Notes under the pieces: generated by a model
The model's input: the letters and a program-made list of their open reading frames with translations, nothing else
Databases searched by the model: none
What the model was told of the DNA's origin: nothing
Made by a program: the position numbers and the translations under genes
Origin: an uncultured delta proteobacterium
GTDB lineage: Bacteria; Desulfobacterota; Binatia; UBA9968
DNA length: 64,000 bases
Direction: 5' to 3'
NCBI GenBank assembly: GCA_963745035.1
Contig: CAVUVW010000017.1
Coordinates: forward strand, 192,001 to 256,000
In this document: positions 1-64,000 of the stretch, piece after piece
Layout: every line of letters starts with the position of its first letter
Numbering within the stretch: the first letter of the stretch is position 1

Positions 1-73
1 CGCAAAACGCGCAGACAGCAAGTTTCAGTTTCTTGCTGTCGCCTACCGCCTGTTGCCTGTTGCCTGTGATCAT
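1..73 (-). CDS. 5' end of an ABC_sub_bind-family SBP copy, continuing beyond the window edge
   Basis: Reverse strand reads [24 protein letters not shown], nearly identical to the N-termini of the copies starting at 4733 and 6788. Confidence 0.8.
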
Positions 74-200
74 CGAATCACCCTATCCGCCTTTGCCAGC
101 ACGTTGGGCGGAATCGTTAGGCCGATCTGCTTTGCGGTTTTGAGGTTGATGGTCAACTCGAACTTCGTCGACTGCTCCACAGGTAAATCCACGGGCTTTT
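70..200 (-). pseudogene. Orphan C-terminal ~40 codons of an SBP copy
   Basis: Reads [42 protein letters not shown]; in-frame TGA a few codons upstream and no gene body. Confidence 0.8.
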
Positions 201-254
201 TGTCTTGGCGTTGTCAGCGGGAAATGCCGTTAACCCACACGCGCGGCAAATCGA

Positions 255-283
255 TTGACGAAAGCCGATGCGGCGTTTAATCT
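255..283 (+). promoter_or_regulatory. sigma70-like promoter of TA module 1, probably leaderless
   Basis: TTGACG-N17-TAATCT ending 6 nt before the ATG at 290; no Shine-Dalgarno. Confidence 0.5.
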
Positions 284-289
284 CCAACC

Positions 290-535
290 ATGAAGCCCAA
301 TCATGAGAAAGTCTTGAAAGAGGCGTTGCGTCTTCCCACCGAGGCGCGTGCAGCGCTTGCCGGTCATCTGCTTGAAAGCTTGGATGACACAGTTGATGAG
401 GATGTTGAATTGGCGTGGGGCAAGGAGATTGCGCGACGCATCGACGATCTAGATCGGGGTAAAGTAAAGACGGTTCTCTGGTCCGTGGCGCGGCGCCAGA
501 TCCTCGGACGATCCGGTGGCCGCTCCAAGCGTTAG
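290..535 (+). CDS. Addiction-module antitoxin (TIGR02574-like)
   Basis: 81 aa, ALRLPTEARAALAGHLLESLD...W..EIARRI pattern; overlaps the downstream toxin. Confidence 0.85.
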   Translation: MKPNHEKVLKEALRLPTEARAALAGHLLESLDDTVDEDVELAWGKEIARRIDDLDRGKVKTVLWSVARRQILGRSGGRSKR

Positions 536-824
536 ACTCCATCCTGACGCAATCGCTGAGGCAAAGGCGGCTTACGATTGGTATGCTGAACGCAATCCCT
601 CTGTCGCGAATGCTTTCATCTCTGAACTCGATCACGCCATCAGCCAAATCCAAAAGACTCCGGAGCGGTGGGCCATGCATTTGCGTGGCACGAGAAAGTT
701 TCTCCTCCGACGTTTCCCGTACGCGGTAGTTTACCGGATCACCCAATCCACCATTCAGGTTATCGCTGTGGCCCATGGGCGCCGCCGTCCCGGCTATTGG
801 AAGTCGCGGCTTCAAATCGGGTAA
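516..824 (+). CDS. RelE/ParE-family toxin
   Basis: 102 aa, LHPDAIAE..AAYDWY...RRFPYAVVY...VIAVAHGRRRPGYW. Confidence 0.9.
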   Translation: MAAPSVRLHPDAIAEAKAAYDWYAERNPSVANAFISELDHAISQIQKTPERWAMHLRGTRKFLLRRFPYAVVYRITQSTIQVIAVAHGRRRPGYWKSRLQIG

Positions 825-847
825 GTCCATACTGAGATGATCACTGT

Positions 848-1954
848 TCACTTGATGACTTGATTCGCCCGCTCCAACACGCGGTTCGGAATTGTCAGGC
901 CGATCTGTTTCGCTGCTTTAAGGTTGATGACGAATTCAAATTTCGTCGCTTGCTGCACCGGCAAATCAGCCGGTTTGGCACCTTTCAAGATCTTGTCCAC
1001 ATAATCAGCCGCGCGGCGATAGAGGTCATCGAAGTCTGTCCCGTAGGACATCAGGCCGCCCTCATCGACAAACTCCTTCCGCCAGTAAATCGCCGGCAAG
1101 CGGAATTTGACGGCAAGCTCGACGATCCGCTTTCTTTCGGCGAAAAAGAAGGGACCGGCGGTGGTCATAATCGCGCCCACCTGCTTCTGCTTCGCGGTAT
1201 TAAAGGCGCTCTCTAAACCCTTGGCGTCGCGTTGAGTTTCGATCTCCTCCAATTCGAGCTTCAGTGCTAGAGCCGCAGGCCTGAGCGCTTTCATTTGGAG
1301 GTCTACAGCTAAGCTGGTTGTCGACCCCCGCAGAAGACCAACTCGGGCGAGCTTGAGGAACGCGTCCTTGAGTACCTCTAGTCTTTTAGTATTTAACTCC
1401 GGCGCTAGACCCGAGAATCCCGTAACATTGCCTCCCGGCCGCGCCAGATTGACAGCCAGACCGGCACCCACGGGGTCCGAAGCGATCGCCACGATGGGGA
1501 TGGCAGTAGTGGCGCTCTTGGCCGATAACGCCACCGCCGGCGACGTACCCACGATGACATCAACCTTGAGACGGACTAGGTCGGCCGCAAGCTCAGGCAG
1601 GCGCTCTGACTTTTGCTCGGAAAACCGGTACTCGAAGACGATATTTTTTCCTTCGATCCAGCCAAGCTTGCGCAGCTCCTGTCGGAACGCGTCCACGAGG
1701 ACCGCGCTACCGGAAGCAGTGCTGTTATCGAGGAACCCGATGCGGAAAACTTTTCCGGTCTGCTGCGCGTCGACAGAACCGCAAAGCGCAAAGAGCATGG
1801 CGCATAAACTAGAGATCAGAAGTCGCAGGTCAGAGATCGGCTTCAAATCAAAGCGGCAGACGGCACAGAGAAAACGTCCGGCGCTCGGACGCTGATGGTT
1901 CATTCCGGATCTGGGCTTTCTGACCTCTGACATCTGACCGCTGATCTCTGTCAT
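848..1954 (-). CDS. ABC_sub_bind (COG2984) SBP, copy 1; true start may be later
   Basis: RIGFL...LARPGGNVTG...GGLMSYG...[14 protein letters not shown] motifs; signal peptide ending VDA-QQ. Confidence 0.9.
   Translation of the reverse strand: MTEISGQMSEVRKPRSGMNHQRPSAGRFLCAVCRFDLKPISDLRLLISSLCAMLFALCGSVDAQQTGKVFRIGFLDNSTASGSAVLVDAFRQELRKLGWIEGKNIVFEYRFSEQKSERLPELAADLVRLKVDVIVGTSPAVALSAKSATTAIPIVAIASDPVGAGLAVNLARPGGNVTGFSGLAPELNTKRLEVLKDAFLKLARVGLLRGSTTSLAVDLQMKALRPAALALKLELEEIETQRDAKGLESAFNTAKQKQVGAIMTTAGPFFFAERKRIVELAVKFRLPAIYWRKEFVDEGGLMSYGTDFDDLYRRAADYVDKILKGAKPADLPVQQATKFEFVINLKAAKQIGLTIPNRVLERANQVIK
1810..1950. repeat. Inverted arms of TCTGACC-type heptamer repeats in the 5' region of SBP copy 1
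   Basis: agagatcagaagtcgcaggtcagagatc (~1810-1838) and tctgacctctgacatctgaccgctgatctctg (~1919-1950). Confidence 0.65.
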
Positions 1955-1960
1955 TTGAGT

Positions 1961-1989
1961 TTGACTTGAATCACCAGCTGCATTATAAA
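1961..1989 (+). promoter_or_regulatory. sigma70-like promoter of TA module 2
   Basis: TTGACT-N17-TATAAA; AAGGAG Shine-Dalgarno at 2011-2016. Confidence 0.55.
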
Positions 1990-2020
1990 TAACCTCATAA
2001 GTCTTCTAACAAGGAGCATT

Positions 2021-2263
2021 ATGGGAGCAATAGCCGTTTCTAAAAAGGAAGAAGAGCAAATCGAAAGGTTGCGTAAAGACCTGGGGATCGCAAGCAAATC
2101 GGCACTGATCCGCACCGCGCTAAGAACTTTGGAAAAGAAAAGCCAGGAAGAAAAATTACGCCGCGATATCCAGGACTCCGTGAATCGCTGCGGCGCGGCC
2201 GATCGTGAGGAGAACAGAGAACTTTTCAACGCCGGTGTCGCGCGCGCGGATGGGAAGGAGTAA
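2021..2263 (+). CDS. Putative ribbon-helix-helix antitoxin
   Basis: 80 aa, AIAV...IERLRKDLGIASKSALIRTAL; abuts the MazF gene. Confidence 0.75.
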   Translation: MGAIAVSKKEEEQIERLRKDLGIASKSALIRTALRTLEKKSQEEKLRRDIQDSVNRCGAADREENRELFNAGVARADGKE

Positions 2264-2608
2264 ATGCCCGTCAAACGGGGGCACTTATACATCATCGATT
2301 TCAATCCTCGCATCAAAACCAAGCCCGGAAAGCTTCGGCCTGGCCTAGTGCTCCAATCCGATCTCGTCAATGAGGCCGAGTATCCGTCGACTATCGTCAT
2401 TCCAACCACGACCCGGCTTGTGGAAAATCCGGGAATTCTTCGAATTCGCCTCAAGAAGGGCCAAGGCGGAGTCTCTCGCGACAGCGATCTACTGTTAGGC
2501 CAAGTGATCGCTGTGGCCAACGAGTCTTTCCGCCACGAGATTGGCTCCTTGCCAAATCCTATGATGGAAGAAGTGGAAAACCGTATCCGCATCATTCTAA
2601 ACTTGTGA
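2264..2608 (+). CDS. mazF: MazF/PemK-family endoribonuclease toxin
   Basis: KRGHLYIIDFNP...PGKLRPGLVLQSD...TIVIPTTT. Confidence 0.9.
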   Translation: MPVKRGHLYIIDFNPRIKTKPGKLRPGLVLQSDLVNEAEYPSTIVIPTTTRLVENPGILRIRLKKGQGGVSRDSDLLLGQVIAVANESFRHEIGSLPNPMMEEVENRIRIILNL

Positions 2609-2679
2609 GAAATCTCGGCTTGGTTAGTTCTTTGGATTTTCGATTAAAGACCATCTTCCTTACGCCTCGCCCCTCACGC

Positions 2680-3664
2680 CTATCGAATCACCTTATTCGC
2701 TCGCTCAAGCACACGGTTCGGAATTGTCAGGCCGATTTGTTTCGCTGCTTTGAGGTTGATAACGAATTCAAACTTCGTCGCTTGCTGCACCGGCAAATCA
2801 GCCGGTTTGGCACCTTTCAAGATCTTGTCCACGTAAACAGCGGCGCGCCGAAAGAGGTCAGTGTTGTCCGTCCCATACGACATGAGACCTCCCTCATCGA
2901 CAAACCCCTTCTGGGTAAATAGCCGGCAACCGGTATTTGACGGCAAGCTCGACGATCCGCTTTCTTTCTGCGAAAAAGGGGCGGGTGGACATCGTCATAA
3001 TCGCGTTGACCTGCTTTTGCTTTGCCGTTTGAAAGGCGCTCTCTAAACCTTTGGCGTCGGGTTGAGCATCGATCTCCTCCAATTTCAGCTTCAGTGCCAC
3101 AGCGGCAGGCCTGATTTCTTTCAGTTGGAGGTCTCTTCCTACGCTGCCCGTTGTCCCCCGCAGAAACCCAACTCGGGCGAGCTTGGGGACCGAGTCTTTG
3201 AGTACCTCTAGCCTTTTGTGTTTAGCTCGGGCGATAAACTCGACAAGCCGGTGACGTTGCCACCCGGCCGCGCCAGGCTCGCAACCAAGCCTGCACCCAC
3301 AGGGTTCCCAGCGTTCGTCATCACGATGGGGATCGTAGTCGTGGCGCTCTTGGCCGCTAATGCTGCTGGGGTCGCTGCGACCACGATTAGATCAACCTTA
3401 AGACGAACCAGCTCCGCCGCAAGCTCAGGTAGCCGGTCATTTTTCCTCTGCAAATCGGGACTCGATGGTGAGATTCTTTCCCTCGCTCCAGCCAAGCTTG
3501 CTCAGCTCTTGCCGTAACCTCTCCAAGCGGTCCGCGATTCTGGAAGTAATGCTATCATCCAGGTAACCTATGCGGAAGATTTTTCCTGTCTGTTGCGCGT
3601 CGACAGAACCGCAAAGCGCATAGAGCACGGCGCAAAGCGCAATTGCAAAAATCTCTCGTTTCAA
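2680..3664 (-). CDS. SBP copy 2, three frameshifts (~3440, ~3212, ~2912)
   Basis: Fragments 3437-3664, 3208-3495, 2894-3100 and 2680-2946 join into one SBP very similar to copy 1. Confidence 0.85.
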
Positions 3665-3667
3665 TTT

Positions 3668-3705
3668 CTCACCTCACGCCTGACGCCTCACCACTCACGC
3701 CTCAC
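3668..3705. repeat. CTCACGC-type heptamer tract at an SBP junction (also ~2658-2682 and ~5736-5750)
   Basis: ctcacctcacgcctgacgcctcaccactcacgcctcacc. Confidence 0.7.
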
Positions 3706-4733
3706 CGAATCACCCGATCCGCCCGCGCCAACACTTTCTGGGGAATGGTGACGCCAATCTGCTTTGCCGTTTTCAAGTTGATTACCAGTTCAAATTTTGT
3801 CGGCTGCTCGACGGGAAGATCGGCGGGTTTGGCGCCCTTCAGGATTTTGTCCAAGTAAGTGGCTACGCGCCGGTGGCTGTCCTCGAGGTCCGACCCGTAG
3901 GACATGAGCCCACCGGCTTCTACAGCTTCTCTGAACGCATACGTTGATGGTAACCGGCTCTGTATTGCAAAGCCCGCGATCCGTTTTTGGTTGGCTCTCA
4001 TCAGAAGGCTCGAAGTCAAGTAGAGCCCATCCGGGCGCTCCTTGTTGACGGCAGAGAACACCTGGTCAAAACCTTCCGCATCTCGTATTTCCCAAGGCCG
4101 AATCGTCAACTTCAGCGCGCGCGCCGCGACTGGGAGAACCTCTTTCAGCTCGAATGTACTCCCCCGACTGGACGGATCGTAAAGAACCGCGACGCGGGCA
4201 ACTTTGGGAACGGCTTCTTTGAGCAGCTTCAGCCGCTTACCGGCTAGTTCTGGAGAAAGGTTTGTAATGCCGGTGACGTTGCCCCCGGGACGCGCAAGGT
4301 TTTCAATTAGCCCTGCCTCGACAGGATCGAGCCCTTGGCCCAACAGAACGATGGGTATTGTGCTGGTCGCATTCTTGGCCGCGCGGATCACTGCGGTCCC
4401 TCCTGCGGCCACAAGAATATCCATCTTGAGACGCACCAACTCGGCCGCTAGCTCCGGGAGCCGATCGACCTTTCCCTCCGCATAACGGTATTCGATGGCG
4501 ATGTTCCGTCCTTCTATATAGCCGAGCTCGCGCAGAGCCAGCCGAATGGCCTCGGCACGGGCAGACTCATTAGTGGGGTCGCCCGCCGATAAATAGCCTA
4601 ACCGCGAGGTTTTCTTCGCCTGCTGCGCGTTAGCGGACGGGCAAAGCGCAAAGAGCACGGCGCAAAACGCGCAGACAACGAGTTTCAGTTTCTTACTGTT
4701 GCCTACCGCCTGTTGCCTGTTGCCTGTGATCAT
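3702..4733 (-). CDS. SBP copy 3 (intact)
   Basis: 343 aa, family motifs and signal peptide. Confidence 0.92.
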   Translation of the reverse strand: MITGNRQQAVGNSKKLKLVVCAFCAVLFALCPSANAQQAKKTSRLGYLSAGDPTNESARAEAIRLALRELGYIEGRNIAIEYRYAEGKVDRLPELAAELVRLKMDILVAAGGTAVIRAAKNATSTIPIVLLGQGLDPVEAGLIENLARPGGNVTGITNLSPELAGKRLKLLKEAVPKVARVAVLYDPSSRGSTFELKEVLPVAARALKLTIRPWEIRDAEGFDQVFSAVNKERPDGLYLTSSLLMRANQKRIAGFAIQSRLPSTYAFREAVEAGGLMSYGSDLEDSHRRVATYLDKILKGAKPADLPVEQPTKFELVINLKTAKQIGVTIPQKVLARADRVIR

Positions 4734-4740
4734 CGAATCA
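4696..4740. repeat. TGCCTGT-type heptamer junction (also ~36-80 and ~6751-6795)
   Basis: ctgttgcctaccgcctgttgcctgttgcctgtgatcatcgaatca occurs three times near-identically, with ATGA stop/start overlap. Confidence 0.8.
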
Positions 4741-5725
4741 CTTTATCCGCGCTGGCCAGCACGTTTTGCGAGATCGTGAGGCCTAGCTGTTTCGCCGTCT
4801 TCAGATTGATCACCAGCTCGAACTTCGTCGGCTGCTCCACTGGAAGGTCTGCGGGCTTGGCGCCCTTTAGGATCTTGTCGACATAAGTGGCGGCGCGCCT
4901 GAAACTTTCCGTATCGCTGGATGAATAGGACATGAGGCCACCGGCCTCGACGTACTGTCTGTCCTCGTGTATTGAAGGCAGTCGGTTCTTTACGGCAAGG
5001 GCCGCAATCCGCTTTGGGTAACTTGCGGCCAGCGGACCGGTAACCGAAATGATCGCGCTCGCGCGCCCCTTGGTCGCGGCTTGGAATGCTGCCTCGTAAT
5101 CAGGATTCGGACCGCGCACCTCTAGGAATAAAAACTGCATCTTTAGTGCGCGCGCCGCAGCCTCATAATCTTTGAAAGCAATAGCCACCGCCGAGCTGCT
5201 CGCCTCTCCAAGGACTCCGACGCGCGATATCCCGGGAACCGCTTCTTTGAGCAGTTCTAGCCGCTTTCCGCTCAATTCTCGGATGAGGCCGGTGAGCCCG
5301 GTAATGTTCCCGCCGGGGCGCGCTAGGCTATCGATTAGCCCAGTGGCGACTGGATCCTGAGTTGTCACCATGACAATGGGAGTCGTCTTGGTCGCCTCCT
5401 TGGCTGCGCGGATCGCTGATAGAGATCTAACGACAAGCACATCGACCTTGAGTTGCACGAGTTCGGCCACTTGGTTTGTAATCCGGTCAGGCTTTCCTTC
5501 ACCGTAGCTATACTCGATCAGGATGTTTTTCCCCTCAATGTAACCGAGATCTCGCAGCCCTTGCCGGAATGCTTCGGCGAACGGATGGGGAGAGGTGGGG
5601 GTGGGGCTGACCCTTTGCGCCAGAAATCCTATGCGAGGTACTTTTCCTGTCTGCTGCGCCTCGACAAGAGAAGTAGTTGCCAGAAAGAGAGTTGCTAGCA
5701 GCCTGAGAGTGATTCTCTTGTTCAT
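4730..5725 (-). CDS. SBP copy 4 (intact)
   Basis: 331 aa, family motifs. Confidence 0.92.
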   Translation of the reverse strand: MNKRITLRLLATLFLATTSLVEAQQTGKVPRIGFLAQRVSPTPTSPHPFAEAFRQGLRDLGYIEGKNILIEYSYGEGKPDRITNQVAELVQLKVDVLVVRSLSAIRAAKEATKTTPIVMVTTQDPVATGLIDSLARPGGNITGLTGLIRELSGKRLELLKEAVPGISRVGVLGEASSSAVAIAFKDYEAAARALKMQFLFLEVRGPNPDYEAAFQAATKGRASAIISVTGPLAASYPKRIAALAVKNRLPSIHEDRQYVEAGGLMSYSSSDTESFRRAATYVDKILKGAKPADLPVEQPTKFELVINLKTAKQLGLTISQNVLASADKVIR

Positions 5726-5763
5726 ATTTTTCTCTTACTCACGCCTCAGCCTGCTGCCTGTTT

Positions 5764-6788
5764 TCACTTGATCACTCTATCCGCCCGCGCCAGCACACTC
5801 GGCGGAATCGTCAGACCGATTTGCCTGGCCGCCTTGATATTGATGACCAACTCGAATTTCGTCGGTTGCTCCACCGGAAGGTCTGCCGGCTTTGCGCCTT
5901 TAAGAATCTTGTCGACATAGGTCGCCGCGCGCCGGGACAAGTCAATAAAGCTTGTGGCATAACTGACCAGGCCGCCGGCTTCGACAAATTCATCCCGTCC
6001 GTACGTCGCCGGGAATTTGTTCTTCGCTGCGAACTCGACGATCCGATTTCTGTGTGCGTTCATCAGCGGACCGCCAGCGATCATCAATCCACCGGGGCGC
6101 CATTTCATGATCGCTTGGAATTGACTATCGAAGTCTTCGGCCTTTGCCAGTTCGAACCTTTGCGTTTGTACGTTTAGCACTCGGGCGGTTGGCTCTATCT
6201 CGTCCACGCCGATCCCTTCGGTGACGTTCGTCAAATCCCTTAAAACCGCCACACGCGAGAGCTTGGGAGTAATTTCTTTAAGCAGCTCCAATCGCTTGTC
6301 ACCGAGATCCCCGCTGACATTCGTAAGCCCCGTGATATTTCCAGCCGGCCGCGCGAGACTGCTGACAAATCCCGACGCCACCGGATCGTTGTCCGACATC
6401 ATGACGATGGGAATCGTAGTGGTCGCTTCTTTGGCAGGGCGGGTCGCTGAACTTCCCGTCGTGACAATCACATCGACGTGGAGATGGACCAGCTCGGCGG
6501 CAAGCTTGGTCATTCGCTGGGCGTCGTTGTCCGCGAAGCGGTAATCGATGGTAATGTTTTGTCCCTCGATGTATCCCAGCTTTCGTAGTGCCTCTCGAAA
6601 TGCTTCGACACGATCTTTTTGAACCGTTGCCCGGTTGAGAGAAAGGAACCCGACTCGGGAATCTTTTTCGCAGACTGCTGCGCCTCGGCGGACGAGCAAA
6701 ACGCAAGGATCACGGCGCAAAGAACGCAAGCAGCGAGCTTCAGATTCCTACTGTTGCCTACCGCCTGTTGCCTGTTGCCTGTGATCAT
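5764..6788 (-). CDS. SBP copy 5, one frameshift (~6660)
   Basis: N-terminus in 6510-6788 frame, remainder in 5764-6729 frame; one C missing in a C run. Confidence 0.88.
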
Positions 6789-7759
6789 CGAATCACCCGA
6801 TCCGCCCGCGCCAGCACACTCGGCGGGATGGTCAAGCCGATCTGCTTGGCAGCCTTGAGATTGATAACCAACTCGAACTTCGTCGGCTGCTCCACCGGCA
6901 AGTCGGCGGGTTTGGCACCCTTCAGAATTTTGTCGACGTAGACCGCAGCGCGCTGGAACAACGCTGGGAAGCTCGTGCCGTAAGACATAAGGCCGCCGGC
7001 TTCCACGTACTCCGTGAAGCTGTACATTGCCGGGAGTTTCTGCCTGGCCACCGCTTCTGTGATCAGCTTCCGGTTAAAGAAGATCAATGGATCCGGAAGC
7101 TCGAAGAGTGCCTGCGGTCGGTCCTTCCCAATGCCGGATAAAACCTTTTGAATCTCTTCCTGGTTTCGCGCCTCCAGGGAAATCAATGTAACTTTCAGCG
7201 CCTGCGCTTCGGTCAGACTTTCCTTGTACGCGGCCTGTTGACCCGGCTGGTTCGGGTTCCAGAGAACGGCCACGCGCGAGAGGCGTGGAACAACTTCCTT
7301 CAGTAACTCGAGCCGTTTCCCGGTCAAATCCGGAGCGATATGCGTCAGCCCAGTTATGTTTCCTCCGGGCTTCGCCAGGCTGGCGACGAATCCCGATCCT
7401 ACGGGGTCGGTGACTCCCGCCATGATGATCGGGATCGAGCTGGTTTGTTCCTTGGCGAACCGGATCGCAGGAGTAGCCGAAGAAACGATGACATCGACTT
7501 TGAGGCGAACAAAGTCGGCGACGAAGCCTGGCAAACTTTCCAACTTGCCGTCGGCCCAGCGGTACTCGATCACGATGTTGTGTCCGTCCACGTACCCAAG
7601 CTCGCGCAGCCCCTGTACAAACGCGGTAGCATGATGCCCCGCAGTGGCTTGGGAACCGGCTCCCACATAACCGATCTTTTTCGCTGGCTGCGCCAGGGCC
7701 ACCGCCCCACAGGGGGCCAGAGTCACAAAGATTGCAAACAGTCCAACGAAGCGTTTCAT
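6785..7759 (-). CDS. SBP copy 6 (intact)
   Basis: 324 aa, family motifs. Confidence 0.92.
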   Translation of the reverse strand: MKRFVGLFAIFVTLAPCGAVALAQPAKKIGYVGAGSQATAGHHATAFVQGLRELGYVDGHNIVIEYRWADGKLESLPGFVADFVRLKVDVIVSSATPAIRFAKEQTSSIPIIMAGVTDPVGSGFVASLAKPGGNITGLTHIAPDLTGKRLELLKEVVPRLSRVAVLWNPNQPGQQAAYKESLTEAQALKVTLISLEARNQEEIQKVLSGIGKDRPQALFELPDPLIFFNRKLITEAVARQKLPAMYSFTEYVEAGGLMSYGTSFPALFQRAAVYVDKILKGAKPADLPVEQPTKFELVINLKAAKQIGLTIPPSVLARADRVIR

Positions 7760-7766
7760 ACCCCGC

Positions 7767-8165
7767 CTATTTTAGATTTCCGATTTTAGATTGCCGATTG
7801 ATCGGAGGATTTCCGTTGCGGTTCTGAAGAGTTCTTATTGATGCTACCGTCATTGCGATGATCTCGTTGGTTTCTTGCAACAACTCCGACAGCCTGGCCT
7901 CAGGTACAAGCCCCGATTCAATCAGTAGTTCCATCCAGTAGGCTGACTCGTCTGCTTCTTCTTCAACTATCCGAAGCTTAGCGATCACATCCGCAGTGGA
8001 CTTGCCGCGACACGCTGCTCGATAGTTAGCGCCGATCGAAGTGCCGGATCGGATCAACTGTCTACCGATCACGTCCGCGGTTCGGTTCTTCGGTAGCGCG
8101 TCGACGACTTTGATGATGCGTAAAGCTAGCTGCTTTGTGCGCTTCTTGAATACGTTTTCATCCAT
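7767..8165 (-). CDS. Four helix bundle protein (23S rRNA IVP family, TIGR02436-like)
   Basis: RTKQLALRIIKVVDALP...IGRQLIRSGTSIGANYRAACRGKSTAD..AKLRIVEEEADESAYWMELL. Confidence 0.9.
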   Translation of the reverse strand: MDENVFKKRTKQLALRIIKVVDALPKNRTADVIGRQLIRSGTSIGANYRAACRGKSTADVIAKLRIVEEEADESAYWMELLIESGLVPEARLSELLQETNEIIAMTVASIRTLQNRNGNPPINRQSKIGNLK

Positions 8166-8210
8166 GTATTTTCTCGGCCAATCGAAAATCGGCAATCGAA
8201 AATCGAAAAT
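7769..8210. repeat. Inverted AATCGAA-type heptamer arms flanking the four-helix-bundle gene
   Basis: attttagatttccgattttagattgccgattg (~7769-7800) and caatcgaaaatcggcaatcgaaaatcgaaaat (~8179-8210). Confidence 0.8.
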
Positions 8211-8211
8211 G

Positions 8212-9257
8212 TCATTTAATGACTTTGTCCGCCCGCGCCAGCACACTCGGCGGAATCGTCAGACCGATTTGCTTGGCCGCCTTGATATTGATGATCAGAT
8301 CGAACTTCGTGGGCTGCTCGACAGGCAGATCGCCTGGCTTGGCGCCTTTCAAAATCTTGTCCACATACGTTGCGGCGCGCCGGTCCAAGATCGGTGATGC
8401 TTGCGCCGTAGCTCATTAACCCCCCGTTGTCGACAATTGTCGAATTGTAGTAAATCGCCGGCAGCCGGTTCTTTACCGCGAGGTCCGGAATCCCTCGGGA
8501 AAAGTTGCCGGGGAAGTTCAGCACGAGGACTGCATCCGCTCGCTCCTTGCTCGCGGTTCGTAATGCAGCCTCGATATCCTTTGAATCTCGTATGTCCAAA
8601 TATTGAATCTGCACGCCGAGCGCGCTCGCCGCGAGTTCCGTCTCTCTTAGCGATTGCGAATTGCCGGGGTTGTTAGACATACCGAGGACCGCCACGCGAG
8701 AGAGCTTGGGAACAATCTCCCTCAGAATCTCCAGTCGTTTTCCGCTTATCTCCTGGGCAAGGTTAGACAATCCCGTAATGTTTCCGCCGGGTCGCGCCAG
8801 GCTGGCGACGAACCCGTTCCCAACAGGATCGCTATCCTGCGTCATGACAATGGGAATCGTAGTGGTTGCTTGCTTGACGGCGCGGGTTGCTGTGGGACCA
8901 CCGGTGACGATGACGTCTACCTTGAGACGCACCAGCTCGGCTGCAAGCGCGGGGAGGCGATCGATTTTTCCCTCGGCAGATCGCCACTCAATGACAATGT
9001 TTTTCCCCTCGACATAACCAAGTTCACGCAGTCCCTGCCGGAATGCCTCCTGCGAACCGCTGCACTGCCGGAACGGGAGTCGGCAGTTAGATAACCTATG
9101 CGCGAAATTTTCTTCGGCTGCTGCGCCGCGGCCACCGCCCCACACATTGCGAATGCGACAGCGAGAGCAACAATCCCCACCAATTTTCGATTTTGGATTT
9201 TAGATTTTCGATTGTCGGAGCAGAGAAAGCAAAGCGCATTCGAGATGTCTTGTGCAT
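8212..9257 (-). CDS. SBP copy 7, several frameshifts (~9230, ~9065, ~8385)
   Basis: Fragments join into a full SBP; GGAG SD before ATG at 9257; ends ADKVIK*. Confidence 0.82.
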
Positions 9258-9296
9258 TTGTTTTTCTCCGTAATCGAAAATCGGCAATCTAAAATC
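9182..9296. repeat. Empty inverted AATCGAA heptamer arm pair
   Basis: aattttcgattttggattttagattttcgattg, ~57-bp spacer, aatcgaaaatcggcaatctaaaatc. Confidence 0.8.
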
Positions 9297-10342
9297 ACTT
9301 AATAACTTTGTCCGCCCGCGCCAGCACGTTCGGCGGAATCGTCAGGCCGATCTGCTTAGCGGCATTCATATTGACGAGGAACTCGAACTTCGTCGCCTGC
9401 TGTACCGGCAAGTCGGCCGGTTTGGCGCCTTTCAAGATCTTGTCGACAAAGTCAGCGGCGCGCCGCCATAAGTCCGTATTGTCTGGCCCGTAGCTCATCA
9501 AGCCGCCGGCCTCAACAAACTCACTGTAGTGGTAGATCGCCGGCAACCGGTTCTTTGCCGCGAAGTCCAACACTTGGCGTTGCTGAGTATTGATAAGTGC
9601 ACCTGTGGTCGTAATGAGCGCCTGGGCGCGTTCCTTTTTCGCTCGTGCGAATGCGCCCTCAAAATCGTCAAGGCTTCGCACCTCCAGCGATAGAAGTTTG
9701 AGTCCCAACGCCTTGGCCGCAGCCTCCATATCTGTGAGGGCCAGGTTTCCCCTCGTTCCACCCGGTTCCCAGAGGAAGGCCACCCGGGCAACCTTAGGGA
9801 AGGCTTCCTTGAGCAGCTCCAACCGTTTGCCATCTAGATCTGGCACCATGAGACTAAGACCGGTGATATTCCCGCCTGGTTGCGCCAGGCTGGAGACAAG
9901 CCCAGTTCCTACTGGATCGGAAGCAGCGGCGAATACGATGGGAATCGTCGCGCTCGCCTTCTTGGCAGCTAATGTAGCGCCGGGGCCGGCTGGTGACGAT
10001 GACGTCAACTTTGAGACGGACCAGTTCGGCTGCAAGGTCAGGCAGCCGTTCGCCTTTCCCTTCTGCATAACGGTACTCAATGACAATGTTTTTTCCTTCG
10101 ACATAGCCAAGCTCGCGCAGCCCTTGGCGAAATGCTTCGACCCGGGCCGAGAGGAAGGACGCGGAGGACGGGATCAGAATTCCTATCCGGTGAATTCTCG
10201 CCGGCTGCTGCGCCTGAACCACCGCCCCGCCAAACGTGACCGCGAGGACGATTGCAAAGAGCCCCGCCCATTTTCGATTTTCGATTTTGGATTCTTAGAT
10301 TGTTGGTCGAATAGACTTCGATCCAAAGATCACTTTCTGCAT
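9295..10342 (-). CDS. SBP copy 8, frameshifted (~10295, ~9990)
   Basis: Fragments 9854-10222 and 9295-10110; single AATCGAA tract at ~10270-10302. Confidence 0.82.
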
Positions 10343-10367
10343 TGCTCTTCTCGCCTCATCCAAAATT

Positions 10368-11429
10368 CTACCGAATGACCCGATCCGCCCGCGCCAGCAC
10401 GCTTCGGCGGTATCGTCGAGGCCGATCTGTTTCGCCGTCTTCTGATTGATCACCAGCTCAAACTTCGTCGGCTGCTCCACGGGGAGATCGGCAGGCTTGG
10501 CTCCCTTCAGGATTTTGTCCACGTAGGTGGCTGCGCGCCGGTAGCTGTCCGCGACGTCCGCCCCGTAGGACATGAGCCCACCGGCATCTACAGCTTCTCT
10601 GGTGTAGTACATCGACGGTAACCGACTCTTTAACGCAAAGCCCGCGATCCGTTTTTGATTAGCAGTCATTAGCGGGCCCGCGATGACGTAGAGTCCATCC
10701 GGGCGCTCCTTATTCAGCCCAGCGAATACCTTCTCGAAACCGTCCGCAGCTCGTGCTTCCGAAGGCTGAATAGTCAACCCCAGCGCACGCGCTGCGACTG
10801 GGAGATCCAATTTTACCTCGAGTACACTGGGCCGATTGGCCGACTCGTAGAGAACCGCGACACGGGCAACTTTGGGAACGGCTTCTTTGAGCACCTCCAG
10901 CCGCTTCCCGCCTAGTTCTCTGGAAAGGGTTGTAAGGCCGGTGACGTTGCCGCCGGGACGGGCAAGGCTTTCAACTAGGCCCGCCTCGACAGGATCGGCC
11001 GAAAGGCCCATCATAACTATGGGAATCGTCTTGGTCGCATTCTTGGCCGCCCGGATCATTCGTGATCCCTCCTGGTACCACGATGAGATCAACCTTGAGA
11101 CGCACGAGCTCGGCCGCAAGCTCAGGGAGCCGATCGACCTTCCCCTCCGTATATCGGTATTCGAAGGCGATGTTCTGTCCTTCTATGTAGCCAAGCTCGC
11201 GCAGAGCCAGCCGAAATGGCTCGGCACGGACGGACTCAGTAGCTGCATCGATCCCCGATAGATACCCTATCCGCTGGACTTTCTTCGCCTGCTGCGCCTG
11301 AGCCACAGCCCCACAAATTGCGAATGCGACAGCGAGAGCAAAGATCCCCACCAATTTTCGATTTTCGATTTTCGATTTTCGATTGCCGGAACAAGAATCG
11401 GAAACTCGCTTCGTCGAAAATACTTTCAT
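10368..11429 (-). CDS. SBP copy 9, frameshifted (~11065, ~10410)
   Basis: MKVFSTKRV...AQAQQAKKVQRIGYL; corrected frame ends ARADRVIR* at 10368. Confidence 0.82.
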
Positions 11430-11474
11430 GCGTCTTCTCACGTAATCGAAAATCGGCAATCGAAAATCAAAAAT
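11353..11474. repeat. Empty inverted AATCGAA heptamer arm pair
   Basis: aattttcgattttcgattttcgattttcgattg, ~58-bp spacer, aatcgaaaatcggcaatcgaaaatcaaaaat. Confidence 0.8.
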
Positions 11475-11475
11475 G

Positions 11476-12459
11476 TCATCTTATGACGCGATCCGCTCTC
11501 GCCAGCACATTGGGTGGAATCGTCAGGCCGATTTGCTTGGCCGCTTTGAGGTTGATCACCAGCTCAAATTTAGTTGGCTGCTCGACAGGCAAATCGGCGG
11601 GCTTCGCGCCTTTAAGAATTTTGTCTACGTACGTGGCGGCGCGCCGGAACAAGTCGGTAAAACTGACGCCGTAGCTCATAAGCCCTCCGTTTCCCACCCA
11701 CTCGGAGTGCCAGTAAATGACTGGGAGCCGGCTCTCTACCGCGAGTTCTGCAACCTGTGTTCGATGAGAATTGAGGATGGAGCTCGGCAGCACGAGGACT
11801 GCGTCAGCACGTCCTTTGCTAGCGGCTCGGAATGCAGTCCCAATATCCTTTGGACCTAGTACGTCTAGGGATTGAAGCTGCACGTTGAGCGCTTCAGTGG
11901 CCAGTTCCGTTTCTCGTAACACTTGTGCGTTGCCTGGTTCGGTCGAGTTGCCGAGGACACCCACGCGGGAGAGTCTAGGAACAGTCTCCTTCAGAAGCTC
12001 CAGTCGTTTCCCGCTTAAGTCTGAGGAGAGGTTCGACAATCCCGTGATGTTATTACCAGGCCGCGCCAGGCTGGCGACGAATCCATTGCCCACCGGATCG
12101 GTATCCTGCGCCATGACGATGGGAATCGTAGAAGTTGCTTCCTTGATGGGACGGGTTGATTGCGGTCCACCCGAGACGACGATGTCAACCTTGAGACGCA
12201 CTAGTTCAGCCGCGATCGCGGGCAGCCGATCAAATTTTCCCTCTGCATAGCGCCACTCAATCACAATGTTTTTCCCCTCTATGTACCCAAGCTCGTGCAG
12301 TCCCCGCCGGAAGGCCTCGGTGCGGGCGACGTTCGTGGCAGGGGAGCCAGCAGTTAGGTATCCAATCCGAGCAACTTTCGCCGGCTGCTGCGCCTGAGCG
12401 GACGAGCAAAGCGCATAAAGCATGGCGCAAAGGGTCAGACGAAGAGAGTTTTTCCTCAT
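11476..12459 (-). CDS. SBP copy 10 (intact; first gene of the array)
   Basis: MRKNSLRLTLCAMLYALCSSAQAQQPAKVARIGYL...; family motifs. Confidence 0.92.
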   Translation of the reverse strand: MRKNSLRLTLCAMLYALCSSAQAQQPAKVARIGYLTAGSPATNVARTEAFRRGLHELGYIEGKNIVIEWRYAEGKFDRLPAIAAELVRLKVDIVVSGGPQSTRPIKEATSTIPIVMAQDTDPVGNGFVASLARPGNNITGLSNLSSDLSGKRLELLKETVPRLSRVGVLGNSTEPGNAQVLRETELATEALNVQLQSLDVLGPKDIGTAFRAASKGRADAVLVLPSSILNSHRTQVAELAVESRLPVIYWHSEWVGNGGLMSYGVSFTDLFRRAATYVDKILKGAKPADLPVEQPTKFELVINLKAAKQIGLTIPPNVLARADRVIR

Positions 12460-12720
12460 GCGTTTCCTTGCTCTCTGCCCGTGGAGTCGCCTTGTTAGGA
12501 GCACGAACAGTGCCACGATCGACTCATCGATATCTCCCAGGAGAGCCGTGAATTTGCTGAAGAGTTTCTGATGCTGGGGATCGCACAGACGAATCCAGCG
12601 ATGTGAGCGAGCCGAATTGATACGGGGAGTAGCTATCTTGATTCATCGCCTTTCGGCCGGCGCGATGGCCAGAACGAGCAGCGAGGGAAGGCGACTTAAG
12701 TCCAACTCGGGATCTCATCC

Positions 12721-12760
12721 AAAAAAAAGGCCCAAGCGGTATGAAACCGTTCGGGCCTTT
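12721..12760 (-). terminator. Intrinsic terminator upstream of the array head
   Basis: Reverse strand aaaggcccgaacggtttcataccgcttgggcc followed by T8. Confidence 0.7.
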
Positions 12761-12963
12761 GTATTATCAGTCTATGGTGCCAGCCTGAGCAGCGTCAGCC
12801 GGTATTCGATTGAGTGAGGTTATCCCACGCTCGTCACAGGGCTGTCAATCTCAATGAAAAGCGCTGGCCGTGTTCTGCCTCGAGCTTCCCGGATCGCTTG
12901 ACAGGCCGATTGTGCTGAAATATCTCTCGATGAACATCGCACGGCAGAGCAAATACAGAAATT

Positions 12964-13017
12964 CCACCACGAAGGCACGAAGGACACGAAGGTTTCGTAG
13001 GATGCGCTCCGCGCACC
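12964..13017. repeat. Half CACGAAG-type 9-mer arm followed by a GTAG-type REP
   Basis: ccaccacgaaggcacgaaggacacgaagg then gtaggatgcgctccgcgcacc. Confidence 0.55.
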
Positions 13018-13079
13018 GATCGTCGTACCGGAGAGCCGCGATATATTCAACGTAAACGGTACAGAGAGGAACTTGAAAC

Positions 13080-14273
13080 ATGAGCATCAGAGGAAAAACT
13101 GCCGTTGTCGGCATCGGCGAGACGCCGACCGATCGGCTCGGCAGCAAGCCTGGCGAAGCGAGAAAATCCACGGCGGAATATCTCGCCTGGGCGGCGCGCC
13201 TGGCGATGGAAGACGCCGGCCTGACCAAGAAAGACTTCGACGGCCAGGGTCTCGCCGCGATTTATACGACGAATCATTCACAACCGTTTTGGCCCGAGGA
13301 AGTGGCGGCGATCCTCGGCATTACGCCGGCAGTGTCACTGGCGGGAGGCAATGGCGGCGCCAGCTCGGTTTCGTTGCTCGGTCATGCCGCCGCGGCGATC
13401 ACCGCGGGTTTGTGCGATCTCGTCCTGGTCATCGCCGCCGCAGCTCCGTTCAGCGAACGCGGCGGACACCGGGGCGCCCACGCCGACACGCGCGACTACG
13501 AAATGCCCTTCGGCGTCATGGGGCCGAACTGCAAAATTTCATTCGTCATGAGCCGCTACATGCACGAATCGGGCATGACCGAAGAGCACTTCGGCAAGAT
13601 CGCCGTGACCGGGCGCTATCACGCTTCGCTCAACCCCAACGCCTATTTGAGAAAGCCCATCACGATCGAGGACTACAAGAAGTCGCGCATGATCTCCGAT
13701 CCGATTCGGCTGTTCGATTGCGTCATGCCGGCCAACGGCGGCAAGGCGTACATCATGACCTCGGCGGAGCGCGCCAAGAGCATGCGCAAGAAGCCGGTCT
13801 ATTTGCTCGGCTGGGGCGAGTGCAACAACGCCAGCTACGGGCCGCGCTACCGGGCTAATCCGCTCATCACCGGCATCACGCAAGCCGGCAAACGCGCGTT
13901 CGAAATGTCGGGTGTCGCGCACAAGGACATCCGCTGCCTGAATCTCTATGACGATTACATTCCGATCGTCATGATCCAGATCGAAGACCTCGGCTTCTGC
14001 GGCAGGAACGACAAAGCATTCTTTGAAAAGACCGATTTCACTTTCAAAGGCGACCTGCCGATTCAGACCAGCGGTGGCATGATCAACTGCGGTCAGCCGT
14101 CAACGACCGGGGGCATGCTGCACGTCCTCGAGACCGTCCGGCAGATCCGCGGCGAAGGCGGCGACCGGCAAGTTCCGAATATCAAGTTCGGCATCAGCAC
14201 CGGCGTCGGCGCAGTGAACTATGGCAAAAATTTCGGCTGCACCGCCGCGGCAATCTTAGGGAGTGAAGCGTAG
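13080..14273 (+). CDS. Thiolase-family protein (SCP2/Ltp2-like)
   Basis: KTAVVGIGET..., ISDPIRLFDC, LPIQTSGG; followed by DUF35 partner. Confidence 0.85.
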   Translation: MSIRGKTAVVGIGETPTDRLGSKPGEARKSTAEYLAWAARLAMEDAGLTKKDFDGQGLAAIYTTNHSQPFWPEEVAAILGITPAVSLAGGNGGASSVSLLGHAAAAITAGLCDLVLVIAAAAPFSERGGHRGAHADTRDYEMPFGVMGPNCKISFVMSRYMHESGMTEEHFGKIAVTGRYHASLNPNAYLRKPITIEDYKKSRMISDPIRLFDCVMPANGGKAYIMTSAERAKSMRKKPVYLLGWGECNNASYGPRYRANPLITGITQAGKRAFEMSGVAHKDIRCLNLYDDYIPIVMIQIEDLGFCGRNDKAFFEKTDFTFKGDLPIQTSGGMINCGQPSTTGGMLHVLETVRQIRGEGGDRQVPNIKFGISTGVGAVNYGKNFGCTAAAILGSEA

Positions 14274-14284
14274 CTGAGCAATCT

Positions 14285-14370
14285 TCACCGCCGAGACGCA
14301 GAGAACGCAGAGTCGAGAATTTTCCGAATCAAAAACTTTCTTCTCCGCGTCCTCTGCGTCTCCGCGGTGA
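14285..14370. repeat. TCACC...GGTGA palindromic element (9-mer arms)
   Basis: tcaccgccgagacgcagagaacgcagag ... ctccgcgtcctctgcgtctccgcggtga. Confidence 0.75.
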
Positions 14371-14388
14371 GAAAATCAGGAGTTGCCA

Positions 14389-14817
14389 ATGGCAGAAGAA
14401 AAAGCGATCAAAAAACCTCTCCCTGAAATCACTCCGGTAAATCAACCGTTCTGGGACGGCGCCAAGGCCGGAAAACTGATGATGCAAAAGTGCGGCAATT
14501 GCAGCACGTGGGTGTTTCCGCCGCGCCCGGTGTGCGGCGATTGCGCCAGCGAAAAGCTCGAATGGATAGCGGTGAGCGGCAAAGGCAAAGTCTTTTGCTT
14601 CACCGTCATCCGCGAAGTGGTCGGCACCGCCCTCCGCGGTTTCGGCCCCGACATTCCCTATGTCACCGCCTGGGTGGATCTCGACGACGGCCCGCGCTTT
14701 TGCAGCAACATCGTCAACTGCCCCATCGACAAGGTCCACATCGACATGCCCGTCGAAGTATTGTTCGAAGACAGCGGCGATGGCATCACCTTGCCGAAGT
14801 TCAAACCGGCAGCGTAA
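14389..14817 (+). CDS. Zn-ribbon/OB-fold DUF35 protein
   Basis: PFWDGAKAGKLMMQKCGNC...PPRPVCGDC...SGKGKV. Confidence 0.9.
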   Translation: MAEEKAIKKPLPEITPVNQPFWDGAKAGKLMMQKCGNCSTWVFPPRPVCGDCASEKLEWIAVSGKGKVFCFTVIREVVGTALRGFGPDIPYVTAWVDLDDGPRFCSNIVNCPIDKVHIDMPVEVLFEDSGDGITLPKFKPAA

Positions 14818-14826
14818 AAAGTGTGG

Positions 14827-14923
14827 GTTCAAAACGTTCAAGCCGTTCAAATAGTTCAAACGGTTTGAACGGAGATCGCGAAGCGATCGGTTGAACGGAG
14901 CGCAGCGGTTGAACGTTTTGAAC
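14827..14923. repeat. GTTCAA/TTGAAC 9-mer inverted-arm element
   Basis: gttcaaaacgttcaagccgttcaaatagttcaa ... ttgaacgttttgaac between convergent genes. Confidence 0.75.
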
Positions 14924-14932
14924 GTACCGGGA

Positions 14933-15796
14933 TTATCGCGCGGTAATCACCGCGATTCCCGCCACCAGCAGGATCACGCCGATCACTACGTTCTTGGTGA
15001 TCTTTTCTTCGCCGCGTAGAAACAACGCGCTGAGACCGATGACGAACAGCGGCGTGGTGTTGATGATCGGGCTCACCACCGAAACCTGTCCTTTGTGCAG
15101 CGCGATGAACGTGCACACCTGACCCAATAGCGCAAAGATCGCCGCGCCGCCGTAGTAGGGCAGGCTGGCGCGATTGATCTTCAGCGAGCCGATATTTCCG
15201 GACACCGACATCGACACGAGCAGACAGACAAACGACGTCGCGCTGCTGACCGTCGAGGCTACCAGCGGCGAATCGATCGTCAGCAGTCCCATCTTGCGAA
15301 TGTTCTGCGACACCGAGGCCAACACGGCCGCACCGAGAGGAAACAGGAGATCGATTTTGCGCCACTCGGCTTCCCCTTCCCTCTTGTAAGAAACCAGCCA
15401 AGTCCCGGCCACGGTCAGAGCGGCGCCGGCATAGACGAACATTCCGGGGCGTTCGCTGAGCGCGAAGAAGGCAATGGCCATGGTGAACAGCGGCGCGGTT
15501 CCGCGCACCGGTCCCGCCCGCGACACCCCGAGCCGGACGATACCCACGTAAAACAGCACGCGCACGATGGCCGGCTGGATCAAGCCGCTGGCGACGAAAT
15601 ACAAATTCGCCGGATGAAAGATGGTCGAGACGGGATATGCGAGAAAGATATACGGAACCAAGACCGCTACGCAGACGAGAAAACTGATGAAAGCCGCGGT
15701 CGATGCATTCGAGTACGCGGTTCCTTTGCGCACCAGAATCGAGTCCACCGCCCAAGCCGCGGCGGACACGATAGCCCAAAGAATTTCGCTGGTCAT
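14933..15796 (-). CDS. DMT/EamA-family transporter
   Basis: About 10 hydrophobic helices in two repeats; VSPIINTTPLF. Confidence 0.85.
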   Translation of the reverse strand: MTSEILWAIVSAAAWAVDSILVRKGTAYSNASTAAFISFLVCVAVLVPYIFLAYPVSTIFHPANLYFVASGLIQPAIVRVLFYVGIVRLGVSRAGPVRGTAPLFTMAIAFFALSERPGMFVYAGAALTVAGTWLVSYKREGEAEWRKIDLLFPLGAAVLASVSQNIRKMGLLTIDSPLVASTVSSATSFVCLLVSMSVSGNIGSLKINRASLPYYGGAAIFALLGQVCTFIALHKGQVSVVSPIINTTPLFVIGLSALFLRGEEKITKNVVIGVILLVAGIAVITAR

Positions 15797-15874
15797 AACC
15801 AAGTTGCCGGACTCGATAATAGAAAAAACTTGTAGCACATCGCGGCAAAGCCGCAACCAAACTACATATCTATT

Positions 15875-16208
15875 TCACCGCAGAGGCGCAGAGTTCGCAG
15901 AGTTTGGTTCATTGATTAAAAGTTTTGCTCGGCGTACTCCGCGTCTCCGCGGTAAATTTTCTTCTTGGTTGATAAGTTATACAACTCGCTAACGCAACAG
16001 ACCGAACCGATCGCCATTCGAGAGTTGTAATGGCTGTTATGGATCTTATTCACCGCAGAGGCGCAGAGTTCGTAGAGTTTGGTTCATTGATCAAAAGTTT
16101 TGCTCGGCGTACTCCGCGTCTCCGCGGTAAATTTTCTTCTTGTCCGAACAGTAACACAGCTCGCCGGCGCAAGATCCCGACCCGATCGCCGTTCGAGAGT
16201 TGTAATGG
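15875..16208. repeat. 175-bp tandem duplication, each unit with a TCACC-type palindrome plus tail
   Basis: Units begin at 15875 and 16050; first ~93 bp nearly identical, both end cgagagttgtaatgg. Confidence 0.85.
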
Positions 16209-16269
16209 AAGTTTTGCCCATATATGTTGACGCGCAATAGCCATTTCGTCGGGGAGCTTTTCGATAATC

Positions 16270-16830
16270 GTGAAAAAACTTTTGGGGTTGTTTGTCATGA
16301 GCGGCGCAGTTTTGGCCGCTCTGTTTTTTTTGACTAGCCTCGCGCGCGTCGGCGGTGGAACGGCGTCGCAAGCCGTCACTCTGAAGCCAGGCTCGAACGT
16401 TCAAGAAGGATCGATCGTCTCCATCGAGTACACGCTTACCGACGATGACGGCAAAGTCATCGACACCAACGTCGGCAAGGAACCGCTGACATTCATTCAG
16501 GGCGCGGGACAGATCGTCAGCGGCCTGGAAAAAGAGCTACAAGGCTTGAAACCCGGCGACAAAAAGAAAGTACAAGTGAAACCGGAAGATGGTTACGGCA
16601 TGCCGAGCCAGCAGGCGTTTCAGGAAATGCCGCGCGAAAATATTCCCGCCGAGGCGCAGAAACCGGGCGTCACCTTGATGGCCAAGGGCCCCGATGGACG
16701 AGCGATTCCGATCCGCGTCCACGAAGTCAAAGAAAAAACCGTGGTCGTCGACTTCAATCACCCGCTCGCGGGAAAGACGCTGAATTTCGACGTGAAGATC
16801 AAAGACATCAAGGCAGCGGAAAAAAGATAG
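16270..16830 (+). CDS. slyD: SlyD-type FKBP peptidyl-prolyl isomerase with N-terminal hydrophobic leader
   Basis: VSIEYTL...PLTFIQGAGQIVSGLEKEL...VDFNHPLAGKTLNFDV. Confidence 0.88.
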   Translation: MKKLLGLFVMSGAVLAALFFLTSLARVGGGTASQAVTLKPGSNVQEGSIVSIEYTLTDDDGKVIDTNVGKEPLTFIQGAGQIVSGLEKELQGLKPGDKKKVQVKPEDGYGMPSQQAFQEMPRENIPAEAQKPGVTLMAKGPDGRAIPIRVHEVKEKTVVVDFNHPLAGKTLNFDVKIKDIKAAEKR

Positions 16831-16894
16831 ACGCGCTCCAAGGTTCAAGCCCTGGAGTTGGATGTCTCCACCACTCCATCACTCCAATCCTCTC

Positions 16895-18163
16895 ATGCGT
16901 CCCGCGTTCTTCTACGGCTACGTCATACTCGCTCTGTGTTTTGCCAACATGATCGTCATGCGCGGCGTCAACGGCGCCTTCGGTGTCTATTACCTCGCTC
17001 TGTTGGAGGAATTTTCCTGGTCGCGCAGCGACGGCGCAACCATAGCGTCGGCGAATTTTTTCGTTTACGCGATCGCCTCGCCGCTCGTCGGCCTCGCGTT
17101 CGATAAATTCGGCCCGCGTCTGCTGATGCCGCTCGGCGCGTTCTTGGTCGGCGCCGGATTGGTGGCATCCTCTTTCGCGACTTCACTTTTGGGCATGTAC
17201 CTCTCCTACGGCATCGTCACCGCGCTCGGCCAAGGCGCCTTGAGCTTCGTCGGCCATAACGCGCTTATCTCGTTTTGGTTCGTGCGCCGTCGCGCCACCG
17301 CGATCGGCATCGCTTCCATGGGCCAGGGCGTAGGCGCGCTCGTGATGGTGCCGCTGACCCAGCTCTTGATCGACAACTTCGGCTGGCGTTGGACCTACAT
17401 CGCCACGGGGAGCTTGTGCCTGCTCATTTTGGTGCCGGCAAACGCGCTTTTCCAGCGCCGCGCGCCGCAAGACGTCGGCCAATTTCCGGACGGCGATGAA
17501 ACGCCACCAGCGGCGCAGCACCAGGGGCGGCATTCGTCGAAACCCGCAGGCAACCACGATTGGACTCTCGCGCAGGCCGTGCGCTCGTTTCCCTTTTGGT
17601 GCATCACCATCGGCCATCTCGCGCTCGGCACGGCGCTCTTCTTGATCAATACCCACGCGATCGCTCATTTCGTCGCGGTCGGCTACGAGAAATTGGCGGC
17701 ATCATTTTACTTCGGCCTGATCGGCTTCATTCGCATCGGCGCGACGATCGTTTGGGGGTCCATCTCGGACCGGCTCGGCCGGAGCAAGACCTACGGCATC
17801 GCCACGCTCGTCACGGCGCTGGGCGTCGCGACCATGATCGCCATGACCATCGACGCGCCGCTATGGCTGGTCTATCTCACGGTTGCTCTCTACGGCATCG
17901 GCCACAGCGCCGGCAATCCGACCTATGGCGCGGTGATCGGCGATATCTTTTCCGGGCGAAAAATCGGCCTCATCTTCGGTTTCCTGGAAATCAGCTTCGG
18001 GTTCGGCAGCGCCTTCGGCTCGTGGATCGGCGGCTATCTGTTCGACACCACCGGCTCCTACGCTTGGGCCTTCGGCCTGTGTCTGGTCTGCTTCCTTATC
18101 TCGGGTCTGGCCATCCACACCTGCGTGCGCTGGCAGGAACGGCAAATCGGAGCCGGGAATTAG
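16895..18163 (+). CDS. MFS transporter
   Basis: 12 TM pattern; DKFGPR and SDRLGR motifs. Confidence 0.88.
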   Translation: MRPAFFYGYVILALCFANMIVMRGVNGAFGVYYLALLEEFSWSRSDGATIASANFFVYAIASPLVGLAFDKFGPRLLMPLGAFLVGAGLVASSFATSLLGMYLSYGIVTALGQGALSFVGHNALISFWFVRRRATAIGIASMGQGVGALVMVPLTQLLIDNFGWRWTYIATGSLCLLILVPANALFQRRAPQDVGQFPDGDETPPAAQHQGRHSSKPAGNHDWTLAQAVRSFPFWCITIGHLALGTALFLINTHAIAHFVAVGYEKLAASFYFGLIGFIRIGATIVWGSISDRLGRSKTYGIATLVTALGVATMIAMTIDAPLWLVYLTVALYGIGHSAGNPTYGAVIGDIFSGRKIGLIFGFLEISFGFGSAFGSWIGGYLFDTTGSYAWAFGLCLVCFLISGLAIHTCVRWQERQIGAGN

Positions 18164-18166
18164 GAT

Positions 18167-18303
18167 GTTCAAGACGTTCAAACCGTTCAAGTAGTTCAAA
18201 TCGTATGAACCGAGATCACGGAGCGCCTCACGCGGCTTGAAGACCTATGAACTTACACGCGTCGAACCGGGCGAAGCGGTTGAACGGCTTGAACGTTTTG
18301 AAC
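18167..18303. repeat. GTTCAA/TTGAAC inverted-arm element
   Basis: gttcaagacgttcaaaccgttcaagtagttcaa ... ttgaacggcttgaacgttttgaac. Confidence 0.75.
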
Positions 18304-18332
18304 TAAGAGCCCAATGCTAGTATGAGGAAATT

Positions 18333-19325
18333 ATGAATTTCTGTCTGCATGGTTCGGCGCGCACGGTGCGCGAGGCGGTCGAGCGCGCGGTGCGCGCCGA
18401 GCAGCTTGGATTCGAGGCGATCTTTTTCGCCGACAGCCATATGAACAACGTCGATCCGTATCAGGCACTGGCGATGTGCGCTGTGAAAACGAAAAAAATC
18501 CGCTTCGGCACCGCGGTGACGAACATGGTGTACCGCGACCCGACCATCACGGCGAATTCGTTCGCCACCTTGAATGAAATTTCCGAAGGCCGCGCGATCA
18601 TCGGGCTCGGCACCGGCGACGGGCCGGTGTACAGTTTGGGCCGCACGGCAACGAAACTGATCGACTTCGAGAAGGGTCTGATTACGATTCGCGACTTGCT
18701 GCACGACCGCGGCATCGAGGTGCCGGACAGCAAGGAACGCTCGGGAGGAAACGTCAAGCTCAAGGCCGGAGCGCGCCCCGTGCCCATCTATATTTCCGCG
18801 GAGGGCCCGAAAACCCTTGCCGTCGCCGGCCGCACCTGCGACGGCGTCATTCTCGGCACCGGCTTCGACAAAGCCGTGACCGACTGGGCGCGCCAACGCA
18901 TCGGCGAAGGCGCGAAGTCGGCCGGCCGGCGCCTGGAGGAAATCGATATCATGCCGGCCGGCATGATCGTCGTCGACGACGACGGCGATCTCGCGCGCCG
19001 CCGGGTGCGCTCGCGCATGGCCAACCGCGCGCACCATAATTTTCGCTTTACCATGGAGACCGTTCCCGAAGGCGAAGCCGCGGGGGTCAAGCGTTTCATG
19101 GACAACTTCGATATCTCCAAGCCGATCGAAGAGCGCGTCGATCCGGATTTCGTCACCGACTATTTGCTCGAACGCTTCACCATCGCCGGCGCGCCCGAGG
19201 AGTGCATCGCCAAGGTGAAGCGGCTCGAGGCTGACGGCATCAAAAGAATCCTTCTGACGCCGCCCAACGCGATCTACGATCAAGTGATGGAAGCTTGGGG
19301 CAAGCGGGTGATTGCCGGATACTAA
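18333..19325 (+). CDS. LLM-class flavin-dependent oxidoreductase
   Basis: AEQLGFEAIFFADSH...IRFGTAVTN...GRAIIGLGTGD. Confidence 0.88.
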   Translation: MNFCLHGSARTVREAVERAVRAEQLGFEAIFFADSHMNNVDPYQALAMCAVKTKKIRFGTAVTNMVYRDPTITANSFATLNEISEGRAIIGLGTGDGPVYSLGRTATKLIDFEKGLITIRDLLHDRGIEVPDSKERSGGNVKLKAGARPVPIYISAEGPKTLAVAGRTCDGVILGTGFDKAVTDWARQRIGEGAKSAGRRLEEIDIMPAGMIVVDDDGDLARRRVRSRMANRAHHNFRFTMETVPEGEAAGVKRFMDNFDISKPIEERVDPDFVTDYLLERFTIAGAPEECIAKVKRLEADGIKRILLTPPNAIYDQVMEAWGKRVIAGY

Positions 19326-19413
19326 TTCGGGCAGAATCGGCGCGCGCATCGCGTTGAGTTCTCTGGCGCCGATGCTAAGCTAATCGAATTCATTCGTCGG
19401 GATGAGAGGTTCC

Positions 19414-20037
19414 ATGCGCATCGAATTATTTTTCGTCTACCTATTTTTTTCATTGCTCGCGGCCGCCGGATCGGCGCTCGCTGCGGAAAAGGCCAAAGAT
19501 GAGCGCGTCGTCAAGGATGGTCTGCTGATCAGCCTGGACTACACGCTCAAGAGCCCGGAAGGTAAGGTCCTGGAAACCAGCAAGGGGCGCGAGCCGCTCC
19601 GGTATATCCACGGGCAAAAGATGATGGTTCCGGGCCTTGAAAAAGAACTGACCGGCATGAAAGTCGGCGGCGAAAAGCATGTCACCGTCAAACCCGAGGA
19701 CGGTTACGGTAAAATCAACCCCAACGCCGTTCAGGAAGTTCCAAAAGAAAAGATTCCGGAAAATGCGCTCAAAGTCGGCGCCGTGCTGGCGGCTCGAAGT
19801 CCCGAGGGCGTGGTCGTGCCAATGACGGTCAAGCAAATCAAAGACAAAACGGTCGTAATGGACATGAACCATCCGATGGCGGGGAAAACCCTGGTTTTTG
19901 ACGTGAAGGTTGTCGACATCCAACCCGCGCCGCCACCGCCCTCGGCCCAACCTGCCAAGCCGGCGGCGCCGGCGAAACCTGTCGCGCCCGCAAAGCCAGC
20001 CGAGCCGGCGAAACCGCCGGAACCGGCGAAGAAGTAA
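19414..20037 (+). CDS. slyD: Second SlyD-type PPIase with signal peptide and Pro/Ala/Lys-rich tail
   Basis: SALA-AEK cleavage-like site; MDMNHPMAGKTLVFDV; PAKP repeats. Confidence 0.85.
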   Translation: MRIELFFVYLFFSLLAAAGSALAAEKAKDERVVKDGLLISLDYTLKSPEGKVLETSKGREPLRYIHGQKMMVPGLEKELTGMKVGGEKHVTVKPEDGYGKINPNAVQEVPKEKIPENALKVGAVLAARSPEGVVVPMTVKQIKDKTVVMDMNHPMAGKTLVFDVKVVDIQPAPPPPSAQPAKPAAPAKPVAPAKPAEPAKPPEPAKK

Positions 20038-20054
20038 CGCGCTGCGGAAAGATC

Positions 20055-20795
20055 ATGAATCTGGAAGAATTTGCCGCTCGAGTGAACACCGCGCAGGCAA
20101 TCGTCTTCTTTACCGGCGCCGGCATCAGCACCGAGTCCGGCGTGCCCGACTTCCGCAGCCCGGGCGGCGTTTGGACCAAGTATCAGCCCGTGCTGTTTCA
20201 AGATTTCCTCGCCAGCGAATCGGCGCGCGTGCAGCATTGGCAGCTAAAAAAGGCCACCTACGAGCTTTTCAAAACCGTCGAGCCGAATATCGCCCACTAT
20301 GCTATCTGCGAGTGCGAGCGGCGCGGCCAAATGCTCGGCCTGATCACGCAGAATATCGATGGCCTGCACAAGCTCGCCGGCACGTCGGAGGAGAAACTCG
20401 TCGAGCTCCACGGCACCGACCGTCTCGTCACCTGCCTCCAATGCGCCAAGCGCTATCAACCCGCCGACGTTTACGAAAATCTGGGCGAGACGTTCACCGC
20501 GCCGACTTGCGCCGACTGCGGCGGCTTTTTGAAATCGGCCAACGTCTCCTTCGGCCAGTCCATGCCGGTCGAAGCGATGCGCTGCGCGCAAGCGTGGAGC
20601 GAGCAGGCCGATGTCTTCATCGTGCTTGGCTCGTCTCTGCAGGTCCAACCGGCCGCTTCCTTTCCTGTCATCGCCAAGCGGTCCGGATCCCTCCTCGCCA
20701 TCGTCAACCGCGACCCGACGCCCTTGGATGAAATCGCCGACTTCATTCATAATGGCGCCATCGGCGATTTTTTTCGCCGGTTGCAAGCCAGTTGA
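20055..20795 (+). CDS. cobB: Sir2-family NAD-dependent deacylase
   Basis: GAGISTESGVPDFRS, TQNIDGLH, ELHG, two CxxC. Confidence 0.9.
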   Translation: MNLEEFAARVNTAQAIVFFTGAGISTESGVPDFRSPGGVWTKYQPVLFQDFLASESARVQHWQLKKATYELFKTVEPNIAHYAICECERRGQMLGLITQNIDGLHKLAGTSEEKLVELHGTDRLVTCLQCAKRYQPADVYENLGETFTAPTCADCGGFLKSANVSFGQSMPVEAMRCAQAWSEQADVFIVLGSSLQVQPAASFPVIAKRSGSLLAIVNRDPTPLDEIADFIHNGAIGDFFRRLQAS

Positions 20796-20838
20796 AGATC
20801 GTTTCCGTTCAAGCGCTTCAGGCAATCTTTCGTTCATC

Positions 20839-21693
20839 ATGCAGCTCATGCGCTTAGCCGATGTGCCATCGGATCATAGCCAGCGGGTATTCTATTACTC
20901 CCGGTTTCGCGCAGTCATCGGCGCAGCGACTATGATCACCGTCGCCGCCGGAGTTCTGGTGTGGGGTTGGTCCAACGACGTTTGGCTCGCCTATTACATC
21001 GCCGCGGTTCTCGTCGCTTTCTTGTTGATCTTTCAGAAACTCGTCACCGCCCGCTTTCGGCCGTCGAATTGGCTGTTGCGCATGACCGATCACGGTCTCT
21101 TCATAAAGTTTCGCTCGTATCTGAACAGTCACTTCGATGATCGGGATCTCGCGGTCGTGTTTCTCCCCTACGCCGAGATTCGCTCGGCGCGATTGGTGAA
21201 AGAGCGCCAGAAACTCCCCGACCAGGAAAGTCCCAACGCCGCCGGAACAACGACCAAAACACGGCGGGCCGTGGAACTCGAACTTGCCGCCGACTCAGGC
21301 GAGCTCGCCAGAGCGCTCGCCAGGGAACGCGAGCGCGTATTTGGCAAATCGGTTGTCGGCGTCGGAAGAATTTCCACTCGATATCAGCATCTGCCGGTTC
21401 GGATGGCGTCGCCGAAGCTCTTGCGTATCGATTGGGGCGTCGTTCCGAGTGTAAAAACGCTGCTCGATGCTCTGACGCGTCACACTTTAGTGAAGGACGC
21501 CGCCGCTGTCTCGAAAGACTTTGTCGACCTCGATAAGCTGGACAGGGAGCAACAGGAGGCTCGCCTGCTGGAGCTTGTCGAGTCCGGCGACACGATCGCG
21601 GCTGTGACTTTGGCGCGGAGACTCTATTCTTACGATTTGACGACCGCGAAGCGTTTTGTCGAAGAGTTGGTGCGCCGACAACCCGCGCCCTAA
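20839..21693 (+). CDS. Hypothetical membrane protein, possible L7/L12-like C-terminal motif
   Basis: Two TM helices; C-terminal GDTIAAVTLARRLYSYDLTTAKRFVE. Confidence 0.6.
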   Translation: MQLMRLADVPSDHSQRVFYYSRFRAVIGAATMITVAAGVLVWGWSNDVWLAYYIAAVLVAFLLIFQKLVTARFRPSNWLLRMTDHGLFIKFRSYLNSHFDDRDLAVVFLPYAEIRSARLVKERQKLPDQESPNAAGTTTKTRRAVELELAADSGELARALARERERVFGKSVVGVGRISTRYQHLPVRMASPKLLRIDWGVVPSVKTLLDALTRHTLVKDAAAVSKDFVDLDKLDREQQEARLLELVESGDTIAAVTLARRLYSYDLTTAKRFVEELVRRQPAP

Positions 21694-21703
21694 TCGTGAA
21701 AAT

Positions 21704-22300
21704 ATGGCGATAGAAACAATCTTGGAATTTTGGTTCGGCGAAGACACCGATGACAGCGTAGTCGCCAAGAACAAGTCCGCGCTCTGGTGGTCGAAGAATC
21801 CCGATGTCGATGCAGAGATGCGCCAACGGTTCGAAAGTTTCGTCGATCGCGCCGCCGCGGGCGAACTCTCCGATTGGCAGTCCAGTCCACGCGGCCGCTT
21901 GGCTCTGATCCTGCTCACCGATCAGTTTCCGCGAAGCATTTATCGCGATTCGCCGAACGCCTTTGCGTACGACTCGAAAGCTTTGGCGTGGTGCATCGAC
22001 GGAATCGATCAAGGCATGGATTTGCAGCTCCGGCCGATCGAGAGAGTGTTCTTTTACCTTCCGCTCGAGCACGCTGAGTCGCTAGAGCATCAAGACAGGT
22101 CCGTCAAGCAATTCCGTCGATTGCTCGACGAGGTCGGCGCCGGCCAGACAAAAGTATTCGAAGAGTATCTCGATTTCGCGGTCCGTCATCGCGATATCAT
22201 CGCGCGCTTCGGCCGCTTCCCGCACCGCAACAAGATCCTCGGGCGTGAACCGACTTCTGACGAATTAGCGTTTCTCGCTACGCCGGGATCCTCGTTTTAG
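21704..22300 (+). CDS. DUF924-family protein
   Basis: ILEFWFG...LILLTDQFPRSIYR...FFYLPLEHAE...RFGRFPHRN. Confidence 0.9.
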   Translation: MAIETILEFWFGEDTDDSVVAKNKSALWWSKNPDVDAEMRQRFESFVDRAAAGELSDWQSSPRGRLALILLTDQFPRSIYRDSPNAFAYDSKALAWCIDGIDQGMDLQLRPIERVFFYLPLEHAESLEHQDRSVKQFRRLLDEVGAGQTKVFEEYLDFAVRHRDIIARFGRFPHRNKILGREPTSDELAFLATPGSSF

Positions 22301-22303
22301 TAC

Positions 22304-23329
22304 TCATCCGGCGCTCGTGCCGGTCGGTTGAAGCAGGATCTTTCTCGACCCGCTCGCCGCCGCATGCTGGACCGCTTCCAAACCATCTTGCAATGAATAG
22401 ATCTTTTCGATGAGCGGCGTCACTGAAACCTGTTTTGCTGTGAGGGCGGCTAGCGCGTCCGGAAACGGTCCGCAGCGCGAGCCGATGACGTTGATCTCGT
22501 TAATGACGATCGGCGCGAGCGATACCCGGTGATTGCCGGCGATGGTGCTTTTGAGAATCAATGTTCCGCGCGGCCGCACGGCGCCGAGCGCCAGCTCGAG
22601 CCCGGAAGCGGAGCCCGTCGCTTCCACGACCACGTCGAATTGCCGCGGCCGCCAGTCGGTGAGTTGAATTGTGCGCACGCCGGCTTTCTTGATCAACGCA
22701 AGCTTATCGGCGTGCTTGCCCAGCGCAGTCACCTTCGCGCCGGTGAGCCGGAGCGCTTGCGCGCAGAGATTGCCGAGCTTGCCGTCGCCCAAAATCAACA
22801 CCTCATCGCCGGGATCGAGTTGTATCTGGGTGAGAATCTCGAAAGCGGCGGCCAGCGGCTCGGTAAACACCGCTTCTTCGTCGCTGACGTTCTCCGGAAT
22901 CTCGTGCAAATTGCCGGCGGGAACCGCGACATATTCCGCGAAGGCGCCGTCGGCGTTCAAAATCCCCATCACGCTGCGGTTCGGACAATGCCGGCTCAAG
23001 TCGCGCCGGCAAGAATGGCAGTCGCCGCAGCCAAAATTGATCTCGCCGACAACCCGCTTGCCGACGAATTCCTTCGGCCCATCGGCGACAGTGCCGACGA
23101 ACTCATGGCCGGGAACTCCTTTGAAGCCCATGTAGCCTTTGAAGATTTGCAGATCGGTGGAGCAAATACCGGCGAGATGAACTTTGACAAGCGCGGTTGG
23201 TTGGTCTTGGTTAACGGGGCGACCGCCGGTCGCCCCTACAATCGATTCTCCATTCTCAATCCTCGACCCCGGATCCGGATAAGCAGAATCGAGCTTCAGC
23301 TCATGGCCGTCCCAGTAGAGCGCATGCAT
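22304..23329 (-). CDS. Zn-dependent MDR alcohol dehydrogenase-like protein
   Basis: GICSTD, GHEFVG, CxxCxxC...C, GDGKLG. Confidence 0.9.
   Translation of the reverse strand: MHALYWDGHELKLDSAYPDPGSRIENGESIVGATGGRPVNQDQPTALVKVHLAGICSTDLQIFKGYMGFKGVPGHEFVGTVADGPKEFVGKRVVGEINFGCGDCHSCRRDLSRHCPNRSVMGILNADGAFAEYVAVPAGNLHEIPENVSDEEAVFTEPLAAAFEILTQIQLDPGDEVLILGDGKLGNLCAQALRLTGAKVTALGKHADKLALIKKAGVRTIQLTDWRPRQFDVVVEATGSASGLELALGAVRPRGTLILKSTIAGNHRVSLAPIVINEINVIGSRCGPFPDALAALTAKQVSVTPLIEKIYSLQDGLEAVQHAAASGSRKILLQPTGTSAG
23217..23239 (-). repeat. GTAG-type REP inside the ADH coding sequence
   Basis: GTAGGGGCGACCGGCGGTCGCCC on the reverse strand. Confidence 0.65.
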
Positions 23330-23344
23330 GGCCGGGTCGAAAGC

Positions 23345-24158
23345 TTAGCTCCGCAGCGCGCTCGCCCACTTGGTTTTCGGCCGCGGCACTAGTTCGCCAT
23401 CGACGTAAATGTCGCAGCCGCGTTCGTGGAAGAAGCAGAGTAAACCTTTGATCTTCGGGATCTCCGGGATCGGATTCATATAACCCCAAACGAGATCATT
23501 GAAAGTCTCGTTGCCCATTTTAACCGACCAGTAGGACGCCGGGCCCTTTGTACGGGCAGCGCGATTCGGTCGCGCTCGGCGCCAACATGTCCATGCGCAC
23601 GTCTTCCTGAGGAAGGTAGTAGCGCACCGGATGATTGGTCTCGAAGACGAGAGTCGGTCGCCTGCTGTCGGCAACCGTCTGCCCGTCGATGACCACGCGC
23701 ACGTGGCGCCTGCTCGGCAACGCGTCGACGCGCTTGAAGGGGTCGCGCGCGTGCTTGAAAATTTCCTCGTCTTCTTCCATCCATTTGTCCATCTTCGGCC
23801 AGTCGAACGCGATATGATCCTTGATCGCGCCGCCAGGTGACGTCGGATGGGGATAGCTCCAGGCCGCGTTCTCGGCGGCCTTGCCGCCGGCGCGAACCGA
23901 CCAGTAAGCCGCATCGCCTTTGACCGGACACTGCGTTTTGTATTCGCTCGGGGTGAAAAGATCGGTGCGCACATCTTCCTTGGGAAAATAGTAGGCGGGC
24001 AAAACTTCCGGCTCGCGCACGAGCTTTACTCGCTTGCTGTCGGCTATGGTTTCGCCGCCGAAGAACACGCGCACATGGCGCGGGCTCTCGCTCACGTGAA
24101 TCCACTGACCGGGATCGCCGTGGACCGGCACACGCTGTTGAGTGACGTTGCTTTGCAT
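23345..24158 (-). CDS. Tandem DUF427 protein, frameshift ~23540
   Basis: Two YY.P.EDVR...CP.KG.A.YWSV repeats. Confidence 0.85.
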
Positions 24159-24188
24159 AGCAACCTCCTTGATCGACCAAAGCAGAAC

Positions 24189-24274
24189 TCACCGCGGAGA
24201 CGCAGAGATCGCCGAGGAAAACGATTATATCAATAATTAGTCCAACCTCTGCGCACTTCGCGCCTCTGCGGTGA
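24189..24274. repeat. TCACC...GGTGA palindromic element
   Basis: tcaccgcggagacgcagagatcgccgagg ... ctctgcgcacttcgcgcctctgcggtga. Confidence 0.75.
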
Positions 24275-24298
24275 AAACCTTCGTTTCCGTCCTCGATT

Positions 24299-25249
24299 TT
24301 ACAGTTTTTTCAGCTTCTGCAGGCTGCGCAGCTCGCGCGGAGGCTTGAGATGCTGCCCCATGATTGTCCAGGACACCTCGCCGACGTAGATATCGCCGCG
24401 CGAGTCGATGGCGATTCCGTGCGGCGCGATAAATTGGCCAGGCTTCTCGCCGGCATGAATGTCGCCGAGACGCGCAAGCCGCTTGCCCGTCTTGTCGTAA
24501 ATGTCGACCCGGTTGCCGAGGTTCGGCGCGTCTTTGTTCACGCCCAGACCTGGACCCAGCTCGCCGACGAAGCAAATCGGATCGTTTTTCGTCACGTCCA
24601 TGTAGAGCGCGCACGGCCGATGCATGTTGTTCCACTGGGTCTCGTATTTGCCGCTGCCGTCAAAAACTTGCACGCGATTGTTCTCTCGGTCGGCGACGTA
24701 GACCCAGCCGTCCCTGTCGGTCACGACATTGTGCACGATATTGAATTGTCCCGGATCGGAGCCGGACTCGCCCCAGGACAAAAGCAGCTTGCCGTCGGGC
24801 GAATATTTGTGCACGCGCGAATTGCCGTATCCGTCGGAAACGTAGATCTCGCCTTTCGGCGAGAACGCCACGTGGGTGCAGCGATTGAACGGCTCGCCGC
24901 ATTGATAATTGGAGCAGCTCCCCGGCACTCCGATGGTAAGAAGGATTTTTCCATCGAGAGTGCACTTCCTGACCGTGTGATCGCCGTCGTCGGTGAGAAA
25001 GATCGTGTCGTCGGCGCCGATAGTCGCGCCGTGCGCGCGCTTGAACACCCCTTCACCCCAGGAGCGCAGAAAATTGCCATCACGGTCGAAAACGATCACC
25101 GGATGCTTGCCGCGGGTGAAACAATAAACCTGATCCTTCTGATCCACCGCCACCGCGGCGACTTCGTGGAACGTCCAGTCGTCCGGCAGCTTGCCCCAGC
25201 CTTCGATCACTTCGTAACGATAATCGCCGTTACCGAGTACGATGCCCAT
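24299..25249 (-). CDS. NHL-repeat protein (peptidyl-alpha-hydroxyglycine amidating lyase family)
   Basis: IYVSDGYGNSRVHK, VYVADRENNRVQVFD, PHGIAIDSRGDIYVGEV. Confidence 0.85.
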   Translation of the reverse strand: MGIVLGNGDYRYEVIEGWGKLPDDWTFHEVAAVAVDQKDQVYCFTRGKHPVIVFDRDGNFLRSWGEGVFKRAHGATIGADDTIFLTDDGDHTVRKCTLDGKILLTIGVPGSCSNYQCGEPFNRCTHVAFSPKGEIYVSDGYGNSRVHKYSPDGKLLLSWGESGSDPGQFNIVHNVVTDRDGWVYVADRENNRVQVFDGSGKYETQWNNMHRPCALYMDVTKNDPICFVGELGPGLGVNKDAPNLGNRVDIYDKTGKRLARLGDIHAGEKPGQFIAPHGIAIDSRGDIYVGEVSWTIMGQHLKPPRELRSLQKLKKL

Positions 25250-25293
25250 AGAACCTCCCTTGCGATCCTCGATCTTCGATTCTCTATCCTCGG

Positions 25294-25620
25294 CTATTCT
25301 CTTCTGCCTTCTGCCTCCGACTCGTAGACCTGCCGCCATCCTTCGAAACCGCCGCTCATGCTGGCGACGTTCTTAAATCCATTCTCGATCAAGAAGGCGG
25401 TGGCACCGAGGCTGCTGTTGCCGTGGTAGCAATACACCACGATGTCTTTTTCTTTATCGGTGTTCTGGAGAAAGTCCTGGATGTTACCGTCGTGCAAATG
25501 CAGCGCGCCCGGAATATGCGCTTGGCCGTAGGACGCCGGATCGCGAATATCGACGAATACCGATTCTTTTTGATCAAGCTTCTGTTTGGCGTCGTGAATC
25601 TGAATCTGCGGGATATTCAT
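25294..25620 (-). CDS. glpE: GlpE-like rhodanese
   Basis: VDIRD...HIPGA...CYHGNSS...SMSGGFEGW. Confidence 0.88.
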   Translation of the reverse strand: MNIPQIQIHDAKQKLDQKESVFVDIRDPASYGQAHIPGALHLHDGNIQDFLQNTDKEKDIVVYCYHGNSSLGATAFLIENGFKNVASMSGGFEGWRQVYESEAEGRRE

Positions 25621-25735
25621 GCCTGAGCTCCTTGCTCACTTGCAGCTTTCTATCAATCTCAATTTGCTCTGTCCACAGCGGAAATTTGCCGCCTTCATTA
25701 GTCCGCCGACCAATCAGTTGCTATAATCCGGCGCC

Positions 25736-26902
25736 ATGAAACTTTCTCCGATCGCCTATTTCGGCATGGCCGCTGTCTGCCAAACCGCCGGCTCGTCTGG
25801 AGCCGCCATGCTGGCACCGTTTTTCATGAAGGAACATGGCTATTCGATCGCTCTCGTCGGCATTCCCCTGGTCGCCAATGGCGTCGGCCGCGTTTGCTCC
25901 GATCTGCTGTCGGGCGTGATGGCGAGTTACGTCAGCTCGGGAATGTTGCTCATCGCCGCGGTCGTGATCGGATTTCTTATGAGCGCCGTTGGCTATCTTT
26001 TTCTTGACAGCATGCCGGTGTTTCTGGCCGTATTTACGATCTTCGGCCTCACCGAAGCGATGTTCGCGCTGTCTTTGCGAAAGATCGGCTTTGACTATTC
26101 GACACCCGAAAGCCAAGGAAAGGTGCAAGGCCAGATGGCTTCCGCGTTAGGCGTCGGCTTTACTCTCGGCCCGTTGCTCGGCGGATTCATCGGCAAATGG
26201 CTGGGGCCTAACGCACTGTTCTTGCTCTACGGCATGCCCGAGTTAATTGCGCTCATCCTGATCTTGTTCGGGGGCGGCCACCGGTATCGCCGCACCGTCA
26301 TGGATCCGTCAACAACCTTATGGCGCGAAGGCGTGAACCTGCTGCGCAAACCGGCTTTTCTCGCTTCTTGTCTTGCGGTCTGTCAATCGTTCTTTTTTCT
26401 CGTCGGCGTGACCCGCGTGGCGTTTCCATTCCTCGCCGTCAACCAACGCGGCATCGGCCTCGAGATCGTCGGCACGATGGTCGCGATCTCGCGTCTGACC
26501 GATACTTTCGGACGTTTTAGCGGCGGCCTGCTCGCCGACCGCATTCAAGCATCGCGCGTGATTCTGCTCGGCGTGGGCCTCGGCATCCCGATGTTCTTGG
26601 CGCAGATTTACGGCAGCGGATTTTTGACGCTACTGCTGCCGCTGGCGATCATGACCATGGGATTTGGCTTCAGCAACGTCGGCTCGACGACTTTGGCCCT
26701 GCAAGCCGCGCCGCCCGCTGCGAAAGGCCTGAGCCTTGGCCTGTCGCGCGCTTCCACCTCGGTGGGCCAGATGCTGGGACCGCTGCTGTGCGGCGTGTTG
26801 ATCGAAAAAATGGGCTACGAGCAGGGATTTCAAGCGATGGCGTTGATTTCGGCGGTAGTTCTAGTAGTAACTTGGATCGGCCTGAAACGAAAACCGGAAT
26901 GA
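25736..26902 (+). CDS. MFS transporter
   Basis: 12 TM pattern; GPLLGG, LADRI. Confidence 0.85.
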   Translation: MKLSPIAYFGMAAVCQTAGSSGAAMLAPFFMKEHGYSIALVGIPLVANGVGRVCSDLLSGVMASYVSSGMLLIAAVVIGFLMSAVGYLFLDSMPVFLAVFTIFGLTEAMFALSLRKIGFDYSTPESQGKVQGQMASALGVGFTLGPLLGGFIGKWLGPNALFLLYGMPELIALILILFGGGHRYRRTVMDPSTTLWREGVNLLRKPAFLASCLAVCQSFFFLVGVTRVAFPFLAVNQRGIGLEIVGTMVAISRLTDTFGRFSGGLLADRIQASRVILLGVGLGIPMFLAQIYGSGFLTLLLPLAIMTMGFGFSNVGSTTLALQAAPPAAKGLSLGLSRASTSVGQMLGPLLCGVLIEKMGYEQGFQAMALISAVVLVVTWIGLKRKPE

Positions 26903-26906
26903 AACC

Positions 26907-26979
26907 GTTCAAAGTTCAAGGTTCCAAGTTCATGAGGAGTCCGATTCGACCCTTGAACTTTGAACCTTGAACCTTGAAC
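26907..26979. repeat. GTTCAAG/CTTGAAC heptamer inverted-arm element
   Basis: gttcaaagttcaaggttccaagttc ... ttgaactttgaaccttgaaccttgaac between convergent genes. Confidence 0.75.
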
Positions 26980-26987
26980 GAATTGCG

Positions 26988-27779
26988 TTAGCGCAGTCCC
27001 TTATATTCCTCGCCGAGACCGAGATCTTTCAAATACTCGATGCTGTCGTTGGCATAGCCGACCTGCCCGGCTTTCTCCGCGCGCCAGGCGTCGAGATATT
27101 TGAGAATGTCGTCCAGCGGCAGCACGTCGGCGTACTTCTGGTTCATGTCGAAGAGATTGATCGCGTGACAGGCCTCGTGGCGGTCGAACACGCATTCTTC
27201 GGCGACGATCATGCGCAGCCGATTGGTCGTGCCGTCAACCACGCTGGCGCGCACGCAGCCGCTCGTGCTCTCGCCGCAGGTGAGGATCGTGTCGACGCCG
27301 AGAAAGTTGAGATGGCCGACCAGCGGCGTGCCCCAGAAAGCGCTCGGCGAGACTTTCTTGAAAACGGTTTCACCGGGAATCGGTTTGACTTGATCGACGA
27401 TATCATAGCGGCGGCGAAAGCGGTCCAACTCCTCCGCGCTCATGTTCGCGCGCTTCTTCTTATCGCGCCGAAAAGCCCAAGGCTCCACCGCCACGCCGTC
27501 CATACCCGTGACGTGAATAATGGGAATGCCGACTTCACGCGCTTTGGCGAGAAGCTTTTGAATGGACGGAAGCGCATTCCACCCAGCAAGACCGCAGCTT
27601 CCCGGCCACGTCTTGATCGCTTCGGTCACCGCCTCCGGCTTGTCGCCGAATACCCAGCGATAAAGATCGATCAGCAACAACGCCGGCCGCTCACCGAAGC
27701 CGATTTTCCGCTCTCCTCTGCCGACCAGGGTCGCTTTGTCTTGCTCTGTAAGAAATTTCTCCCAAACTCGTTCAGCCAT
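26988..27779 (-). CDS. Isochorismatase-family cysteine hydrolase (maleamate amidohydrolase-like)
   Basis: PALLLID, K..PSAFWGT, GESTSGCVRASVVD. Confidence 0.88.
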   Translation of the reverse strand: MAERVWEKFLTEQDKATLVGRGERKIGFGERPALLLIDLYRWVFGDKPEAVTEAIKTWPGSCGLAGWNALPSIQKLLAKAREVGIPIIHVTGMDGVAVEPWAFRRDKKKRANMSAEELDRFRRRYDIVDQVKPIPGETVFKKVSPSAFWGTPLVGHLNFLGVDTILTCGESTSGCVRASVVDGTTNRLRMIVAEECVFDRHEACHAINLFDMNQKYADVLPLDDILKYLDAWRAEKAGQVGYANDSIEYLKDLGLGEEYKGLR

Positions 27780-27895
27780 GAAACACCTCCATGATTTCAC
27801 GATGTGTCCCCTAAGATTTATCACCGTGTTGCTTCGACGGTCAAGGCGAGAAGTCTCTGTTGCCCCTGGGCTTTCGTTGGCGCTATAGTCGTCCC

Positions 27896-28504
27896 ATGAA
27901 AGAGCTCATACCGATTGACGTCAGAGGTATAATCGAAGAGGTCAAAGCCGAGGGGAAAACCCGGCGCGTGCTGTGGCAGGATTCCGAATCCATCGCTTTT
28001 TTGAGCAGCGGCCGCAAAGAGCGTTGGGATTTTCACATCGACCCGGCGGACGAAGTGACGTTGCAACTGACCGGCGTGCAGCATCTGGTCTACCGAACGC
28101 CCGACGGCCAAGAACAAACGGCCGACATCAAAGCCGGCCAGATCCTGCTCTGTCCCGCCGGCGTGCCGCATTCGCCGCGGCTCGAGGCTAATTCCTGGTT
28201 CATCGTTTTCGAGCGCAAGCGCCGGCCGGGGGAGATCGATTATTTTAAATGGTTCTGCAACCAATGTGGCGAGAAAGTCTACGAAACCTCCGCCGAAGTC
28301 GGCGATTACCGCGCCGATCCGGTGGGACAGGTCTACGAGAAATTCTCCAGCGACGAAAAGCTCCGCACCTGCAAGAAATGCGGCTACTGTATCCCGCGCC
28401 GCCACGCTGAATGGTGCGCTTTACGAACCCCAGGGATTTTCGCAGCACAAAATCGTCATCCTGAGCAAAGCGAAGGAGCTGCTTTTTGTTTTACTGACGC
28501 CTGA
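27896..28504 (+). CDS. 3-hydroxyanthranilate 3,4-dioxygenase-like cupin; 3' end may be extended by an indel
   Basis: R.DFHIDPADE, PAGVPHSPR, ERKR, WFCNQC...RTCKKCG. Confidence 0.8.
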   Translation: MKELIPIDVRGIIEEVKAEGKTRRVLWQDSESIAFLSSGRKERWDFHIDPADEVTLQLTGVQHLVYRTPDGQEQTADIKAGQILLCPAGVPHSPRLEANSWFIVFERKRRPGEIDYFKWFCNQCGEKVYETSAEVGDYRADPVGQVYEKFSSDEKLRTCKKCGYCIPRRHAEWCALRTPGIFAAQNRHPEQSEGAAFCFTDA

Positions 28505-28584
28505 TTGGCTGATCGCCATGAACAGCCTACATTAATCGACTAACCCAACTCGCATCCGCATACCGCGCCGCGGAGGAAGCGGTC

Positions 28585-29289
28585 GTGCGCGCGTTCTTTA
28601 AGAAACCAAGGACCAAGAAAGACCATCTGCGCTGGCTGAAAGCCCAGGGATTCAAGGAATACTCGGCGATCAAACCGATCATCGACGCATTGACGGCGCT
28701 CTATCCCAACGTCGGTCGCGGCGTCGATCGGCACGATTACGCCGAACTGACCGAAAAGCTCGCCGACGAAACCAAGCACGCGCGCTTGGTGATGGATCTG
28801 CTCGAAGAGATGACCGGCAACAAAGTCACGCCGCGCGATCTTACCTGGCTGCCGGAGGACCGCAAGCTCGCCAAGGTTCGCGGCCGATATTCGAAAAGCT
28901 TCGCGCGGCTGCTGCACGGCTCCGGAAAGGTCACATCCAAAGAGATCACGCGCAAGGATGAAGCAATCGAGCGCGCCGCGATCACGCTGACCGAGGGAGG
29001 CGGCGGGGCGCTCTATCAGGTGTGCAGCAAGCTCAAGAAACGCGGCATCGAAGGGAAAATCGCCCGCGTGTTTCACGAAATCTTGCTCGACGAGATCGGC
29101 CACAAAGACGCCGGCACGCGCGCGCTCGGAGAGCTTATCAAGGAGGAGAAATCATTTCGTCGAGCGGCAAAAATTATCAGCGAAGTCTCCGGCCAGCGGC
29201 TGCGTATGCGCAACGAGCAATTCGGCTTTCCCTTGAATCGAGATGAACTCGCGGCGCTTGAAAACCGTGCCGGCCAATCGATCCGTTGA
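28585..29289 (+). CDS. Ferritin-like hypothetical protein
   Basis: Two ExxH motifs (DETKH, DEIGH). Confidence 0.6.
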   Translation: MRAFFKKPRTKKDHLRWLKAQGFKEYSAIKPIIDALTALYPNVGRGVDRHDYAELTEKLADETKHARLVMDLLEEMTGNKVTPRDLTWLPEDRKLAKVRGRYSKSFARLLHGSGKVTSKEITRKDEAIERAAITLTEGGGGALYQVCSKLKKRGIEGKIARVFHEILLDEIGHKDAGTRALGELIKEEKSFRRAAKIISEVSGQRLRMRNEQFGFPLNRDELAALENRAGQSIR

Positions 29290-30158
29290 GAATAATGCTT
29301 TTCATTGCCGCGTTATTTTTCACTCTCCTCTCCGGCTCCGTCTCGTCGGCGCTCGAAATGCCGCCGCTCAAGACCGGCATCAACGACTTCGCAGCCATGT
29401 TTCCCCCCGCGAGCCTCGATGATCTCGAAATGCGGCTGCGCCGCTTCAACACAGAAACCGCAAATGGCATCGTCGTGCTGACCCTCAAGACTCTCGATGG
29501 CGAAGATATCGACAGTGTAGCCCGCGGCGCATTCGACAAGCTGCCGCTCAGCGACGCCGAGCGACAAAGAAGCGTCCTGCTCGTGGTGGCGCGCAGCGAG
29601 CGACAGGTAGCCGTCCATGCCGGATCGCAGGTGCGCGCCCTGCTGCCCGAACCGGCGGCCAGCCAGAAGCTTCTTGCTCAGGCCGCCCTTTACTGGGATG
29701 GCCTGAGGCCCGATCTCGGCATTCACGGCGCGGTGCATTATCTCTTTCGCGTGCTGCGCGGCGACGTGCGCGTCGGCAGCCAGACCGAAGAAGAAAAGTT
29801 GGAGGAGATGTCCTTGCGCGGCGGCGAGGCCGGCGCAATCTTCGCGCTCTGCCTGGGTCCCTTTCTCGCGCTGTTCGTGGGCGTTCTCTGGGGGATTTAT
29901 GCCACCCAATACGGCGTCCCGCGCAACACGCGGCTCTTGATGGGCGCGATCTTCGGCGGCGCCACGGCCAAGATAGTCGCCGTGTTGATGTCTATCCTCG
30001 GCGGCTACACCGACGGCCTTTGGTATTTCATCATGGCTCTGGCCATACCGCTCGGCGTATTTGGTAGCCTGACCGAATTTTGGATGGCCGGCGATTGGCG
30101 CGGCATCCCGCGCGTCAAAGATCGCAAACGCAAACCCGAAGACAACATGGGCATCTAA
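29286..30158 (+). CDS. TPM-domain membrane protein
   Basis: Signal peptide; INDFAAMF...IVVLTLKTLDGEDI...VLLVVA; C-terminal TM helices. Confidence 0.75.
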   Translation: MRIMLFIAALFFTLLSGSVSSALEMPPLKTGINDFAAMFPPASLDDLEMRLRRFNTETANGIVVLTLKTLDGEDIDSVARGAFDKLPLSDAERQRSVLLVVARSERQVAVHAGSQVRALLPEPAASQKLLAQAALYWDGLRPDLGIHGAVHYLFRVLRGDVRVGSQTEEEKLEEMSLRGGEAGAIFALCLGPFLALFVGVLWGIYATQYGVPRNTRLLMGAIFGGATAKIVAVLMSILGGYTDGLWYFIMALAIPLGVFGSLTEFWMAGDWRGIPRVKDRKRKPEDNMGI

Positions 30159-30332
30159 GAGGCGAGCGGGTCTTAATCCAGCGAAGCTCTATCTCGCTGA
30201 TCGAATTCCATCTCTACACTATTTTTACCGATATTTAGAACCCCGTCTTCCCGGCGATCCTCGCCGGTTCGGTCGATGCCTTCCAGTCGATCCTTCTTCT
30301 CGTTAGACTGATTGCGGATGACAATGAAATCC

Positions 30333-31250
30333 ATGCCGCATCCCATCTCACGACGGAAATTTCTCAGCGCCGCGGCGGTCGCCGCGACAGCAGCGCTGAC
30401 TGGAGGGCGGGCGATGGCCGAATTGATCGTGCGCAAACCGATTCCCCGAACCGGGGAAGCACTGCCGGTCATAGGCCTCGGCACCTGGCAAACCTTTGAT
30501 GTCGGCGCCGGCAAAACTGCCCGCGAGCCGCTGAAAGAAGTGCTTCGCGAGTTCGCTAAAGCCGGAGGCAGCGTCATCGACTCCTCGCCGATGTACGGCA
30601 GCTCGGAAACCGTGGCCGGGGATATTATCCAAGAGCTGGGATTGCACAAGCAACTCGTTCTGGCCACGAAAGTCTGGACCTCAGGCCGCGAGGCGGGGGT
30701 GCGCCAGATGGAAGAATCGTTCCGGCGTTTGCGCGTCCAGCGCATGGATCTCATGCAAGTCCACAACTTATTGGATTACCGCTCACATCTCGAGACGCTC
30801 CGGCGCTGGAAGGAGCAGGGCAAAGTCCGCTACATCGGCGTCACTCATTACACCGCGAGCGCTTACGATCAGCTTGCGCGCGTCTTGGAAAGCGAAGAGT
30901 TGGATTTTGTCCAGTTGAATTATTCACTGGGCGAGCGCGAAGCCGAGAAGCGGCTCCTGCCGTTGGCCGCGGAAAGAAAGCTCGCCGTGCTGGTCAACCG
31001 CCCTTTCGCCGAAGGCCGCCTGTTTCGCCGCGTCTCGGGCAAAGCACTGCCACCTTGGGCCGGAGAAGTCGGCTGCGCCAGTTGGGCGCAATTTTTCCTG
31101 AAGTTCATCGTTTCTCACCCGGCCGTGACCTGCGCGATACCGGCAACCAGCAAGGTCGCGCATCTCGCCGACAATATGCGCGCCGGACTCGCGCCCATGC
31201 CCGATGCCCGCATGCGCGAGCGCATGGCGGCCCATTTCAGCTCGCTATGA
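30333..31250 (+). CDS. Aldo/keto reductase with Tat-like signal
   Basis: SRRKFL; IGLGTW, IDSSPMYG, ATKVW, MQVHNL. Confidence 0.9.
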   Translation: MPHPISRRKFLSAAAVAATAALTGGRAMAELIVRKPIPRTGEALPVIGLGTWQTFDVGAGKTAREPLKEVLREFAKAGGSVIDSSPMYGSSETVAGDIIQELGLHKQLVLATKVWTSGREAGVRQMEESFRRLRVQRMDLMQVHNLLDYRSHLETLRRWKEQGKVRYIGVTHYTASAYDQLARVLESEELDFVQLNYSLGEREAEKRLLPLAAERKLAVLVNRPFAEGRLFRRVSGKALPPWAGEVGCASWAQFFLKFIVSHPAVTCAIPATSKVAHLADNMRAGLAPMPDARMRERMAAHFSSL

Positions 31251-31271
31251 CCCGACCGGCCGCCGAACGAT

Positions 31272-31323
31272 TTGAACCGACCCGGACTCGATCCGGGGCT
31301 TGAACGATTTGAACTTTTTGAAC
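31272..31323. repeat. Single TTGAAC 9-mer arm
   Basis: ttgaacgatttgaactttttgaac. Confidence 0.6.
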
Positions 31324-31403
31324 GCACTTTGCGAATAATTGACAGCCCGCCAGGCCGATGATAGCGCTGGATCTCATCATCAATATCACAAGGAGGAACC
31401 ACG

Positions 31404-31782
31404 ATGGCCAAGCTTCGTCATCTCGCGATTCTCACCCATCAGCCCGATAAGCTCGCCGATTTTTACAAACGGGTTTTCGAAATGGAGGAAATGTACCGTA
31501 CGAAAAACGGCTCCGTCCATCTTTCCGACGGCGAAGTCAATCTGGCGATCTTGAACGCCAACGATCCGAAAGAACCCGGCCACCAGCCGGGACTGTATCA
31601 TTTCGGATTTCACGTCGAAGATAACAAGGAAATCGCCAAGCGCATCAGCGAAATTCATCCCGCCGGCGCGCCCAAGGAGCGCGAAGCAACCTATGCCGGA
31701 GGGACGCGGCTCGGATCCCGACGGCAACCTTTTCGACATTTCCACCGTCGGCTGGGGCTATAAGCGCCGCATGGATCTTTAA
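31404..31782 (+). CDS. VOC/glyoxalase protein, frameshift ~31700
   Basis: LRHLAI...GLYHFGFHV; alternative frame gives DPDGNLFDIS. Confidence 0.8.
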
Positions 31783-31799
31783 GTCGCGGCGGTCAAGAT

Positions 31800-32884
31800 A
31801 TGTTCACGTTCATCGTTTCTCTTCTCATCGTTTATTCGTCGCTGATTTTCTCTGCGCGCGCTGCGGAAGCGGCCAGCGCGGATGAGGTCGTCAAAAAAGC
31901 CGCGGCGCTTTCCGGCGTGCAGCGCAAGGCGTTTCTCGAAGAGGGCGCAAAGAAAGAAGGCGAGATCGTCTTTTATACCTCGCTGAGCCTCACGGATTAT
32001 CCGAAGATCCTGCCTCACTTCGAGAAGAGCTATCCGTTCATCAAGACCAACACTTATCGCTCCACGCCGTCCGGCGTGTTCACTAAAGTCGACACCGAGG
32101 CGCGCGCCGGGCGCCACGCCGTCGGACGTGGTCGGCTCGGCCTCCGTGGAAATGTGGCAACTCAAGCAGCGCAAGCTTTCCACGGCCTATCTTTCACCCG
32201 AGCAGAAGGCGATGCCTCCGGGCTCGCGCGACCCGGAAGGCTACTGGCAGGGATTCGAGGTCACGCCGCTAGTTACGGCGTTCAATACCAAGCAAGTCCC
32301 GAGCGCGGACGCGCCGCGTACCTACCAGGATCTGCTGCACCCGAAGTGGAAGGGTCGAATCAGCCTCGGCACCGAAGAGTACACCTGGTTCAACATCCTG
32401 CTGGAATCCATGGGCGCCAAGAAGGGCGCGGAATACATGCAAGCGCTGGCCAAGCAGGAGTTGCAGATGCCCGGATCGAGCAGCGTGATGCGCGTGCAGT
32501 TGATGTTGGCGGGCGAATCGGCGCTCACGCATCGCCGCGCGCGGGCGGCGCGTCACCGAGTACAAATCCCAGGGCGCGCCCATCGACTTTCGAATTTTCG
32601 ATCCCTACGCCGGCGAGCCGAATTTCGTCGCGCTCATGCAGCGCTCGTCGCATCCGCACGCGGCGCTGCTGTTCATGGACTGGATCTTGTCGGAGGAAGG
32701 TCAGACCCGTCTCGCGGATGTGACGGGCAGAATCTCGATCCGCAAGGGCATCAAGCACAAACCCTGGGTGCAGGAACTGTTGCAGAAGGATTTCGTATTT
32801 CTTGGCCCGTCCTCGATCGGACCCAATCTGAATTCGATCATCGAGCAATACAACCAGATCTTCGGCGTTCGAAGAACGAAGTAA
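31800..32884 (+). CDS. AfuA/FbpA-like extracellular SBP, two frameshifts (~32120, ~32530)
   Basis: GAKKEGEIVFYTS...DLLHPKWKG...HPHAALLFMDWILSEEGQ. Confidence 0.82.
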
Positions 32885-32980
32885 ACGGCTGCGAGCGACT
32901 TCGCCGCTTCGGGCGTGCCGCGACACTAGCGCGAACGGCGCGTCTTCATTCTTCGCGCCGTAACGGATCTTCGCGATCAG

Positions 32981-33409
32981 TTATTTGAGCGTTTTCTTGA
33001 GAATCTTGACAGCCGCATCCGAATCGGCCGCGCTGTCGAATGCCAAATAGGAAACGGCGCGCCGGCCGAGAGCAGCCGCCGATATGCCGCGCACGTTAAT
33101 GCCCGCGCCCGCCAGAGCGTCGGTCATCTGAGCGCCCAGTCCCGCGCGGTCCGGTCCTTCGATCCTGACCGAATGCAAGCCCTCGCTCGTCGCCAAGCCG
33201 GCTTGTTGAGCCGCGCTTTTCTGCTTGGCGCCCTTGATCGGAGTCACAAACACCACGCCGGTGCCGGGCTTATCCGGAGCGCGGCGCGCCACGACAAATT
33301 CGATGTTGGCGCCGGCCTTGTTCATCGCCGTCAACGTGCTCGCCAGTCCGCCAGGCCGATCGGCTATTTCTCCGGCCCAAACATCAACTTTTTTGACTGT
33401 GTATGCCAT
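32981..33409 (-). CDS. ACT-domain protein
   Basis: DRPGGLA...AGANIE and DRAGLGA...AGINV. Confidence 0.8.
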   Translation of the reverse strand: MAYTVKKVDVWAGEIADRPGGLASTLTAMNKAGANIEFVVARRAPDKPGTGVVFVTPIKGAKQKSAAQQAGLATSEGLHSVRIEGPDRAGLGAQMTDALAGAGINVRGISAAALGRRAVSYLAFDSAADSDAAVKILKKTLK

Positions 33410-33793
33410 ATCAGGCCTCCTTTTTAGTTTAGATTCCGTTGCTGTCGACCAAACTAAAGAAACCGGTGGCTGTCACGAGCTCGGTTGACCAAAGGCCGGG
33501 GTTTGTCGCACGACTGCCGGCCATTCTTGCGCCACTGGCCTCGTGCGAGTGCGACGTGCCGCGCCCATAACAAGGAAGGTGCCTTCCAAGCGGCTCATAC
33601 CATCAAGCTGCGGAAAGTGTCAACAAAGAGGTGGACCTCCGTCTAGCCACCAAAAACGGCTCGAACCAAACTCAACGGCGCCGTACTATTTTCATCCGGA
33701 GTGCTCGGAGCTTCGCTGCGCATCACTAAATTCATTTAATAGTGGCGAAGTTTATTGATCGATCGACCCCCTCATGCTATCTTCTTTGGTTTA

Positions 33794-34768
33794 ATGAAAC
33801 GGCTACACAAGAACACTCTGGCTTCCATGCTCGTACAGTGGTTCGACGCCGACTATCATGCCGCCGGCGCCGCAGTGAGAATCCGCGACATCGACCGTAT
33901 CAACTGGATTCGGTGCCTGCCGTTTGTCATCCTTCATTTAGGTTGTCTGGGAATCTTTGTCGTCGGCTGGAGTTGGACCGCGGTCGGCGCCGCAATCGCG
34001 CTCTATTTGATCCGGATGTTTGCCATCACGGGAATTTATCACCGCTATTTCTCGCACCGGACGTTCAAGACTTCCAGATTCGCGCAATTTATCTTCGCCA
34101 TGGTCGGGGCGTCATCGGCTCAGCGTGGGCCCCTGTGGTGGGCGGCGAATCATCGCAACCATCATCGCGAATCGGACACCCCCGCCGATCCCCACTCCCC
34201 CATTCACTACAGTTTCTTTCGCTCCCATGCCGGCTGGTTCATGTGCACGCGCTACTATGCCACTCAATATGAGCGCATTCGCGACTTCGCGCGTTTTCCC
34301 GAATTGGTGTGGCTCAATCGCTTCGATAAAGCTATTCCGGTGGCGCTGGGACTGGCGGTTTATCTGTGCGGCAAATTGCTCGAGCATGCCGTGCCCTCCC
34401 TCGGCGTCACAGGAATGCAGCTATTTGTTTGGGGCTTTGTGCTCAGCACGACCATATTGTTTCATGCTACGGCCAGCATCAATTCCCTCGCCCACATCTT
34501 CGGCAAACAGCGCTACGACACCGGCGACGAAAGCCGTAACAATTTTTGGCTCGCGCTGATTACCCTCGGCGAGGGTTGGCACAACAATCACCACAAGCAC
34601 ATGGGCTGCACTCGCCAGGGATTTTACTGGTGGGAAATCGACATTACCTATTACCTGCTTAAACTCTTATCCTGGATGGGCATCATCTGGGATTTGAAGC
34701 AAGTCCCGCGCAAAGCGTACGATCGCGCCGAACAGTTGCCGCGCAGGAAATACGCCTCGGCCGCATAA
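33794..34768 (+). CDS. Acyl-CoA (delta-9-type) fatty acid desaturase
   Basis: His boxes HRYFSH, HRNHH, GEGWHNNHH. Confidence 0.92.
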   Translation: MKRLHKNTLASMLVQWFDADYHAAGAAVRIRDIDRINWIRCLPFVILHLGCLGIFVVGWSWTAVGAAIALYLIRMFAITGIYHRYFSHRTFKTSRFAQFIFAMVGASSAQRGPLWWAANHRNHHRESDTPADPHSPIHYSFFRSHAGWFMCTRYYATQYERIRDFARFPELVWLNRFDKAIPVALGLAVYLCGKLLEHAVPSLGVTGMQLFVWGFVLSTTILFHATASINSLAHIFGKQRYDTGDESRNNFWLALITLGEGWHNNHHKHMGCTRQGFYWWEIDITYYLLKLLSWMGIIWDLKQVPRKAYDRAEQLPRRKYASAA

Positions 34769-34910
34769 GCAAGTTTCCTCTCGTTGGTTCCTAGCTGCCG
34801 GGCGAATCTCGCTCGGCAATACCGGCCGGCACGAAAGAAGGTCTGGCGCGCAGGCCGTGCTTGTGTTTTTTTTTCACTGCGATAGCATCGGCACTGGCAT
34901 AGTGAAGCCG

Positions 34911-35429
34911 ATGTCGGTAGCATCTGAATTTCTTCAAACTGTCCCGCTTTTCCAGGACTTGGACCGCGATGCGCTCTCCACTCTCGGCGCCTTGTTGGTC
35001 CGCAAGAAAGCTCCCGCCGGCGGGGTCATATTCCGCGAGTTTGACGATTCCGACGCGCTCTACCTGCTTGAAACGGGCGAGGTAGTGATCAGCAAACAGG
35101 TGCAAGGCCCGATGGACGTCGTCCTCACGACTTTTTGCGGCGGCGATTTTTTCGGCGAGATGGGACTTTTCGACGCCGCCCCGCGCTCCGCCACCGCTCA
35201 GGCCAAAGTGGAGTCCTTGCTCTGGCGTCTCGACCGCAAAGCTTTCATGCACATCCTTTCCGACCATCCCGACATAGCCGCGAAGATTTGTTACCGTCTG
35301 GTGTCGGTTTTCATCGAACGGTTGCGTTCGACCAATGAACAGGCCCGGGAAGCGATACGCTGGGGCATGGAGGCCACGGGCTATTCGCCGCCAAGCAATC
35401 GCGCCTTGTTCGACCGAAAATCCTCATAG
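34911..35429 (+). CDS. Stand-alone cyclic-nucleotide-binding protein
   Basis: FFGEMGLFDAAPRSATA; no HTH. Confidence 0.85.
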   Translation: MSVASEFLQTVPLFQDLDRDALSTLGALLVRKKAPAGGVIFREFDDSDALYLLETGEVVISKQVQGPMDVVLTTFCGGDFFGEMGLFDAAPRSATAQAKVESLLWRLDRKAFMHILSDHPDIAAKICYRLVSVFIERLRSTNEQAREAIRWGMEATGYSPPSNRALFDRKSS

Positions 35430-35435
35430 TCGTTC

Positions 35436-36650
35436 ATGCCCGACCGAGCCAAGCTTCAATTATTGACCCGATCGGCCGACGAATCGGCCTTCGAGATCTT
35501 CGAGGTCGACAGCGGCCAAGCCTATTCAGGATTCAAGCCGCAAAGACCGCCGGCGACGGAATGGGAGCTCAGGCGGCAACCGTTGGCCTTCGACGGCTCG
35601 CGTACGTTCGTGTTGAACAATCTCCGCCAGGACCGATATTTGCTGTTGGATGCCAGGGAACATTTCCTTTGGGAGCATCTCGACGGCCGCAATTCGCTCG
35701 ACGAAATTGCCCGAGCTTTTCATCTCGAGTATGGCGCTTTCGACTATTCGCTTATCCGAGAGTTGCTCGCCAAACTCTATCACGCCGGGCTGATCGATCT
35801 GGCGGCTAAGAGCGAGCTCACCCACCCGCAAGAGCGCCGCCGCGTGCATCTTCTAGCTCGACTGTTCGAGGGCTGGCGCCTCTTTGCCGTGAGGAATCGT
35901 AGCGCCGATCGATACTGCTCGGCGATTTATCGCTATGGCGGCTTCCTTTTGTTCCATCGGCTGACTTTTTTCCTTGTCGTGGCGGTGGCCTGCGTCGCGC
36001 TTGCCGCGACTTTTCAGCTGGCGGCGCACTCCATGGATCTTGCCCGTGTGCTGGCGGCACAGCCCTACTCGAGCACAGCGATTATCCTCGCGGCGCTGCT
36101 CGCCGCCTCGATGCTGCATGTGCTCCTTCATGCGCTCGCGTGCAAGGCTCACGGCCGGCGGGTTCGCGAAATGGGATTTTTCCTGTTGCAGGGAATCCTG
36201 CCGACCTTTTACGCCGACGTTACCGACATTTTCATGTCGAACCGGCGCGCGCGTCTGATGGTGGACTTGGCGGGACCATTGGTCGAAGTGTTTTTCGGCA
36301 GTCTTGCCATGCTGGCGGCGTATGCAGCGGAACCAGGCCTAGGACAGGCGTTGCTATTCGGCATCGGAGTATTGCTCTGGGAAAGCGCTCTGATCAATCT
36401 TTATCCCTTCAGCTTTCTCGAGCTGGACGGCTACAACATCCTCGCGGACTTACTGGCTATGCCGATGCTCAGAAAACAGGCTCTCGCGCTGATTCCTAAT
36501 CTCCCCGAGCGCCTGCGCAACTTGCGCACGCTCCAGCGAGCGGAAATCATCCAGATCGGATATTTGGCCCTATGCTTGGTCTCCGTGACGGTTTATGTCG
36601 TACTGCATATCGATGCGCTGATCGCGCTGCTTCCGCTTTCCTGGCGATAG
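35436..36650 (+). CDS. PqqD-like domain plus M50-peptidase-like membrane protein with degenerate HExxH
   Basis: FLWEHLDGRNSLDEIA; LHVLLHALACK; AGPLVE; NLYP...LDGY. Confidence 0.7.
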   Translation: MPDRAKLQLLTRSADESAFEIFEVDSGQAYSGFKPQRPPATEWELRRQPLAFDGSRTFVLNNLRQDRYLLLDAREHFLWEHLDGRNSLDEIARAFHLEYGAFDYSLIRELLAKLYHAGLIDLAAKSELTHPQERRRVHLLARLFEGWRLFAVRNRSADRYCSAIYRYGGFLLFHRLTFFLVVAVACVALAATFQLAAHSMDLARVLAAQPYSSTAIILAALLAASMLHVLLHALACKAHGRRVREMGFFLLQGILPTFYADVTDIFMSNRRARLMVDLAGPLVEVFFGSLAMLAAYAAEPGLGQALLFGIGVLLWESALINLYPFSFLELDGYNILADLLAMPMLRKQALALIPNLPERLRNLRTLQRAEIIQIGYLALCLVSVTVYVVLHIDALIALLPLSWR

Positions 36651-36721
36651 GTTGTCGGCGCTTCTCCGTGCATCACAATTGAGCGCACTGGAGTCTGGGC
36701 AACGACCATTTATTGAAGTCG

Positions 36722-37768
36722 CTATCTTCGACCCAGCTCTTTCAGCCACTTCTCCCAGCGATCGCTCTCGCGTTCGAGCTGTTCGATCGACATGCCTTTT
36801 TCGATGTACCAGCGCTTGAAACCGTATTCCTTGGCAGCGCTGCCATACTCATAGCTCTCCAATATTTTCTGGCCGTCGGGGCTGAAAAGAAAATCGATGA
36901 ACAGAACCGCGGCGTGGGGATGCGGCGCGAACGATGACAGGCCCGCGCTGCCCGCGCTCGCGGGCACGATATCCATCGGCACCCAAACCACCGGCGCTTT
37001 CTTCTCGGCCGCAACCAAGGCGTGATTGCGGAAGATCGTCGGCGAGGCTTCGACTTCGCCGGAGCTGACCATGTCGTTGAGCGCCTGGCCGGAAACCGAG
37101 TGCATGGTGATGTCCTGGGCACGGAGCTTCTTGAGAAATTCTTCGCCCTTGGTTCTGAGCATGGCGCCGACCGTGCGCGAGCCGGTATCCGTGGTGACAA
37201 AAGACATCCGGCCCTTCAACGCGGGGTTCAACAGGCCGTCGTAGTTTTTCGGCACCGCGCTCGGCGGAAGTTTGTCCTTGTTGTAAGCGAAGCCCATGTA
37301 AGATTCGCGGTCGGTCGCCCAAAAGACCGTCCCTTTGCCGGCATCTTCCTTGGCTTCGCTGGAGAACTTCGCGAGATGCGGCACGCTGAACGGCGTAAGC
37401 CGCTTCATGGCGCGCATCAGCATCAGCAACGGCGGCGAGCTCTCGGCGACATCCATCAAGTATCTCTTCGCCTGGGACTCAGCCAGGACTTTCGCAATCA
37501 AATCCCGGCTCGCGCCACGATAGGCTTCCACCGGCACGCCGTACTTGGTCTCGAAAGCACGGGCAAGCTCTTTGTAAGAACCGCCGGCAAGCGCCGTATA
37601 CCAAACGACCTTGCCTTCCTTCCGCGCGCCGGCGACCAGCAACTGCTCACGGTCGGGCCCGCTGTACACCGCCAACTCGGCGAGCGTGGAGGGTTTGGCT
37701 CCTTGCGCCCATAGAACAACCGGCGAGAGCCAAAATCCGAAGAAAATGGCCGCTGCAAAATGTTTCAC
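36722..37768 (-). CDS. AfuA-like extracellular SBP
   Basis: GARKEGKVVWYT...APHPHAAVLFIDFLFSPDGQ. Confidence 0.85.
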   Translation of the reverse strand: MKHFAAAIFFGFWLSPVVLWAQGAKPSTLAELAVYSGPDREQLLVAGARKEGKVVWYTALAGGSYKELARAFETKYGVPVEAYRGASRDLIAKVLAESQAKRYLMDVAESSPPLLMLMRAMKRLTPFSVPHLAKFSSEAKEDAGKGTVFWATDRESYMGFAYNKDKLPPSAVPKNYDGLLNPALKGRMSFVTTDTGSRTVGAMLRTKGEEFLKKLRAQDITMHSVSGQALNDMVSSGEVEASPTIFRNHALVAAEKKAPVVWVPMDIVPASAGSAGLSSFAPHPHAAVLFIDFLFSPDGQKILESYEYGSAAKEYGFKRWYIEKGMSIEQLERESDRWEKWLKELGRR

Positions 37769-37948
37769 GGAATTTCCTCCCAAGGAATCGGTCCGAGATT
37801 AATCGACGGACGGGGGTGCGTGCAATGGCACGTAACTAGCGCGCCTTGGGAACAAGCCGAAAAGCAATTTCTCTCGCCGGATCAGCGGCGGTATCTTAGC
37901 ATCCGACTCCGAAAAATTTGTCGAGAATCGCTTGTGACGGCGGACGAG

Positions 37949-38209
37949 CTAATCTGACGAAAATTGATCCGGGAGATTTCTGATCTTGCGGATGGCGGCG
38001 AAAGTGTCTGGAGAAGTTTTTCGGGCCAGGTCGAGAATAGTTTGAGCCTTGTCGGGATCACAAAGGATCCTTACCTGCTGAACGCCGTTGCTGCCGGTTT
38101 CGAGAAGCCCGTTTCTGAGCAGCTGGTACTTGGGATCCTGCTTTTCGCAACTTAGCAGCAAGCGATCATACGCCACCTTGGGCACAAGTAGCAGCACCTT
38201 CATTTCCAT
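37949..38209 (-). CDS. Hypothetical protein (86 aa)
   Basis: GAGG SD before ATG; no recognised family. Confidence 0.45.
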   Translation of the reverse strand: MEMKVLLLVPKVAYDRLLLSCEKQDPKYQLLRNGLLETGSNGVQQVRILCDPDKAQTILDLARKTSPDTFAAIRKIRNLPDQFSSD

Positions 38210-38501
38210 CTTACCTCACCAGCAAAATCCTATTTAGTCCCGTCCTCCGGATCCCTAGCTCGCGGAAGACTTCTCAGGTAAATTTGGGTTCGCTAGGTAA
38301 AAAGTCAAGGCCCCATTTAGCTCGTAGCGGAAACATTTTTTCCTATTCGGCCCAATCACGTTCTGAATTGTGGCAGGCAGCAGTGCTCGGCATGATACGC
38401 CCGACACTGGTCCCTTATGGGGCCCGCAGATCACTCTGGAAAATCAGCGGTTTTTCGGATAGCTGTTAGCCGAGTCATTAACCCAATCGATCGGAGTGCC
38501 G

Positions 38502-39560
38502 ATGAGCGATCCACATGCCGCACCTGAGACCCCCGAGCTCGAAGCGCTGCACGCCCGGCTGGCCGAGTATTCTCTGGCCGGCCATTGGCAGGCGCGCGAG
38601 AAGAACCCCGAACTGGTTCCTCATTTATGGCCCTGGTCCGTGATCTATTCGTGCCTGATGGAATCGGGCGAGGTCGTGAAGTTGGGCGGCATCGATGAGG
38701 CGGCAAAGAGACGCACGGTCCAGCTCGTCAATCCGGCTCTGATCCAGAGGAAATCGACTTCGCGCACACTGCAGATGTCCATCCAGTTGGTAAAGCCCGG
38801 CGAGCGTGCCGAATGCCACCGCCACAGCGCCGCTGCGCTGCGCTTTGTCGTCGAAGGCGACGGCATTGCCTACACCAACGTCGAAGGCGAAGAAATGCGG
38901 ATGGAGCCCGGCGATCTCGTGCTTACTCCCAATTGGACTTGGCACGATCACTTCAATCCTGGCAAGAGCAACGTGGTATGGCTGGATGTGCTCGATGCTC
39001 AACTAACCCGTTACCTCGATGCCGGCTTTGAAGAAGCTTACGGCGAAGGACCCGCACAGCCGATCATCAAGCGCGAAGGCCACTGCAGGCAGCAGTACGG
39101 TGCGATCCGCCCCCGCGCAGCGAGCGCAGCGAACACCGCCCTGCCCTACGCCTATAAGTGGCGGGATACTTTGCATGCACTCAACGAAGTCGCCGCGGCC
39201 GGCGACCGTGATCTACACGACTCCGTTTTGCTCGAATACACCCACCCACTGACCGGCGGGCCGACCATGCCTACCATCGGCTGCTGGGTGCAAATGATTC
39301 CGCCCGGCGAGTCGACCAAGCCGCATCGCCACACAAGCAGCACGATTTATCACGTCGTCCAAGGCGAGGGCGTTACGGCGGTGGGAAAATCCAAGGGCTC
39401 GTTAAGTCATCTAGCCTGGGGTACGCGGGATTGTTTCTTCGTGCCGTCTTGGAACTGGCATCAGTTCGAAAACAAGTCCCGCAAGGATCCGGCGATTCTC
39501 TTTTCCGTAACCGATCGGCCGGTGTTGGAAAGCCTGGGATTGTTCAGAGCAGAAGAATAG
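38502..39560 (+). CDS. Gentisate 1,2-dioxygenase-family bicupin
   Basis: HRHSAAALRF, TPNWTWHDH, HRHTSSTIY. Confidence 0.88.
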   Translation: MSDPHAAPETPELEALHARLAEYSLAGHWQAREKNPELVPHLWPWSVIYSCLMESGEVVKLGGIDEAAKRRTVQLVNPALIQRKSTSRTLQMSIQLVKPGERAECHRHSAAALRFVVEGDGIAYTNVEGEEMRMEPGDLVLTPNWTWHDHFNPGKSNVVWLDVLDAQLTRYLDAGFEEAYGEGPAQPIIKREGHCRQQYGAIRPRAASAANTALPYAYKWRDTLHALNEVAAAGDRDLHDSVLLEYTHPLTGGPTMPTIGCWVQMIPPGESTKPHRHTSSTIYHVVQGEGVTAVGKSKGSLSHLAWGTRDCFFVPSWNWHQFENKSRKDPAILFSVTDRPVLESLGLFRAEE

Positions 39561-39569
39561 ACAAATAAA

Positions 39570-39633
39570 TGGAGTAATGGAGTGGTGCCTTCGGAAACCC
39601 GTTACTCCACCACTCCAGTACTCCATCACTCCA
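39570..39633. repeat. TGGAGTAA/TACTCCA 8-mer inverted-arm element (related copy ~16853-16886)
   Basis: tggagtaatggagtgg ... tactccaccactccagtactccatcactcca. Confidence 0.7.
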
Positions 39634-39656
39634 ATTGAATCGGAAAGGACCCCGTC

Positions 39657-40811
39657 ATGCCCCGTCAGTATAGATGCATTTCCGGCGACGGACACATCGA
39701 TCTCAATCCGGATATTTGGCGCGATCGCGTGCAAGCGAAGTGGCGCGACCGCGCGCCGAAGCGCGTGAAGATGCCCAACGGCTCCGACGCCGTCGTCATC
39801 GACGGCGGCAAGCCGAACACGATCGGCATCACGCGCAGCGTGCGCGTCGCCCACGTCGACTTGGCCAAGCAGGTGCCAACCTTCGAAACCTGCGCCGGCA
39901 CGGGCGCGCCCGAGCAGCGGCTGGCCGAACAGGATCAGGACGGCATCGACTGCGAGATCTTGTTTTCGCAAATCACGTTCGTTTTGCGCCAGACCAAAGA
40001 CGATGACTTCTACAAAGACTGCATCCGAGCGTACAACGAGTTTCTCGGCGAAGAGTATATGGCGGCGGCGCCGGACCGGCTGGTCTGCATGGGCACCTTG
40101 CCGACCACCGGGGTCGATGACGCGATCAAAGAAATGGAGCACTGCGCCAGGCTCGGCATGAAAGGCGTCAAGCTCGACCGCTATCCAAGCGGCAAGAGCT
40201 ATCCGACGCCGGCAGACGACAAATTCTGGGCGGCGGCGCTCGATATGAACATCGCGCTGACGAATCACAACAACGGCAACATGGGCTCGGGCAAAGGCGA
40301 GCCGGATTATCTCTATCCAAAGGACCCGGGCCACGACGTGCACCAGAAAGACGCCTTCAAATTCTTTACGCGCTTCTCCAATGACGCCATGACGGCGACC
40401 ATGCAGATGGCGTTCGCCGGCGTCTGGGACCGCTTCCCCAAGCTACAATTCTACTGGGCTGAAACCATGATCGGCTGGCTGGAGTACGGTTTGTGGCAAA
40501 TCGACGATCATTACAAGCGCTACATGGGCATGATCCAGGAGGCGTGGGGTCTGCCTAAATTGGACCGCATGCCGAGCGAATACTTGAAGGACCGCAACTA
40601 TTGGGGATTTCTTCGCGATCCGGTGGGTCTCAAACGGCGCGCCGCGATCGGCTACGACAAGATCATGTGGGGCACCGACTTCGCCCACGCCGCGAGCGAC
40701 TTCCCCAACTCGCAAAAATATCTGGCGGAAGATTTCGCCGGCGTGCCGGAAAACGAAAAGCGCGCCATGACAGTGGACAATTGTGTGAAATATTTTCGTC
40801 TTGATCGGTAG
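39657..40811 (+). CDS. Amidohydrolase_2-family protein
   Basis: ISGDGH, RAYNEFL, DRFPKL..AE, MWGTDFAH. Confidence 0.88.
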   Translation: MPRQYRCISGDGHIDLNPDIWRDRVQAKWRDRAPKRVKMPNGSDAVVIDGGKPNTIGITRSVRVAHVDLAKQVPTFETCAGTGAPEQRLAEQDQDGIDCEILFSQITFVLRQTKDDDFYKDCIRAYNEFLGEEYMAAAPDRLVCMGTLPTTGVDDAIKEMEHCARLGMKGVKLDRYPSGKSYPTPADDKFWAAALDMNIALTNHNNGNMGSGKGEPDYLYPKDPGHDVHQKDAFKFFTRFSNDAMTATMQMAFAGVWDRFPKLQFYWAETMIGWLEYGLWQIDDHYKRYMGMIQEAWGLPKLDRMPSEYLKDRNYWGFLRDPVGLKRRAAIGYDKIMWGTDFAHAASDFPNSQKYLAEDFAGVPENEKRAMTVDNCVKYFRLDR

Positions 40812-40817
40812 AATGAT

Positions 40818-40900
40818 TCACCACGAAGGCGAAGATCACGAAAGTTAAAATGATTCGTGTTCAAACTCCGACTTCGTGTCCTTCGCAACCTTCGTGGTGA
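40818..40900. repeat. TCACC...GGTGA palindromic element (CACGAAG variant)
   Basis: tcaccacgaaggcgaagatcacgaaag ... cttcgtgtccttcgcaaccttcgtggtga. Confidence 0.75.
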
Positions 40901-40926
40901 GATGAATCTGCTTGGGAGTGCACGAT

Positions 40927-41949
40927 ATGAGCGACGTCGGAACCACGCACGAAGATCTCGAGCGCTTTCTCGCCGAGCATCATCTCGTCGGCGCGGGGCT
41001 GAGGCGCGACGGGCGCGCGGCGCCGCGTCGGGGCAACACCGCAGCGCACTGGAAGTGGGACGGCATCTATCGCGGCCTCATGCGCTCGGGCGAGATCGTC
41101 ACCGTCGGGCCTCAAGGAATGACCGGCATGCGCTCGGTCGTCGGCGTCGAGGCGCGCAGCTTTCCGATCTGGATGAACGCGCAGATTCTCATGCCCGGCG
41201 AACGCACCCAGGCGCATCGCAACCTACGCAGCGAAACGCGCCTGGTTTGCCAGGCGCCGAAGGAAGCGGTCTTTGTCTGCGAATACGAAGCCTATCCGAT
41301 GGAGCGCGGCGACATCATCGTCAGCCCGCCGTGGACGTTTCACGATCACTGGAACAAAGACACCACGCCGGCGATCTGGATCGACGGTTACGACAACGGC
41401 TACAACCCCAACGTGAACATCAACGAGCGCATGCCCAACGACGCGCCCTACGAGGAAATCAAAAAACCGGCGGCCTACGGTCAGCGCACGCTCGGGCTGG
41501 CGCGGCCGATACCGAATGAAGCGCCGTTTCCGCTCCCGCCCATGCGTTATCCCTGGTCCGATAGTCGGGCCGCGCTGACGGCGCTTCGGGAAAATGGCGA
41601 GAGCGATCCCTGCGACGGCATCATGATCATGCTCGCCAGCCCCGTGGACGGCGGCCCGACCTTGCCGACGATCGCGTGGCAAGCGCAGTTACTGACGAGA
41701 AAGCAAAAAACTTTGCCGCACCGTCACAACAGTACTACTTTCTACTTCGCCTTCGAAGGAGAGGGCGCTGTAGTCATCGAAACCGAACGGCTGCAATACG
41801 GGCAGGGCGATATCTTCGCCGTGCCGGCATGGACCTGGCATCATCACGAGAATACCAACGATGATGACACGATTCTTTTCTCTATCGACGATTGGCCGGC
41901 GATGAGGAAGCTCGGCTTCTACATGAAGGAAGAAGCGAAGGGCATCTAA
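40927..41949 (+). CDS. Second, divergent gentisate dioxygenase-family bicupin
   Basis: HRN, PPWTFHDH, GGPTLPTI, HRHNST, VPAWTWHHH. Confidence 0.82.
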   Translation: MSDVGTTHEDLERFLAEHHLVGAGLRRDGRAAPRRGNTAAHWKWDGIYRGLMRSGEIVTVGPQGMTGMRSVVGVEARSFPIWMNAQILMPGERTQAHRNLRSETRLVCQAPKEAVFVCEYEAYPMERGDIIVSPPWTFHDHWNKDTTPAIWIDGYDNGYNPNVNINERMPNDAPYEEIKKPAAYGQRTLGLARPIPNEAPFPLPPMRYPWSDSRAALTALRENGESDPCDGIMIMLASPVDGGPTLPTIAWQAQLLTRKQKTLPHRHNSTTFYFAFEGEGAVVIETERLQYGQGDIFAVPAWTWHHHENTNDDDTILFSIDDWPAMRKLGFYMKEEAKGI

Positions 41950-41976
41950 ACCTGCGCTTCTAGGCGGAAAATCACT

Positions 41977-42700
41977 TCAACGCTGATCAGAGGCTTCCGA
42001 CGCATACGGCATCGCCGGCAGAGAAAATGAGAAGGTGGATCCGGCGCCTTGGTCGCTGACCACCCAAATTTTTCCCCCGTGCGCTTCGACGATCATTTTA
42101 CAGATAACTAGGCCAAGCCCCGTTCCCTTTTGAGTAGAAGCTTTTAGACTGTCAGCTTGACGGTATTTTTGGAAAATATGGTCGATCTCATCAGCGGCGA
42201 TCCCATCCCCATTGTCTTTGACCCAGACGTTTACCCATCCGCCGTCCATCGCGTGCGCCCCGACCTCGATTTCGCCATCCTCGGAGGTAAACTTGATGGC
42301 GTTGCTGATGAGGTTGCCCAGGACCTGATCTAAACGTCGCGGGTCGGCGCCGATCAGAGGGAGCGATGAAACGATGGCATTATGGATCGAGATTTGTTTT
42401 TCCGGGGCCAAAACGCCGTAGCTCTCCACGGACGTTTCGATCAATTCTTTCAGGTCGACTCTTTCCCGTTTCACGTCAACGTAGCCCGACTCCAGTTTCG
42501 AGACGTCGAGGAAATCGTTCACGAGCTCGACGAGGCTGCGGCTGTTGGTCTGAATCCTCATGAGCCATTTCGTTTGCTCTTCGGTTACGCTGCCAAATAT
42601 ACCCTGCATCATGACCTCCGCCACTCCCGTAATGTTCATCAAAGGGGAGCGCAGGTCGTGCGCGATCATCGCGGAAAAATCCGCCTGCAGTTTGTTCGTT
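41977..42700 (-). pseudogene. Sensor-less histidine kinase (HisKA plus HATPase_c), probably truncated
   Basis: AHDLRSPL, NLISNAIKFT, DNGDG, GTGLGL; in-frame stop at ~42740 upstream. Confidence 0.7.
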
Positions 42701-42823
42701 TGAACGTGAAGTCGCGGAACCGAGAGGTTAATTTGGGTTTACATTCGGCCTTCGTTCACCGGTTCGATCTCGCAGATTATTCGGTAGAGTCCTGCAAAGG
42801 TTTCGTGTAAGAGAGACAGCACC

Positions 42824-43996
42824 ATGAGCCTTGCCGCGTCAACGCCCATCGCCGCAGCCTCTGCCAAAGTCGCTGTGCGCCTCGCGGGATTGTGGAAAAC
42901 CTATCCGGGCGGCGCCAATCCGGCGGTGAAAGATCTCTCGCTCGACGTGCTCGACGGCGAAATCCTGACCTTGCTCGGCCCGAGCGGCTGCGGCAAGACG
43001 ACGACCTTGCGCATGGTCGCGGGCTTGGAAACCCCCGACGCCGGCGATATTTTTTTCGGCGATCAGGCTGTTGTCATGACCTCGCGGCAAATTTCTTTGC
43101 CACCCAACAAGCGCAATGTCGGCATGGTCTTTCAATCCTACGCCATCTGGCCGCACATGACGGTGGCGGAAAACGTCGCTTTCCCGCTCAAGGCGCGCCG
43201 ATTTCCGCGGACGGAAATCAAGGAGCGCGTTCATCGCGTCCTCGATCTTGTCGGCTTGGCGGGATACGAAGATCGACCCGGGCCGCTCCTAAGCGGCGGA
43301 CAGCAGCAGCGCGTCGCCTTTGCGCGCGCGCTGGTCACCGAGCCGCGCGTTTTGCTCCTCGATGAGCCGTTCAGCAATCTCGACGCCAAACTGCGCGAGC
43401 AGATGCGCCTCAGCGTCAAGCTGCTGCAGAAGCGATTGCACATCGCGATGCTGTTCGTCACCCACGACCAGATCGAGGCACTGAGTTTGTCCAATCGCAT
43501 CGCGCTGATGAACTTCGGTGTCGTACAGCAGCAAGGCGACCCGCGCCTGCTTTACGAAGAGCCGGTCAACGAGTTCGTGCGCGACTTTGTCGGCAGAACT
43601 TTATTGTTCAAAGGCACGGTGCAAACCGCCAATCCGTCGGGCCAGATGGCGATCGCGCTCGCCGGCGCGCGCGACTGCATCGTGTTTGGGCGCAGCTACA
43701 ATCCGGGCGGCGTCAAAGCGGGCGAATCCGTCTACATCGGCGTTCGTCCCGAGGACGTGGAGATCCGCCCGGCGCTCGGCGGCGAGGCGCCCGCGGGTAT
43801 GATTGGCGGCAAGGCGCAGACCGCCCTGTTCGTCGGCGAGCGCATCGAATACCAAGTCGAAGTCGACGGCCAAGGCGTGATCATGATTTACGGCGAACGC
43901 CACGAGCCGGTCGAGGAAGGCAGCAAGGTCTGGTTGACGCTACGGCCCGACGGCCACACGGCGTGGGCATCGGATTGGTCGCACAAGGAAGAGTGA
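42824..43996 (+). CDS. ABC ATPase (FbpC/PotA-like)
   Basis: GPSGCGKT, LSGGQQQR, LLLDEP, TOBE-like tail. Confidence 0.93.
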   Translation: MSLAASTPIAAASAKVAVRLAGLWKTYPGGANPAVKDLSLDVLDGEILTLLGPSGCGKTTTLRMVAGLETPDAGDIFFGDQAVVMTSRQISLPPNKRNVGMVFQSYAIWPHMTVAENVAFPLKARRFPRTEIKERVHRVLDLVGLAGYEDRPGPLLSGGQQQRVAFARALVTEPRVLLLDEPFSNLDAKLREQMRLSVKLLQKRLHIAMLFVTHDQIEALSLSNRIALMNFGVVQQQGDPRLLYEEPVNEFVRDFVGRTLLFKGTVQTANPSGQMAIALAGARDCIVFGRSYNPGGVKAGESVYIGVRPEDVEIRPALGGEAPAGMIGGKAQTALFVGERIEYQVEVDGQGVIMIYGERHEPVEEGSKVWLTLRPDGHTAWASDWSHKEE

Positions 43997-44013
43997 TTAT
44001 GAAGGAGAGATAC

Positions 44014-45192
44014 ATGGAAAGCAGAGAAATATTGACGTATCGCGCCGCAACCCTATGGGCCCTATTCGTCCTATTCGTCCTTCCACCGCAGATCACCCTC
44101 GCCGCCGCGCCGCAGCCGCCGGCCAATTTCGAGCAGGAATGGTCCAAGCTCGCCGCCGCGGCCAAGCAGGAAGGCACGTTGGCGATCGCATCGGGCGGCG
44201 CGCCATCGCGCCAGTACCGCCCGGTGATCGACGCGTTCTCGAAAAAGTTCGGCGTCAAAGTCGAAGTCTCGACCGGCAACGCGACCGATACCGTCAATCG
44301 CGTGCTCGCCGAGCGCAAGGCCGGGCGCTACACCGTCGACGTCGCGTTGATCAGCGTGCGTGAAAATCAGCAGCGCCTGGTGCCGTCGGAATCGGTGGTG
44401 CCATTCGCGCCTCTGCTCATCCATCCCGAAGTGGTCAATGCGTCTCTCTGGTACGGCGGCAAACACTGGTATGGCGACAAGGATTCCAAATTCGCTTTCA
44501 TCTATCACGCAGCCGTCGAGGATCAGTACGAGGTCTGGTTCAACACCGAGAAACTCAAGGAAGCGGATATTCTTACGGTCAAAAAGCAAAGCGATATCTT
44601 CGACCCGCGTTGGAAAGGCAAGATCCAAGGCCAAGGCATGGGCGATCCGTCCGGCATTCGCCAGATGATCGACGCCTATTTCGAGCCCGATCGCGGGCCC
44701 GATTGGGTGAAGACTTATCTCACCGGCGCCGGCGTGACGTTTTCGGACGACCGGCGGATTTTGGAAACTTGGCTCGTCGGCGGCCGGTTTTCCGTGCAGT
44801 TTGTCTCAACCGCGGAAGAGGAGCTGCGCGCGTTGGCGAAAAAAGGGTTGCCGGTGAAACAGGTCTTCTTGCCCAAGCAAGTCGGCATGATCCGCGCCGC
44901 GGGCTCGGGATGCTGCATCTCCGCTTTCGCCAACGCGCCGCATCCGAATGCGGCAAAGTTGTTCATCAACTGGTTTCTGTCCAAGGAAGGCCAAACCCTC
45001 ACCCATACTTTGATCCCCAACATCGATCGCTCTTCGCTGCGCAACGATGTGCCCGTTGGCGAGGTCGTTTCAGATCAGCAGCGCAAGCCCGGCAAGCAGT
45101 ATTCCTTCCCCGACGCCGAACCCGGCATGGGCGCGAAACACGAAGAAGCGCAGAAGGTGATCTTCAAGATCTGGGAGTCGAGGCAAAAATAG
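44014..45192 (+). CDS. ABC extracellular SBP (AfuA-like)
   Basis: AAKQEGTL...APHPNAAKLFINWFLSKEGQ. Confidence 0.88.
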   Translation: MESREILTYRAATLWALFVLFVLPPQITLAAAPQPPANFEQEWSKLAAAAKQEGTLAIASGGAPSRQYRPVIDAFSKKFGVKVEVSTGNATDTVNRVLAERKAGRYTVDVALISVRENQQRLVPSESVVPFAPLLIHPEVVNASLWYGGKHWYGDKDSKFAFIYHAAVEDQYEVWFNTEKLKEADILTVKKQSDIFDPRWKGKIQGQGMGDPSGIRQMIDAYFEPDRGPDWVKTYLTGAGVTFSDDRRILETWLVGGRFSVQFVSTAEEELRALAKKGLPVKQVFLPKQVGMIRAAGSGCCISAFANAPHPNAAKLFINWFLSKEGQTLTHTLIPNIDRSSLRNDVPVGEVVSDQQRKPGKQYSFPDAEPGMGAKHEEAQKVIFKIWESRQK

Positions 45193-45202
45193 CTCTCGAA
45201 GA

Positions 45203-45299
45203 GTTCAAGCTGTTCAACGTTCAAGCAGTTCAAATCGCCGGATTCCTGTGCGACGGACTCAACGGTTTGAACGTTTTGAACTATTTGAACGGCTTGAAC
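45203..45299. repeat. GTTCAA/TTGAAC inverted-arm element inside the ABC operon
   Basis: gttcaagctgttcaacgttcaagcagttcaa ... ttgaacgttttgaactatttgaacggcttgaac. Confidence 0.75.
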
Positions 45300-45311
45300 A
45301 AATTGTTGTAG

Positions 45312-47108
45312 TTGCCCGTGGACCAATCCCCCACTTTAGAGCAGTCGCACGTTCCTGGAGCCATTGCCGCGCCGCGCCTGACCAAAGGTCATTTCATCAT
45401 GGCCGCGGTCTTGATAGCGCTCGGGTACTTCCTGATCTGGCCGGTGCTGCTGCTCCTGATCAACAGCTTTAATGCCGCCTCCGATTGGTTTGTCGAGCCG
45501 CGCGACTGGGGAGTCAAGCACTGGATCAATGCCTGGCAGCGGCCCGGCTTGCTCACCTCGCTCGGCAACTCGCTGCTGGTCTGGTCGTTGACTGTTTGCG
45601 TCAGCTTTCCCATCGGCGTGGCCATCGCCTGGCTGCTCGCGCGCACCAGGACTCCCTTCAGCCATACGTTGGAATTTCTTTTTTGGGTTTCCTACATGGT
45701 GCCCTCGCTGCCGACGACCATCGCCTGGATCACCCTGCTCGACCCCGACATCGGCATAATCAACGTGGCGCTCAAAAAACTGTTCGCTCTCGAGCAGGGC
45801 CCGTTCAATATTTTCAGCGTGCCGGGCATCGTCTGGGCAAATCTGATGGGCCACGGCATTTCGATCAAAGTCATGCTCTTGACCCCCGCCTTTCGCAACA
45901 TGGACTCGACTCTGGAAGAAGCCGCTCGCGTGGGCGGCGCGAGCAATCTAAGAACGCTTTTCAAAGTCACCCTGCCGCTGATGATTTCGCCGATGATGAT
46001 GGTGTTCGCGCTCCAGCTCCTGCGCGTGTTTCAATCTTTCGAGACCGAGTATCTGTTGGGCATGCCTTTCGGCTTTTTCGTCTACTCGACCAAAATTTTC
46101 ACTCTGATCCGCAATCAGATTCCGAACTACGGCGAGGCCACGGTGCTGGCGAGCCTCACCTTGCTGATGATTGCGTTGATCATTCCGCTGCAGCGCTGGA
46201 TTTTGGAGCGGCGCCGCTACACGACGATCACCGGCAATTTTCGTCCCGGCCTGATCGACCTCGGCAGATGGAATTACGTCGCGTTCGGCGTCATCGCCTT
46301 GCTGCTCGCCTTGCTGACCGTCGGGCCTCTTGCGATCCTGGTGCTCGGAAGTTTCATGCAGCGGATCGGCTATTTCGTCCTGGGGTACACTCTCGATCAT
46401 TGGCGGCTGGTGCTGACCGATCCCGTGTTCGTCAAGGCGCTGCGCACCACCTTGGTCCTCGCGGTAACCGCGGGCATTTGCAGTCCACTGCTTTTTTCCG
46501 TGCTCGCCTACATACTCGTGCGCACGCGTTTGCCCGGTCGCGGCGCACTGGATCTGATGATCTGGAGCTCAGGCGCCGTTCCGGGCATCCTCGCGGGGTT
46601 GGGTTTGCTCTGGGTTTTTATCGGCACGCCGGGTTTGAATTTTCTTTTCGGCACGATCTGGGCGTTGATCATCGTCGTCCTGCTGCAAGGCAAGACCACC
46701 GGCGTCAATATCGTGAAGGGCGTGCTCGTGCAGGTCGGCGCTGACATGGAAGAAGCCGCGCGCGTCGCCGGCGCCGGTTGGATCAGAACCTACTTCCGCA
46801 TCTGGCTGCCGCTTTTAATGCCGACCATGATTCTTCTTGCGGTGATGAATTTCGTGAGCGCCGCCGGCGCCACCAGCAGCATTATCTTGCTCGCGTCGCG
46901 CGACACCATGACGCTCTCGCTCATGGCGCTCGAATTGTCTTCCGTCGCGATCAGCAACCGCGAAGCCGCGAGTATCATCAGCATCTTCATTGTCCTGTTT
47001 ACCGTCACCGGCGCCCTCCTCGTCCGCTATTTCGGCCGCCGCTTCGGCGTGCGCCACGACCTGCGCGCCAGCGAAGGCGTAGCGCAAGCGCGCATCGCTG
47101 CGCGCTAG
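45312..47108 (+). CDS. ABC permease with duplicated TMD (FbpB-like)
   Basis: Two EEAARV.GA motifs. Confidence 0.92.
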   Translation: MPVDQSPTLEQSHVPGAIAAPRLTKGHFIMAAVLIALGYFLIWPVLLLLINSFNAASDWFVEPRDWGVKHWINAWQRPGLLTSLGNSLLVWSLTVCVSFPIGVAIAWLLARTRTPFSHTLEFLFWVSYMVPSLPTTIAWITLLDPDIGIINVALKKLFALEQGPFNIFSVPGIVWANLMGHGISIKVMLLTPAFRNMDSTLEEAARVGGASNLRTLFKVTLPLMISPMMMVFALQLLRVFQSFETEYLLGMPFGFFVYSTKIFTLIRNQIPNYGEATVLASLTLLMIALIIPLQRWILERRRYTTITGNFRPGLIDLGRWNYVAFGVIALLLALLTVGPLAILVLGSFMQRIGYFVLGYTLDHWRLVLTDPVFVKALRTTLVLAVTAGICSPLLFSVLAYILVRTRLPGRGALDLMIWSSGAVPGILAGLGLLWVFIGTPGLNFLFGTIWALIIVVLLQGKTTGVNIVKGVLVQVGADMEEAARVAGAGWIRTYFRIWLPLLMPTMILLAVMNFVSAAGATSSIILLASRDTMTLSLMALELSSVAISNREAASIISIFIVLFTVTGALLVRYFGRRFGVRHDLRASEGVAQARIAAR

Positions 47109-47301
47109 TTGATGATCGGATAGCGCTGCGCCTTTCGGCGGACGGGCAACCGCAGGTTGACGCTGCATCGCGAACCACTGTTTCAAAGCCATTCAATGCA
47201 GATCGTGGCGCATGTTGCCCGGCGTCAAGCGGCGAGACTCATCATTGCTTTTTTCCCGGAGGTGAAATAATCAGACGTAGAGAATCCCAAGGAGGCGCAC
47301 G

Positions 47302-48924
47302 ATGGCTGGACCCAATGTCGCGGATGCTTTGATCGAATATTTGAGCTCGAGAGGGGTCGAGAATATTTTTGGCGTGCTGGCGCATACGTCGTTTGCGATC
47401 GGCGATGCGATCGCCAGGCGGCCCCATATGAAGTTCGTCAACGCGCAGCACGAGGGCGGCGCGGGCAACATGGCGCTCGGTTATGCGCGCGCGGCGAAAA
47501 AGCCGGCGGTCTGTTTGGTCTCCGCGGGCGGCGGCGCGACCAATATCGTCACCCCGGTTGCCCAGGCTCATAAAGAATCGGTGCCGCTGTTCGTCATCTC
47601 CTCGGATATCGACACCGCCGCTTCGGCGAAAAGCCCCTATTCGTCGTTCCATGGCATGGAGCATGTCCGGCTCTTCCAGCCGATTACCAAACAAAGCGCC
47701 AAGCTCGAGCGCGTCGAGGAGCTGGGTTCGCTGCTCGATTCACTTTTTCGCCAAACCACCCGCGGACGGCAAGGGCCGGTGTTTTTCATCGTCCCCGAGG
47801 ATCTGCAGCACGAGCATCTGCCCGAGCCGTTGAGCTTCACGCCCAGAGCGGAACCGGTCGCGCCCGCGATGGATGCGGCCGCCGCGCGGTCCGCCGTAGA
47901 TTTGCTGCTGCAGGCAAAATCTCCGGTGGTGCTCGCCGGCACCGGCGTGGATTGGGCAGGCGCGCGCGACGAAGTGCGCGAGCTTGCCGATCTTCTGTCG
48001 CTGCCCGTCGCGGTGAGCTATACGGCCAAAGGCGTTTTCCCCGAGAACCACGCGCTCGCGCTCGGCTGCCTCGGCTTCGGCAGCCGCCCCTACGCGCGCA
48101 AGTTCTTTCAAGAGTCGGATCTGATTCTTGCCCTCGGGGCGACGTTCAGCGAAGGCACGACCATGCGCTTCGGCCATGAGATCATTCCCGAGCAGGCCAA
48201 GATCGTGCAGATCGACACCGATCCCGACGAGCTCGGCGGCAATTATCCGACGGCGCTCTCGATTCAAGCCGACGCCAAGGTCGCGCTGCGCGCGATCATC
48301 GACGAAGTCAAAAAGCGCCAGCCCAAGCCGCCGAACGGTTCAAGAGCCCAAGCGATCAAGCAAGCCAGGGAAGCTTGGAAAAATGAAGTCGAGCGCAAAC
48401 CCGCCAACAACGGCTTGACCTACGAGACCGTGATGCGCGCGCTCAATGATCTGCTCAAGGGCGATGAAATCCTGACCACGTCGGGCATGACCGGCGACAC
48501 CTTGCGCGGCATCGACGCCGTAAACCCGATCATCCATGCCGGCGAGTTCCGCGCCATCGGCACCGCGCTCGCGACCGCCATGGGCGTGAAGCTCGGCCGC
48601 CCCGAAGCGCGCGTGATCTGCGTCACCGGCGACGGCTCGTTCATGATGGAGCAGCAAGAGCTCGCCACCGCGACCTATCACAAGATTCCAATCTTCGTCC
48701 TGATCCTGCGCAACAACGCCTACGGCGGCATGAAGCGCGACCAGATCAAATCCTACGAAGGCCGCGTCATCGGCACCGAGCTTTTTATCCCCGACCTCGC
48801 CAAACTCTCCGAGCTCTATGGCGCCAAAGCCTTCGCGGTGACGAAGAAAGAAGAGTTAAAGCCGGTTTTTCAGCAAGCTCTGGCGTCAGATGATTTTGTC
48901 GTCGTGGATGTGAAGTTGGATTGA
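47302..48924 (+). CDS. Thiamine-diphosphate enzyme (acetolactate synthase-like family)
   Basis: HEGGAGNMA; GDGSF...NNAYG. Confidence 0.9.
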   Translation: MAGPNVADALIEYLSSRGVENIFGVLAHTSFAIGDAIARRPHMKFVNAQHEGGAGNMALGYARAAKKPAVCLVSAGGGATNIVTPVAQAHKESVPLFVISSDIDTAASAKSPYSSFHGMEHVRLFQPITKQSAKLERVEELGSLLDSLFRQTTRGRQGPVFFIVPEDLQHEHLPEPLSFTPRAEPVAPAMDAAAARSAVDLLLQAKSPVVLAGTGVDWAGARDEVRELADLLSLPVAVSYTAKGVFPENHALALGCLGFGSRPYARKFFQESDLILALGATFSEGTTMRFGHEIIPEQAKIVQIDTDPDELGGNYPTALSIQADAKVALRAIIDEVKKRQPKPPNGSRAQAIKQAREAWKNEVERKPANNGLTYETVMRALNDLLKGDEILTTSGMTGDTLRGIDAVNPIIHAGEFRAIGTALATAMGVKLGRPEARVICVTGDGSFMMEQQELATATYHKIPIFVLILRNNAYGGMKRDQIKSYEGRVIGTELFIPDLAKLSELYGAKAFAVTKKEELKPVFQQALASDDFVVVDVKLD

Positions 48925-48948
48925 GCGGCGCAGCAAAGGACTGAAACT

Positions 48949-49425
48949 ATGGCACTTCAGCTACGCCGTGTCGTCACCGGTCACGATGCCAACGGGCGCG
49001 CGGTCGTCAAGATCGACGAGATTTCCAAGAACCAACCTTCCGGACGTCCGGGTCGGTCAGCCTGCGTGGTCTGGACCACGGAATCTTTTCCGGTGGACAA
49101 CGCAGACGATCAGGATGGGAGCAAGCGGCCGGTCGGCACGACTTTGAAAAACGGCACGGTCTTCCGTGTCGTCGAATTCGCGCCCGGCGTTTCACCGCGA
49201 GTTCATCGGACGGATTCCATCGATTACGCCGTCGTCATTTCAGGTGAAATCGACATGGAGCTTGACGATTCCGTCGTTCACCTTAAAGCCGGCGACGTGC
49301 TCGTGCAGCGCGGCACGATTCACAACTGGATCAATCGCTCCAGCGAGCCCTGCGTGATCGCCTTCATCCTCATCGACGCCAAATCCGTCGAAGTTGACGG
49401 TAAGATTCTGCGCGCTGAGGGATAA
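48949..49425 (+). CDS. Cupin-domain protein
   Basis: RRVVTGHD, HRTDSIDY, VQRGTIHNW. Confidence 0.85.
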   Translation: MALQLRRVVTGHDANGRAVVKIDEISKNQPSGRPGRSACVVWTTESFPVDNADDQDGSKRPVGTTLKNGTVFRVVEFAPGVSPRVHRTDSIDYAVVISGEIDMELDDSVVHLKAGDVLVQRGTIHNWINRSSEPCVIAFILIDAKSVEVDGKILRAEG

Positions 49426-49510
49426 TTCTGCGGAGCTGCCCGGACGGTGAAATGTTCAAACGACTCCGCGCCGTACGCGCGAGCGACTCGCCGAGCGACA
49501 AACCTAAAAC

Positions 49511-49960
49511 TCAATCTTGCGGCTGCTTCGATCCGATGCGCTTGGCGACTTGCGCGTGGGCGAGGACCACGCGCGGATCGCGCTGCAAGGCGGCGACATA
49601 GCGCTCGCCGAATTCTCCGCCGCTTTTTGCCGGGACCAGCAAAAAAACCGACTGGTTCATCACCGCATCCACGTCGGCAGTGGTCAGCGGTTCCTTGGCG
49701 TCGAGGGTTTCGTCGATGGCGACGATCAATTGTGAGACGGGGCGCAGCCAGGCAAAATACGAGTCGGTCGTCAGAAGCTGGAAAAAATGATTCGGCGATT
49801 GGATCGGGCCGACGTTCTTCTCGTAAACGATCTTTTCCGAGTCGAGGAGCGCTTTGTGCAGCTTGAGCAGAGCGCCATGCAGCTCGATCAAAGGCTTGCG
49901 CATATCCTCCTGCTCCGTACCCGGCCGTTTCGGTTCATTCATCGCCATCTCTGGACTCAT
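49511..49960 (-). CDS. Hypothetical protein
   Basis: Helical 149 aa ORF, LLKLHKALLD...FAWLRPVSQLIV. Confidence 0.65.
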   Translation of the reverse strand: MSPEMAMNEPKRPGTEQEDMRKPLIELHGALLKLHKALLDSEKIVYEKNVGPIQSPNHFFQLLTTDSYFAWLRPVSQLIVAIDETLDAKEPLTTADVDAVMNQSVFLLVPAKSGGEFGERYVAALQRDPRVVLAHAQVAKRIGSKQPQD

Positions 49961-49987
49961 GCTAGTCGTTACCGGCGCTAAACACCA

Positions 49988-50016
49988 GTAGGGGCGGGTT
50001 TGAAACCCGCCCCTAC
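49988..50016. repeat. GTAG-type REP palindrome
   Basis: gtaggggcgggtttgaaacccgcccctac. Confidence 0.8.
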
Positions 50017-50047
50017 CTCATGCATCGCTCGTCGGTGATGACGGGGG

Positions 50048-50899
50048 TTATTGCGCAAAGGTGCCTTGCTGCAGCTCGCGCAGCGTCTGCTGGATCTCCG
50101 CCTGCGTGTTCATCACGAACGGGCCGTAGCGCGCGATCGGCTCGTTCAGCGGCGCTCCGGAAACCAGTAGAAATCTCGCCGGGCTATCGCCGGCGCGCAC
50201 TTCGACGCCGTCACCGTCGTCCCAGACCACAAGCTTTGGCGCTGCGACCGCGGTTGAATCCGCGGCGCCGAAAGACGCTTCGCCTTCGAAAAGATAGGCA
50301 AAGGCAGAGTGCCCCCGCGGAATCGGCTGGACAAGCGATCCGCCCGGCGCAAGCGACACGTCGAGATAGGTCGGTTCGGCGGCGATGCCGCTGATCGGCC
50401 CGGCAACGCCGTCGACTTTGCCGGCGATGACGCGAACTCTGGCTCCGCCCTCGCGTTCGATCGCAGGGATCTCGTTTGCGTGAATGTTCTGATAGCGCGG
50501 CGCGCTCATCTTCTGGTTCTTGGGCAAATTCACCCAGAGTTGAAATCCCGCGATACCCTCCGGACGCACTTGCGGCATTTCTTCATGCAAAATGCCGCGC
50601 CCGGCGCTCATCCATTGCAGATCGCCGGGTCCGATCTCTCCCGCGTTCCCGGCCGAATCGCGATGGCGCACCGCGCCGGTCAATAGGTACGTAACCGTTT
50701 CGATGCCCCGATGCGGATGCAGCGGAAACCCCGCTTGATAGTCGGCTGGATTTTGCGACTGGAAGTGATCGAGCAGCAAAAACGGATCGAGATAGTCGAG
50801 CGTCCGCGTACCGATGCTGCGTTTGAGCCGCACGCCGGCGCCCTCGACGACCGCTTGCGGTTCGATGATCTTGGCGATTTTTCGTGCTGTCGTTTTCAT
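50048..50899 (-). CDS. Pirin-family protein
   Basis: DPFLLLD, HPHRGIETVTY, AGRGILHEE, GPFVMN. Confidence 0.93.
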   Translation of the reverse strand: MKTTARKIAKIIEPQAVVEGAGVRLKRSIGTRTLDYLDPFLLLDHFQSQNPADYQAGFPLHPHRGIETVTYLLTGAVRHRDSAGNAGEIGPGDLQWMSAGRGILHEEMPQVRPEGIAGFQLWVNLPKNQKMSAPRYQNIHANEIPAIEREGGARVRVIAGKVDGVAGPISGIAAEPTYLDVSLAPGGSLVQPIPRGHSAFAYLFEGEASFGAADSTAVAAPKLVVWDDGDGVEVRAGDSPARFLLVSGAPLNEPIARYGPFVMNTQAEIQQTLRELQQGTFAQ

Positions 50900-50936
50900 G
50901 ATTGCACCTCCCGTTTCGTTGGAAAGCCGACGGCGA

Positions 50937-51521
50937 CTACGCCTCGCTCTTCTGCGCCTCGTTCGTCTTTTGCAATCCACGCGTCCAGTTGACCAGGATT
51001 CCCAGCAATTGGCGGATCAATTTTTTGGTCTCCTCGTTCGTAAGATTGCCGTCGCCGTCGAAATGCTCGGCCGCATTGCCGATCATGACTTCCGGCTGAT
51101 TGACCGGCAAGATATTCAGAAACACGAAGACCTGCCGCAAGTGATATTGCGCCCGCGCCGTCCCAAACCGTCCCACCGAGGCGCCCATGATCGCCGCCGG
51201 CTTGCCCGTCCAGGCGCTGTCGCCGTAGGGCCGCGAAGCCCAGTCGATGGCGTTCTTCAAGCCGCCGGGAATCGAGTAGTTGTATTCCGGTGTTACGAAC
51301 AGCACGGCGTCCGCTTCGCGGATGCGCTTTTTGAGCTCGACCACTTTTGCCGGCGGCTTCCGTTCGTCATCCTCGCTAAAAACCGGAATGCCGTCGAGCT
51401 CGATAGTCTCGAGAACGGCGTCCTTGGGCACAAGCTGCTGCGCGGCGCGCAGCGCCGCCCGGTTATAGGACTTGCGCCGCAGGCTACCGGCGATACCGAG
51501 AATGCGAATCGGTTTATCCAT
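50937..51521 (-). CDS. NAD(P)H-dependent FMN reductase
   Basis: GSLRRKSYN, TPEYNYSIPGGLKNAIDW. Confidence 0.92.
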   Translation of the reverse strand: MDKPIRILGIAGSLRRKSYNRAALRAAQQLVPKDAVLETIELDGIPVFSEDDERKPPAKVVELKKRIREADAVLFVTPEYNYSIPGGLKNAIDWASRPYGDSAWTGKPAAIMGASVGRFGTARAQYHLRQVFVFLNILPVNQPEVMIGNAAEHFDGDGNLTNEETKKLIRQLLGILVNWTRGLQKTNEAQKSEA

Positions 51522-51639
51522 GGCGTGAATCTCCTTTTTGGCAATCTCCTTGATGCTGTAAAACATACACATGAAACGCTTTTTCGACTAGACGGTGAAA
51601 CTTGGAAACACTCTTCAGCCTAATGTAAGATCGCCGGCC

Positions 51640-52521
51640 ATGGATCTCGACGGCATCGCAATTTTCGTCAAGGTCATGCAAGCGGGGAGCTTCAGCCAGG
51701 CGGCCAAGCTGCTCGGCATGCCCAATTCGACGGTGAGCGCCAAAGTTTCGGCGCTGGAGAAGCGCCTCGGCGTGACATTGCTGCAGCGCACGACGCGCCG
51801 GCTGCGTCCGACCCCAGCCGGCGAGGCCTACTTCCAGCGTTCGGTCCGGGCGCTGGAAGATCTGCAAGCAGCGGAAAACGAGCTGGAAAGCGCGCGCGCC
51901 GAACCGAACGGCGTGCTGCGCCTGACTGCTCCCACCGACGTCGGCCATGACATCGTGCCTGCTTTGGTTCGCGACTATCTTGCGGCGCACGCGCGGATGA
52001 AGGTGGATCTCGTGATTACCAACCGCGTTCTCGATCTCCTCCGCGACGGCATCGACCTCGCGATCCGCGCCGGCCGACTCAAAGACTCCGGTCTCATCGC
52101 CAAGCGATTCGAGCTCGGTCACTTCGGCCTGTGGGCGAGTCCCGATTATCTCGCGAGCCGCGGCGCGCCGCGCCACCCCAAAGATTTAGCGCAGCATGAG
52201 TGTTTGGTATTCGCGCAGCTCAAGAACGCCGGCTTTCGACTGAGCAACGGAAAGGAAATGGTTCGCGTGCGGGTCAAGGGCAGAGTGATCGCGGACGACT
52301 TCGAAACGATGCGGGGACTTGCCGTGCTCGGCGTGGGCATCGGCTTTCTTCCGAGCTTTCTTTGCGCGGAGCAACAGAGGCGAGAAAAGCTCGTTCGCGT
52401 GTTGCCCCAGTGGCGCGGCGATCAAGTATCCATCTCGCTCATCTACCCGGCGCAAAAATTCGTGCCCGCCAAAGTCCGGGCGTTTATCGCGATGGCGGGC
52501 GAAGTGCTGAAGAAGAAATGA
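51640..52521 (+). CDS. LysR-family regulator
   Basis: GSFSQAA...LEKRLGVTLLQRTTR; divergent from reductase and pirin. Confidence 0.93.
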   Translation: MDLDGIAIFVKVMQAGSFSQAAKLLGMPNSTVSAKVSALEKRLGVTLLQRTTRRLRPTPAGEAYFQRSVRALEDLQAAENELESARAEPNGVLRLTAPTDVGHDIVPALVRDYLAAHARMKVDLVITNRVLDLLRDGIDLAIRAGRLKDSGLIAKRFELGHFGLWASPDYLASRGAPRHPKDLAQHECLVFAQLKNAGFRLSNGKEMVRVRVKGRVIADDFETMRGLAVLGVGIGFLPSFLCAEQQRREKLVRVLPQWRGDQVSISLIYPAQKFVPAKVRAFIAMAGEVLKKK

Positions 52522-52679
52522 GCGAGTGTAAAAGCGTCTACTTCGACGAAAATCGGAACGCAATTCCGGGCGCGGCCATGCGGTGCTGGTGATGAATGAA
52601 TTAAAGAGCGACGGTTCCTTACGACAACAGGAAACCCCACGCCGGCGCGCTCTGCTAAAAAATTCTTTTGCGGGAAGTT

Positions 52680-52713
52680 TAAAAAAGGGTGTCCCCGATT
52701 TCGGGGACACCCT
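52680..52713 (-). terminator. Intrinsic terminator of the 66-aa gene
   Basis: agggtgtccccgaaatcggggacaccc followed by T run on the reverse strand. Confidence 0.75.
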
Positions 52714-52804
52714 GCGTGATAGCCGCAAACTTGAACTGAGGAGGAGAGTTCAGTTTGCGCTCGGGAACACAGGTCGCCGGCACGCACCGGCAAGCTCGAA
52801 ATCG

Positions 52805-53005
52805 CTAGCGCATTCGATTCATGGAGTACTGCAGTTTTTTCAGCTCACCTTGGAGATACATGTCCTTCAGCTCATGACGATCCATATGGGCTTCAAGCAA
52901 CTCCGCCGGAAACATCTTCGCGCCGCAGCGGTGGCAGACCGCCGCGCGAAAAGTATCTTTCTCATACTGGATGTCGTAATACTCCTGCCCTATAGCTGAT
53001 TCCAT
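52805..53005 (-). CDS. Small protein with C2H2 zinc-finger motif
   Basis: C-x2-C-x12-H-x3-H; purine-rich SD, own terminator. Confidence 0.7.
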   Translation of the reverse strand: MESAIGQEYYDIQYEKDTFRAAVCHRCGAKMFPAELLEAHMDRHELKDMYLQGELKKLQYSMNRMR

Positions 53006-53049
53006 TTTGTCCCTCTCTGCCGATTATTGATGCAACGCAGGCGTGTTTA

Positions 53050-53066
53050 CGCATTTGATATGCCAA
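53050..53066 (-). promoter_or_regulatory. Putative sigma54 promoter
   Basis: TTGGCATATCAAATGCG (GG-N10-GC) about 45 nt upstream of the ATG. Confidence 0.45.
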
Positions 53067-53341
53067 GGCCAGGGCGGCCCCCTACTTCGCCCAAGTGGTT
53101 GATATTGCGTCGGTGCTACTTTCGGAGAAACTGGTTTTGGCTTCCCCAATCGCACAAAGAACGTTGGCAGGCGTTGTCTGCCATTTACATTTTTGTGCCC
53201 TCATCGGACGAAGGCGTCGCGGGTAGTCAGCAATCAAGCCCAACAAAAGACGGCCATTTGCGAGTCCGGCATCCCGCTTGACACCATAGCGGCGTCGGCG
53301 CAATGGTAACTTTGTCGACGCGCCGCTGCCGCGAGGAAACC

Positions 53342-54315
53342 ATGACGACCGACTGCCTGGATATCGAATTTCCGATTATGCGCTACGACATCACTCTGCC
53401 CATCCTCGAAGGGCGTGTGCCGATCGAAGGCGTCAATCTCAAGCCGGTCAAAGCGTCGTCGATGATCAACAAAGAAGATCCGAAGCTGATGAGCGGCGAC
53501 TTCGGTCTCATGGATTTGAATATCGGCTATCTCTTGCCCGCCATCGAAGCGGGTTGGGAAATCGTCGGCCTGCCGGTTTTTTCCAAGCGGAAACCTGCCT
53601 ACCAGCTGATCTTCTGTCATGCCGAGTCGGGAATTCATGCGCCCAAGAGATCTGGCGGGCAAGCGCATCGGCTCGCGCACCTATCGCACCGCGTTGACCG
53701 TATGGGCGAGAGGATTGTTGCGCGAGCGCTATGGTGTCGACTTCTCGAATGTGCGCTGGGTGTTGCAGGCCAAAGAAGTCTTTCCCGTGCACGATCAAAA
53801 TTTAAAGATCGAGTACGTCGATGAATCCAAGAATATGGCGCAGCGACTGGTCGCCGGCGAGTTGGACGCGATCCTCACCGACATCTCCGACACCAAAATG
53901 TTTGACAGCTTGGAAAACCATCCGAAGATCAAGCGCCTCTTTCCCGATTACCAGAAGGACGATCATCAGCTCTACCGCGATACCGGCATCTACACACCGG
54001 TGCACATGATCGTCATGAGCCGTAAGCTCGACCGCGCACAGCCGGAGTTGGCGGCCAAACTTTACGCCGCCTTCGAGAAAGCGAAACAGATCGCCTACGA
54101 CGATATCTCGAGTGATCGCGGCGGCTTTTCCGTCGTCTACTTGCGCGAGCGCATGAAAGAGCAAACCGTGGCCTGGGGCGATCCGTGGAAATACGGCATC
54201 AAGGCGAACAAGACCACCATCGACACGTTCATCAAGTACAACGTCGAGCAGGGCATGATCCGCGCCGCGCCGTCCTATGCCGATATTTTCGCAGCGCGGC
54301 ACTCTCGACACTTAG
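53342..54315 (+). CDS. 4,5-dihydroxyphthalate decarboxylase-like (PBP2 fold) protein, frameshifts ~53645 and ~54297
   Basis: YDITLPILEGRVPIEGV...LPVF...DLAGKRIG..YRTALTVWARG...DPWKYGI.AN. Confidence 0.75.
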
Positions 54316-54328
54316 TTGCTCTGACGGC

Positions 54329-54361
54329 TTGAACGATTTGAACGTTTTGAACGGCTTGAAC
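54329..54361. repeat. Single TTGAAC 9-mer arm
   Basis: ttgaacgatttgaacgttttgaacggcttgaac. Confidence 0.65.
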
Positions 54362-54399
54362 CAAGTCGCCTACCGAGGACAGCTTCGAAGGAGATTTTG

Positions 54400-55686
54400 A
54401 TGTTATCGAAAGAGGACAATGAGCTAGTTACTCGAACCAACCCAGGCACCCCGATGGGCAAGCTCATCCGGCGCTACTGGGTTCCGGCATTGCTCTCAGA
54501 AGAAATTCCCGCGCCCGACGGTCCGCCGGCGCGGGTAAAACTCTTGGGCGAAGATCTCGTCGCTTTTCGCGCCACCGATGGCCGCATCGGCCTGATCGGC
54601 GAGCGCTGCGCCCATCGCGGCACTTCACTTTTTTTCGGCCGCAACGAAGAGTGCGGCCTGCGCTGCATCTATCACGGCTGGAAGTATGACGTTGAGGGCA
54701 ACGTGGTCGATACTCCGGCAGAGCCCGCCGGCAGCGACTTCCGCAAGAAGCTGCGCCATACGGCATATCCGACCCACGAGGCTAACGGCATCATCTACGC
54801 CTATCTTGGCCCGCGCGAGTTGATACCGCTGTTTCCCAACTATGAGTGGACCCAGGTACCGCTGGAGTTTACTTACGTCACGAAGAACTTGCTCGAATGC
54901 AACTATCTTCAGGGGCTTGAAGGCGAGTGCGACTCATCCCATTTGTCTTTTCTCCATCGCTCGTTTACCAACGAGCGCAATCAGGCGCTCTACAAGAGCG
55001 ACACGGCGCCCTTCTATGAAACCGAGGATACCGACTTCGGCGTGCGGCTGATCGCCACGCGCAATGCCGCGGACGACCAGCACTACGTGAGATTTTCCGC
55101 CTTCGTCATGCCGGTGTACGGCTGCGTCCCGGCGGGCCGGCCCACCAACGAGCTCGAAGGCTACGAGATTCACACCTATGTGCCGGCCGACGACACTCAC
55201 TGCTGGCGCTACGACATCGGCTTTCGCCGCGACCGCGCGGTGCGCGACGAAGAAGTGCACCGGCGCAAGCAGATCAAGTCCGACTACACACGGATCCGCA
55301 ACGCAGGGAATAACTACCTGCAAGACCGGCAAATGCAAAAGACGGTCAACTTCACGGGGATCGAGGACTTCCTCAACCACGATGCTTGCGCGACCGAAAG
55401 CATGGGAGCGATCTTCGACCGCAGCAAGGAGCACCTCGGTGTCAGCGACAAAGCTGTGATCGCCGTGCGCAAATTTCTTCTGACCGCGGTCAAGGAGTTC
55501 GCCGAAGGCAGAGAGCCGCCTCATCTCGTCCGCGTCACCGGGAGCAACTGGTTCCCGCACGTCGACTGTTTCGCTTACCTACTGCCGCGCAACGTGACCT
55601 GGCGCCAGCACTTCGACTACCTGACCGAATCCGCGCAGAAGGAAAATCCGGCATCCTTCACCGCGCGCCGGAGGGTCGCATCGTAA
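54400..55686 (+). CDS. Rieske oxygenase (phthalate 4,5-dioxygenase-like)
   Basis: CAHRG...CIYHGW; EGECDSSHLSFLH. Confidence 0.9.
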   Translation: MLSKEDNELVTRTNPGTPMGKLIRRYWVPALLSEEIPAPDGPPARVKLLGEDLVAFRATDGRIGLIGERCAHRGTSLFFGRNEECGLRCIYHGWKYDVEGNVVDTPAEPAGSDFRKKLRHTAYPTHEANGIIYAYLGPRELIPLFPNYEWTQVPLEFTYVTKNLLECNYLQGLEGECDSSHLSFLHRSFTNERNQALYKSDTAPFYETEDTDFGVRLIATRNAADDQHYVRFSAFVMPVYGCVPAGRPTNELEGYEIHTYVPADDTHCWRYDIGFRRDRAVRDEEVHRRKQIKSDYTRIRNAGNNYLQDRQMQKTVNFTGIEDFLNHDACATESMGAIFDRSKEHLGVSDKAVIAVRKFLLTAVKEFAEGREPPHLVRVTGSNWFPHVDCFAYLLPRNVTWRQHFDYLTESAQKENPASFTARRRVAS

Positions 55687-55730
55687 AATCGAGCGCGAAG
55701 GCTAAAGCTTCGGGATTCAGGAGAGCTGAT

Positions 55731-56492
55731 ATGAAAAATGGCAAAAATCGCCGCCGAGCCGCTGCTGTCGGAGCATTGATCAAACAATACGAGCAAGAGC
55801 TGAATACCGCCGCCGCAATATTGGACTGGGAAATCGGCGATCTCTGGGGACACGTCGGCGTGCGCCTGCCGGACAATCGCGGCATCGCCGTGCGGATGTT
55901 TCGGCGCCCCGAGCGAGGAAAGAAGGAATGGCTCGTGCATTTTGATTATTCGCTGACCAAGCTTTCCGGCGTGGGCACAATTCCGCGCGAGTCGGTGATC
56001 TATACAGAAATCTTCAAGGCGCGACCCGACGTCAACGCCGCCGTTCACTGCCACGCCGCCATGTGCATCGCGCTCAGCCTGGCGGATACCCCGGTGGATT
56101 GGGTGCACATGCAATCTTCGCGCTTCAAGGGCGGCACACCGATCTTCCGTCGCCCGATCTATATACTCGACCCCGACGAAGGGGCTGCCATCGCGGCGAC
56201 TCTCGGCAGTGCTTCCGGGCTCATGATCAAGGGCCACGGCATCGTGACCGTCGGTGAAACGATCGATGACGCGTGCATGGCTGCGGTTTACATGGAGCGC
56301 ACGGCGAAGATCATGGCGGTCGCGCGCCTGCACGGCTATCAAGGACCGACTCCCGAATCGCTCGAAACCCAGGCCGTGAGCCGAAAAAAGCTCTTTCGCC
56401 GGCCGCGCGACGAAATGTTTCATTCAGCGGATTGGAACTACTACGCCGATAAGGTCAAACGCGGACAGCGTTGGACGCGTGGCTGGACATGA
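55731..56492 (+). CDS. Class II aldolase/adducin-family protein
   Basis: GHVGVR, ARPDVNAAVHCH, KGHGIV. Confidence 0.85.
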   Translation: MKNGKNRRRAAAVGALIKQYEQELNTAAAILDWEIGDLWGHVGVRLPDNRGIAVRMFRRPERGKKEWLVHFDYSLTKLSGVGTIPRESVIYTEIFKARPDVNAAVHCHAAMCIALSLADTPVDWVHMQSSRFKGGTPIFRRPIYILDPDEGAAIAATLGSASGLMIKGHGIVTVGETIDDACMAAVYMERTAKIMAVARLHGYQGPTPESLETQAVSRKKLFRRPRDEMFHSADWNYYADKVKRGQRWTRGWT

Positions 56493-56561
56493 TAGTTCGG
56501 TAGTTTAACTTCATTGCCGAAGATTCTCGTCGCGGCTTCGGTACCAAGGAGATCACCGTCC

Positions 56562-57548
56562 ATGCCCTGTAAATTGCTGTGCACGATCCTCCTGCTGTTC
56601 CTATTCCCCGCCCTCTCCGCTGCTCAGGAAACCCATCTCGTCGCTTACGCCGGCTTCGGCGGCTTTCAAGCGCCCGTGTGGGCGCCCAAGGATCTCGGCC
56701 TCTTCGACAAGTACGGCTTTAAAGGCGACGTTATTCTCGTGCCGGGCTCGGTGCGCCAGATCCAGGCGCTTCAAGGCGGCAGCATCAACTTTGCCCAAGT
56801 CGACGCCGCGACGGCCATCAATGCCATCAACCAGGGCGCGGACATGGTCATGATTTCCGGCTCGCTCAATTCATTTCCCTACAGCTTCATGGCGCAGAAA
56901 GAGATTCGCAAGCCGGAAGACCTCGTCGGCAAGAAAATCGGCGTGCTCGCCGTCGGCGGCGCCACCGAGACGGCGACGATCCTCGCGCTCAAGGCTTGGA
57001 ACGTGCCGCGCCAATCGGTGACTATTTTCCCCGCCGGAGATTCCATGGCTCGCATCGTCGCCATGTCCGCGAAGGCCATTGACGCCACGGTCTTGACGTA
57101 CCCCGACATCAATGAAGCGATTCGCGTCGGCATGCATTCCTTGGCCGAAATGAGCGAGATGAAGGAAGCCTCATTTCCGATGAATGTCATGGTCGCGCGT
57201 CGTTCTTTCCTCGAGAAGAATCGCGATTCGGTGAAGCGCTTCCAACAAGCCTATGCCGAGGGCACACACCAGTTCATGACGAACAAGGAACGCGCGATGG
57301 CGGTCTTGTCTAAACGGCTGCGTTTCAAGAATCCCAAGGCGATCGATGAGACGTATCAGTATTTCGCCAGGAAATTTTCGTTTCCGACTCGAGTTTCCCA
57401 GGCCGGTTTGCGAAACACGTTGGAGCTGCTTTCGCAGCGCACTCCGACGGCAAAGATCGATCTGAATCTTGCCCGCTATCTCGACGAAGGAATTCTCGAC
57501 GAGCTCGAACAAGAGGGATTCTTCAAACGCTTGATGGCCAAAAACTGA
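56562..57548 (+). CDS. NitT/TauT (SsuA-like) SBP
   Basis: GLFDKYG...PEDLVGKKIGV. Confidence 0.85.
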   Translation: MPCKLLCTILLLFLFPALSAAQETHLVAYAGFGGFQAPVWAPKDLGLFDKYGFKGDVILVPGSVRQIQALQGGSINFAQVDAATAINAINQGADMVMISGSLNSFPYSFMAQKEIRKPEDLVGKKIGVLAVGGATETATILALKAWNVPRQSVTIFPAGDSMARIVAMSAKAIDATVLTYPDINEAIRVGMHSLAEMSEMKEASFPMNVMVARRSFLEKNRDSVKRFQQAYAEGTHQFMTNKERAMAVLSKRLRFKNPKAIDETYQYFARKFSFPTRVSQAGLRNTLELLSQRTPTAKIDLNLARYLDEGILDELEQEGFFKRLMAKN

Positions 57549-57675
57549 ATTGTCTGCTCCTCACGGCTTGAGATAAATTGTTTGCGTCCGTAGTGCCAGC
57601 TTGACTCAACGCAAACACCTGCCTTATAAATCGAAGTGCGTTCCGCCGAATTCTGTCGAGGAAGGAAAGTCTCTC

Positions 57676-58683
57676 ATGCGTAAGATTTCCGCTCTACTCT
57701 TCGGTTCATTGCTGATGTTGAATGGAGGCGCCGCGTTCGGCCAATCGGCTCAAATGGTCGCCGCGGCGAAGAAAGAAGGCGGCAAGGTCATCGTCTATAC
57801 CTCGATGGAGACTTTTACCGCCGACGCGCTGAAAAAAGCCTTTGAGGCAAAAACCGGCTTGCAGATGGAATACTGGCGCGGTGGCTCGACCGAGGTTCTC
57901 GATCGCTCGCTCGCAGAGTTTCGCGTCGGCAAACCGCTTTTCGACATCGTCGCCATGACCGGCGATCACATGCACGTGCTCGCGAAAGAAGGCGTTTTCA
58001 CCAAGTACGATTCGCCGTCCTTCAAAGGCTTTGCCAAAGAGGCGATCGACCCCAACCTCGGCGCTCGTTATCGAAACGTTCTATACGGCGTCATTTACAA
58101 TAAAGCCGGCATCAAAGCCGCTGACGCGCCCAAGACGCTCGAAGAGGTCGTCAAACCCGAATACCGCGGCAAGCTGGTCATGCCCCATCCGGTAAATCAC
58201 ACTTTGACCACCCAGTGGTTAGCGAGCCTGGACAAAATCATGACCAAGCCGAGAGCGGAAAAATTCATCCGTGATCTCGCCGCCGCGCGGCCGATCTTTG
58301 TCGAGTCCATCGTCCCCGCGGCCGATCGCGTCGGCACAGGCGAGACACCCATCGGCATCACCTTCCCGCGCTTCGTGACCACTTACAATAAACAGGGCGC
58401 CGATCTCGATTATGTTCGCGACTACACCATGCTCGGCGACGGGCAGTACATCAGCCTTGGCGCTAAAGCACCCCGGCCGAACGCAGGCAAAGCATTTATC
58501 GATTTCTTCCTCGACGAGGAAAGCATGAAGATCCAGGCCGCGACCGGAGAGTTCGTCAATCGCAAAGGCGTCTATCCGCCACTCGCCGACGCCGACAAGA
58601 TCAAGTTCGTGCAGATGTACCAGTTCAATAAAGAAGACTACGAAGTAAAAAAGAAAGAATACCAGAAGATTTTTCTGCAGTAG
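57676..58683 (+). CDS. AfuA-like extracellular SBP
   Basis: AAKKEGGKVIVYTS...APRPNAGKAFIDFFL. Confidence 0.85.
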   Translation: MRKISALLFGSLLMLNGGAAFGQSAQMVAAAKKEGGKVIVYTSMETFTADALKKAFEAKTGLQMEYWRGGSTEVLDRSLAEFRVGKPLFDIVAMTGDHMHVLAKEGVFTKYDSPSFKGFAKEAIDPNLGARYRNVLYGVIYNKAGIKAADAPKTLEEVVKPEYRGKLVMPHPVNHTLTTQWLASLDKIMTKPRAEKFIRDLAAARPIFVESIVPAADRVGTGETPIGITFPRFVTTYNKQGADLDYVRDYTMLGDGQYISLGAKAPRPNAGKAFIDFFLDEESMKIQAATGEFVNRKGVYPPLADADKIKFVQMYQFNKEDYEVKKKEYQKIFLQ

Positions 58684-58720
58684 CGAATGACTACGAGCTT
58701 CTTGGTATCACTCAGTGCTA

Positions 58721-58810
58721 AGAAAGATTTCTCAGTCGCTTCGCTCCTTCGAAATGACAGAATGCAACTCTGTTAGTTGTGTCATTTCGACCGCAGGGAG
58801 AAATCCTTCT
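58721..58810. repeat. GAAATGAC/GTCATTTC palindromic intergenic element
   Basis: agatttctc...ttcgaaatgaca ... tgtcatttcgaccgcagggagaaatc. Confidence 0.65.
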
Positions 58811-58855
58811 TAATTGCCGGAACAATATCTCCGAAGCATATGGAGGCATAGCACA

Positions 58856-59924
58856 ATGGCGGAATTCATAATCGACGCAGACGGTCATATCATGGAAGAC
58901 CACAAGGACATCTTTGCCCACATCAAAGGAAACTTCTCCGAGATGAACTGGCACTCGACATGGCCGATGTTCGACGCCGACGGCTGGCAGCGCGGCTTGG
59001 CGCGCAAAGGCAAGCGCGAAGACCCGGATGCAGAAGCGTGGATACGCTTTCAGAACGAGCATGGCATCGACTGCGCCGTTCTCTATCCGACTTCTGCTTT
59101 GGCGATCGGCATGATTCAACTTCCTGCCTGGGCGTCGGCGATCGCGCAAGGTTACAACGACTGGCTCCATCACCGCTTCACGAGCCAAAGTCCTCGTCTA
59201 AAGGGCGTGGCGCTGCTCGCGCCGCAGGATCCGAAAGCCGCTGCCGCGGAGCTGCGCCGCTGCGTGAAGGAGCTGGGATTCTCCGCCGGACTGTTACCTT
59301 CCGTAACCAACAATCGCACCGCGCTGTATGGTTCGCCGGTCTTCCATGAAATTTACGACGAAGCGCAGCGCCTCGACGTGCCGCTCACCATACACGGCGG
59401 CGTCAGCCAGAATTTGGGACTCGATCGGGTCGCGAGCTTCCTGGAAGCGCACATGCTCGAACATCCGGTGGGACTATTCATTCAAATCACCAACATGATG
59501 TTCCAGGGCGTGTTCCAGGAGTTTCCCAAACTGCGCATGGCCTATCTCGAAGCCGGCGCCGGCTGGGTGCCGTTCATGATGGACCGCATGGAGGAAGACT
59601 ACGAAAAATTCGCCGCCCGCCTGGCGCCGCAGCTCAAAGATCCGCCGAGCAAGTTTTTCAAGTCGCGGAAATATCTTCGTCACCATGGAAGTCGAAGAAC
59701 GCACCGCCCCTTATCTCGCCGACTTGATTCGCGACGACGTGATCATGTGGGCCTCCGACTTCCCGCACGAGCGCGAACGCGACCAATTCGGCGGCGACCT
59801 GCCGCATCTAAAAGCGCGCAAGGACCTGAGCGACGATTTCAAACGGAAAATGCTCTACGACAACCCGGTGAGATTCTACCGCTTCAGCGAAGGCGACATC
59901 GCCGCGGCGAGGAAAGCCAAGTAG
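58856..59924 (+). CDS. Amidohydrolase_2-family protein, frameshift ~59662
   Basis: IDADGH, GYNDWL, LEAGAGW, WASDFPH. Confidence 0.85.
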
Positions 59925-60098
59925 AGTTCATGACGAGTCTAGGCTTCTTGGCTTGGCTCACGACCAGAAGCGTAAAGGCAATATCCATTCGCAACATATG
60001 TTGTCGATAATCGTCTTACGCCAAAGCCGGCCTGGACGGCTGGCAGCTTATTTCGGTCAGGCTCCGAATCTTATATACGGTTTAGCAAGACTCATCGT

Positions 60099-61095
60099 TT
60101 ACCGGCCCGTCAACTTCTTCACGAATCCCTCTTCCTCTAGTTTCTTCAAAAACCGGTCGCTGACATAAGTTTTTCGCATCGACTTTGCCGAGCTTGGGCT
60201 CAGCTTCGACCAGCGGATCGATCACCGCCTGCATCGCCTTTACCGAGGGATAAGGAATATCCGGGATCCTGTTTTTGTTGTACTCGTAGGCTTCCTTGAG
60301 CAGCTCCTGATCGTTCATCCGGCTGAACTGCGCGAGAGCTTTGATTGTGTACTCGGGCTCGGTTTTGAAAATCTTGATCGCTTCGAGATAGGCGCGCAGG
60401 AAGTTTAGAATTCGAGCTTCATTCTTCAGCAACAGCTTCGCGCTGCCGCACATGCCCGTATTGAAATATGGAATCCCGAGTGCGCCGGCATCGGCAAGGA
60501 CGTTGAAATTGAACTTCTTCGCCGCCGCGCCGAACGGCGCGTTGAACACCGAGCCGTCGATGCTGCCGGATCTAAGCGCAGCGAGACGTTCGGTTTCGTT
60601 GCCGATTTGCAAAATGGTGGTGTCTTTCGGATCGACGCCCAGCCGTTTGAGAAGAGTGCGCGTGCCGAAATCTGAGGACGAAGCAAACCGGCTGATCCCT
60701 AATCGCTTACCCTTTAGCTCCGCCGCGGTCTTGATGTCCCGCCGGGTTGCCAGTTGGTAGCCCATCGTGTCGTCCGTCATGGCGATGTAGAGAATATCGG
60801 CGCCGCGCAGATTCGCTGCTACTCCGGGCGCACCCGTAAGCTGCCCGAGATCCACATCGCCGGAAACCATCGTCTGCACCACGGTCGTACCGCCGGGAAT
60901 GTAAACCACCACCGAAGACAAGCCGTATTTCGCGTAAAGGCCGCGCTTTTCAGCCAGTGAAACCAGCAGCGCGTGCGGATTCACCGAACTGTAAGCAATA
61001 CGAATCGTATCCGCAGCGAAACCGGTCTCAATACAACCGAGCAGAAGTACAACCGAAAGCAAAAACACCGACACCGATCGTTTCATCATCGTCAT
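60099..61095 (-). CDS. NitT/TauT SBP, extra A near 60172
   Basis: ELKGKRLGISRFASSSD; corrected frame ends KKLEEEGFVKKLTGR*. Confidence 0.83.
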
Positions 61096-61235
61096 CCTAT
61101 CCGTTCGAAAAAACTTCCACTTTCTAAGCGGTTGTACTCGCACAGCCGGCGGGAGTGTCAATCGGAGCAGGAAGACAGGATCTATGATGGAGCGATAAGA
61201 AATCGGAAGCGCGGGCTTCGAAAATCGAGCTGGCG

Positions 61236-62093
61236 CTATCCGCGAGCATACGCCGCCAGCGCCGCGCGCCAATCGCGCATCGGCGACAAACCCAGTTCCT
61301 CTGATAGCAAACAGCGGAGCGGCGTGTAGCGTGGACGAGCGGCGACTCTTTTCATATCGCGCTCGTGGCTGATTTCGATCAGCGGATCGATCTGCTCGTG
61401 CGTCAAACCCGCGAGCCGTCCCGCTTCCAGGGCGAATTCGTAGTACGTGCAGGTGCCCGCGTTGACGACATGGTAAGTGCCGTAACGCCGCGTGCGGAGA
61501 ATTTCGAGCGTGCGCGCGATCAGGTCTTCCACGTAGGTCGTGCTCGACCAGATGTCGTCGATGGCGCGAACTTTCTTGCCGGCCTTCAAGTCACCGCCGA
61601 CGGTGCAGAGAAAGCTGTTCTTGCCGCTGCCGTAAACCCAGGACGTGCGCACGATGTAACTGCGCGCGCACACCTCGCGCACCGCCTGCTCGCCGGCGAC
61701 TTTGCTCCTGCCGTAAACATTCACCGGCCCGGGCTCGTCTTCGATCGTGTACGGCGCGCGGCCGACGTGCTCGCCTGCGAAGGCGTACTGCGTGCCGAAC
61801 TGAACGATCTCCGCGCCGACCTCGTTCGCCGCTGCGGCGAGCAGCCGCGGCCCTTCGACGTTTACGGCGCGGGCTTTGGCCGGATTCTGCTCGGACTCGT
61901 CGACTTGCAGCACGGCGCAGTTGAAAATAACCTCGGGCCCGGTCCGAGCCGTGCAATGCTCGACCGCGGCGCGATCGGTGATGTCTAAATCGGCGCGCTG
62001 CAGCGCGACCACTTCATGTTCACGCGCTCTAGTCAGTGTTCTTGCGAGATGGCTGCCAACCAGCGAGGCGGCACCGGTGATGAGAATTTTCAC
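61236..62093 (-). CDS. rfbD: dTDP-4-dehydrorhamnose reductase-like SDR
   Basis: ILITGA, VIFNCA, PVNVYGRSK, IVRTSWVYG, A.RPRY. Confidence 0.85.
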   Translation of the reverse strand: MKILITGAASLVGSHLARTLTRAREHEVVALQRADLDITDRAAVEHCTARTGPEVIFNCAVLQVDESEQNPAKARAVNVEGPRLLAAAANEVGAEIVQFGTQYAFAGEHVGRAPYTIEDEPGPVNVYGRSKVAGEQAVREVCARSYIVRTSWVYGSGKNSFLCTVGGDLKAGKKVRAIDDIWSSTTYVEDLIARTLEILRTRRYGTYHVVNAGTCTYYEFALEAGRLAGLTHEQIDPLIEISHERDMKRVAARPRYTPLRCLLSEELGLSPMRDWRAALAAYARG

Positions 62094-62197
62094 AGGCGGT
62101 GAGTGTAGAACGAGCGGGCGGCGCCATCAAGTTGACGACGGCGAGGTGGAAGAAAAACTCACCAGCATGATCCGCAATGGACGGTCTCATTCAAAGC

Positions 62198-62227
62198 AAA
62201 AAAAAGGGGGCCAAAGGCCCCCCTTTC
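62198..62227 (-). terminator. Intrinsic terminator
   Basis: GC hairpin ggggcc-ttt-ggcccc followed by T8 on the reverse strand. Confidence 0.8.
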
Positions 62228-62251
62228 GATCGATGATCACGCCGCGCCTAT

Positions 62252-62614
62252 TTAGTATTCCCGCCGGCGTCTGAGCTCTTCGAGATCTCTCTGCTGGCGC
62301 TCAAGCTCCAACTGGTTCTGATAGATCTGCTGATCCTGGTGCGCGGCTTGATTTTCCCGTCCTTGCAGCTGATCGCCGACCAGAGCGCCCGCGCCGAGAC
62401 CGAGCGCCGCGCCGATAGCGGCGCCCGCGCCCGGATGGCGCACCGCGGAGCCGATGATACCGCCGGCGGCTGCGCCGCCGAGCGCGCCAATGCCGGCGCC
62501 TTTTTCCCGAGTAGTGAGCGAACCGCCCGCACACCCCACGGCCAAGGTGCTTGCCAGCCCGACGCTTCCGACGACGCCGGCAAAACTCGATTTCAGATTG
62601 GACATGAATCTCAT
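62252..62614 (-). CDS. Glycine-zipper lipoprotein
   Basis: LAVGC lipobox-like; GAGIGALGGAAAGGIIG. Confidence 0.8.
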   Translation of the reverse strand: MRFMSNLKSSFAGVVGSVGLASTLAVGCAGGSLTTREKGAGIGALGGAAAGGIIGSAVRHPGAGAAIGAALGLGAGALVGDQLQGRENQAAHQDQQIYQNQLELERQQRDLEELRRRREY

Positions 62615-62955
62615 AGTTTCGCCTCCTCGCATTGTTAGACGGCACAGCCAAGCGTTTGTTTACGCCTTTGCTGCTAAAAATAGCGCCGGAAGACCAACAA
62701 CTTACGAGCTAGATCACGCTTCGAATCGCCATGATGCATCGTTTGAAGTCCTCTATGCCGTGAGAGATCCGTCTTAGTGCCGCCGAAAATCTCCCGATCC
62801 AGGTAAGCGCCATAGATCATCCTGGCACAGGTCTACGTCCAGCTACCTAGAAGTCGAGCGCGCCATGACGGCACCAGGCCGCTTCCTCGGTTGGGGAGTG
62901 AAGAAGTGAAGCAGTGGGTGTTTTCGCGGGAAAAGAAAGCCGAGTATGCGCAAAG

Positions 62956-63810
62956 CTAGAAATCGGGTCCGCGCGACTTTAGAGCGGCCGATTGCGGCGG
63001 CCGCTTGTCTTCCACGAGCTCGAGTTGAACGCTGCCGAAGGCGATTTTGCTGCTGAGCTTTACTGGCACTCGGCGCTCGTCGGTGGAGATCCAGATCGTC
63101 GCCTCGTTGAAACGGTTGGCATAGCCCTTCTTCGTGATGTTTTGAACGCGCGGAATGATGCGGTAGGCTTCGACGCTGTTGCCGGACCGCAGCTCAACCT
63201 GCTCTTTCCTTTCGACAAACAGCTCCAGCAGATATTGATAACGCCCGCCAAAGACCTTGAAATAGAGCTTATCGCCGACTTTGAAATCAACGCTTCGCGC
63301 CAGATAGACGGCCGTGATCGGGTCGAGTGTGTTGTTCGAGTCGAAATGGTAAACACGGGGCTTCTTGCCGGCCTGCTGCCGGTTGACGGCCCACCGCTTG
63401 GACGCGGGATTGAAACGCGCATCGGTGTCGATCACTCGGGAATTTTCCCGCTGGTTGAAAGTAAAGTGCGACGGCGAGAGCGACTTGGCGTCGAAGGTCG
63501 AGCTGATGGTATCGCGCATGCGCCAGATCAAATCGAGGGCCCGGGAAGTCTTCGCCTCGACCCGCACCTGGTAGACTTTCTTGCCGTCGACGACGGCAAG
63601 AACCGTATGAATTTCAGCTGTGGCCACGGAAAGCATGCCATTCCAAGTCGCCTGATAAACTTCTTTCTCGCCGTCTTCGAAGGGATAAAATTTAGGCTGG
63701 TAAGCGGGCACGGCCTCGGGCTTGATCATCGCCTCGCCCGCCCGGGAGATCGAGGCGACCATGAAGCAAAGCACAATAACGAGACCGATCAAAATTTTTC
63801 TATAAGGCAT
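62956..63810 (-). CDS. DUF3108-like exported protein
   Basis: Signal peptide; PFEDGEKEVY...TLDPITAVY..R...IWISTDERRVPVK. Confidence 0.75.
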   Translation of the reverse strand: MPYRKILIGLVIVLCFMVASISRAGEAMIKPEAVPAYQPKFYPFEDGEKEVYQATWNGMLSVATAEIHTVLAVVDGKKVYQVRVEAKTSRALDLIWRMRDTISSTFDAKSLSPSHFTFNQRENSRVIDTDARFNPASKRWAVNRQQAGKKPRVYHFDSNNTLDPITAVYLARSVDFKVGDKLYFKVFGGRYQYLLELFVERKEQVELRSGNSVEAYRIIPRVQNITKKGYANRFNEATIWISTDERRVPVKLSSKIAFGSVQLELVEDKRPPQSAALKSRGPDF

Positions 63811-64000
63811 GACAATCGTTAGACGCGTCGGGTCGGCAATCGTTTATCCGACAAAGCTGGCACGAGATATTTTTTTGGCGAATCGTTGCGGCGGAAGGCT
63901 CGCGGCTCTTTTCGACTTCGCCTACGATAGCAGAACCGCCGCGTTAAGTCTCTGATTAATTGCGGTCAGCCCCTGGTTCAGGCTACTATCCGACAGAATA

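Follow-up and report, generated by a model that had tools for sequence, protein, structure and literature searches.

A 27-kb array of TrpX-like substrate-binding protein genes in an uncultured soil bacterium of the class Binatia: probable orphan expansion by unequal homologous recombination

Orphan expansions of substrate-binding proteins (SBPs), in which dozens of receptors accompany one transporter or none, are a long-standing puzzle. The window, the stretch of 64,000 nucleotides analysed here, raises the question of which process builds and keeps such a run of genes. A preliminary description had seen in it an orphan, expanding or shuffling ligand-binding repertoire maintained like an integron array, possibly by an undescribed diversification system. 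Our analysis bears out the orphan, changing repertoire and speaks against integron-like upkeep or a new system at this array; the cassette idea persists at other loci of the genome. We consider it probable (roughly 70%) that the window holds the upstream end of a 27-kb TrpX-like SBP array, part of a genus-wide orphan expansion produced by unequal homologous recombination and a birth-and-death turnover of copies.

We searched all six frames with our own HMM and found ten full-size SBP genes of family PF04392 (COG2984), an edge copy and a fragment at positions 1-12516, all on the minus strand, which reproduces exactly the count and co-orientation described earlier. Five of the ten are single open frames, at 848-1954 (154.7 bits to PF04392), 3702-4733, 4730-5725 (with an ATGA overlap with the upstream copy), 6785-7759 and 11476-12516 (183.4 bits), the last being the first gene of the array. 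The other five are split into two to four pieces: the copies at 2680-3664 (four frame pieces), 5764-6788 (one frameshift near the 5' end), 8216-9183 (three pieces), 9295-10222 (one frameshift) and 10295-11459 (two pieces, with the C-terminus out of frame). The edge copy (C17:191040-192073) enters the window with its 5' end at 1-73, the remainder lying further left on the same contig, C17, and the C-terminal fragment at 73-207 spans profile positions 293-335. ATGA coupling is present at three junctions (73, 4730-4733 and 6785-6788). In Pfam, 12 of the 13 submitted candidate ORFs match PF04392, 11 of them above the cut-off of 25.9 bits; the ORF at 9854-10222 falls below it with 21.5 bits, and the N-terminal piece at 10971-11459 has no Pfam match. 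The full-size window ORFs score 115-183 bits and cover profile positions of about 17-293. An intergenic region (12517-13079) separates the array from a conserved thiolase-like gene; its counterpart in three congeners is an empty site of about 180-200 bp. On the other side the array extends 14.5 kb beyond the window, to C17:177552, giving 24 copies in 27 kb.

The sole interruptions within the window are two toxin-antitoxin (TA) pairs and one four-helix-bundle gene, as previously noted, and Pfam and NCBIfam matches identify all of them. The first pair, which the SBP fragment abuts, lies on the plus strand and comprises an antitoxin (290-535; PF09720 Unstab_antitox, TIGR02574) and a ParE-family toxin (516-824; PF05016, 49.5 bits against a cut-off of 23). 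The second, also on the plus strand, pairs an RHH (CopG-type) antitoxin (2021-2263; PF01402) with a PemK/MazF-family toxin (2264-2608; PF02452, 73.5 bits). In both, the antitoxin is directly upstream, with the genes overlapping at 516-535 or abutting at 2263/2264, so that by gene order and toxin family both are predicted type II modules. The minus-strand gene at 7767-8165 (PF05635, TIGR02436) belongs to the 23S rRNA intervening-protein (IVP) family; IVP and Avd are members of the same Pfam family. Heptamer arrays flank this gene, ATTTTCG-like in gene sense on its 5' side (8166-8219) and inverted, CGAAAAT-like, on its 3' side (7770-7810). Two IVP-less miniatures of the element, both with inverted heptamer arrays, lie at 9183-9297, where the arrays enclose a remnant of about 55 nt, and at 11354-11483. 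The reported repeats at junctions are real: they are 7-nt tandem repeats of a class found genome-wide, together with IVP-element remnants.

The host genome, that of a soil bacterium, carries about 100 SBP gene copies in head-to-tail arrays on contigs C17, C2, C14 and C15. The 123 Pfam matches correspond to 81 full-size copies, of which 46 are single-frame and 35 are split, and these face one cognate-type permease: among 12 matches to PF02653, only that at C14:49370-50233 adjoins PF04392 genes. It belongs to an operon (C14:48469-53475) with the order two-domain SBP, STAS protein, permease and ATPase, whose SBP is distant from the array copies (72-111 bits against the array profile). Because the genome is 92.6% complete (contamination 5.8%), the assembly could lack a second permease. 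We scanned 100 ORFs in the flanks of the SBP arrays and between their copies, and none encodes a permease, ATPase, tyrosine recombinase or reverse transcriptase; an IS5-type transposase fragment and an rve-domain ORF were seen among the ORFs scanned at other arrays. The same subfamily also forms arrays in other metagenome-assembled genomes (MAGs), with up to 15 single-frame copies in 21 kb, and a Methylomirabilota contig carries seven copies.

We compared the array site across the genus. The right flank is present in 21 of 21 genomes, and three of them (G004, G014 and G031) have an empty site, with left and right flanks 175-200 bp apart and no SBP gene between them. In four others the site is filled, with 6 full-size copies in G015, at least 9 in G012, 24 in G000 and about 29 in G018, and these four genomes share no copy order. 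Candidate SBP counts range from 11 to 218 per genome among congeners, while none of seven genomes of a sister family has a match; these genus-wide tallies include one unpublished genome, G005, and no claim depends on it alone. With a single cognate-type operon in the genome, copy number varying from 0 to about 29 in unconserved order, and no cognate-type permease or ATPase in the array or its flanks, the earlier reading as an orphan and changing repertoire stands, and the outcomes that the description had named as refuting it did not occur. The copies of G000 form in-paralog subfamilies, intermixed along the array and each with a single best match in G018. These subfamilies and the counts above indicate that the SBP expansion arose by duplication inside the lineage.

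What would produce such a pattern? One duplicate is a two-gene block with 87% identity; another is partial, in tandem, and 91% identical. The median pairwise identity among SBP copies is about 56%. Unequal homologous recombination is consistent with the duplicated blocks and with the interleaving of subfamilies, and it would be helped by the location of the best-conserved DNA at gene ends. Whole-gene or multi-gene units would be gained and lost by such exchange between paralogs, and many copies would decay afterwards in a birth-and-death pattern. Single-frame copies are retained through purifying selection. The TA pairs, the IVP gene and the miniature remnants would be secondary selfish insertions, and the TA pairs may incidentally penalise array deletions. 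Consistent with retention, dN/dS is 0.19-0.45 (about 0.3) in the 15 closest pairs in an analysis of 43 single-frame copies. In the C-terminal 58 codons pN is 0.134 and pS 0.715, compared with 0.386 and 0.726 in the remainder; low pN with unreduced pS indicates protein constraint and rules out gene conversion as the source of this conservation. For several window copies the nearest relatives are found on other contigs, as matches of single-gene length, and high-identity matches to other loci cover one gene up to its stop codon. Local unequal crossing-over alone does not account for these relatives.

A profile of 44 copies matches the PDB entries 3LKV (E 2.4e-59), 3LFT (3.5e-51) and 6HNI (1.2e-45), and the N-termini, read by eye, look like Sec signal peptides ending in AxA-QQ. 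We rejected assignment to the tryptophan-specific TrpX equivalog, as the score to NCBIfam NF041285 is 150.6 bits against a cut-off of 390. The two SBP lobes diverge, while the last ~58 residues are nearly invariant at the protein level. The copies may form a repertoire of receptors with differing ligand specificities that pass ligands to a shared ABC permease/ATPase or to membrane sensors.

A reading in which the proteins are mainly ligand sensors for membrane kinases or chemoreceptors, rather than transport receptors, draws on the 46 single-frame copies facing one cognate-type permease, on a dCache-HAMP-GAF histidine kinase directly after the C14 array, and on the STAS/SpoIIE-GAF partner-switching context of the sole cognate-type operon; the same option is raised for orphan TTT binding proteins in the portion of PMC5994714 consulted. 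We regard it as rather unlikely, since the C17 and C2 arrays have no adjoining kinase or chemoreceptor gene, the constrained C-terminal segment is also kept in transport-linked members such as 3LKV, and multiple SBPs per permease are known, for example DppA1-A5 of Pseudomonas aeruginosa (in the part of PMC4206461 available). Alternatively, a MAG assembly artefact joining dispersed paralogs or several strains could lie behind the array or behind much of its apparent decay. Several arrays begin at contig ends (C2:131, C15:1, C1:230), the genome has the contamination given above, and short-read contigs often jump between paralogs. Furthermore, indel variants in short-read contigs from other samples restore full frames in three of the five split window copies: a 331-aa frame at 2680-3664 with three small insertions, a 345-aa frame at 5764-6788 with +G after 6656, and a 310-aa frame at 9295-10222 with a -1 variant at 9988. 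Split copies are also commoner with a close paralog (17/27) than without one (18/54), an enrichment that fits dying young duplicates and long-read MAG consensus errors equally well, and many of the apparent frameshifts may be assembly errors. However, indel errors produce neither truncated fragments nor in-frame stop codons, the latter seen solely in copies that lie to the left of the window. The flank of this array also borders arrays in G018, G015 and G012, and at the median identity given above the copies are too dissimilar for repeats to collapse at most junctions. Three junctions, SBP-TA2-SBP (1875-2793), SBP-IVP-SBP (6872-8277) and last SBP-flank (12098-12994), are spanned by contigs of other samples, indicating that the array is real and leaving an artefact very improbable.

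An integron-like array, with SBP genes as mobile cassettes moved by a site-specific recombinase and stabilised by TA cassettes as in superintegrons, would account for the co-oriented genes, the inverted TA modules and the stop-bounded single-gene matches. The genome also has a canonical integron integrase on another contig (C6:42039-43169; TIGR02249 445 bits, cut-off 265), and at other loci palindromic sites of about 75 nt bound gene cassettes. Their arms, AGGATTGAACTGAA and TTCAGTTCAATCCT, have core boxes resembling attC R''/R'. Eleven SBP copies or fragments, all at those other loci, have the palindrome immediately behind them. Yet neither arm motif has a window match at up to 3 mismatches, and a whole-genome scan places no left arm in the 27-kb array. 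Window junctions carry heptamer repeats or ATGA overlaps, with no attC-type palindromes between copies, and the ATGA overlaps at three junctions leave no room for a recombination site. Following the array leftward to its end, a check proposed with the integron-like model, revealed neither recombinase nor reverse transcriptase: the C17 array and its scanned flanks contain neither of these nor a transposase, and there is no tyrosine recombinase, integron integrases included, near C17:160-205 kb. Once the TA modules and the IVP gene are set aside, every unit comes from a single paralogous family, in place of the unrelated, mostly promoterless genes of an integron cassette array, and homologous recombination is what the multi-gene block duplicates and the interleaving of subfamilies suggest. 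For the window we therefore rejected an integron cassette array, there being no adjacent TIGR02249 integrase, no attC-like site and a single-family cargo, and we attach very little weight to integron-like maintenance or a new diversification system here. A diversity-generating retroelement was also rejected: the genome's only RVT_1 matches are a pair of degraded pieces next to GIIM, at C13:1.788 Mb. Given the palindromes elsewhere, the SBP copies and fragments that precede one, and the integrase, a cassette route for SBP dispersal is conceivable, and palindrome-bounded, cassette-like arrays with SBP genes of this family are present elsewhere in the genome as well as in two congeners. A multi-copy Xer-like recombinase was seen between the two arms of one palindromic site. 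We tentatively suggest that orphan SBP genes could be major cargo of an undescribed integron-like cassette system (~75-nt palindromes with IntI or an Xer-like recombinase), seeding sites that unequal crossing-over inflates into giant arrays. Cassette seeding, if true, would explain why matches between distant loci span a single gene and are bounded by its stop codon.

The expansion by unequal recombination favoured here offers natural contrasts: sister species in which the site is empty or filled, copies that are split or in a single frame, and members of one family borne by arrays or by cassettes. These contrasts allow tests of gain and loss rates, of selection on ligand pockets and of site-specific recombination feeding paralog arrays. 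For work on soil carbon turnover, the SBP copies also supply a ready set of related receptors in which to look for ligands.

Finally, we place the array among known systems. TA cassettes in superintegrons limit cassette loss. The window array resembles superintegrons as a long array of co-oriented ~1-kb units with inverted TA modules, in a genome that carries a canonical IntI and cassette-like clusters elsewhere; it differs in having no attC-like sites or adjacent integrase, a single-family cargo and some overlapping junctions. With TrpX, CD0873 and 3LKV-type proteins the copies share the Pfam family and full-length homology, and the C-terminal motif is common to 3LKV and the copies here. Characterised members are, in the portion of PMC10443332 at hand, single genes beside permease and ATPase that bind Trp, Tyr or Phe, whereas the present copies are orphan and their lobes have diverged. 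In P. aeruginosa, according to the available part of PMC4206461, the paralogous receptors DppA1-A5 have distinct ligand profiles and serve one membrane complex, DppBCDF; there are five copies there and dozens here, where sharing of a permease would be a comparable arrangement.

The closest precedent is the orphan expansion of TTT ('Bug'/TctC) binding proteins in Bordetella, Cupriavidus and Rhodoplanes sp. Z2-YC6860, as set out in the consulted portion of PMC5994714. Both cases combine tens to hundreds of periplasmic SBP paralogs with very few membrane components, both show tandem arrays with within-genome duplication as driver, and for both a shared transporter or sensing is considered. In contrast to these, the present family (PF04392) is of ABC and not TTT type and comes from a different, uncultured soil phylum, many of its copies are apparently decayed, its site is filled or empty among congeners, and selfish modules lie inside its arrays. 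With 24 to about 29 copies, these arrays are also much longer than the published TTT examples, among which the longest Rhodoplanes array described there has nine genes.

The left end of the window holds ten full-size copies of a solute-binding protein (SBP) gene of the PF04392/COG2984 (TrpX-like) family, arranged head to tail on the minus strand as units of about 1 kb (848-1954, 2680-3664, 3702-4733, 4730-5725, 5764-6788, 6785-7759, 8216-9183, 9295-10222, 10295-11459 and 11476-12516). The 5' end of a further copy leaves the window at its left edge (1-73) and is followed by a C-terminal SBP fragment (73-207). PF04392 (ABC_sub_bind) is matched in Pfam by 12 of the 13 candidate ORFs, by 11 of them above the gathering score; for full-size ORFs in the window the scores range from 115 to 183 bits. 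ATGA overlaps occur at three junctions between copies; five of the ten copies form one open frame and the other five are broken into two to four frame pieces. The only non-SBP genes within this stretch are two toxin-antitoxin (TA) pairs on the plus strand, Unstab_antitox/ParE (290-535 and 516-824) and RHH/PemK-MazF (2021-2263 and 2264-2608), and a four-helix-bundle '23S rRNA IVP' gene on the minus strand (7767-8165; PF05635; TIGR02436, 91.9 bits). All features listed in the preliminary description were recovered in place by ORF listing, Pfam and our own profile. The array gave no match to Rfam at gathering thresholds or to ARAGORN, and positions 1-13200 carry two promoter-like and eight terminator-like sites, numbers that fall under the averages for shuffled sequence (6.3 and 15.4) and are uninformative. 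From 13 to 64 kb the window is ordinary chromosome, without a cognate-type transporter (PF02653 permease plus ATPase).

The array continues leftward on C17, the contig of the window, as far as C17:177552, so that the whole spans 27 kb and contains 24 full-size copies, seven of them in one open frame. Across the source genome (7.43 Mb, 28 contigs, completeness 92.6%, contamination 5.8%), Pfam reports 123 PF04392 matches, and our own profile resolves these into 81 full-size copies (46 single-frame, 35 split) and some short fragments. A second array of 22 copies, 19 of them one-frame, lies on another contig at C2:131-26508, and others are found at C14:386055-413871, C14:129646-135666 and C15:1-3832, together with smaller groups and singletons; several arrays start at contig ends. 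The closest public protein relatives (59-74% identity) come from metagenome-assembled genomes (MAGs) labelled Candidatus Binatia or 'delta proteobacterium', and the host class is likely Binatia.

These genes are orphans with respect to transport. Only one of the 12 PF02653 permease matches in the genome adjoins PF04392 genes (C14:49370-50233), in an operon that runs two-domain SBP (661 aa), STAS protein, permease, ATPase; a second copy of the two-domain module, without permease, is located at C14:806-809 kb. The C14 operon brings a binding-protein transporter together with a partner-switching module. We also observed that the two-domain proteins (661 and 658 aa) adjoin STAS proteins and xanthine/uracil permeases at C14:46652-53475 and C14:806192-811341, and that a SpoIIE-GAF-HATPase protein accompanies the PF02653 permease and ATPase at one of the two loci. 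Among 100 ORFs from array flanks and gaps, no permease, ATPase, tyrosine recombinase or reverse transcriptase was detected; the flanks consist of metabolic genes and other SBP families. Within the other arrays we found retropepsin-like ORFs, NMT1-family SBPs, a serpin and one IS5-type transposase fragment, and a single rve-domain ORF lies beside a small SBP group on C11. RVT_1 is represented in the genome by only two degraded pieces, both on C13. The last SBP of the C14 array is immediately followed by a dCache-HAMP-GAF histidine kinase (C14:413985-416928); no kinase of this type is present at the C17 or C2 arrays.

We compared the locus with other genomes of the genus (congeners). The genus-wide tallies include one unpublished genome, G005, on which alone no statement depends. 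The expansion of PF04392 is genus-wide and very uneven: first-look candidates number 218 in G018, 142 in the source genome, 135 in G012 and 117 in G003, down to 14 in G013 and 11 in G008 (99% complete), and seven genomes of a sister family have no match at all. All 21 genomes of the genus contain the 6.8 kb that adjoin the array on its right side. Two NMT1-type SBP genes flank the array on its left and a thiolase-like gene on its right; in G004, G014 and G031 these flank genes are 175-200 bp apart with no PF04392 gene between them, so that the site is empty. The same site carries six full-size copies in G015, at least nine in G012, where the array ends at the contig end, and about 29 in G018, 13 of them split, where it reaches the contig start. 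At the right-hand border, an intergenic 8-nt tandem repeat (CACGAAGG-like) occupies window positions 12940-13010, upstream of the thiolase-like gene; it is missing from the corresponding empty sites in G004 and G031.

Copy order is not conserved across these relatives. Copy 26 of G018 is the common best match of copies 2, 8, 16, 18, 19 and 23 of the source genome, copy 14 that of copies 1, 4, 21 and 24, copy 6 that of copies 9 and 10, and copy 8 that of copies 17 and 20; the subfamilies so defined by a single G018 best match interleave along the array.

Traces of duplication are visible within the array. On C17, a block of two genes is duplicated (181654-183620 and 184583-186555, 87%) and a tandem partial duplicate has 91% identity, while the window copies at 848-1954 and 2680-3664, which flank the MazF module, are mutual close relatives (75-88% by segment). 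DNA conservation is highest across the junctions, that is, over the 3' end of one gene and the signal-peptide region of the next, as in the blocks 4610-4903 and 6665-6958, which are 80% identical. Such conserved junctions are the natural substrate for unequal crossing-over that gains or loses whole-gene units. The best explanation of the array is unequal homologous recombination, combined with the birth and death of its copies, and not a new diversification machine, a possibility raised in the preliminary description. Rampant or fine-scale mosaicism finds no support in the BLAST-based nearest-paralog tables: with 200-nt sliding windows, the nearest-paralog group stays constant along the gene in seven of the ten window copies, among which one 5' segment switch stands out (C17:200215), and the remaining three (C17:196733, 197767 and 198788), with best matches of 50-73% that change nearly every window, are too divergent to inform. 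Several window copies have their closest relative off the contig (C2:14710, 83-88%; C11:42751, 90-93%; C6:5824, 89-94%), and where distant loci match at high identity, the match is one gene in length and ends at the stop codon. Local unequal crossing-over alone does not account for these off-contig relatives and one-gene-long matches.

The reading in the preliminary description would have fallen if the array kept the same order in relatives, adjoined a cognate transporter or were an assembly chimera; the order differs, no such transporter lies just outside the window, and we find no chimeric assembly. Read-level evidence came from Logan contigs assembled from short reads of further soil and rhizosphere samples, with patchy coverage and no single record across the whole array; conclusions are confined to the covered parts and to contigs other than those from RNA libraries. 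Contigs from other samples confirm the junctions from SBP through the RHH/PemK-MazF pair to SBP (1875-2793) and from the last SBP to the flank (12098-12994), and contigs of a different study confirm the SBP-IVP-SBP junction (6872-8277). Many further paralog-to-paralog joints occur in these contigs, in which other strains and chimeric short contigs are indistinguishable. Five window copies are split, and for three of them indel variants in other samples' contigs restore full open frames (331, 345 and 310 aa); these three therefore reflect either recent, strain-specific pseudogenisation or errors in the assembly consensus. Split copies are in excess among those with a paralog of at least 80% identity (17/27, against 18/54 of the rest, the copies not being mutually independent), which fits either real pseudogenes or consensus errors. 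Copies to the left of the window are interrupted by in-frame stops, one copy by as many as six, and truncated SBP fragments are also present. Since indel errors create neither, some of the decay is real.

The single-frame copies are under purifying selection. The 15 closest pairs among 43 single-frame copies show pS of 0.24-0.55 and dN/dS of 0.19-0.45. The C-terminal segment of about 58 residues is near invariant in alignment A1 (pN 0.134, pS 0.715; remainder of the protein, pN 0.386, pS 0.726), and because its pS is as high as elsewhere, this reflects protein-level selection and not homogenisation by gene conversion. The C-terminal motif is also found in PDB 3LKV. The family's known ligands comprise Trp, Tyr and Phe (PMC10443332). 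None of the array copies is a TrpX equivalog.

Right after the stop codons we found imperfect 7-nt tandem repeats of the classes GGCGTGA, AGGCAAC, GTCAGTA and ATTTTCG/CGAAAAT. These repeats are an intergenic feature of the whole genome: TRF identifies 590 period-7 arrays; periods 7, 8 and 14 taken together give 1283 arrays, 85 of them inside the SBP arrays (1.4% of the genome). The commonest period-7 units genome-wide are AACAGGC, AGGATCG, AAAATCC and AAAATCG. They are reminiscent of the heptamer STRR repeats of cyanobacteria. Inverted arrays of the ATTTTCG/CGAAAAT class flank the IVP gene, and IVP-less miniatures of about 115-130 nt (window 9183-9297 and 11354-11483, and further junctions in the C2 and C17 arrays) consist of inverted (ATTTTCG)n and (CGAAAAT)n arrays around a short remnant resembling the IVP gene start. 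The IVP unit thus acts as a small element would, leaving MITE-like remnants behind, and the miniatures suggest that it is or was mobile. The genome contains 18 IVP gene matches. An island at C13:1770001-1800000 is rich in IVP genes, with ten Pfam matches or fragments; its toxins are of the ParE, Zeta, DUF4258 and DUF5615 types, and it further contains a DNA methylase, RadC, ORF6N and a group II intron RT/maturase in degraded form. As IVP genes cluster with toxins there, we read the TA pairs and IVP gene of the array as selfish insertions. By analogy with superintegrons, the TA modules may protect the arrays from deletion.

An integron-like character, also proposed in the preliminary description, did not hold for the window array: nothing integron-like is found in the window. 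Candidate attC-like sites do exist elsewhere in the genome, as a conserved palindrome of about 75 nt (left arm AGGATTGAACTGAA, right arm TTCAGTTCAATCCT) after the stop codons of co-oriented genes. The left-arm motif has 28 matches with at most two mismatches, against none for the reversed-pattern control, and 15 palindromes are complete with both arms. They cluster at C11:128557-149425, C13:1120290-1125730, C14:129608-134647 and C26:82179-96630, separated by short, unrelated, co-oriented genes (a DUF4440 protein, a glyoxalase, GH65, methyltransferases, a TENA protein, a response regulator and one PF04392 SBP). Whole units are common to different clusters at 95-97% identity; one shared block measures 958 bp (96.6%) and ends at the palindrome right arm. 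The palindrome lies directly 3' of 11 SBP copies or fragments at dispersed loci, and coordinate comparison places it beside SBP genes in G017 and G018 as well. Fifteen of the 21 genomes of the genus carry the left-arm motif, which has 40 matches in G018.

A canonical integron integrase is encoded at C6:42039-43169 on the minus strand (TIGR02249, 445 bits against a cut-off of 265), and seven of the 21 genomes have one above this cut-off; no palindromes of the above kind were detected beside the C6 gene. GTTCAA tandem and inverted repeats just upstream of it looked like attI, and could equally be another of the short tandem or inverted repeats common in this genome. Between a palindrome left arm and right arm, an Xer-like tyrosine recombinase split into two ORFs is found at C11:129973-130875 on the plus strand, and similar frames of about 285 aa occur in at least eight places in G018, several near the palindrome motif. 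The consensus fold of the palindrome has 14 pairs, only one of them compensatory, and the single-strand DNA folds have z-scores of -1.5 to -3.0, which is compatible with a hairpin site and does not prove attC identity. A cassette route may therefore disperse single SBP genes, and we regard it as a lead. Because the palindrome sites are missing from the window array, this route does not explain that array. The palindrome-bounded SBP copies elsewhere are the most interesting loose end of this analysis; in titles and abstracts, we found no published work joining Binatia and integrons.

Arrays of the same PF04392 subfamily also occur in other soil MAGs, with up to 15 single-frame copies within 21 kb, and further arrays comprise ten copies within 13.8 kb in a Binatia MAG, seven on a Methylomirabilota contig and six on a Burkholderiales contig. 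A search of titles and abstracts returned no published account of PF04392/COG2984 expansions or Binatia SBP arrays. The closest described phenomenon concerns orphan TTT/Bug binding proteins (PMC5994714), which have undergone lineage-specific expansion to 79-181 genes in Bordetella and 434 in Rhodoplanes, whose longest array has nine genes. The system described here is a real, extreme and evolutionarily dynamic expansion of orphan binding proteins, and one of a known kind.

What the first reader, a model, noticed from the sequence alone, without database searches (positions are those of the whole stretch)
36..11474. SBP junctions are marked by 7-bp tandem-repeat tracts of four unrelated sequences
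Seen: TGCCTGT-type (~36-70, ~4696-4730, ~6751-6785), CTCACGC-type (~2658-2682, ~3668-3705, ~5736-5750), TCTGACC-type (~1810-1950) and AATCGAA-type (~7769, 8179, 9182, 9272, 10270, 11353, 11444). Most begin at or within a few bases of the preceding stop codon. The period is conserved while the sequence is not. Inference: the periodic structure itself is a signal (recombination or insertion site, protein-binding array, or RNA-processing mark), or a scar of the insertion process.
Basis: partly seen in the sequence, partly recalled or inferred. Interest (0 to 1): 0.75.

Follow-up and report, generated by a model that had tools for sequence, protein, structure and literature searches.

The report
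Tandem-repeat hairpin elements between genes
The 7-base repeat tracts between these binding-protein genes are real, but they are local members of a genome-wide population of short-repeat hairpin elements, the same design that encloses the small 'intervening-sequence protein' genes known from ribosomal RNA, and most likely act on the RNA rather than marking a special gene-cassette junction.

Summary
Observation confirmed. The window's first 11.5 kb holds 13 period-7/14 arrays. At TRF score >=40 two shuffled genomes of 7.4 Mb give 0 and 2 period-7 arrays. Of 11 binding-protein (SBP) stop codons, 8 clearly and 2 weakly are followed by a tract within 0-3 nt.

The tracts are not SBP-specific, and period 7 is not the only period. 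At the same threshold the genome holds 173, 122 and 155 arrays of period 7, 8 and 9. They fill spacers from the stop codon on, and 283 of the 309 that follow a stop follow a non-SBP gene. About 42% of arrays have a reverse-complement partner within 250 nt, against 1% for a reversed control, and the pairs fold into long stems.

The same inverted tandem-repeat arms enclose PF05635 '23S rRNA intervening-sequence protein' genes: 11 of 14 copies checked in this genome, including window 7765-8210, and 27 of 30 loci from 30 other genomes. The Coxiella rRNA intervening sequence shows heptamer repeats in an RNase III-cut stem (PMC4990558).

Best reading: IVS-like / REP-like RNA hairpin elements, some reduced to single arms. 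RNase III cutting is inferred, not shown. This scan has noted the gene-in-hairpin cassette before on other DNA.

The parts
36..69 (-). Single (unpaired) AGGCAAC-type heptamer array, directly after SBP stop 70-72
   Evidence: TRF 48-67; stop located; nearly identical copies at 4696-4729 and 6751-6784
1811..1840 (-). 3' arm of a TCTGACC/GGTCAGA-type hairpin
   Evidence: Read; pairs with 1919-1950 in the fold of 1805-1954(-): -57.6 kcal/mol, z -3.9, 0 of 200 shuffles as stable
1919..1950 (-). 5' arm of the TCTGACC-type hairpin; lies inside ORF 848..1954
   Evidence: TRF; fold; ORF list
2658..2682 (-). Weak CGTGAGG-type tract (about 3 degenerate units) overlapping SBP stop 2680-2682
   Evidence: Seen by eye, below TRF score 30; stop
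3610..3642 (-).
   Evidence: TRF; 9 of 13 such arrays in the genome lie at SBP 5' ends and encode ALCA(M/V)LFALC
3672..3705 (-). Single CGTGAGG-type array overlapping SBP stop 3702-3704; followed by GGTGAG + TTG, a likely ribosome-binding site and start of the next SBP
   Evidence: TRF; sequence; fold not significant, z -1.3
4641..4670 (-). TTTGCGC-type periodicity in the signal-peptide core of SBP 3702..4733
   Evidence: TRF
4696..4729 (-). Single AGGCAAC-type array between the ATGA start/stop overlap (4730-4733) and the signal peptide; read in frame in ORF 3702..4733
   Evidence: TRF; ORF list; fold z -0.8
5736..5760 (-). Weak composite tract (AGGCAGC x2 then TGAGGCGTGAG) after SBP stop 5764-5766
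   Evidence: Seen by eye; the same order of families recurs in contig C13
6751..6784 (-). Single AGGCAAC-type array after SBP stop 6785-6787
   Evidence: TRF. Contigs of three runs carry one more G after 6656; by my reading this would put the downstream SBP in frame with this start
7765..7799 (-). 3' arm of the IVP cassette (AATCGGC/AATCTAA units)
   Evidence: TRF period 14; inverted-repeat score 38 against 18 for the reversed control
7767..8165 (-). Four-helix-bundle gene (PF05635 / TIGR02436), 132 aa from the ATG at 8165; its last codons run into the 3' arm
   Evidence: Pfam 2.5e-18; TIGR02436 4.7e-26; PDB chain 2rld_A 1.6e-18
8174..8210 (-). 5' arm of the IVP cassette; starts 1 nt after SBP stop 8212-8214
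   Evidence: TRF
9183..9217 (-). 3' arm of an ORF-less hairpin
   Evidence: TRF; fold of 9176-9300(-): -34.4 kcal/mol, z -4.0, 0 of 200 shuffles
9272..9294 (-). 5' arm of the ORF-less hairpin, abutting SBP stop 9295-9297
   Evidence: Sequence; fold; stop
10270..10306 (-). AATCGAA-type array whose partner (about 10340-10367, after stop 10368-10370) is degenerate
   Evidence: TRF; fold z -0.2, not significant
11354..11384 (-). 3' arm of an ORF-less hairpin; its last unit encodes the N-R-K of the next SBP's signal peptide
   Evidence: TRF 100% matches; fold of 11345-11480(-): -43 kcal/mol, z -2.7, 0 of 200 shuffles
11444..11474 (-). 5' arm of that hairpin; starts 1 nt after SBP stop 11476-11478; close to identical to the IVP cassette's 5' arm by my comparison of the two strings
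   Evidence: TRF; sequences printed

Best explanation
The tracts are the arms, paired or single, of a genome-wide population of short tandem-repeat hairpin elements. Each arm is 3-5 copies of a 6-9-nt unit. The two arms are reverse complements and lie 0-60 nt apart. Some elements instead enclose a ~130-aa four-helix-bundle gene (PF05635, '23S rRNA intervening-sequence protein'). The elements fill the spacer between genes from the stop codon onward.

This is the design of the ORF-bearing intervening sequences of 23S rRNA, here sitting in mRNA spacers. In the SBP array one junction holds a full cassette (7765-8210). Three hold ORF-less hairpins. One holds a degenerate hairpin. The rest hold single, purine-rich, sense-oriented arms.

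Inferred mechanism: in the polycistronic transcript the paired arms form 20-35-bp stems. These serve as double-strand-specific processing sites (RNase III) and/or 3' stability barriers that separate neighbouring cistrons, as REP hairpins do behind E. coli binding-protein genes (recalled). Arms built of tandem units can pair in several registers. They can evolve by slippage plus correction of one arm against the other, which would explain why period and pairing persist while the unit sequence drifts or is replaced.

Within the SBP array the tract was copied along with the stop-proximal end and the signal peptide. Some tracts are read through as the N-terminal extension of the next SBP.

Shown: the anatomy, the genome-wide distribution, the link to PF05635, and conservation of the architecture. 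Inferred: RNA cleavage or stabilisation, and the way the arms evolve.
For: Real and genome-wide:
- At TRF score >=40, periods 7/8/9 give 173/122/155 arrays. A Markov copy gives 2/3/11 and a triplet shuffle 0/2/13.
- The same units recur at tens of loci, for example AACAGGC 52 times.

Position:
- Of 771 merged arrays, 479 are intergenic where my crude gene caller puts 26% of the DNA. Only 7 of 217 period-7 arrays lie deep in genes.
- 53 of 621 arrays lie between divergent genes, against 758 of 4729 spacers overall.
- 30% of 348 arrays start within 9 nt of the upstream stop, against 9% when placed at random within their own spacer.

Pairing:
- 42% of 621 arrays have a reverse-complement partner within 250 nt, against 1% for reversed and 6% for direct controls.
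- There are 135 inverted against 56 direct TRF pairs within 1.5 kb. 99 of the 135 loops are under 60 nt, with a second mode of 8 at 300-600 nt.
- Seven paired sites in the window fold with z -2.7 to -8.6, and 0 of 200 shuffles fold as well.

Link to PF05635:
- 11 of 14 copies checked in this genome lie between inverted arrays, each with a different unit.
- So do 27 of 30 loci from 30 other genomes of the phylum. Arm period is 7 in 21 of them, 8 in 4 and 9 in 1.
- Two more homologues, in L014 and L047, sit between ATTTTGG/AATCCAA arms like the window's.

Precedent: the Coxiella 23S rRNA intervening sequence has a 28-bp terminal stem cut by RNase III, a loop ORF of this family, and 2-3 tandem GACAGAT heptamers beginning at the 5' cleavage site (PMC4990558, passages read).

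Conservation of architecture: in the spacer between window genes 43963..45192 and 45312..47108, 16 of 19 genus members have an inverted repeat reached by 0 of 200 shuffles. Units are GTTCAANNN or GTTCCAANN with matching TTGAAC or TGGAAC arms, and GAGGATR, TTTCGAG or CGTGAT in three genomes.

Same properties reported elsewhere: Xanthomonas GGGAATC heptamers (PMC4692102) and Geobacter metallireducens paired octamer, nonamer and heptamer sites (PMC2700814).
Against: - No RNA data show cleavage or ends at these stems. The only runs available are assembled contigs.
- The tracts at 5 of the SBP junctions are single arms that do not fold better than shuffles (z -0.8, -1.3, -0.2). For them a hairpin role cannot hold, and 'remnant arm' is an assumption.
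- The largest octamer group (ACTCC-type, about 135 arrays) and the AGGATCG and GTGAGGC families have no PF05635-bearing copy among the 14 checked.
- Homology between the loops of the small hairpins and the cassette interior is weak. One loop scores 25, reached by 33 of 500 shuffles; the other is reached by 326 of 500.
- The 'close to the stop' statistic partly reflects that the elements fill their spacers.
- SBP stops carry only period-7/14 arrays (26 of 26), whereas 102 of 283 arrays at other stops do. The general model does not explain this bias except by co-duplication.
Confidence: 0.6

Rival explanations
1. The tracts are recombination or insertion sites specific to an SBP cassette array. 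On this view SBP genes are shuffled, duplicated or captured at the tracts, in the manner of integron attC sites.
For: - SBP stops are enriched for tracts: 26 of 139 against 283 of 6047; for period 7/14, 26 of 139 against 102 of 6047.
- The block of stop + tract + signal peptide is 83-97% identical between paralogues whose bodies are 40-65% identical.
- The same heptamer families follow SBP stops in other Binatia-like genomes: 18 of 65 and 25 of 82, against 0 of 14 in Rokubacteria-labelled loci.
- Toxin-antitoxin modules sit in the array.
- The genome has an integron integrase (445 bits).
Against: - 283 of the 309 arrays that follow a stop follow non-SBP genes, and hairpins sit at conserved spacers between other genes in all genus members fetched.
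- The single arms cannot fold like attC.
- The only integron integrase is on another contig, C6.
- The SBPs are paralogues, so the enrichment can come from co-duplication.
- No breakpoint coinciding with a tract was found. The joints seen in contigs were between conserved paralogous parts at 90% likeness.
Confidence: 0.12
2. The arrays are by-products of replication slippage, with 7-9-nt units especially prone to it. They accumulate where they do no harm and have no function of their own.
For: - Heptamers are over-represented among simple repeats in many bacteria, and polymerase slippage has been proposed as the cause (as cited in PMC4692102).
- Arrays avoid gene interiors and divergent promoter regions, as neutral insertions under purifying selection would.
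- Several SBP copies show frame breaks in the ORF listing.
Against: - Slippage does not by itself create a matching reverse-complement array 0-60 nt away, as seen for 42% of arrays against 1% of the reversed control.
- It does not explain the same few units recurring at tens of loci.
- It does not explain a hairpin kept at one spacer across 16 of 19 species while its unit changes in both arms together.
Confidence: 0.13
3. The arrays are double-stranded DNA binding sites for a nucleoid or global regulator protein, as proposed for the paired sites of Geobacter metallireducens (IHF/HU).
For: The G. metallireducens genome paper describes pairs of sites on opposite strands, made of four octamers, three nonamers or five heptamers. 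It assigns them to unidentified global regulators (PMC2700814, passages read).
Against: - Periods of 7-9 bp put successive units on different faces of the DNA helix (established knowledge).
- Arrays are depleted where promoters lie: 53 of 621 between divergent genes against 758 of 4729 overall.
- Single arms are oriented relative to transcription. AACAGGC is sense in 21 and antisense in 5 co-directional contexts. Single period-7 arrays are purine-rich on the sense strand in 56% and pyrimidine-rich in 28%.
- Arms change together so as to keep pairing.
Confidence: 0.07
4. The heptamer tracts are phase-variation switches. A gain or loss of one 7-nt unit between the coupled start codon and the signal peptide shifts the frame and turns an SBP paralogue on or off.
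For: - In the window (ORF 3702..4733) and in three other genomes (L009, L041, L055), an ATG overlapping the upstream TGA reads in frame through the four-unit AGGCAAY array into the SBP. The same holds in L023 and C2:6212 by my own reading.
- One paralogue (C17:182657) has a longer array, and the frame from the overlapping GTG is closed (my reading).
- Seven is not a multiple of three.
Against: - The arrays are short and imperfect: 2.9-5 copies with 69-100% matches.
- Unit number is four in all these genomes, and also at non-coding sites.
- Among the indel rows shown for contigs of three DNA runs, none was a 7-nt change in a tract. 26 further rows were not shown, and contigs drop rare variants.
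- Other junctions with the same array have their own ribosome-binding site and start after it (C14:402138 and L041 at 34).
Confidence: 0.06

Closest known systems
ORF-bearing intervening sequences (IVS) of 23S rRNA (Coxiella burnetii, PMC4990558 passages read; Leptospira, recalled: Ralph and McClelland 1993)
   Same: - A PF05635-family four-helix-bundle ORF sits in the loop of a long terminal inverted-repeat stem.
- The stem region contains tandem heptamers whose number varies between strains.
- The window cassette 7765-8210 has exactly this layout.
   Different: - Here the elements sit in mRNA spacers between protein genes, not in rRNA helices.
- Most copies have no ORF, or only one arm.
- RNase III cutting is shown for the rRNA elements and only inferred here.
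Intergenic heptamer repeat families: Xanthomonas GGGAATC and Nostoc GGGGAYT (PMC4692102); cyanobacterial STRR heptamers (recalled: Mazel et al. 1990); Beggiatoaceae TAACTGA (PMC4679880)
   Same: - Tandem 7-nt units, 2-14 copies, at hundreds of sites, 89-93% of them intergenic.
- Much nearer the upstream gene's end (28 nt) than the next gene.
- Some overlap the stop codon.
- 7-8% lie between divergent genes.
- 70-75 inverted pairs per Xanthomonas genome.
   Different: - Those papers treat one unit per genome and propose G-quadruplexes or translational control. The units here have no G-runs, and many families with periods 7, 8 and 9 coexist.
- In the passages I read, none links the arrays to PF05635 genes.
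Geobacter metallireducens 'global regulator binding sites' classes 1-3 (PMC2700814)
   Same: - Pairs of sites on opposite strands at variable distance, each made of four octamers, three nonamers or five heptamers, 16-48 copies per class.
- Found between genes of operons such as proB-proA.
   Different: They were interpreted as DNA sites for IHF/HU-like proteins. No hairpin or PF05635 link is made in the passages read.
REP/BIME elements and REPINs of enterobacteria and pseudomonads (recalled: Newbury et al. 1987; Bertels and Rainey 2011)
   Same: - Dispersed imperfect palindromes just after stop codons, inside operons.
- They are well known behind binding-protein genes (malE, hisJ), where the RNA hairpin stabilises the upstream cistron.
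- Each family is linked to a single-copy protein gene flanked by the repeats.
   Different: - REP stems are not built from tandem units.
- The associated protein is a RAYT transposase, not a four-helix bundle.
- Whether PF05635 proteins mobilise or bind the arrays is unknown.

Membership tests
IVS-type hairpin cassette (PF05635 gene between inverted arms) | PF05635/TIGR02436 ORF in the loop | tested here: met
   Met for 7765-8210 only. The other tracts have loops of 55-80 nt without this ORF, or no partner arm.
IVS-type hairpin cassette (PF05635 gene between inverted arms) | Terminal inverted repeats able to form a stem of about 20 bp or more | tested here: met
   Met for 4 of the junction elements. 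Not met for the single arrays at 36-69, 3672-3705, 4696-4729, 6751-6784 and 10270-10306 (for three of them).
IVS-type hairpin cassette (PF05635 gene between inverted arms) | Excision or cleavage of the stem by RNase III | not testable with these tools
   Only assembled contigs were available. One contig from an RNA library bridges 11335-11532, which shows neither cutting nor its absence.
IVS-type hairpin cassette (PF05635 gene between inverted arms) | Location inside an rRNA gene | tested here: not met
   All tracts lie between or at the ends of protein genes. No Rfam family matches them.
Intergenic heptamer repeat families (STRR / GGGAATC type) | Tandem 7-nt units recurring at many intergenic sites of one genome | tested here: met
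   590 period-7 TRF rows, 173 of them at score >=40, against 0-2 in shuffles. The unit AACAGGC occurs 52 times. 151 of 217 period-7 arrays are intergenic.
Intergenic heptamer repeat families (STRR / GGGAATC type) | Nearer the upstream gene's stop than the next start; rare between divergent genes; some in inverted pairs | tested here: met
   These match the figures given for Xanthomonas in PMC4692102.
REP/REPIN-RAYT system | A RAYT (IS200/IS605-like Y1 transposase) gene flanked by the repeats | not tested
I did not search for RAYT genes.
Integron cassette array (attC junctions) | An integron integrase next to the array | tested here: not met
   The only TIGR02249 match above cut-off is at C6:42134-43036. 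The window is on C17.
Integron cassette array (attC junctions) | Each junction is an imperfect palindrome with R''/R' core sites (RYYYAAC ... GTTRRRY, recalled) | tested here: not met
   Five junction tracts are single arms without significant folding. By eye, no tract unit fits the core. I ran no formal attC model.
Phase-variable simple sequence repeat (contingency locus) | Unit-number polymorphism between cells or strains that changes the reading frame or promoter spacing | tested here: inconclusive
   No 7-nt indel appears among the rows shown for three DNA runs. 26 rows were not shown, and contigs hide rare variants. Unit number is four in four other genomes.
Intrinsic transcription terminator | Short G+C-rich stem followed by a run of U | tested here: not met
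   7 terminator-like sites in 1-12600 against 15 expected from shuffles. None coincides with the listed tracts, although one small stem lies at 4660-4672 inside the TTTGCGC signal-peptide array 4641-4670. By eye, no U-run follows the 3' arms in the sequences.

The most novel reading that the evidence does not exclude
The unexplained 7-9-nt tandem repeat arrays of many bacterial genomes (cyanobacterial STRR, Xanthomonas GGGAATC, the Geobacter 'regulator sites', and these Binatia tracts) are one class. On this reading they are the ORF-less progeny or solo arms of intervening-sequence-type hairpin elements, whose full form carries a PF05635 four-helix-bundle gene. The protein, a relative of the DGR accessory protein Avd, would bind the periodic arms and help spread or maintain them. 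Hosts would use the stems as RNase III-dependent separators of cistrons. They would even recruit the arms as coding sequence for signal peptides, with SBP genes translated from an ATGA overlap through the array.
Probability: 0.3. Interest if true: 0.8.

Novelty: new variant of a known kind. Interest (0 to 1): 0.6.

Why it matters
Heptamer arrays in bacterial spacers have been on record since 1990 (recalled), and their over-representation was noted in 2007 (cited in PMC4692102). No accepted function has been assigned. The PF05635 family is large (88 of 151 genomes sampled in this phylum) and also has no known role outside diversity-generating retroelements.

Showing that the arrays and the protein family belong to one architecture, the one that RNase III excises from rRNA, turns two open questions into one testable one. 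It gives a concrete assay: cleavage and stability of an SBP-hairpin-SBP transcript with and without RNase III and the protein.

For genome annotation, it explains a class of 'junk' repeats that break assemblies and mislead start-codon calls in Binatia and related soil bacteria.

Tried and rejected
- **Sequencing runs.** All 20 runs are kept as contigs, so RNA ends, strand and level cannot be read. Paralogues cross-map heavily at 90% likeness. The joints listed connect conserved parts of different SBP copies, so I do not read them as rearrangements. One X5 contig matches 7482-7800 and then runs on unlike the window, and a joint 9341>7769 has 14 other letters between. This could be a strain without the IVP gene at this junction, but it is too weak to claim.
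- **Synteny of the SBP-IVP-SBP segment in the genus.** Hundreds of paralogous hits and no collinear match, so gain or loss of this cassette could not be scored.
- **One cognate PF05635 'master' per repeat family.** Eight families have one, but the ACTCC octamers and the AGGATCG and GTGAGGC families have none among the 14 copies checked. Arms are alike only when the proteins are at least 60% identical (8 of 13 pairs) and in about 1% of the other pairs. Overall Spearman correlation is 0.16, reached by 38 of 2000 permutations. This shows shared descent, not specificity.
- **Small hairpins as internally deleted cassettes.** The position-consistent match after the 5' arm (GAGAA..ATG..) is not significant: reached by 33 of 500 and 326 of 500 shuffles.
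- **An 'AGAAGA' motif before the arrays, as in Coxiella.** Present in only 8 of 64 AGGCAAY arrays.
- **Automated frame test.** It missed the window's own junctions because the N-terminal motif varies, so several in-frame calls are manual.
- **Other checks.** Integron, intrinsic terminator and Rfam family were rejected. G-quadruplex was rejected by eye, because the units lack G-runs.
- **Gene calling.** My gene caller is crude: 6126 genes, 74% coverage, and it missed two SBP genes in the window. Genic and intergenic counts are approximate.
- **Papers.** Searches found no paper linking PF05635 genes to flanking tandem arrays outside rRNA. Subscription journals and the supplements of PMC2700814 were not seen.

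Full report
**1. What is there**

The first 12.5 kb of the window is a head-to-tail array of ABC-transporter substrate-binding protein genes (PF04392) on the minus strand. Two toxin-antitoxin modules on the plus strand and one PF05635 '23S rRNA intervening-sequence protein' (IVP) gene interrupt it.

TRF finds 13 arrays of period 7 or 14 between 36 and 11474. Two of them are weak.

The genes run leftward, so each tract lies just downstream of the stop of one SBP and upstream of, or inside, the 5' end of the next. One search places 11 SBP stop codons. Eight are followed within 0-3 nt by a tract, one of them weak. Two are followed by degenerate tracts. One abuts a toxin-antitoxin module instead.

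**2. Chance**

At TRF score >=40 the 7.43-Mb genome (28 contigs) holds 173, 122 and 155 arrays of period 7, 8 and 9. A third-order Markov copy holds 2, 3 and 11. A copy with triplets shuffled in 300-bp blocks holds 0, 2 and 13. The arrays are far beyond chance. Period 7 is not special genome-wide: the window itself has period-8 and period-9 arrays at other gene ends.

A few units recur at tens of loci:
- period 7: AACAGGC 52, AGGATCG 33, AAAATCG/AAAATCC/AAATCCG 22/22/21, ACGCCTC 18;
- period 8: four ACTCC-type units, 28-42 each;
- period 9: GTTCAA-type units, 21-40 each.

A pattern of three AGGCAAC units with up to two mismatches occurs in 13 of 18 same-genus genomes and in 0 of 12 genomes of two other families of the order. 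The reversed control gives 0-2 matches. One of the 13 is the unpublished genome G005.

**3. Where the arrays lie**

I used my own crude gene caller (6126 genes, 74% of the DNA; it missed two SBP genes of the window). By that caller:
- 479 of 771 merged arrays are intergenic, and only 7 of 217 period-7 arrays lie deep inside a gene.
- Arrays are under-represented between divergent genes (53 of 621, against 758 of 4729 spacers) and not between convergent ones (95 of 621 against 727 of 4729).
- In co-directional spacers, 30% of 348 arrays start within 9 nt of the upstream stop, against 9% when placed at random in the same spacer. Part of this reflects that the elements fill their spacers.
- An array follows 26 of 139 SBP-type ORF ends and 283 of 6047 other gene ends. 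For period 7/14 the figures are 26 of 139 and 102 of 6047.

So the tracts occur at arbitrary gene ends, but SBP ends are enriched and carry heptamers only. The SBPs are paralogues and not independent.

**4. Hairpins**

Of 621 arrays, 42% have a reverse-complement match within 250 nt (score >=24). The figure is 1% for the reversed sequence and 6% for a direct match. Families differ:
- ACTCC-type octamers are mostly paired;
- AACAGGC is paired in 4 of 32 cases;
- ACGCCTC is paired in 1 of 13 cases.

Among 1308 arrays there are 135 inverted and 56 direct neighbour pairs within 1.5 kb. Of the inverted loops, 99 of 135 are under 60 nt, and 8 lie at 300-600 nt.

Folded as RNA in the sense of the genes, seven paired sites in the window give z -2.7 to -8.6, and 0 of 200 shuffles fold as well. 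These include 11345-11480, 9176-9300 and 1805-1954 in the SBP array. The single arrays at 4640-4735, 3600-3708 and 10262-10376 do not fold significantly (z -0.8, -1.3, -0.2).

The 'four unrelated sequences' therefore sort as follows:
- TCTGACC type: one hairpin.
- AATCGAA type: one IVP cassette, two ORF-less hairpins and one degenerate hairpin.
- TGCCTGT (AGGCAAC) type: single arms.
- CTCACGC (CGTGAGG) type: single arms.

**5. The link to PF05635**

The IVP gene at 7767-8165 sits between inverted arrays at 7765-7799 and 8174-8210. The genome has 18 PF05635 matches. Of 14 checked, 11 lie between inverted tandem arrays, each with another unit: AGGCAAT, CGTGAT, GTTCAANNN, TAGTGAGT, AATGGAT, AAGGATA, AATCGAA, GACGAGG and TTCGGAT. 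The three failures are truncated matches.

PF05635 is found in 88 of 151 genomes sampled across the phylum. For the 30 best loci, from 30 genomes, 27 have flanking inverted repeats scoring 26-71, against 14-24 for the reversed control in those 27 loci. L084 (23) and L103 (22) are weak, and L100 fails. Arm period is 7 in 21 loci, 8 in 4, 9 in 1 and unclear in 4. Two SBP-linked loci of other Binatia-like genomes (L014, L047) carry close homologues of the window's IVP between ATTTTGG/AATCCAA arms.

I reached this reading. A later look-up showed that this scan holds 21 earlier notes of the same gene-in-hairpin cassette in other genomes.

**6. What is in print**

I read passages, not whole papers.

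- *Coxiella burnetii* (PMC4990558). The 23S rRNA IVS is a 428-nt element with a 28-bp terminal stem cut by RNase III. It has a loop ORF of this protein family and two or three tandem GACAGAT heptamers, whose number differs between strains and which begin at the 5' cleavage site.
- *Xanthomonas* (PMC4692102). GGGAATC heptamers are 89-93% intergenic and lie on average 28 nt from the upstream ORF. Some overlap stops, 7-8% lie between divergent genes, and there are 70-75 inverted pairs. These are the same properties as here. They are interpreted there as possible G-quadruplexes.
- *Geobacter metallireducens* (PMC2700814). The genome paper lists paired sites on opposite strands made of four octamers, three nonamers or five heptamers, and calls them binding sites of unknown global regulators.
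- *Beggiatoaceae* (PMC4679880). TAACTGA repeats are discussed as translational signals.

In the passages read, none of the three papers on arrays outside rRNA connects them with PF05635 genes. Five searches found no paper that does so outside rRNA.

**7. Conservation of design, not sequence**

The spacer between window genes 43963..45192 and 45312..47108 could be extracted from 19 genomes of the genus: G000 itself, 17 published relatives, and the unpublished G005 as L130. One further locus lacked the upstream flank.

In 16 of the 19, an inverted repeat is present that 0 of 200 shuffles reach. L115, L125 and L129 are weaker. Most carry GTTCAANNN or GTTCCAANN nonamers, with the extra C mirrored in the other arm (TTGAAC or TGGAAC). 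Three carry quite different units: GAGGATR, TTTCGAG and CGTGAT. Two have a G+C-rich palindrome nested in the loop.

Position and architecture are kept while the unit is changed or replaced. This is hard to reconcile with pure mutational noise. It fits selection for a stem, or repeated re-occupation of a tolerant site.

**8. The SBP junction itself**

Between paralogues whose bodies are 40-65% identical, a block of about 150 nt is 83-97% identical. The block comprises the last ~35 nt of the upstream gene, the AGGCAAC tract and the signal peptide. The three TGCCTGT-type tracts are thus copies of one module, not independent events.

The same module, a stop followed by four AGGCAAY units and then a signal peptide, is found in other genomes (L009, L023, L041, L055). 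Heptamer arrays follow SBP-type stops as follows:
- 18 of 65 in Binatia-labelled loci;
- 25 of 82 in 'delta/Proteobacteria'-labelled loci;
- 0 of 14 in Rokubacteria-labelled loci;
- 7 of 47 in loci with other labels.

In ORF 3702..4733, and in L009, L041 and L055, an ATG that overlaps the upstream TGA reads in frame through the array into the SBP. The same holds in L023 and C2:6212 by my own reading. Other junctions have their own ribosome-binding site and start after the array.

The signal-peptide core of this SBP subgroup is itself heptamer-periodic. 9 of 13 TTTGCGC arrays lie at SBP 5' ends and encode ALCA(M/V)LFALC.

Contigs of three runs from three studies carry one more G after 6656. By my reading of the sequences, this extra base would restore the frame of SBP 5764-6787. 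If so, at least one 'frameshift' in this array is an assembly or strain difference.

**9. Mechanism**

Shown: the anatomy, distribution, pairing, PF05635 link and conservation described above.

Inferred:
- In the transcript, the paired arms form 20-35-bp stems. These are cut by RNase III and/or block 3' exonucleases, separating the fates of neighbouring cistrons. This rests on analogy with rRNA IVS (PMC4990558) and with REP hairpins behind malE and hisJ (recalled).
- Tandem-unit arms tolerate slippage, because they can pair in more than one register.
- Single purine-rich arms are remnants or leaders. In co-directional spacers AACAGGC lies on the sense strand in 21 cases and antisense in 5. Single period-7 arrays are purine-rich on the sense strand in 56% of cases and pyrimidine-rich in 28%.

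What the PF05635 protein does is open. It resembles the crystallised chain 2rld_A (1.6e-18).

**10. Rivals**

- *Integron-like cassette junctions.* The only integron integrase is on contig C6, single arms cannot fold like attC, and most arrays are at non-SBP genes. Junction homogenisation keeps a recombination role possible.
- *DNA-binding arrays.* Disfavoured by strand orientation, scarcity at divergent promoters and co-varying arms.
- *Slippage by-product.* Does not explain matched inverted arms or positional conservation.
- *Phase variation.* Conceivable where the array lies between start and signal peptide. But unit number is constant at four, and no 7-nt indel was among the rows shown.
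- *Terminators and known RNA families.* Excluded.

**11. Verdict**

The tracts are real and highly non-random. They are explained as local members of a class that is partly on record, as unexplained heptamer repeats and as rRNA IVS, but not recognised as one thing. The SBP-specific reading is not supported.

Claims that rest partly on the unpublished genome G005: one of the 13 positive genomes, one of the 19 spacers, and some rows. None of the conclusions depends on it.

Noticed in passing
window 290-532 / 516-821 (+) and 2021-2263 / 2264-2605 (+): Two toxin-antitoxin modules (Unstab_antitox + ParE; RHH + PemK/MazF) are inserted on the opposite strand inside the SBP array. By my reading, the first leaves only a 40-aa C-terminal SBP remnant at 70-192 (for the modules).
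   Followed up: partly
window 3610-3642 and 4641-4670; contig C17 178492-196670; contig C2 12634 and 19289: The hydrophobic core of the signal peptide of one SBP subgroup (ALCA(M/V)LFALC) is encoded by a TTTGCGC heptamer array. 9 of 13 such arrays in the genome lie at SBP 5' ends.
   Followed up: partly
G000 C13:1,705,000-1,800,000: This is the densest repeat region of the genome: 66 arrays in 100 kb, against a mean of 7.4 per 50 kb. It holds 10 of the 18 PF05635 matches, several of them fragments. It also shows recurring composite spacers in the fixed order AGGCAAC array, GTGAGGC array, GTTCAANNN arrays.
   Followed up: partly
G000 C6:42134-43036 (-), with C6:36114-36638: An integron integrase (TIGR02249, 445 bits; cut-off 265) lies about 6 kb from a PF05635 cassette with GTTCAA-nonamer arms. 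A GTTCAAGA/GAACTTT hairpin sits just beyond the integrase's 5' end. I did not examine whether cassettes there use such hairpins.
   Followed up: no
L124 and L129 (spacer orthologous to window 45193-45311): A G+C-rich palindrome (CCCCC..CGCG..GGGGG type) is nested in the loop of the nonamer hairpin in two genus members. This is a second kind of palindromic element landing inside the first.
   Followed up: no
window 6656: Contigs of three runs from three studies carry one more G here than the window. By my reading, the extra base would put SBP 5764-6787 in frame from its ATGA start. If so, some apparent frameshifts in this array may be assembly or strain indels. Other one-base differences are listed at 9979, 9988, 10151, 10156 and 10402.
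   Followed up: partly
window 15874-16208: A 175-bp unit is repeated 1.9 times at 88% identity. It contains its own short arrays (CGCAGAGTT, CTCCGCGTA).
   Followed up: no
window 26900-26985: A hairpin of GTTCAAA/TTGAACC units fills a convergent spacer, between the stop of 25736..26902 and the stop of 26988..27824. It therefore directly follows the stop codon on both strands.
   Followed up: partly
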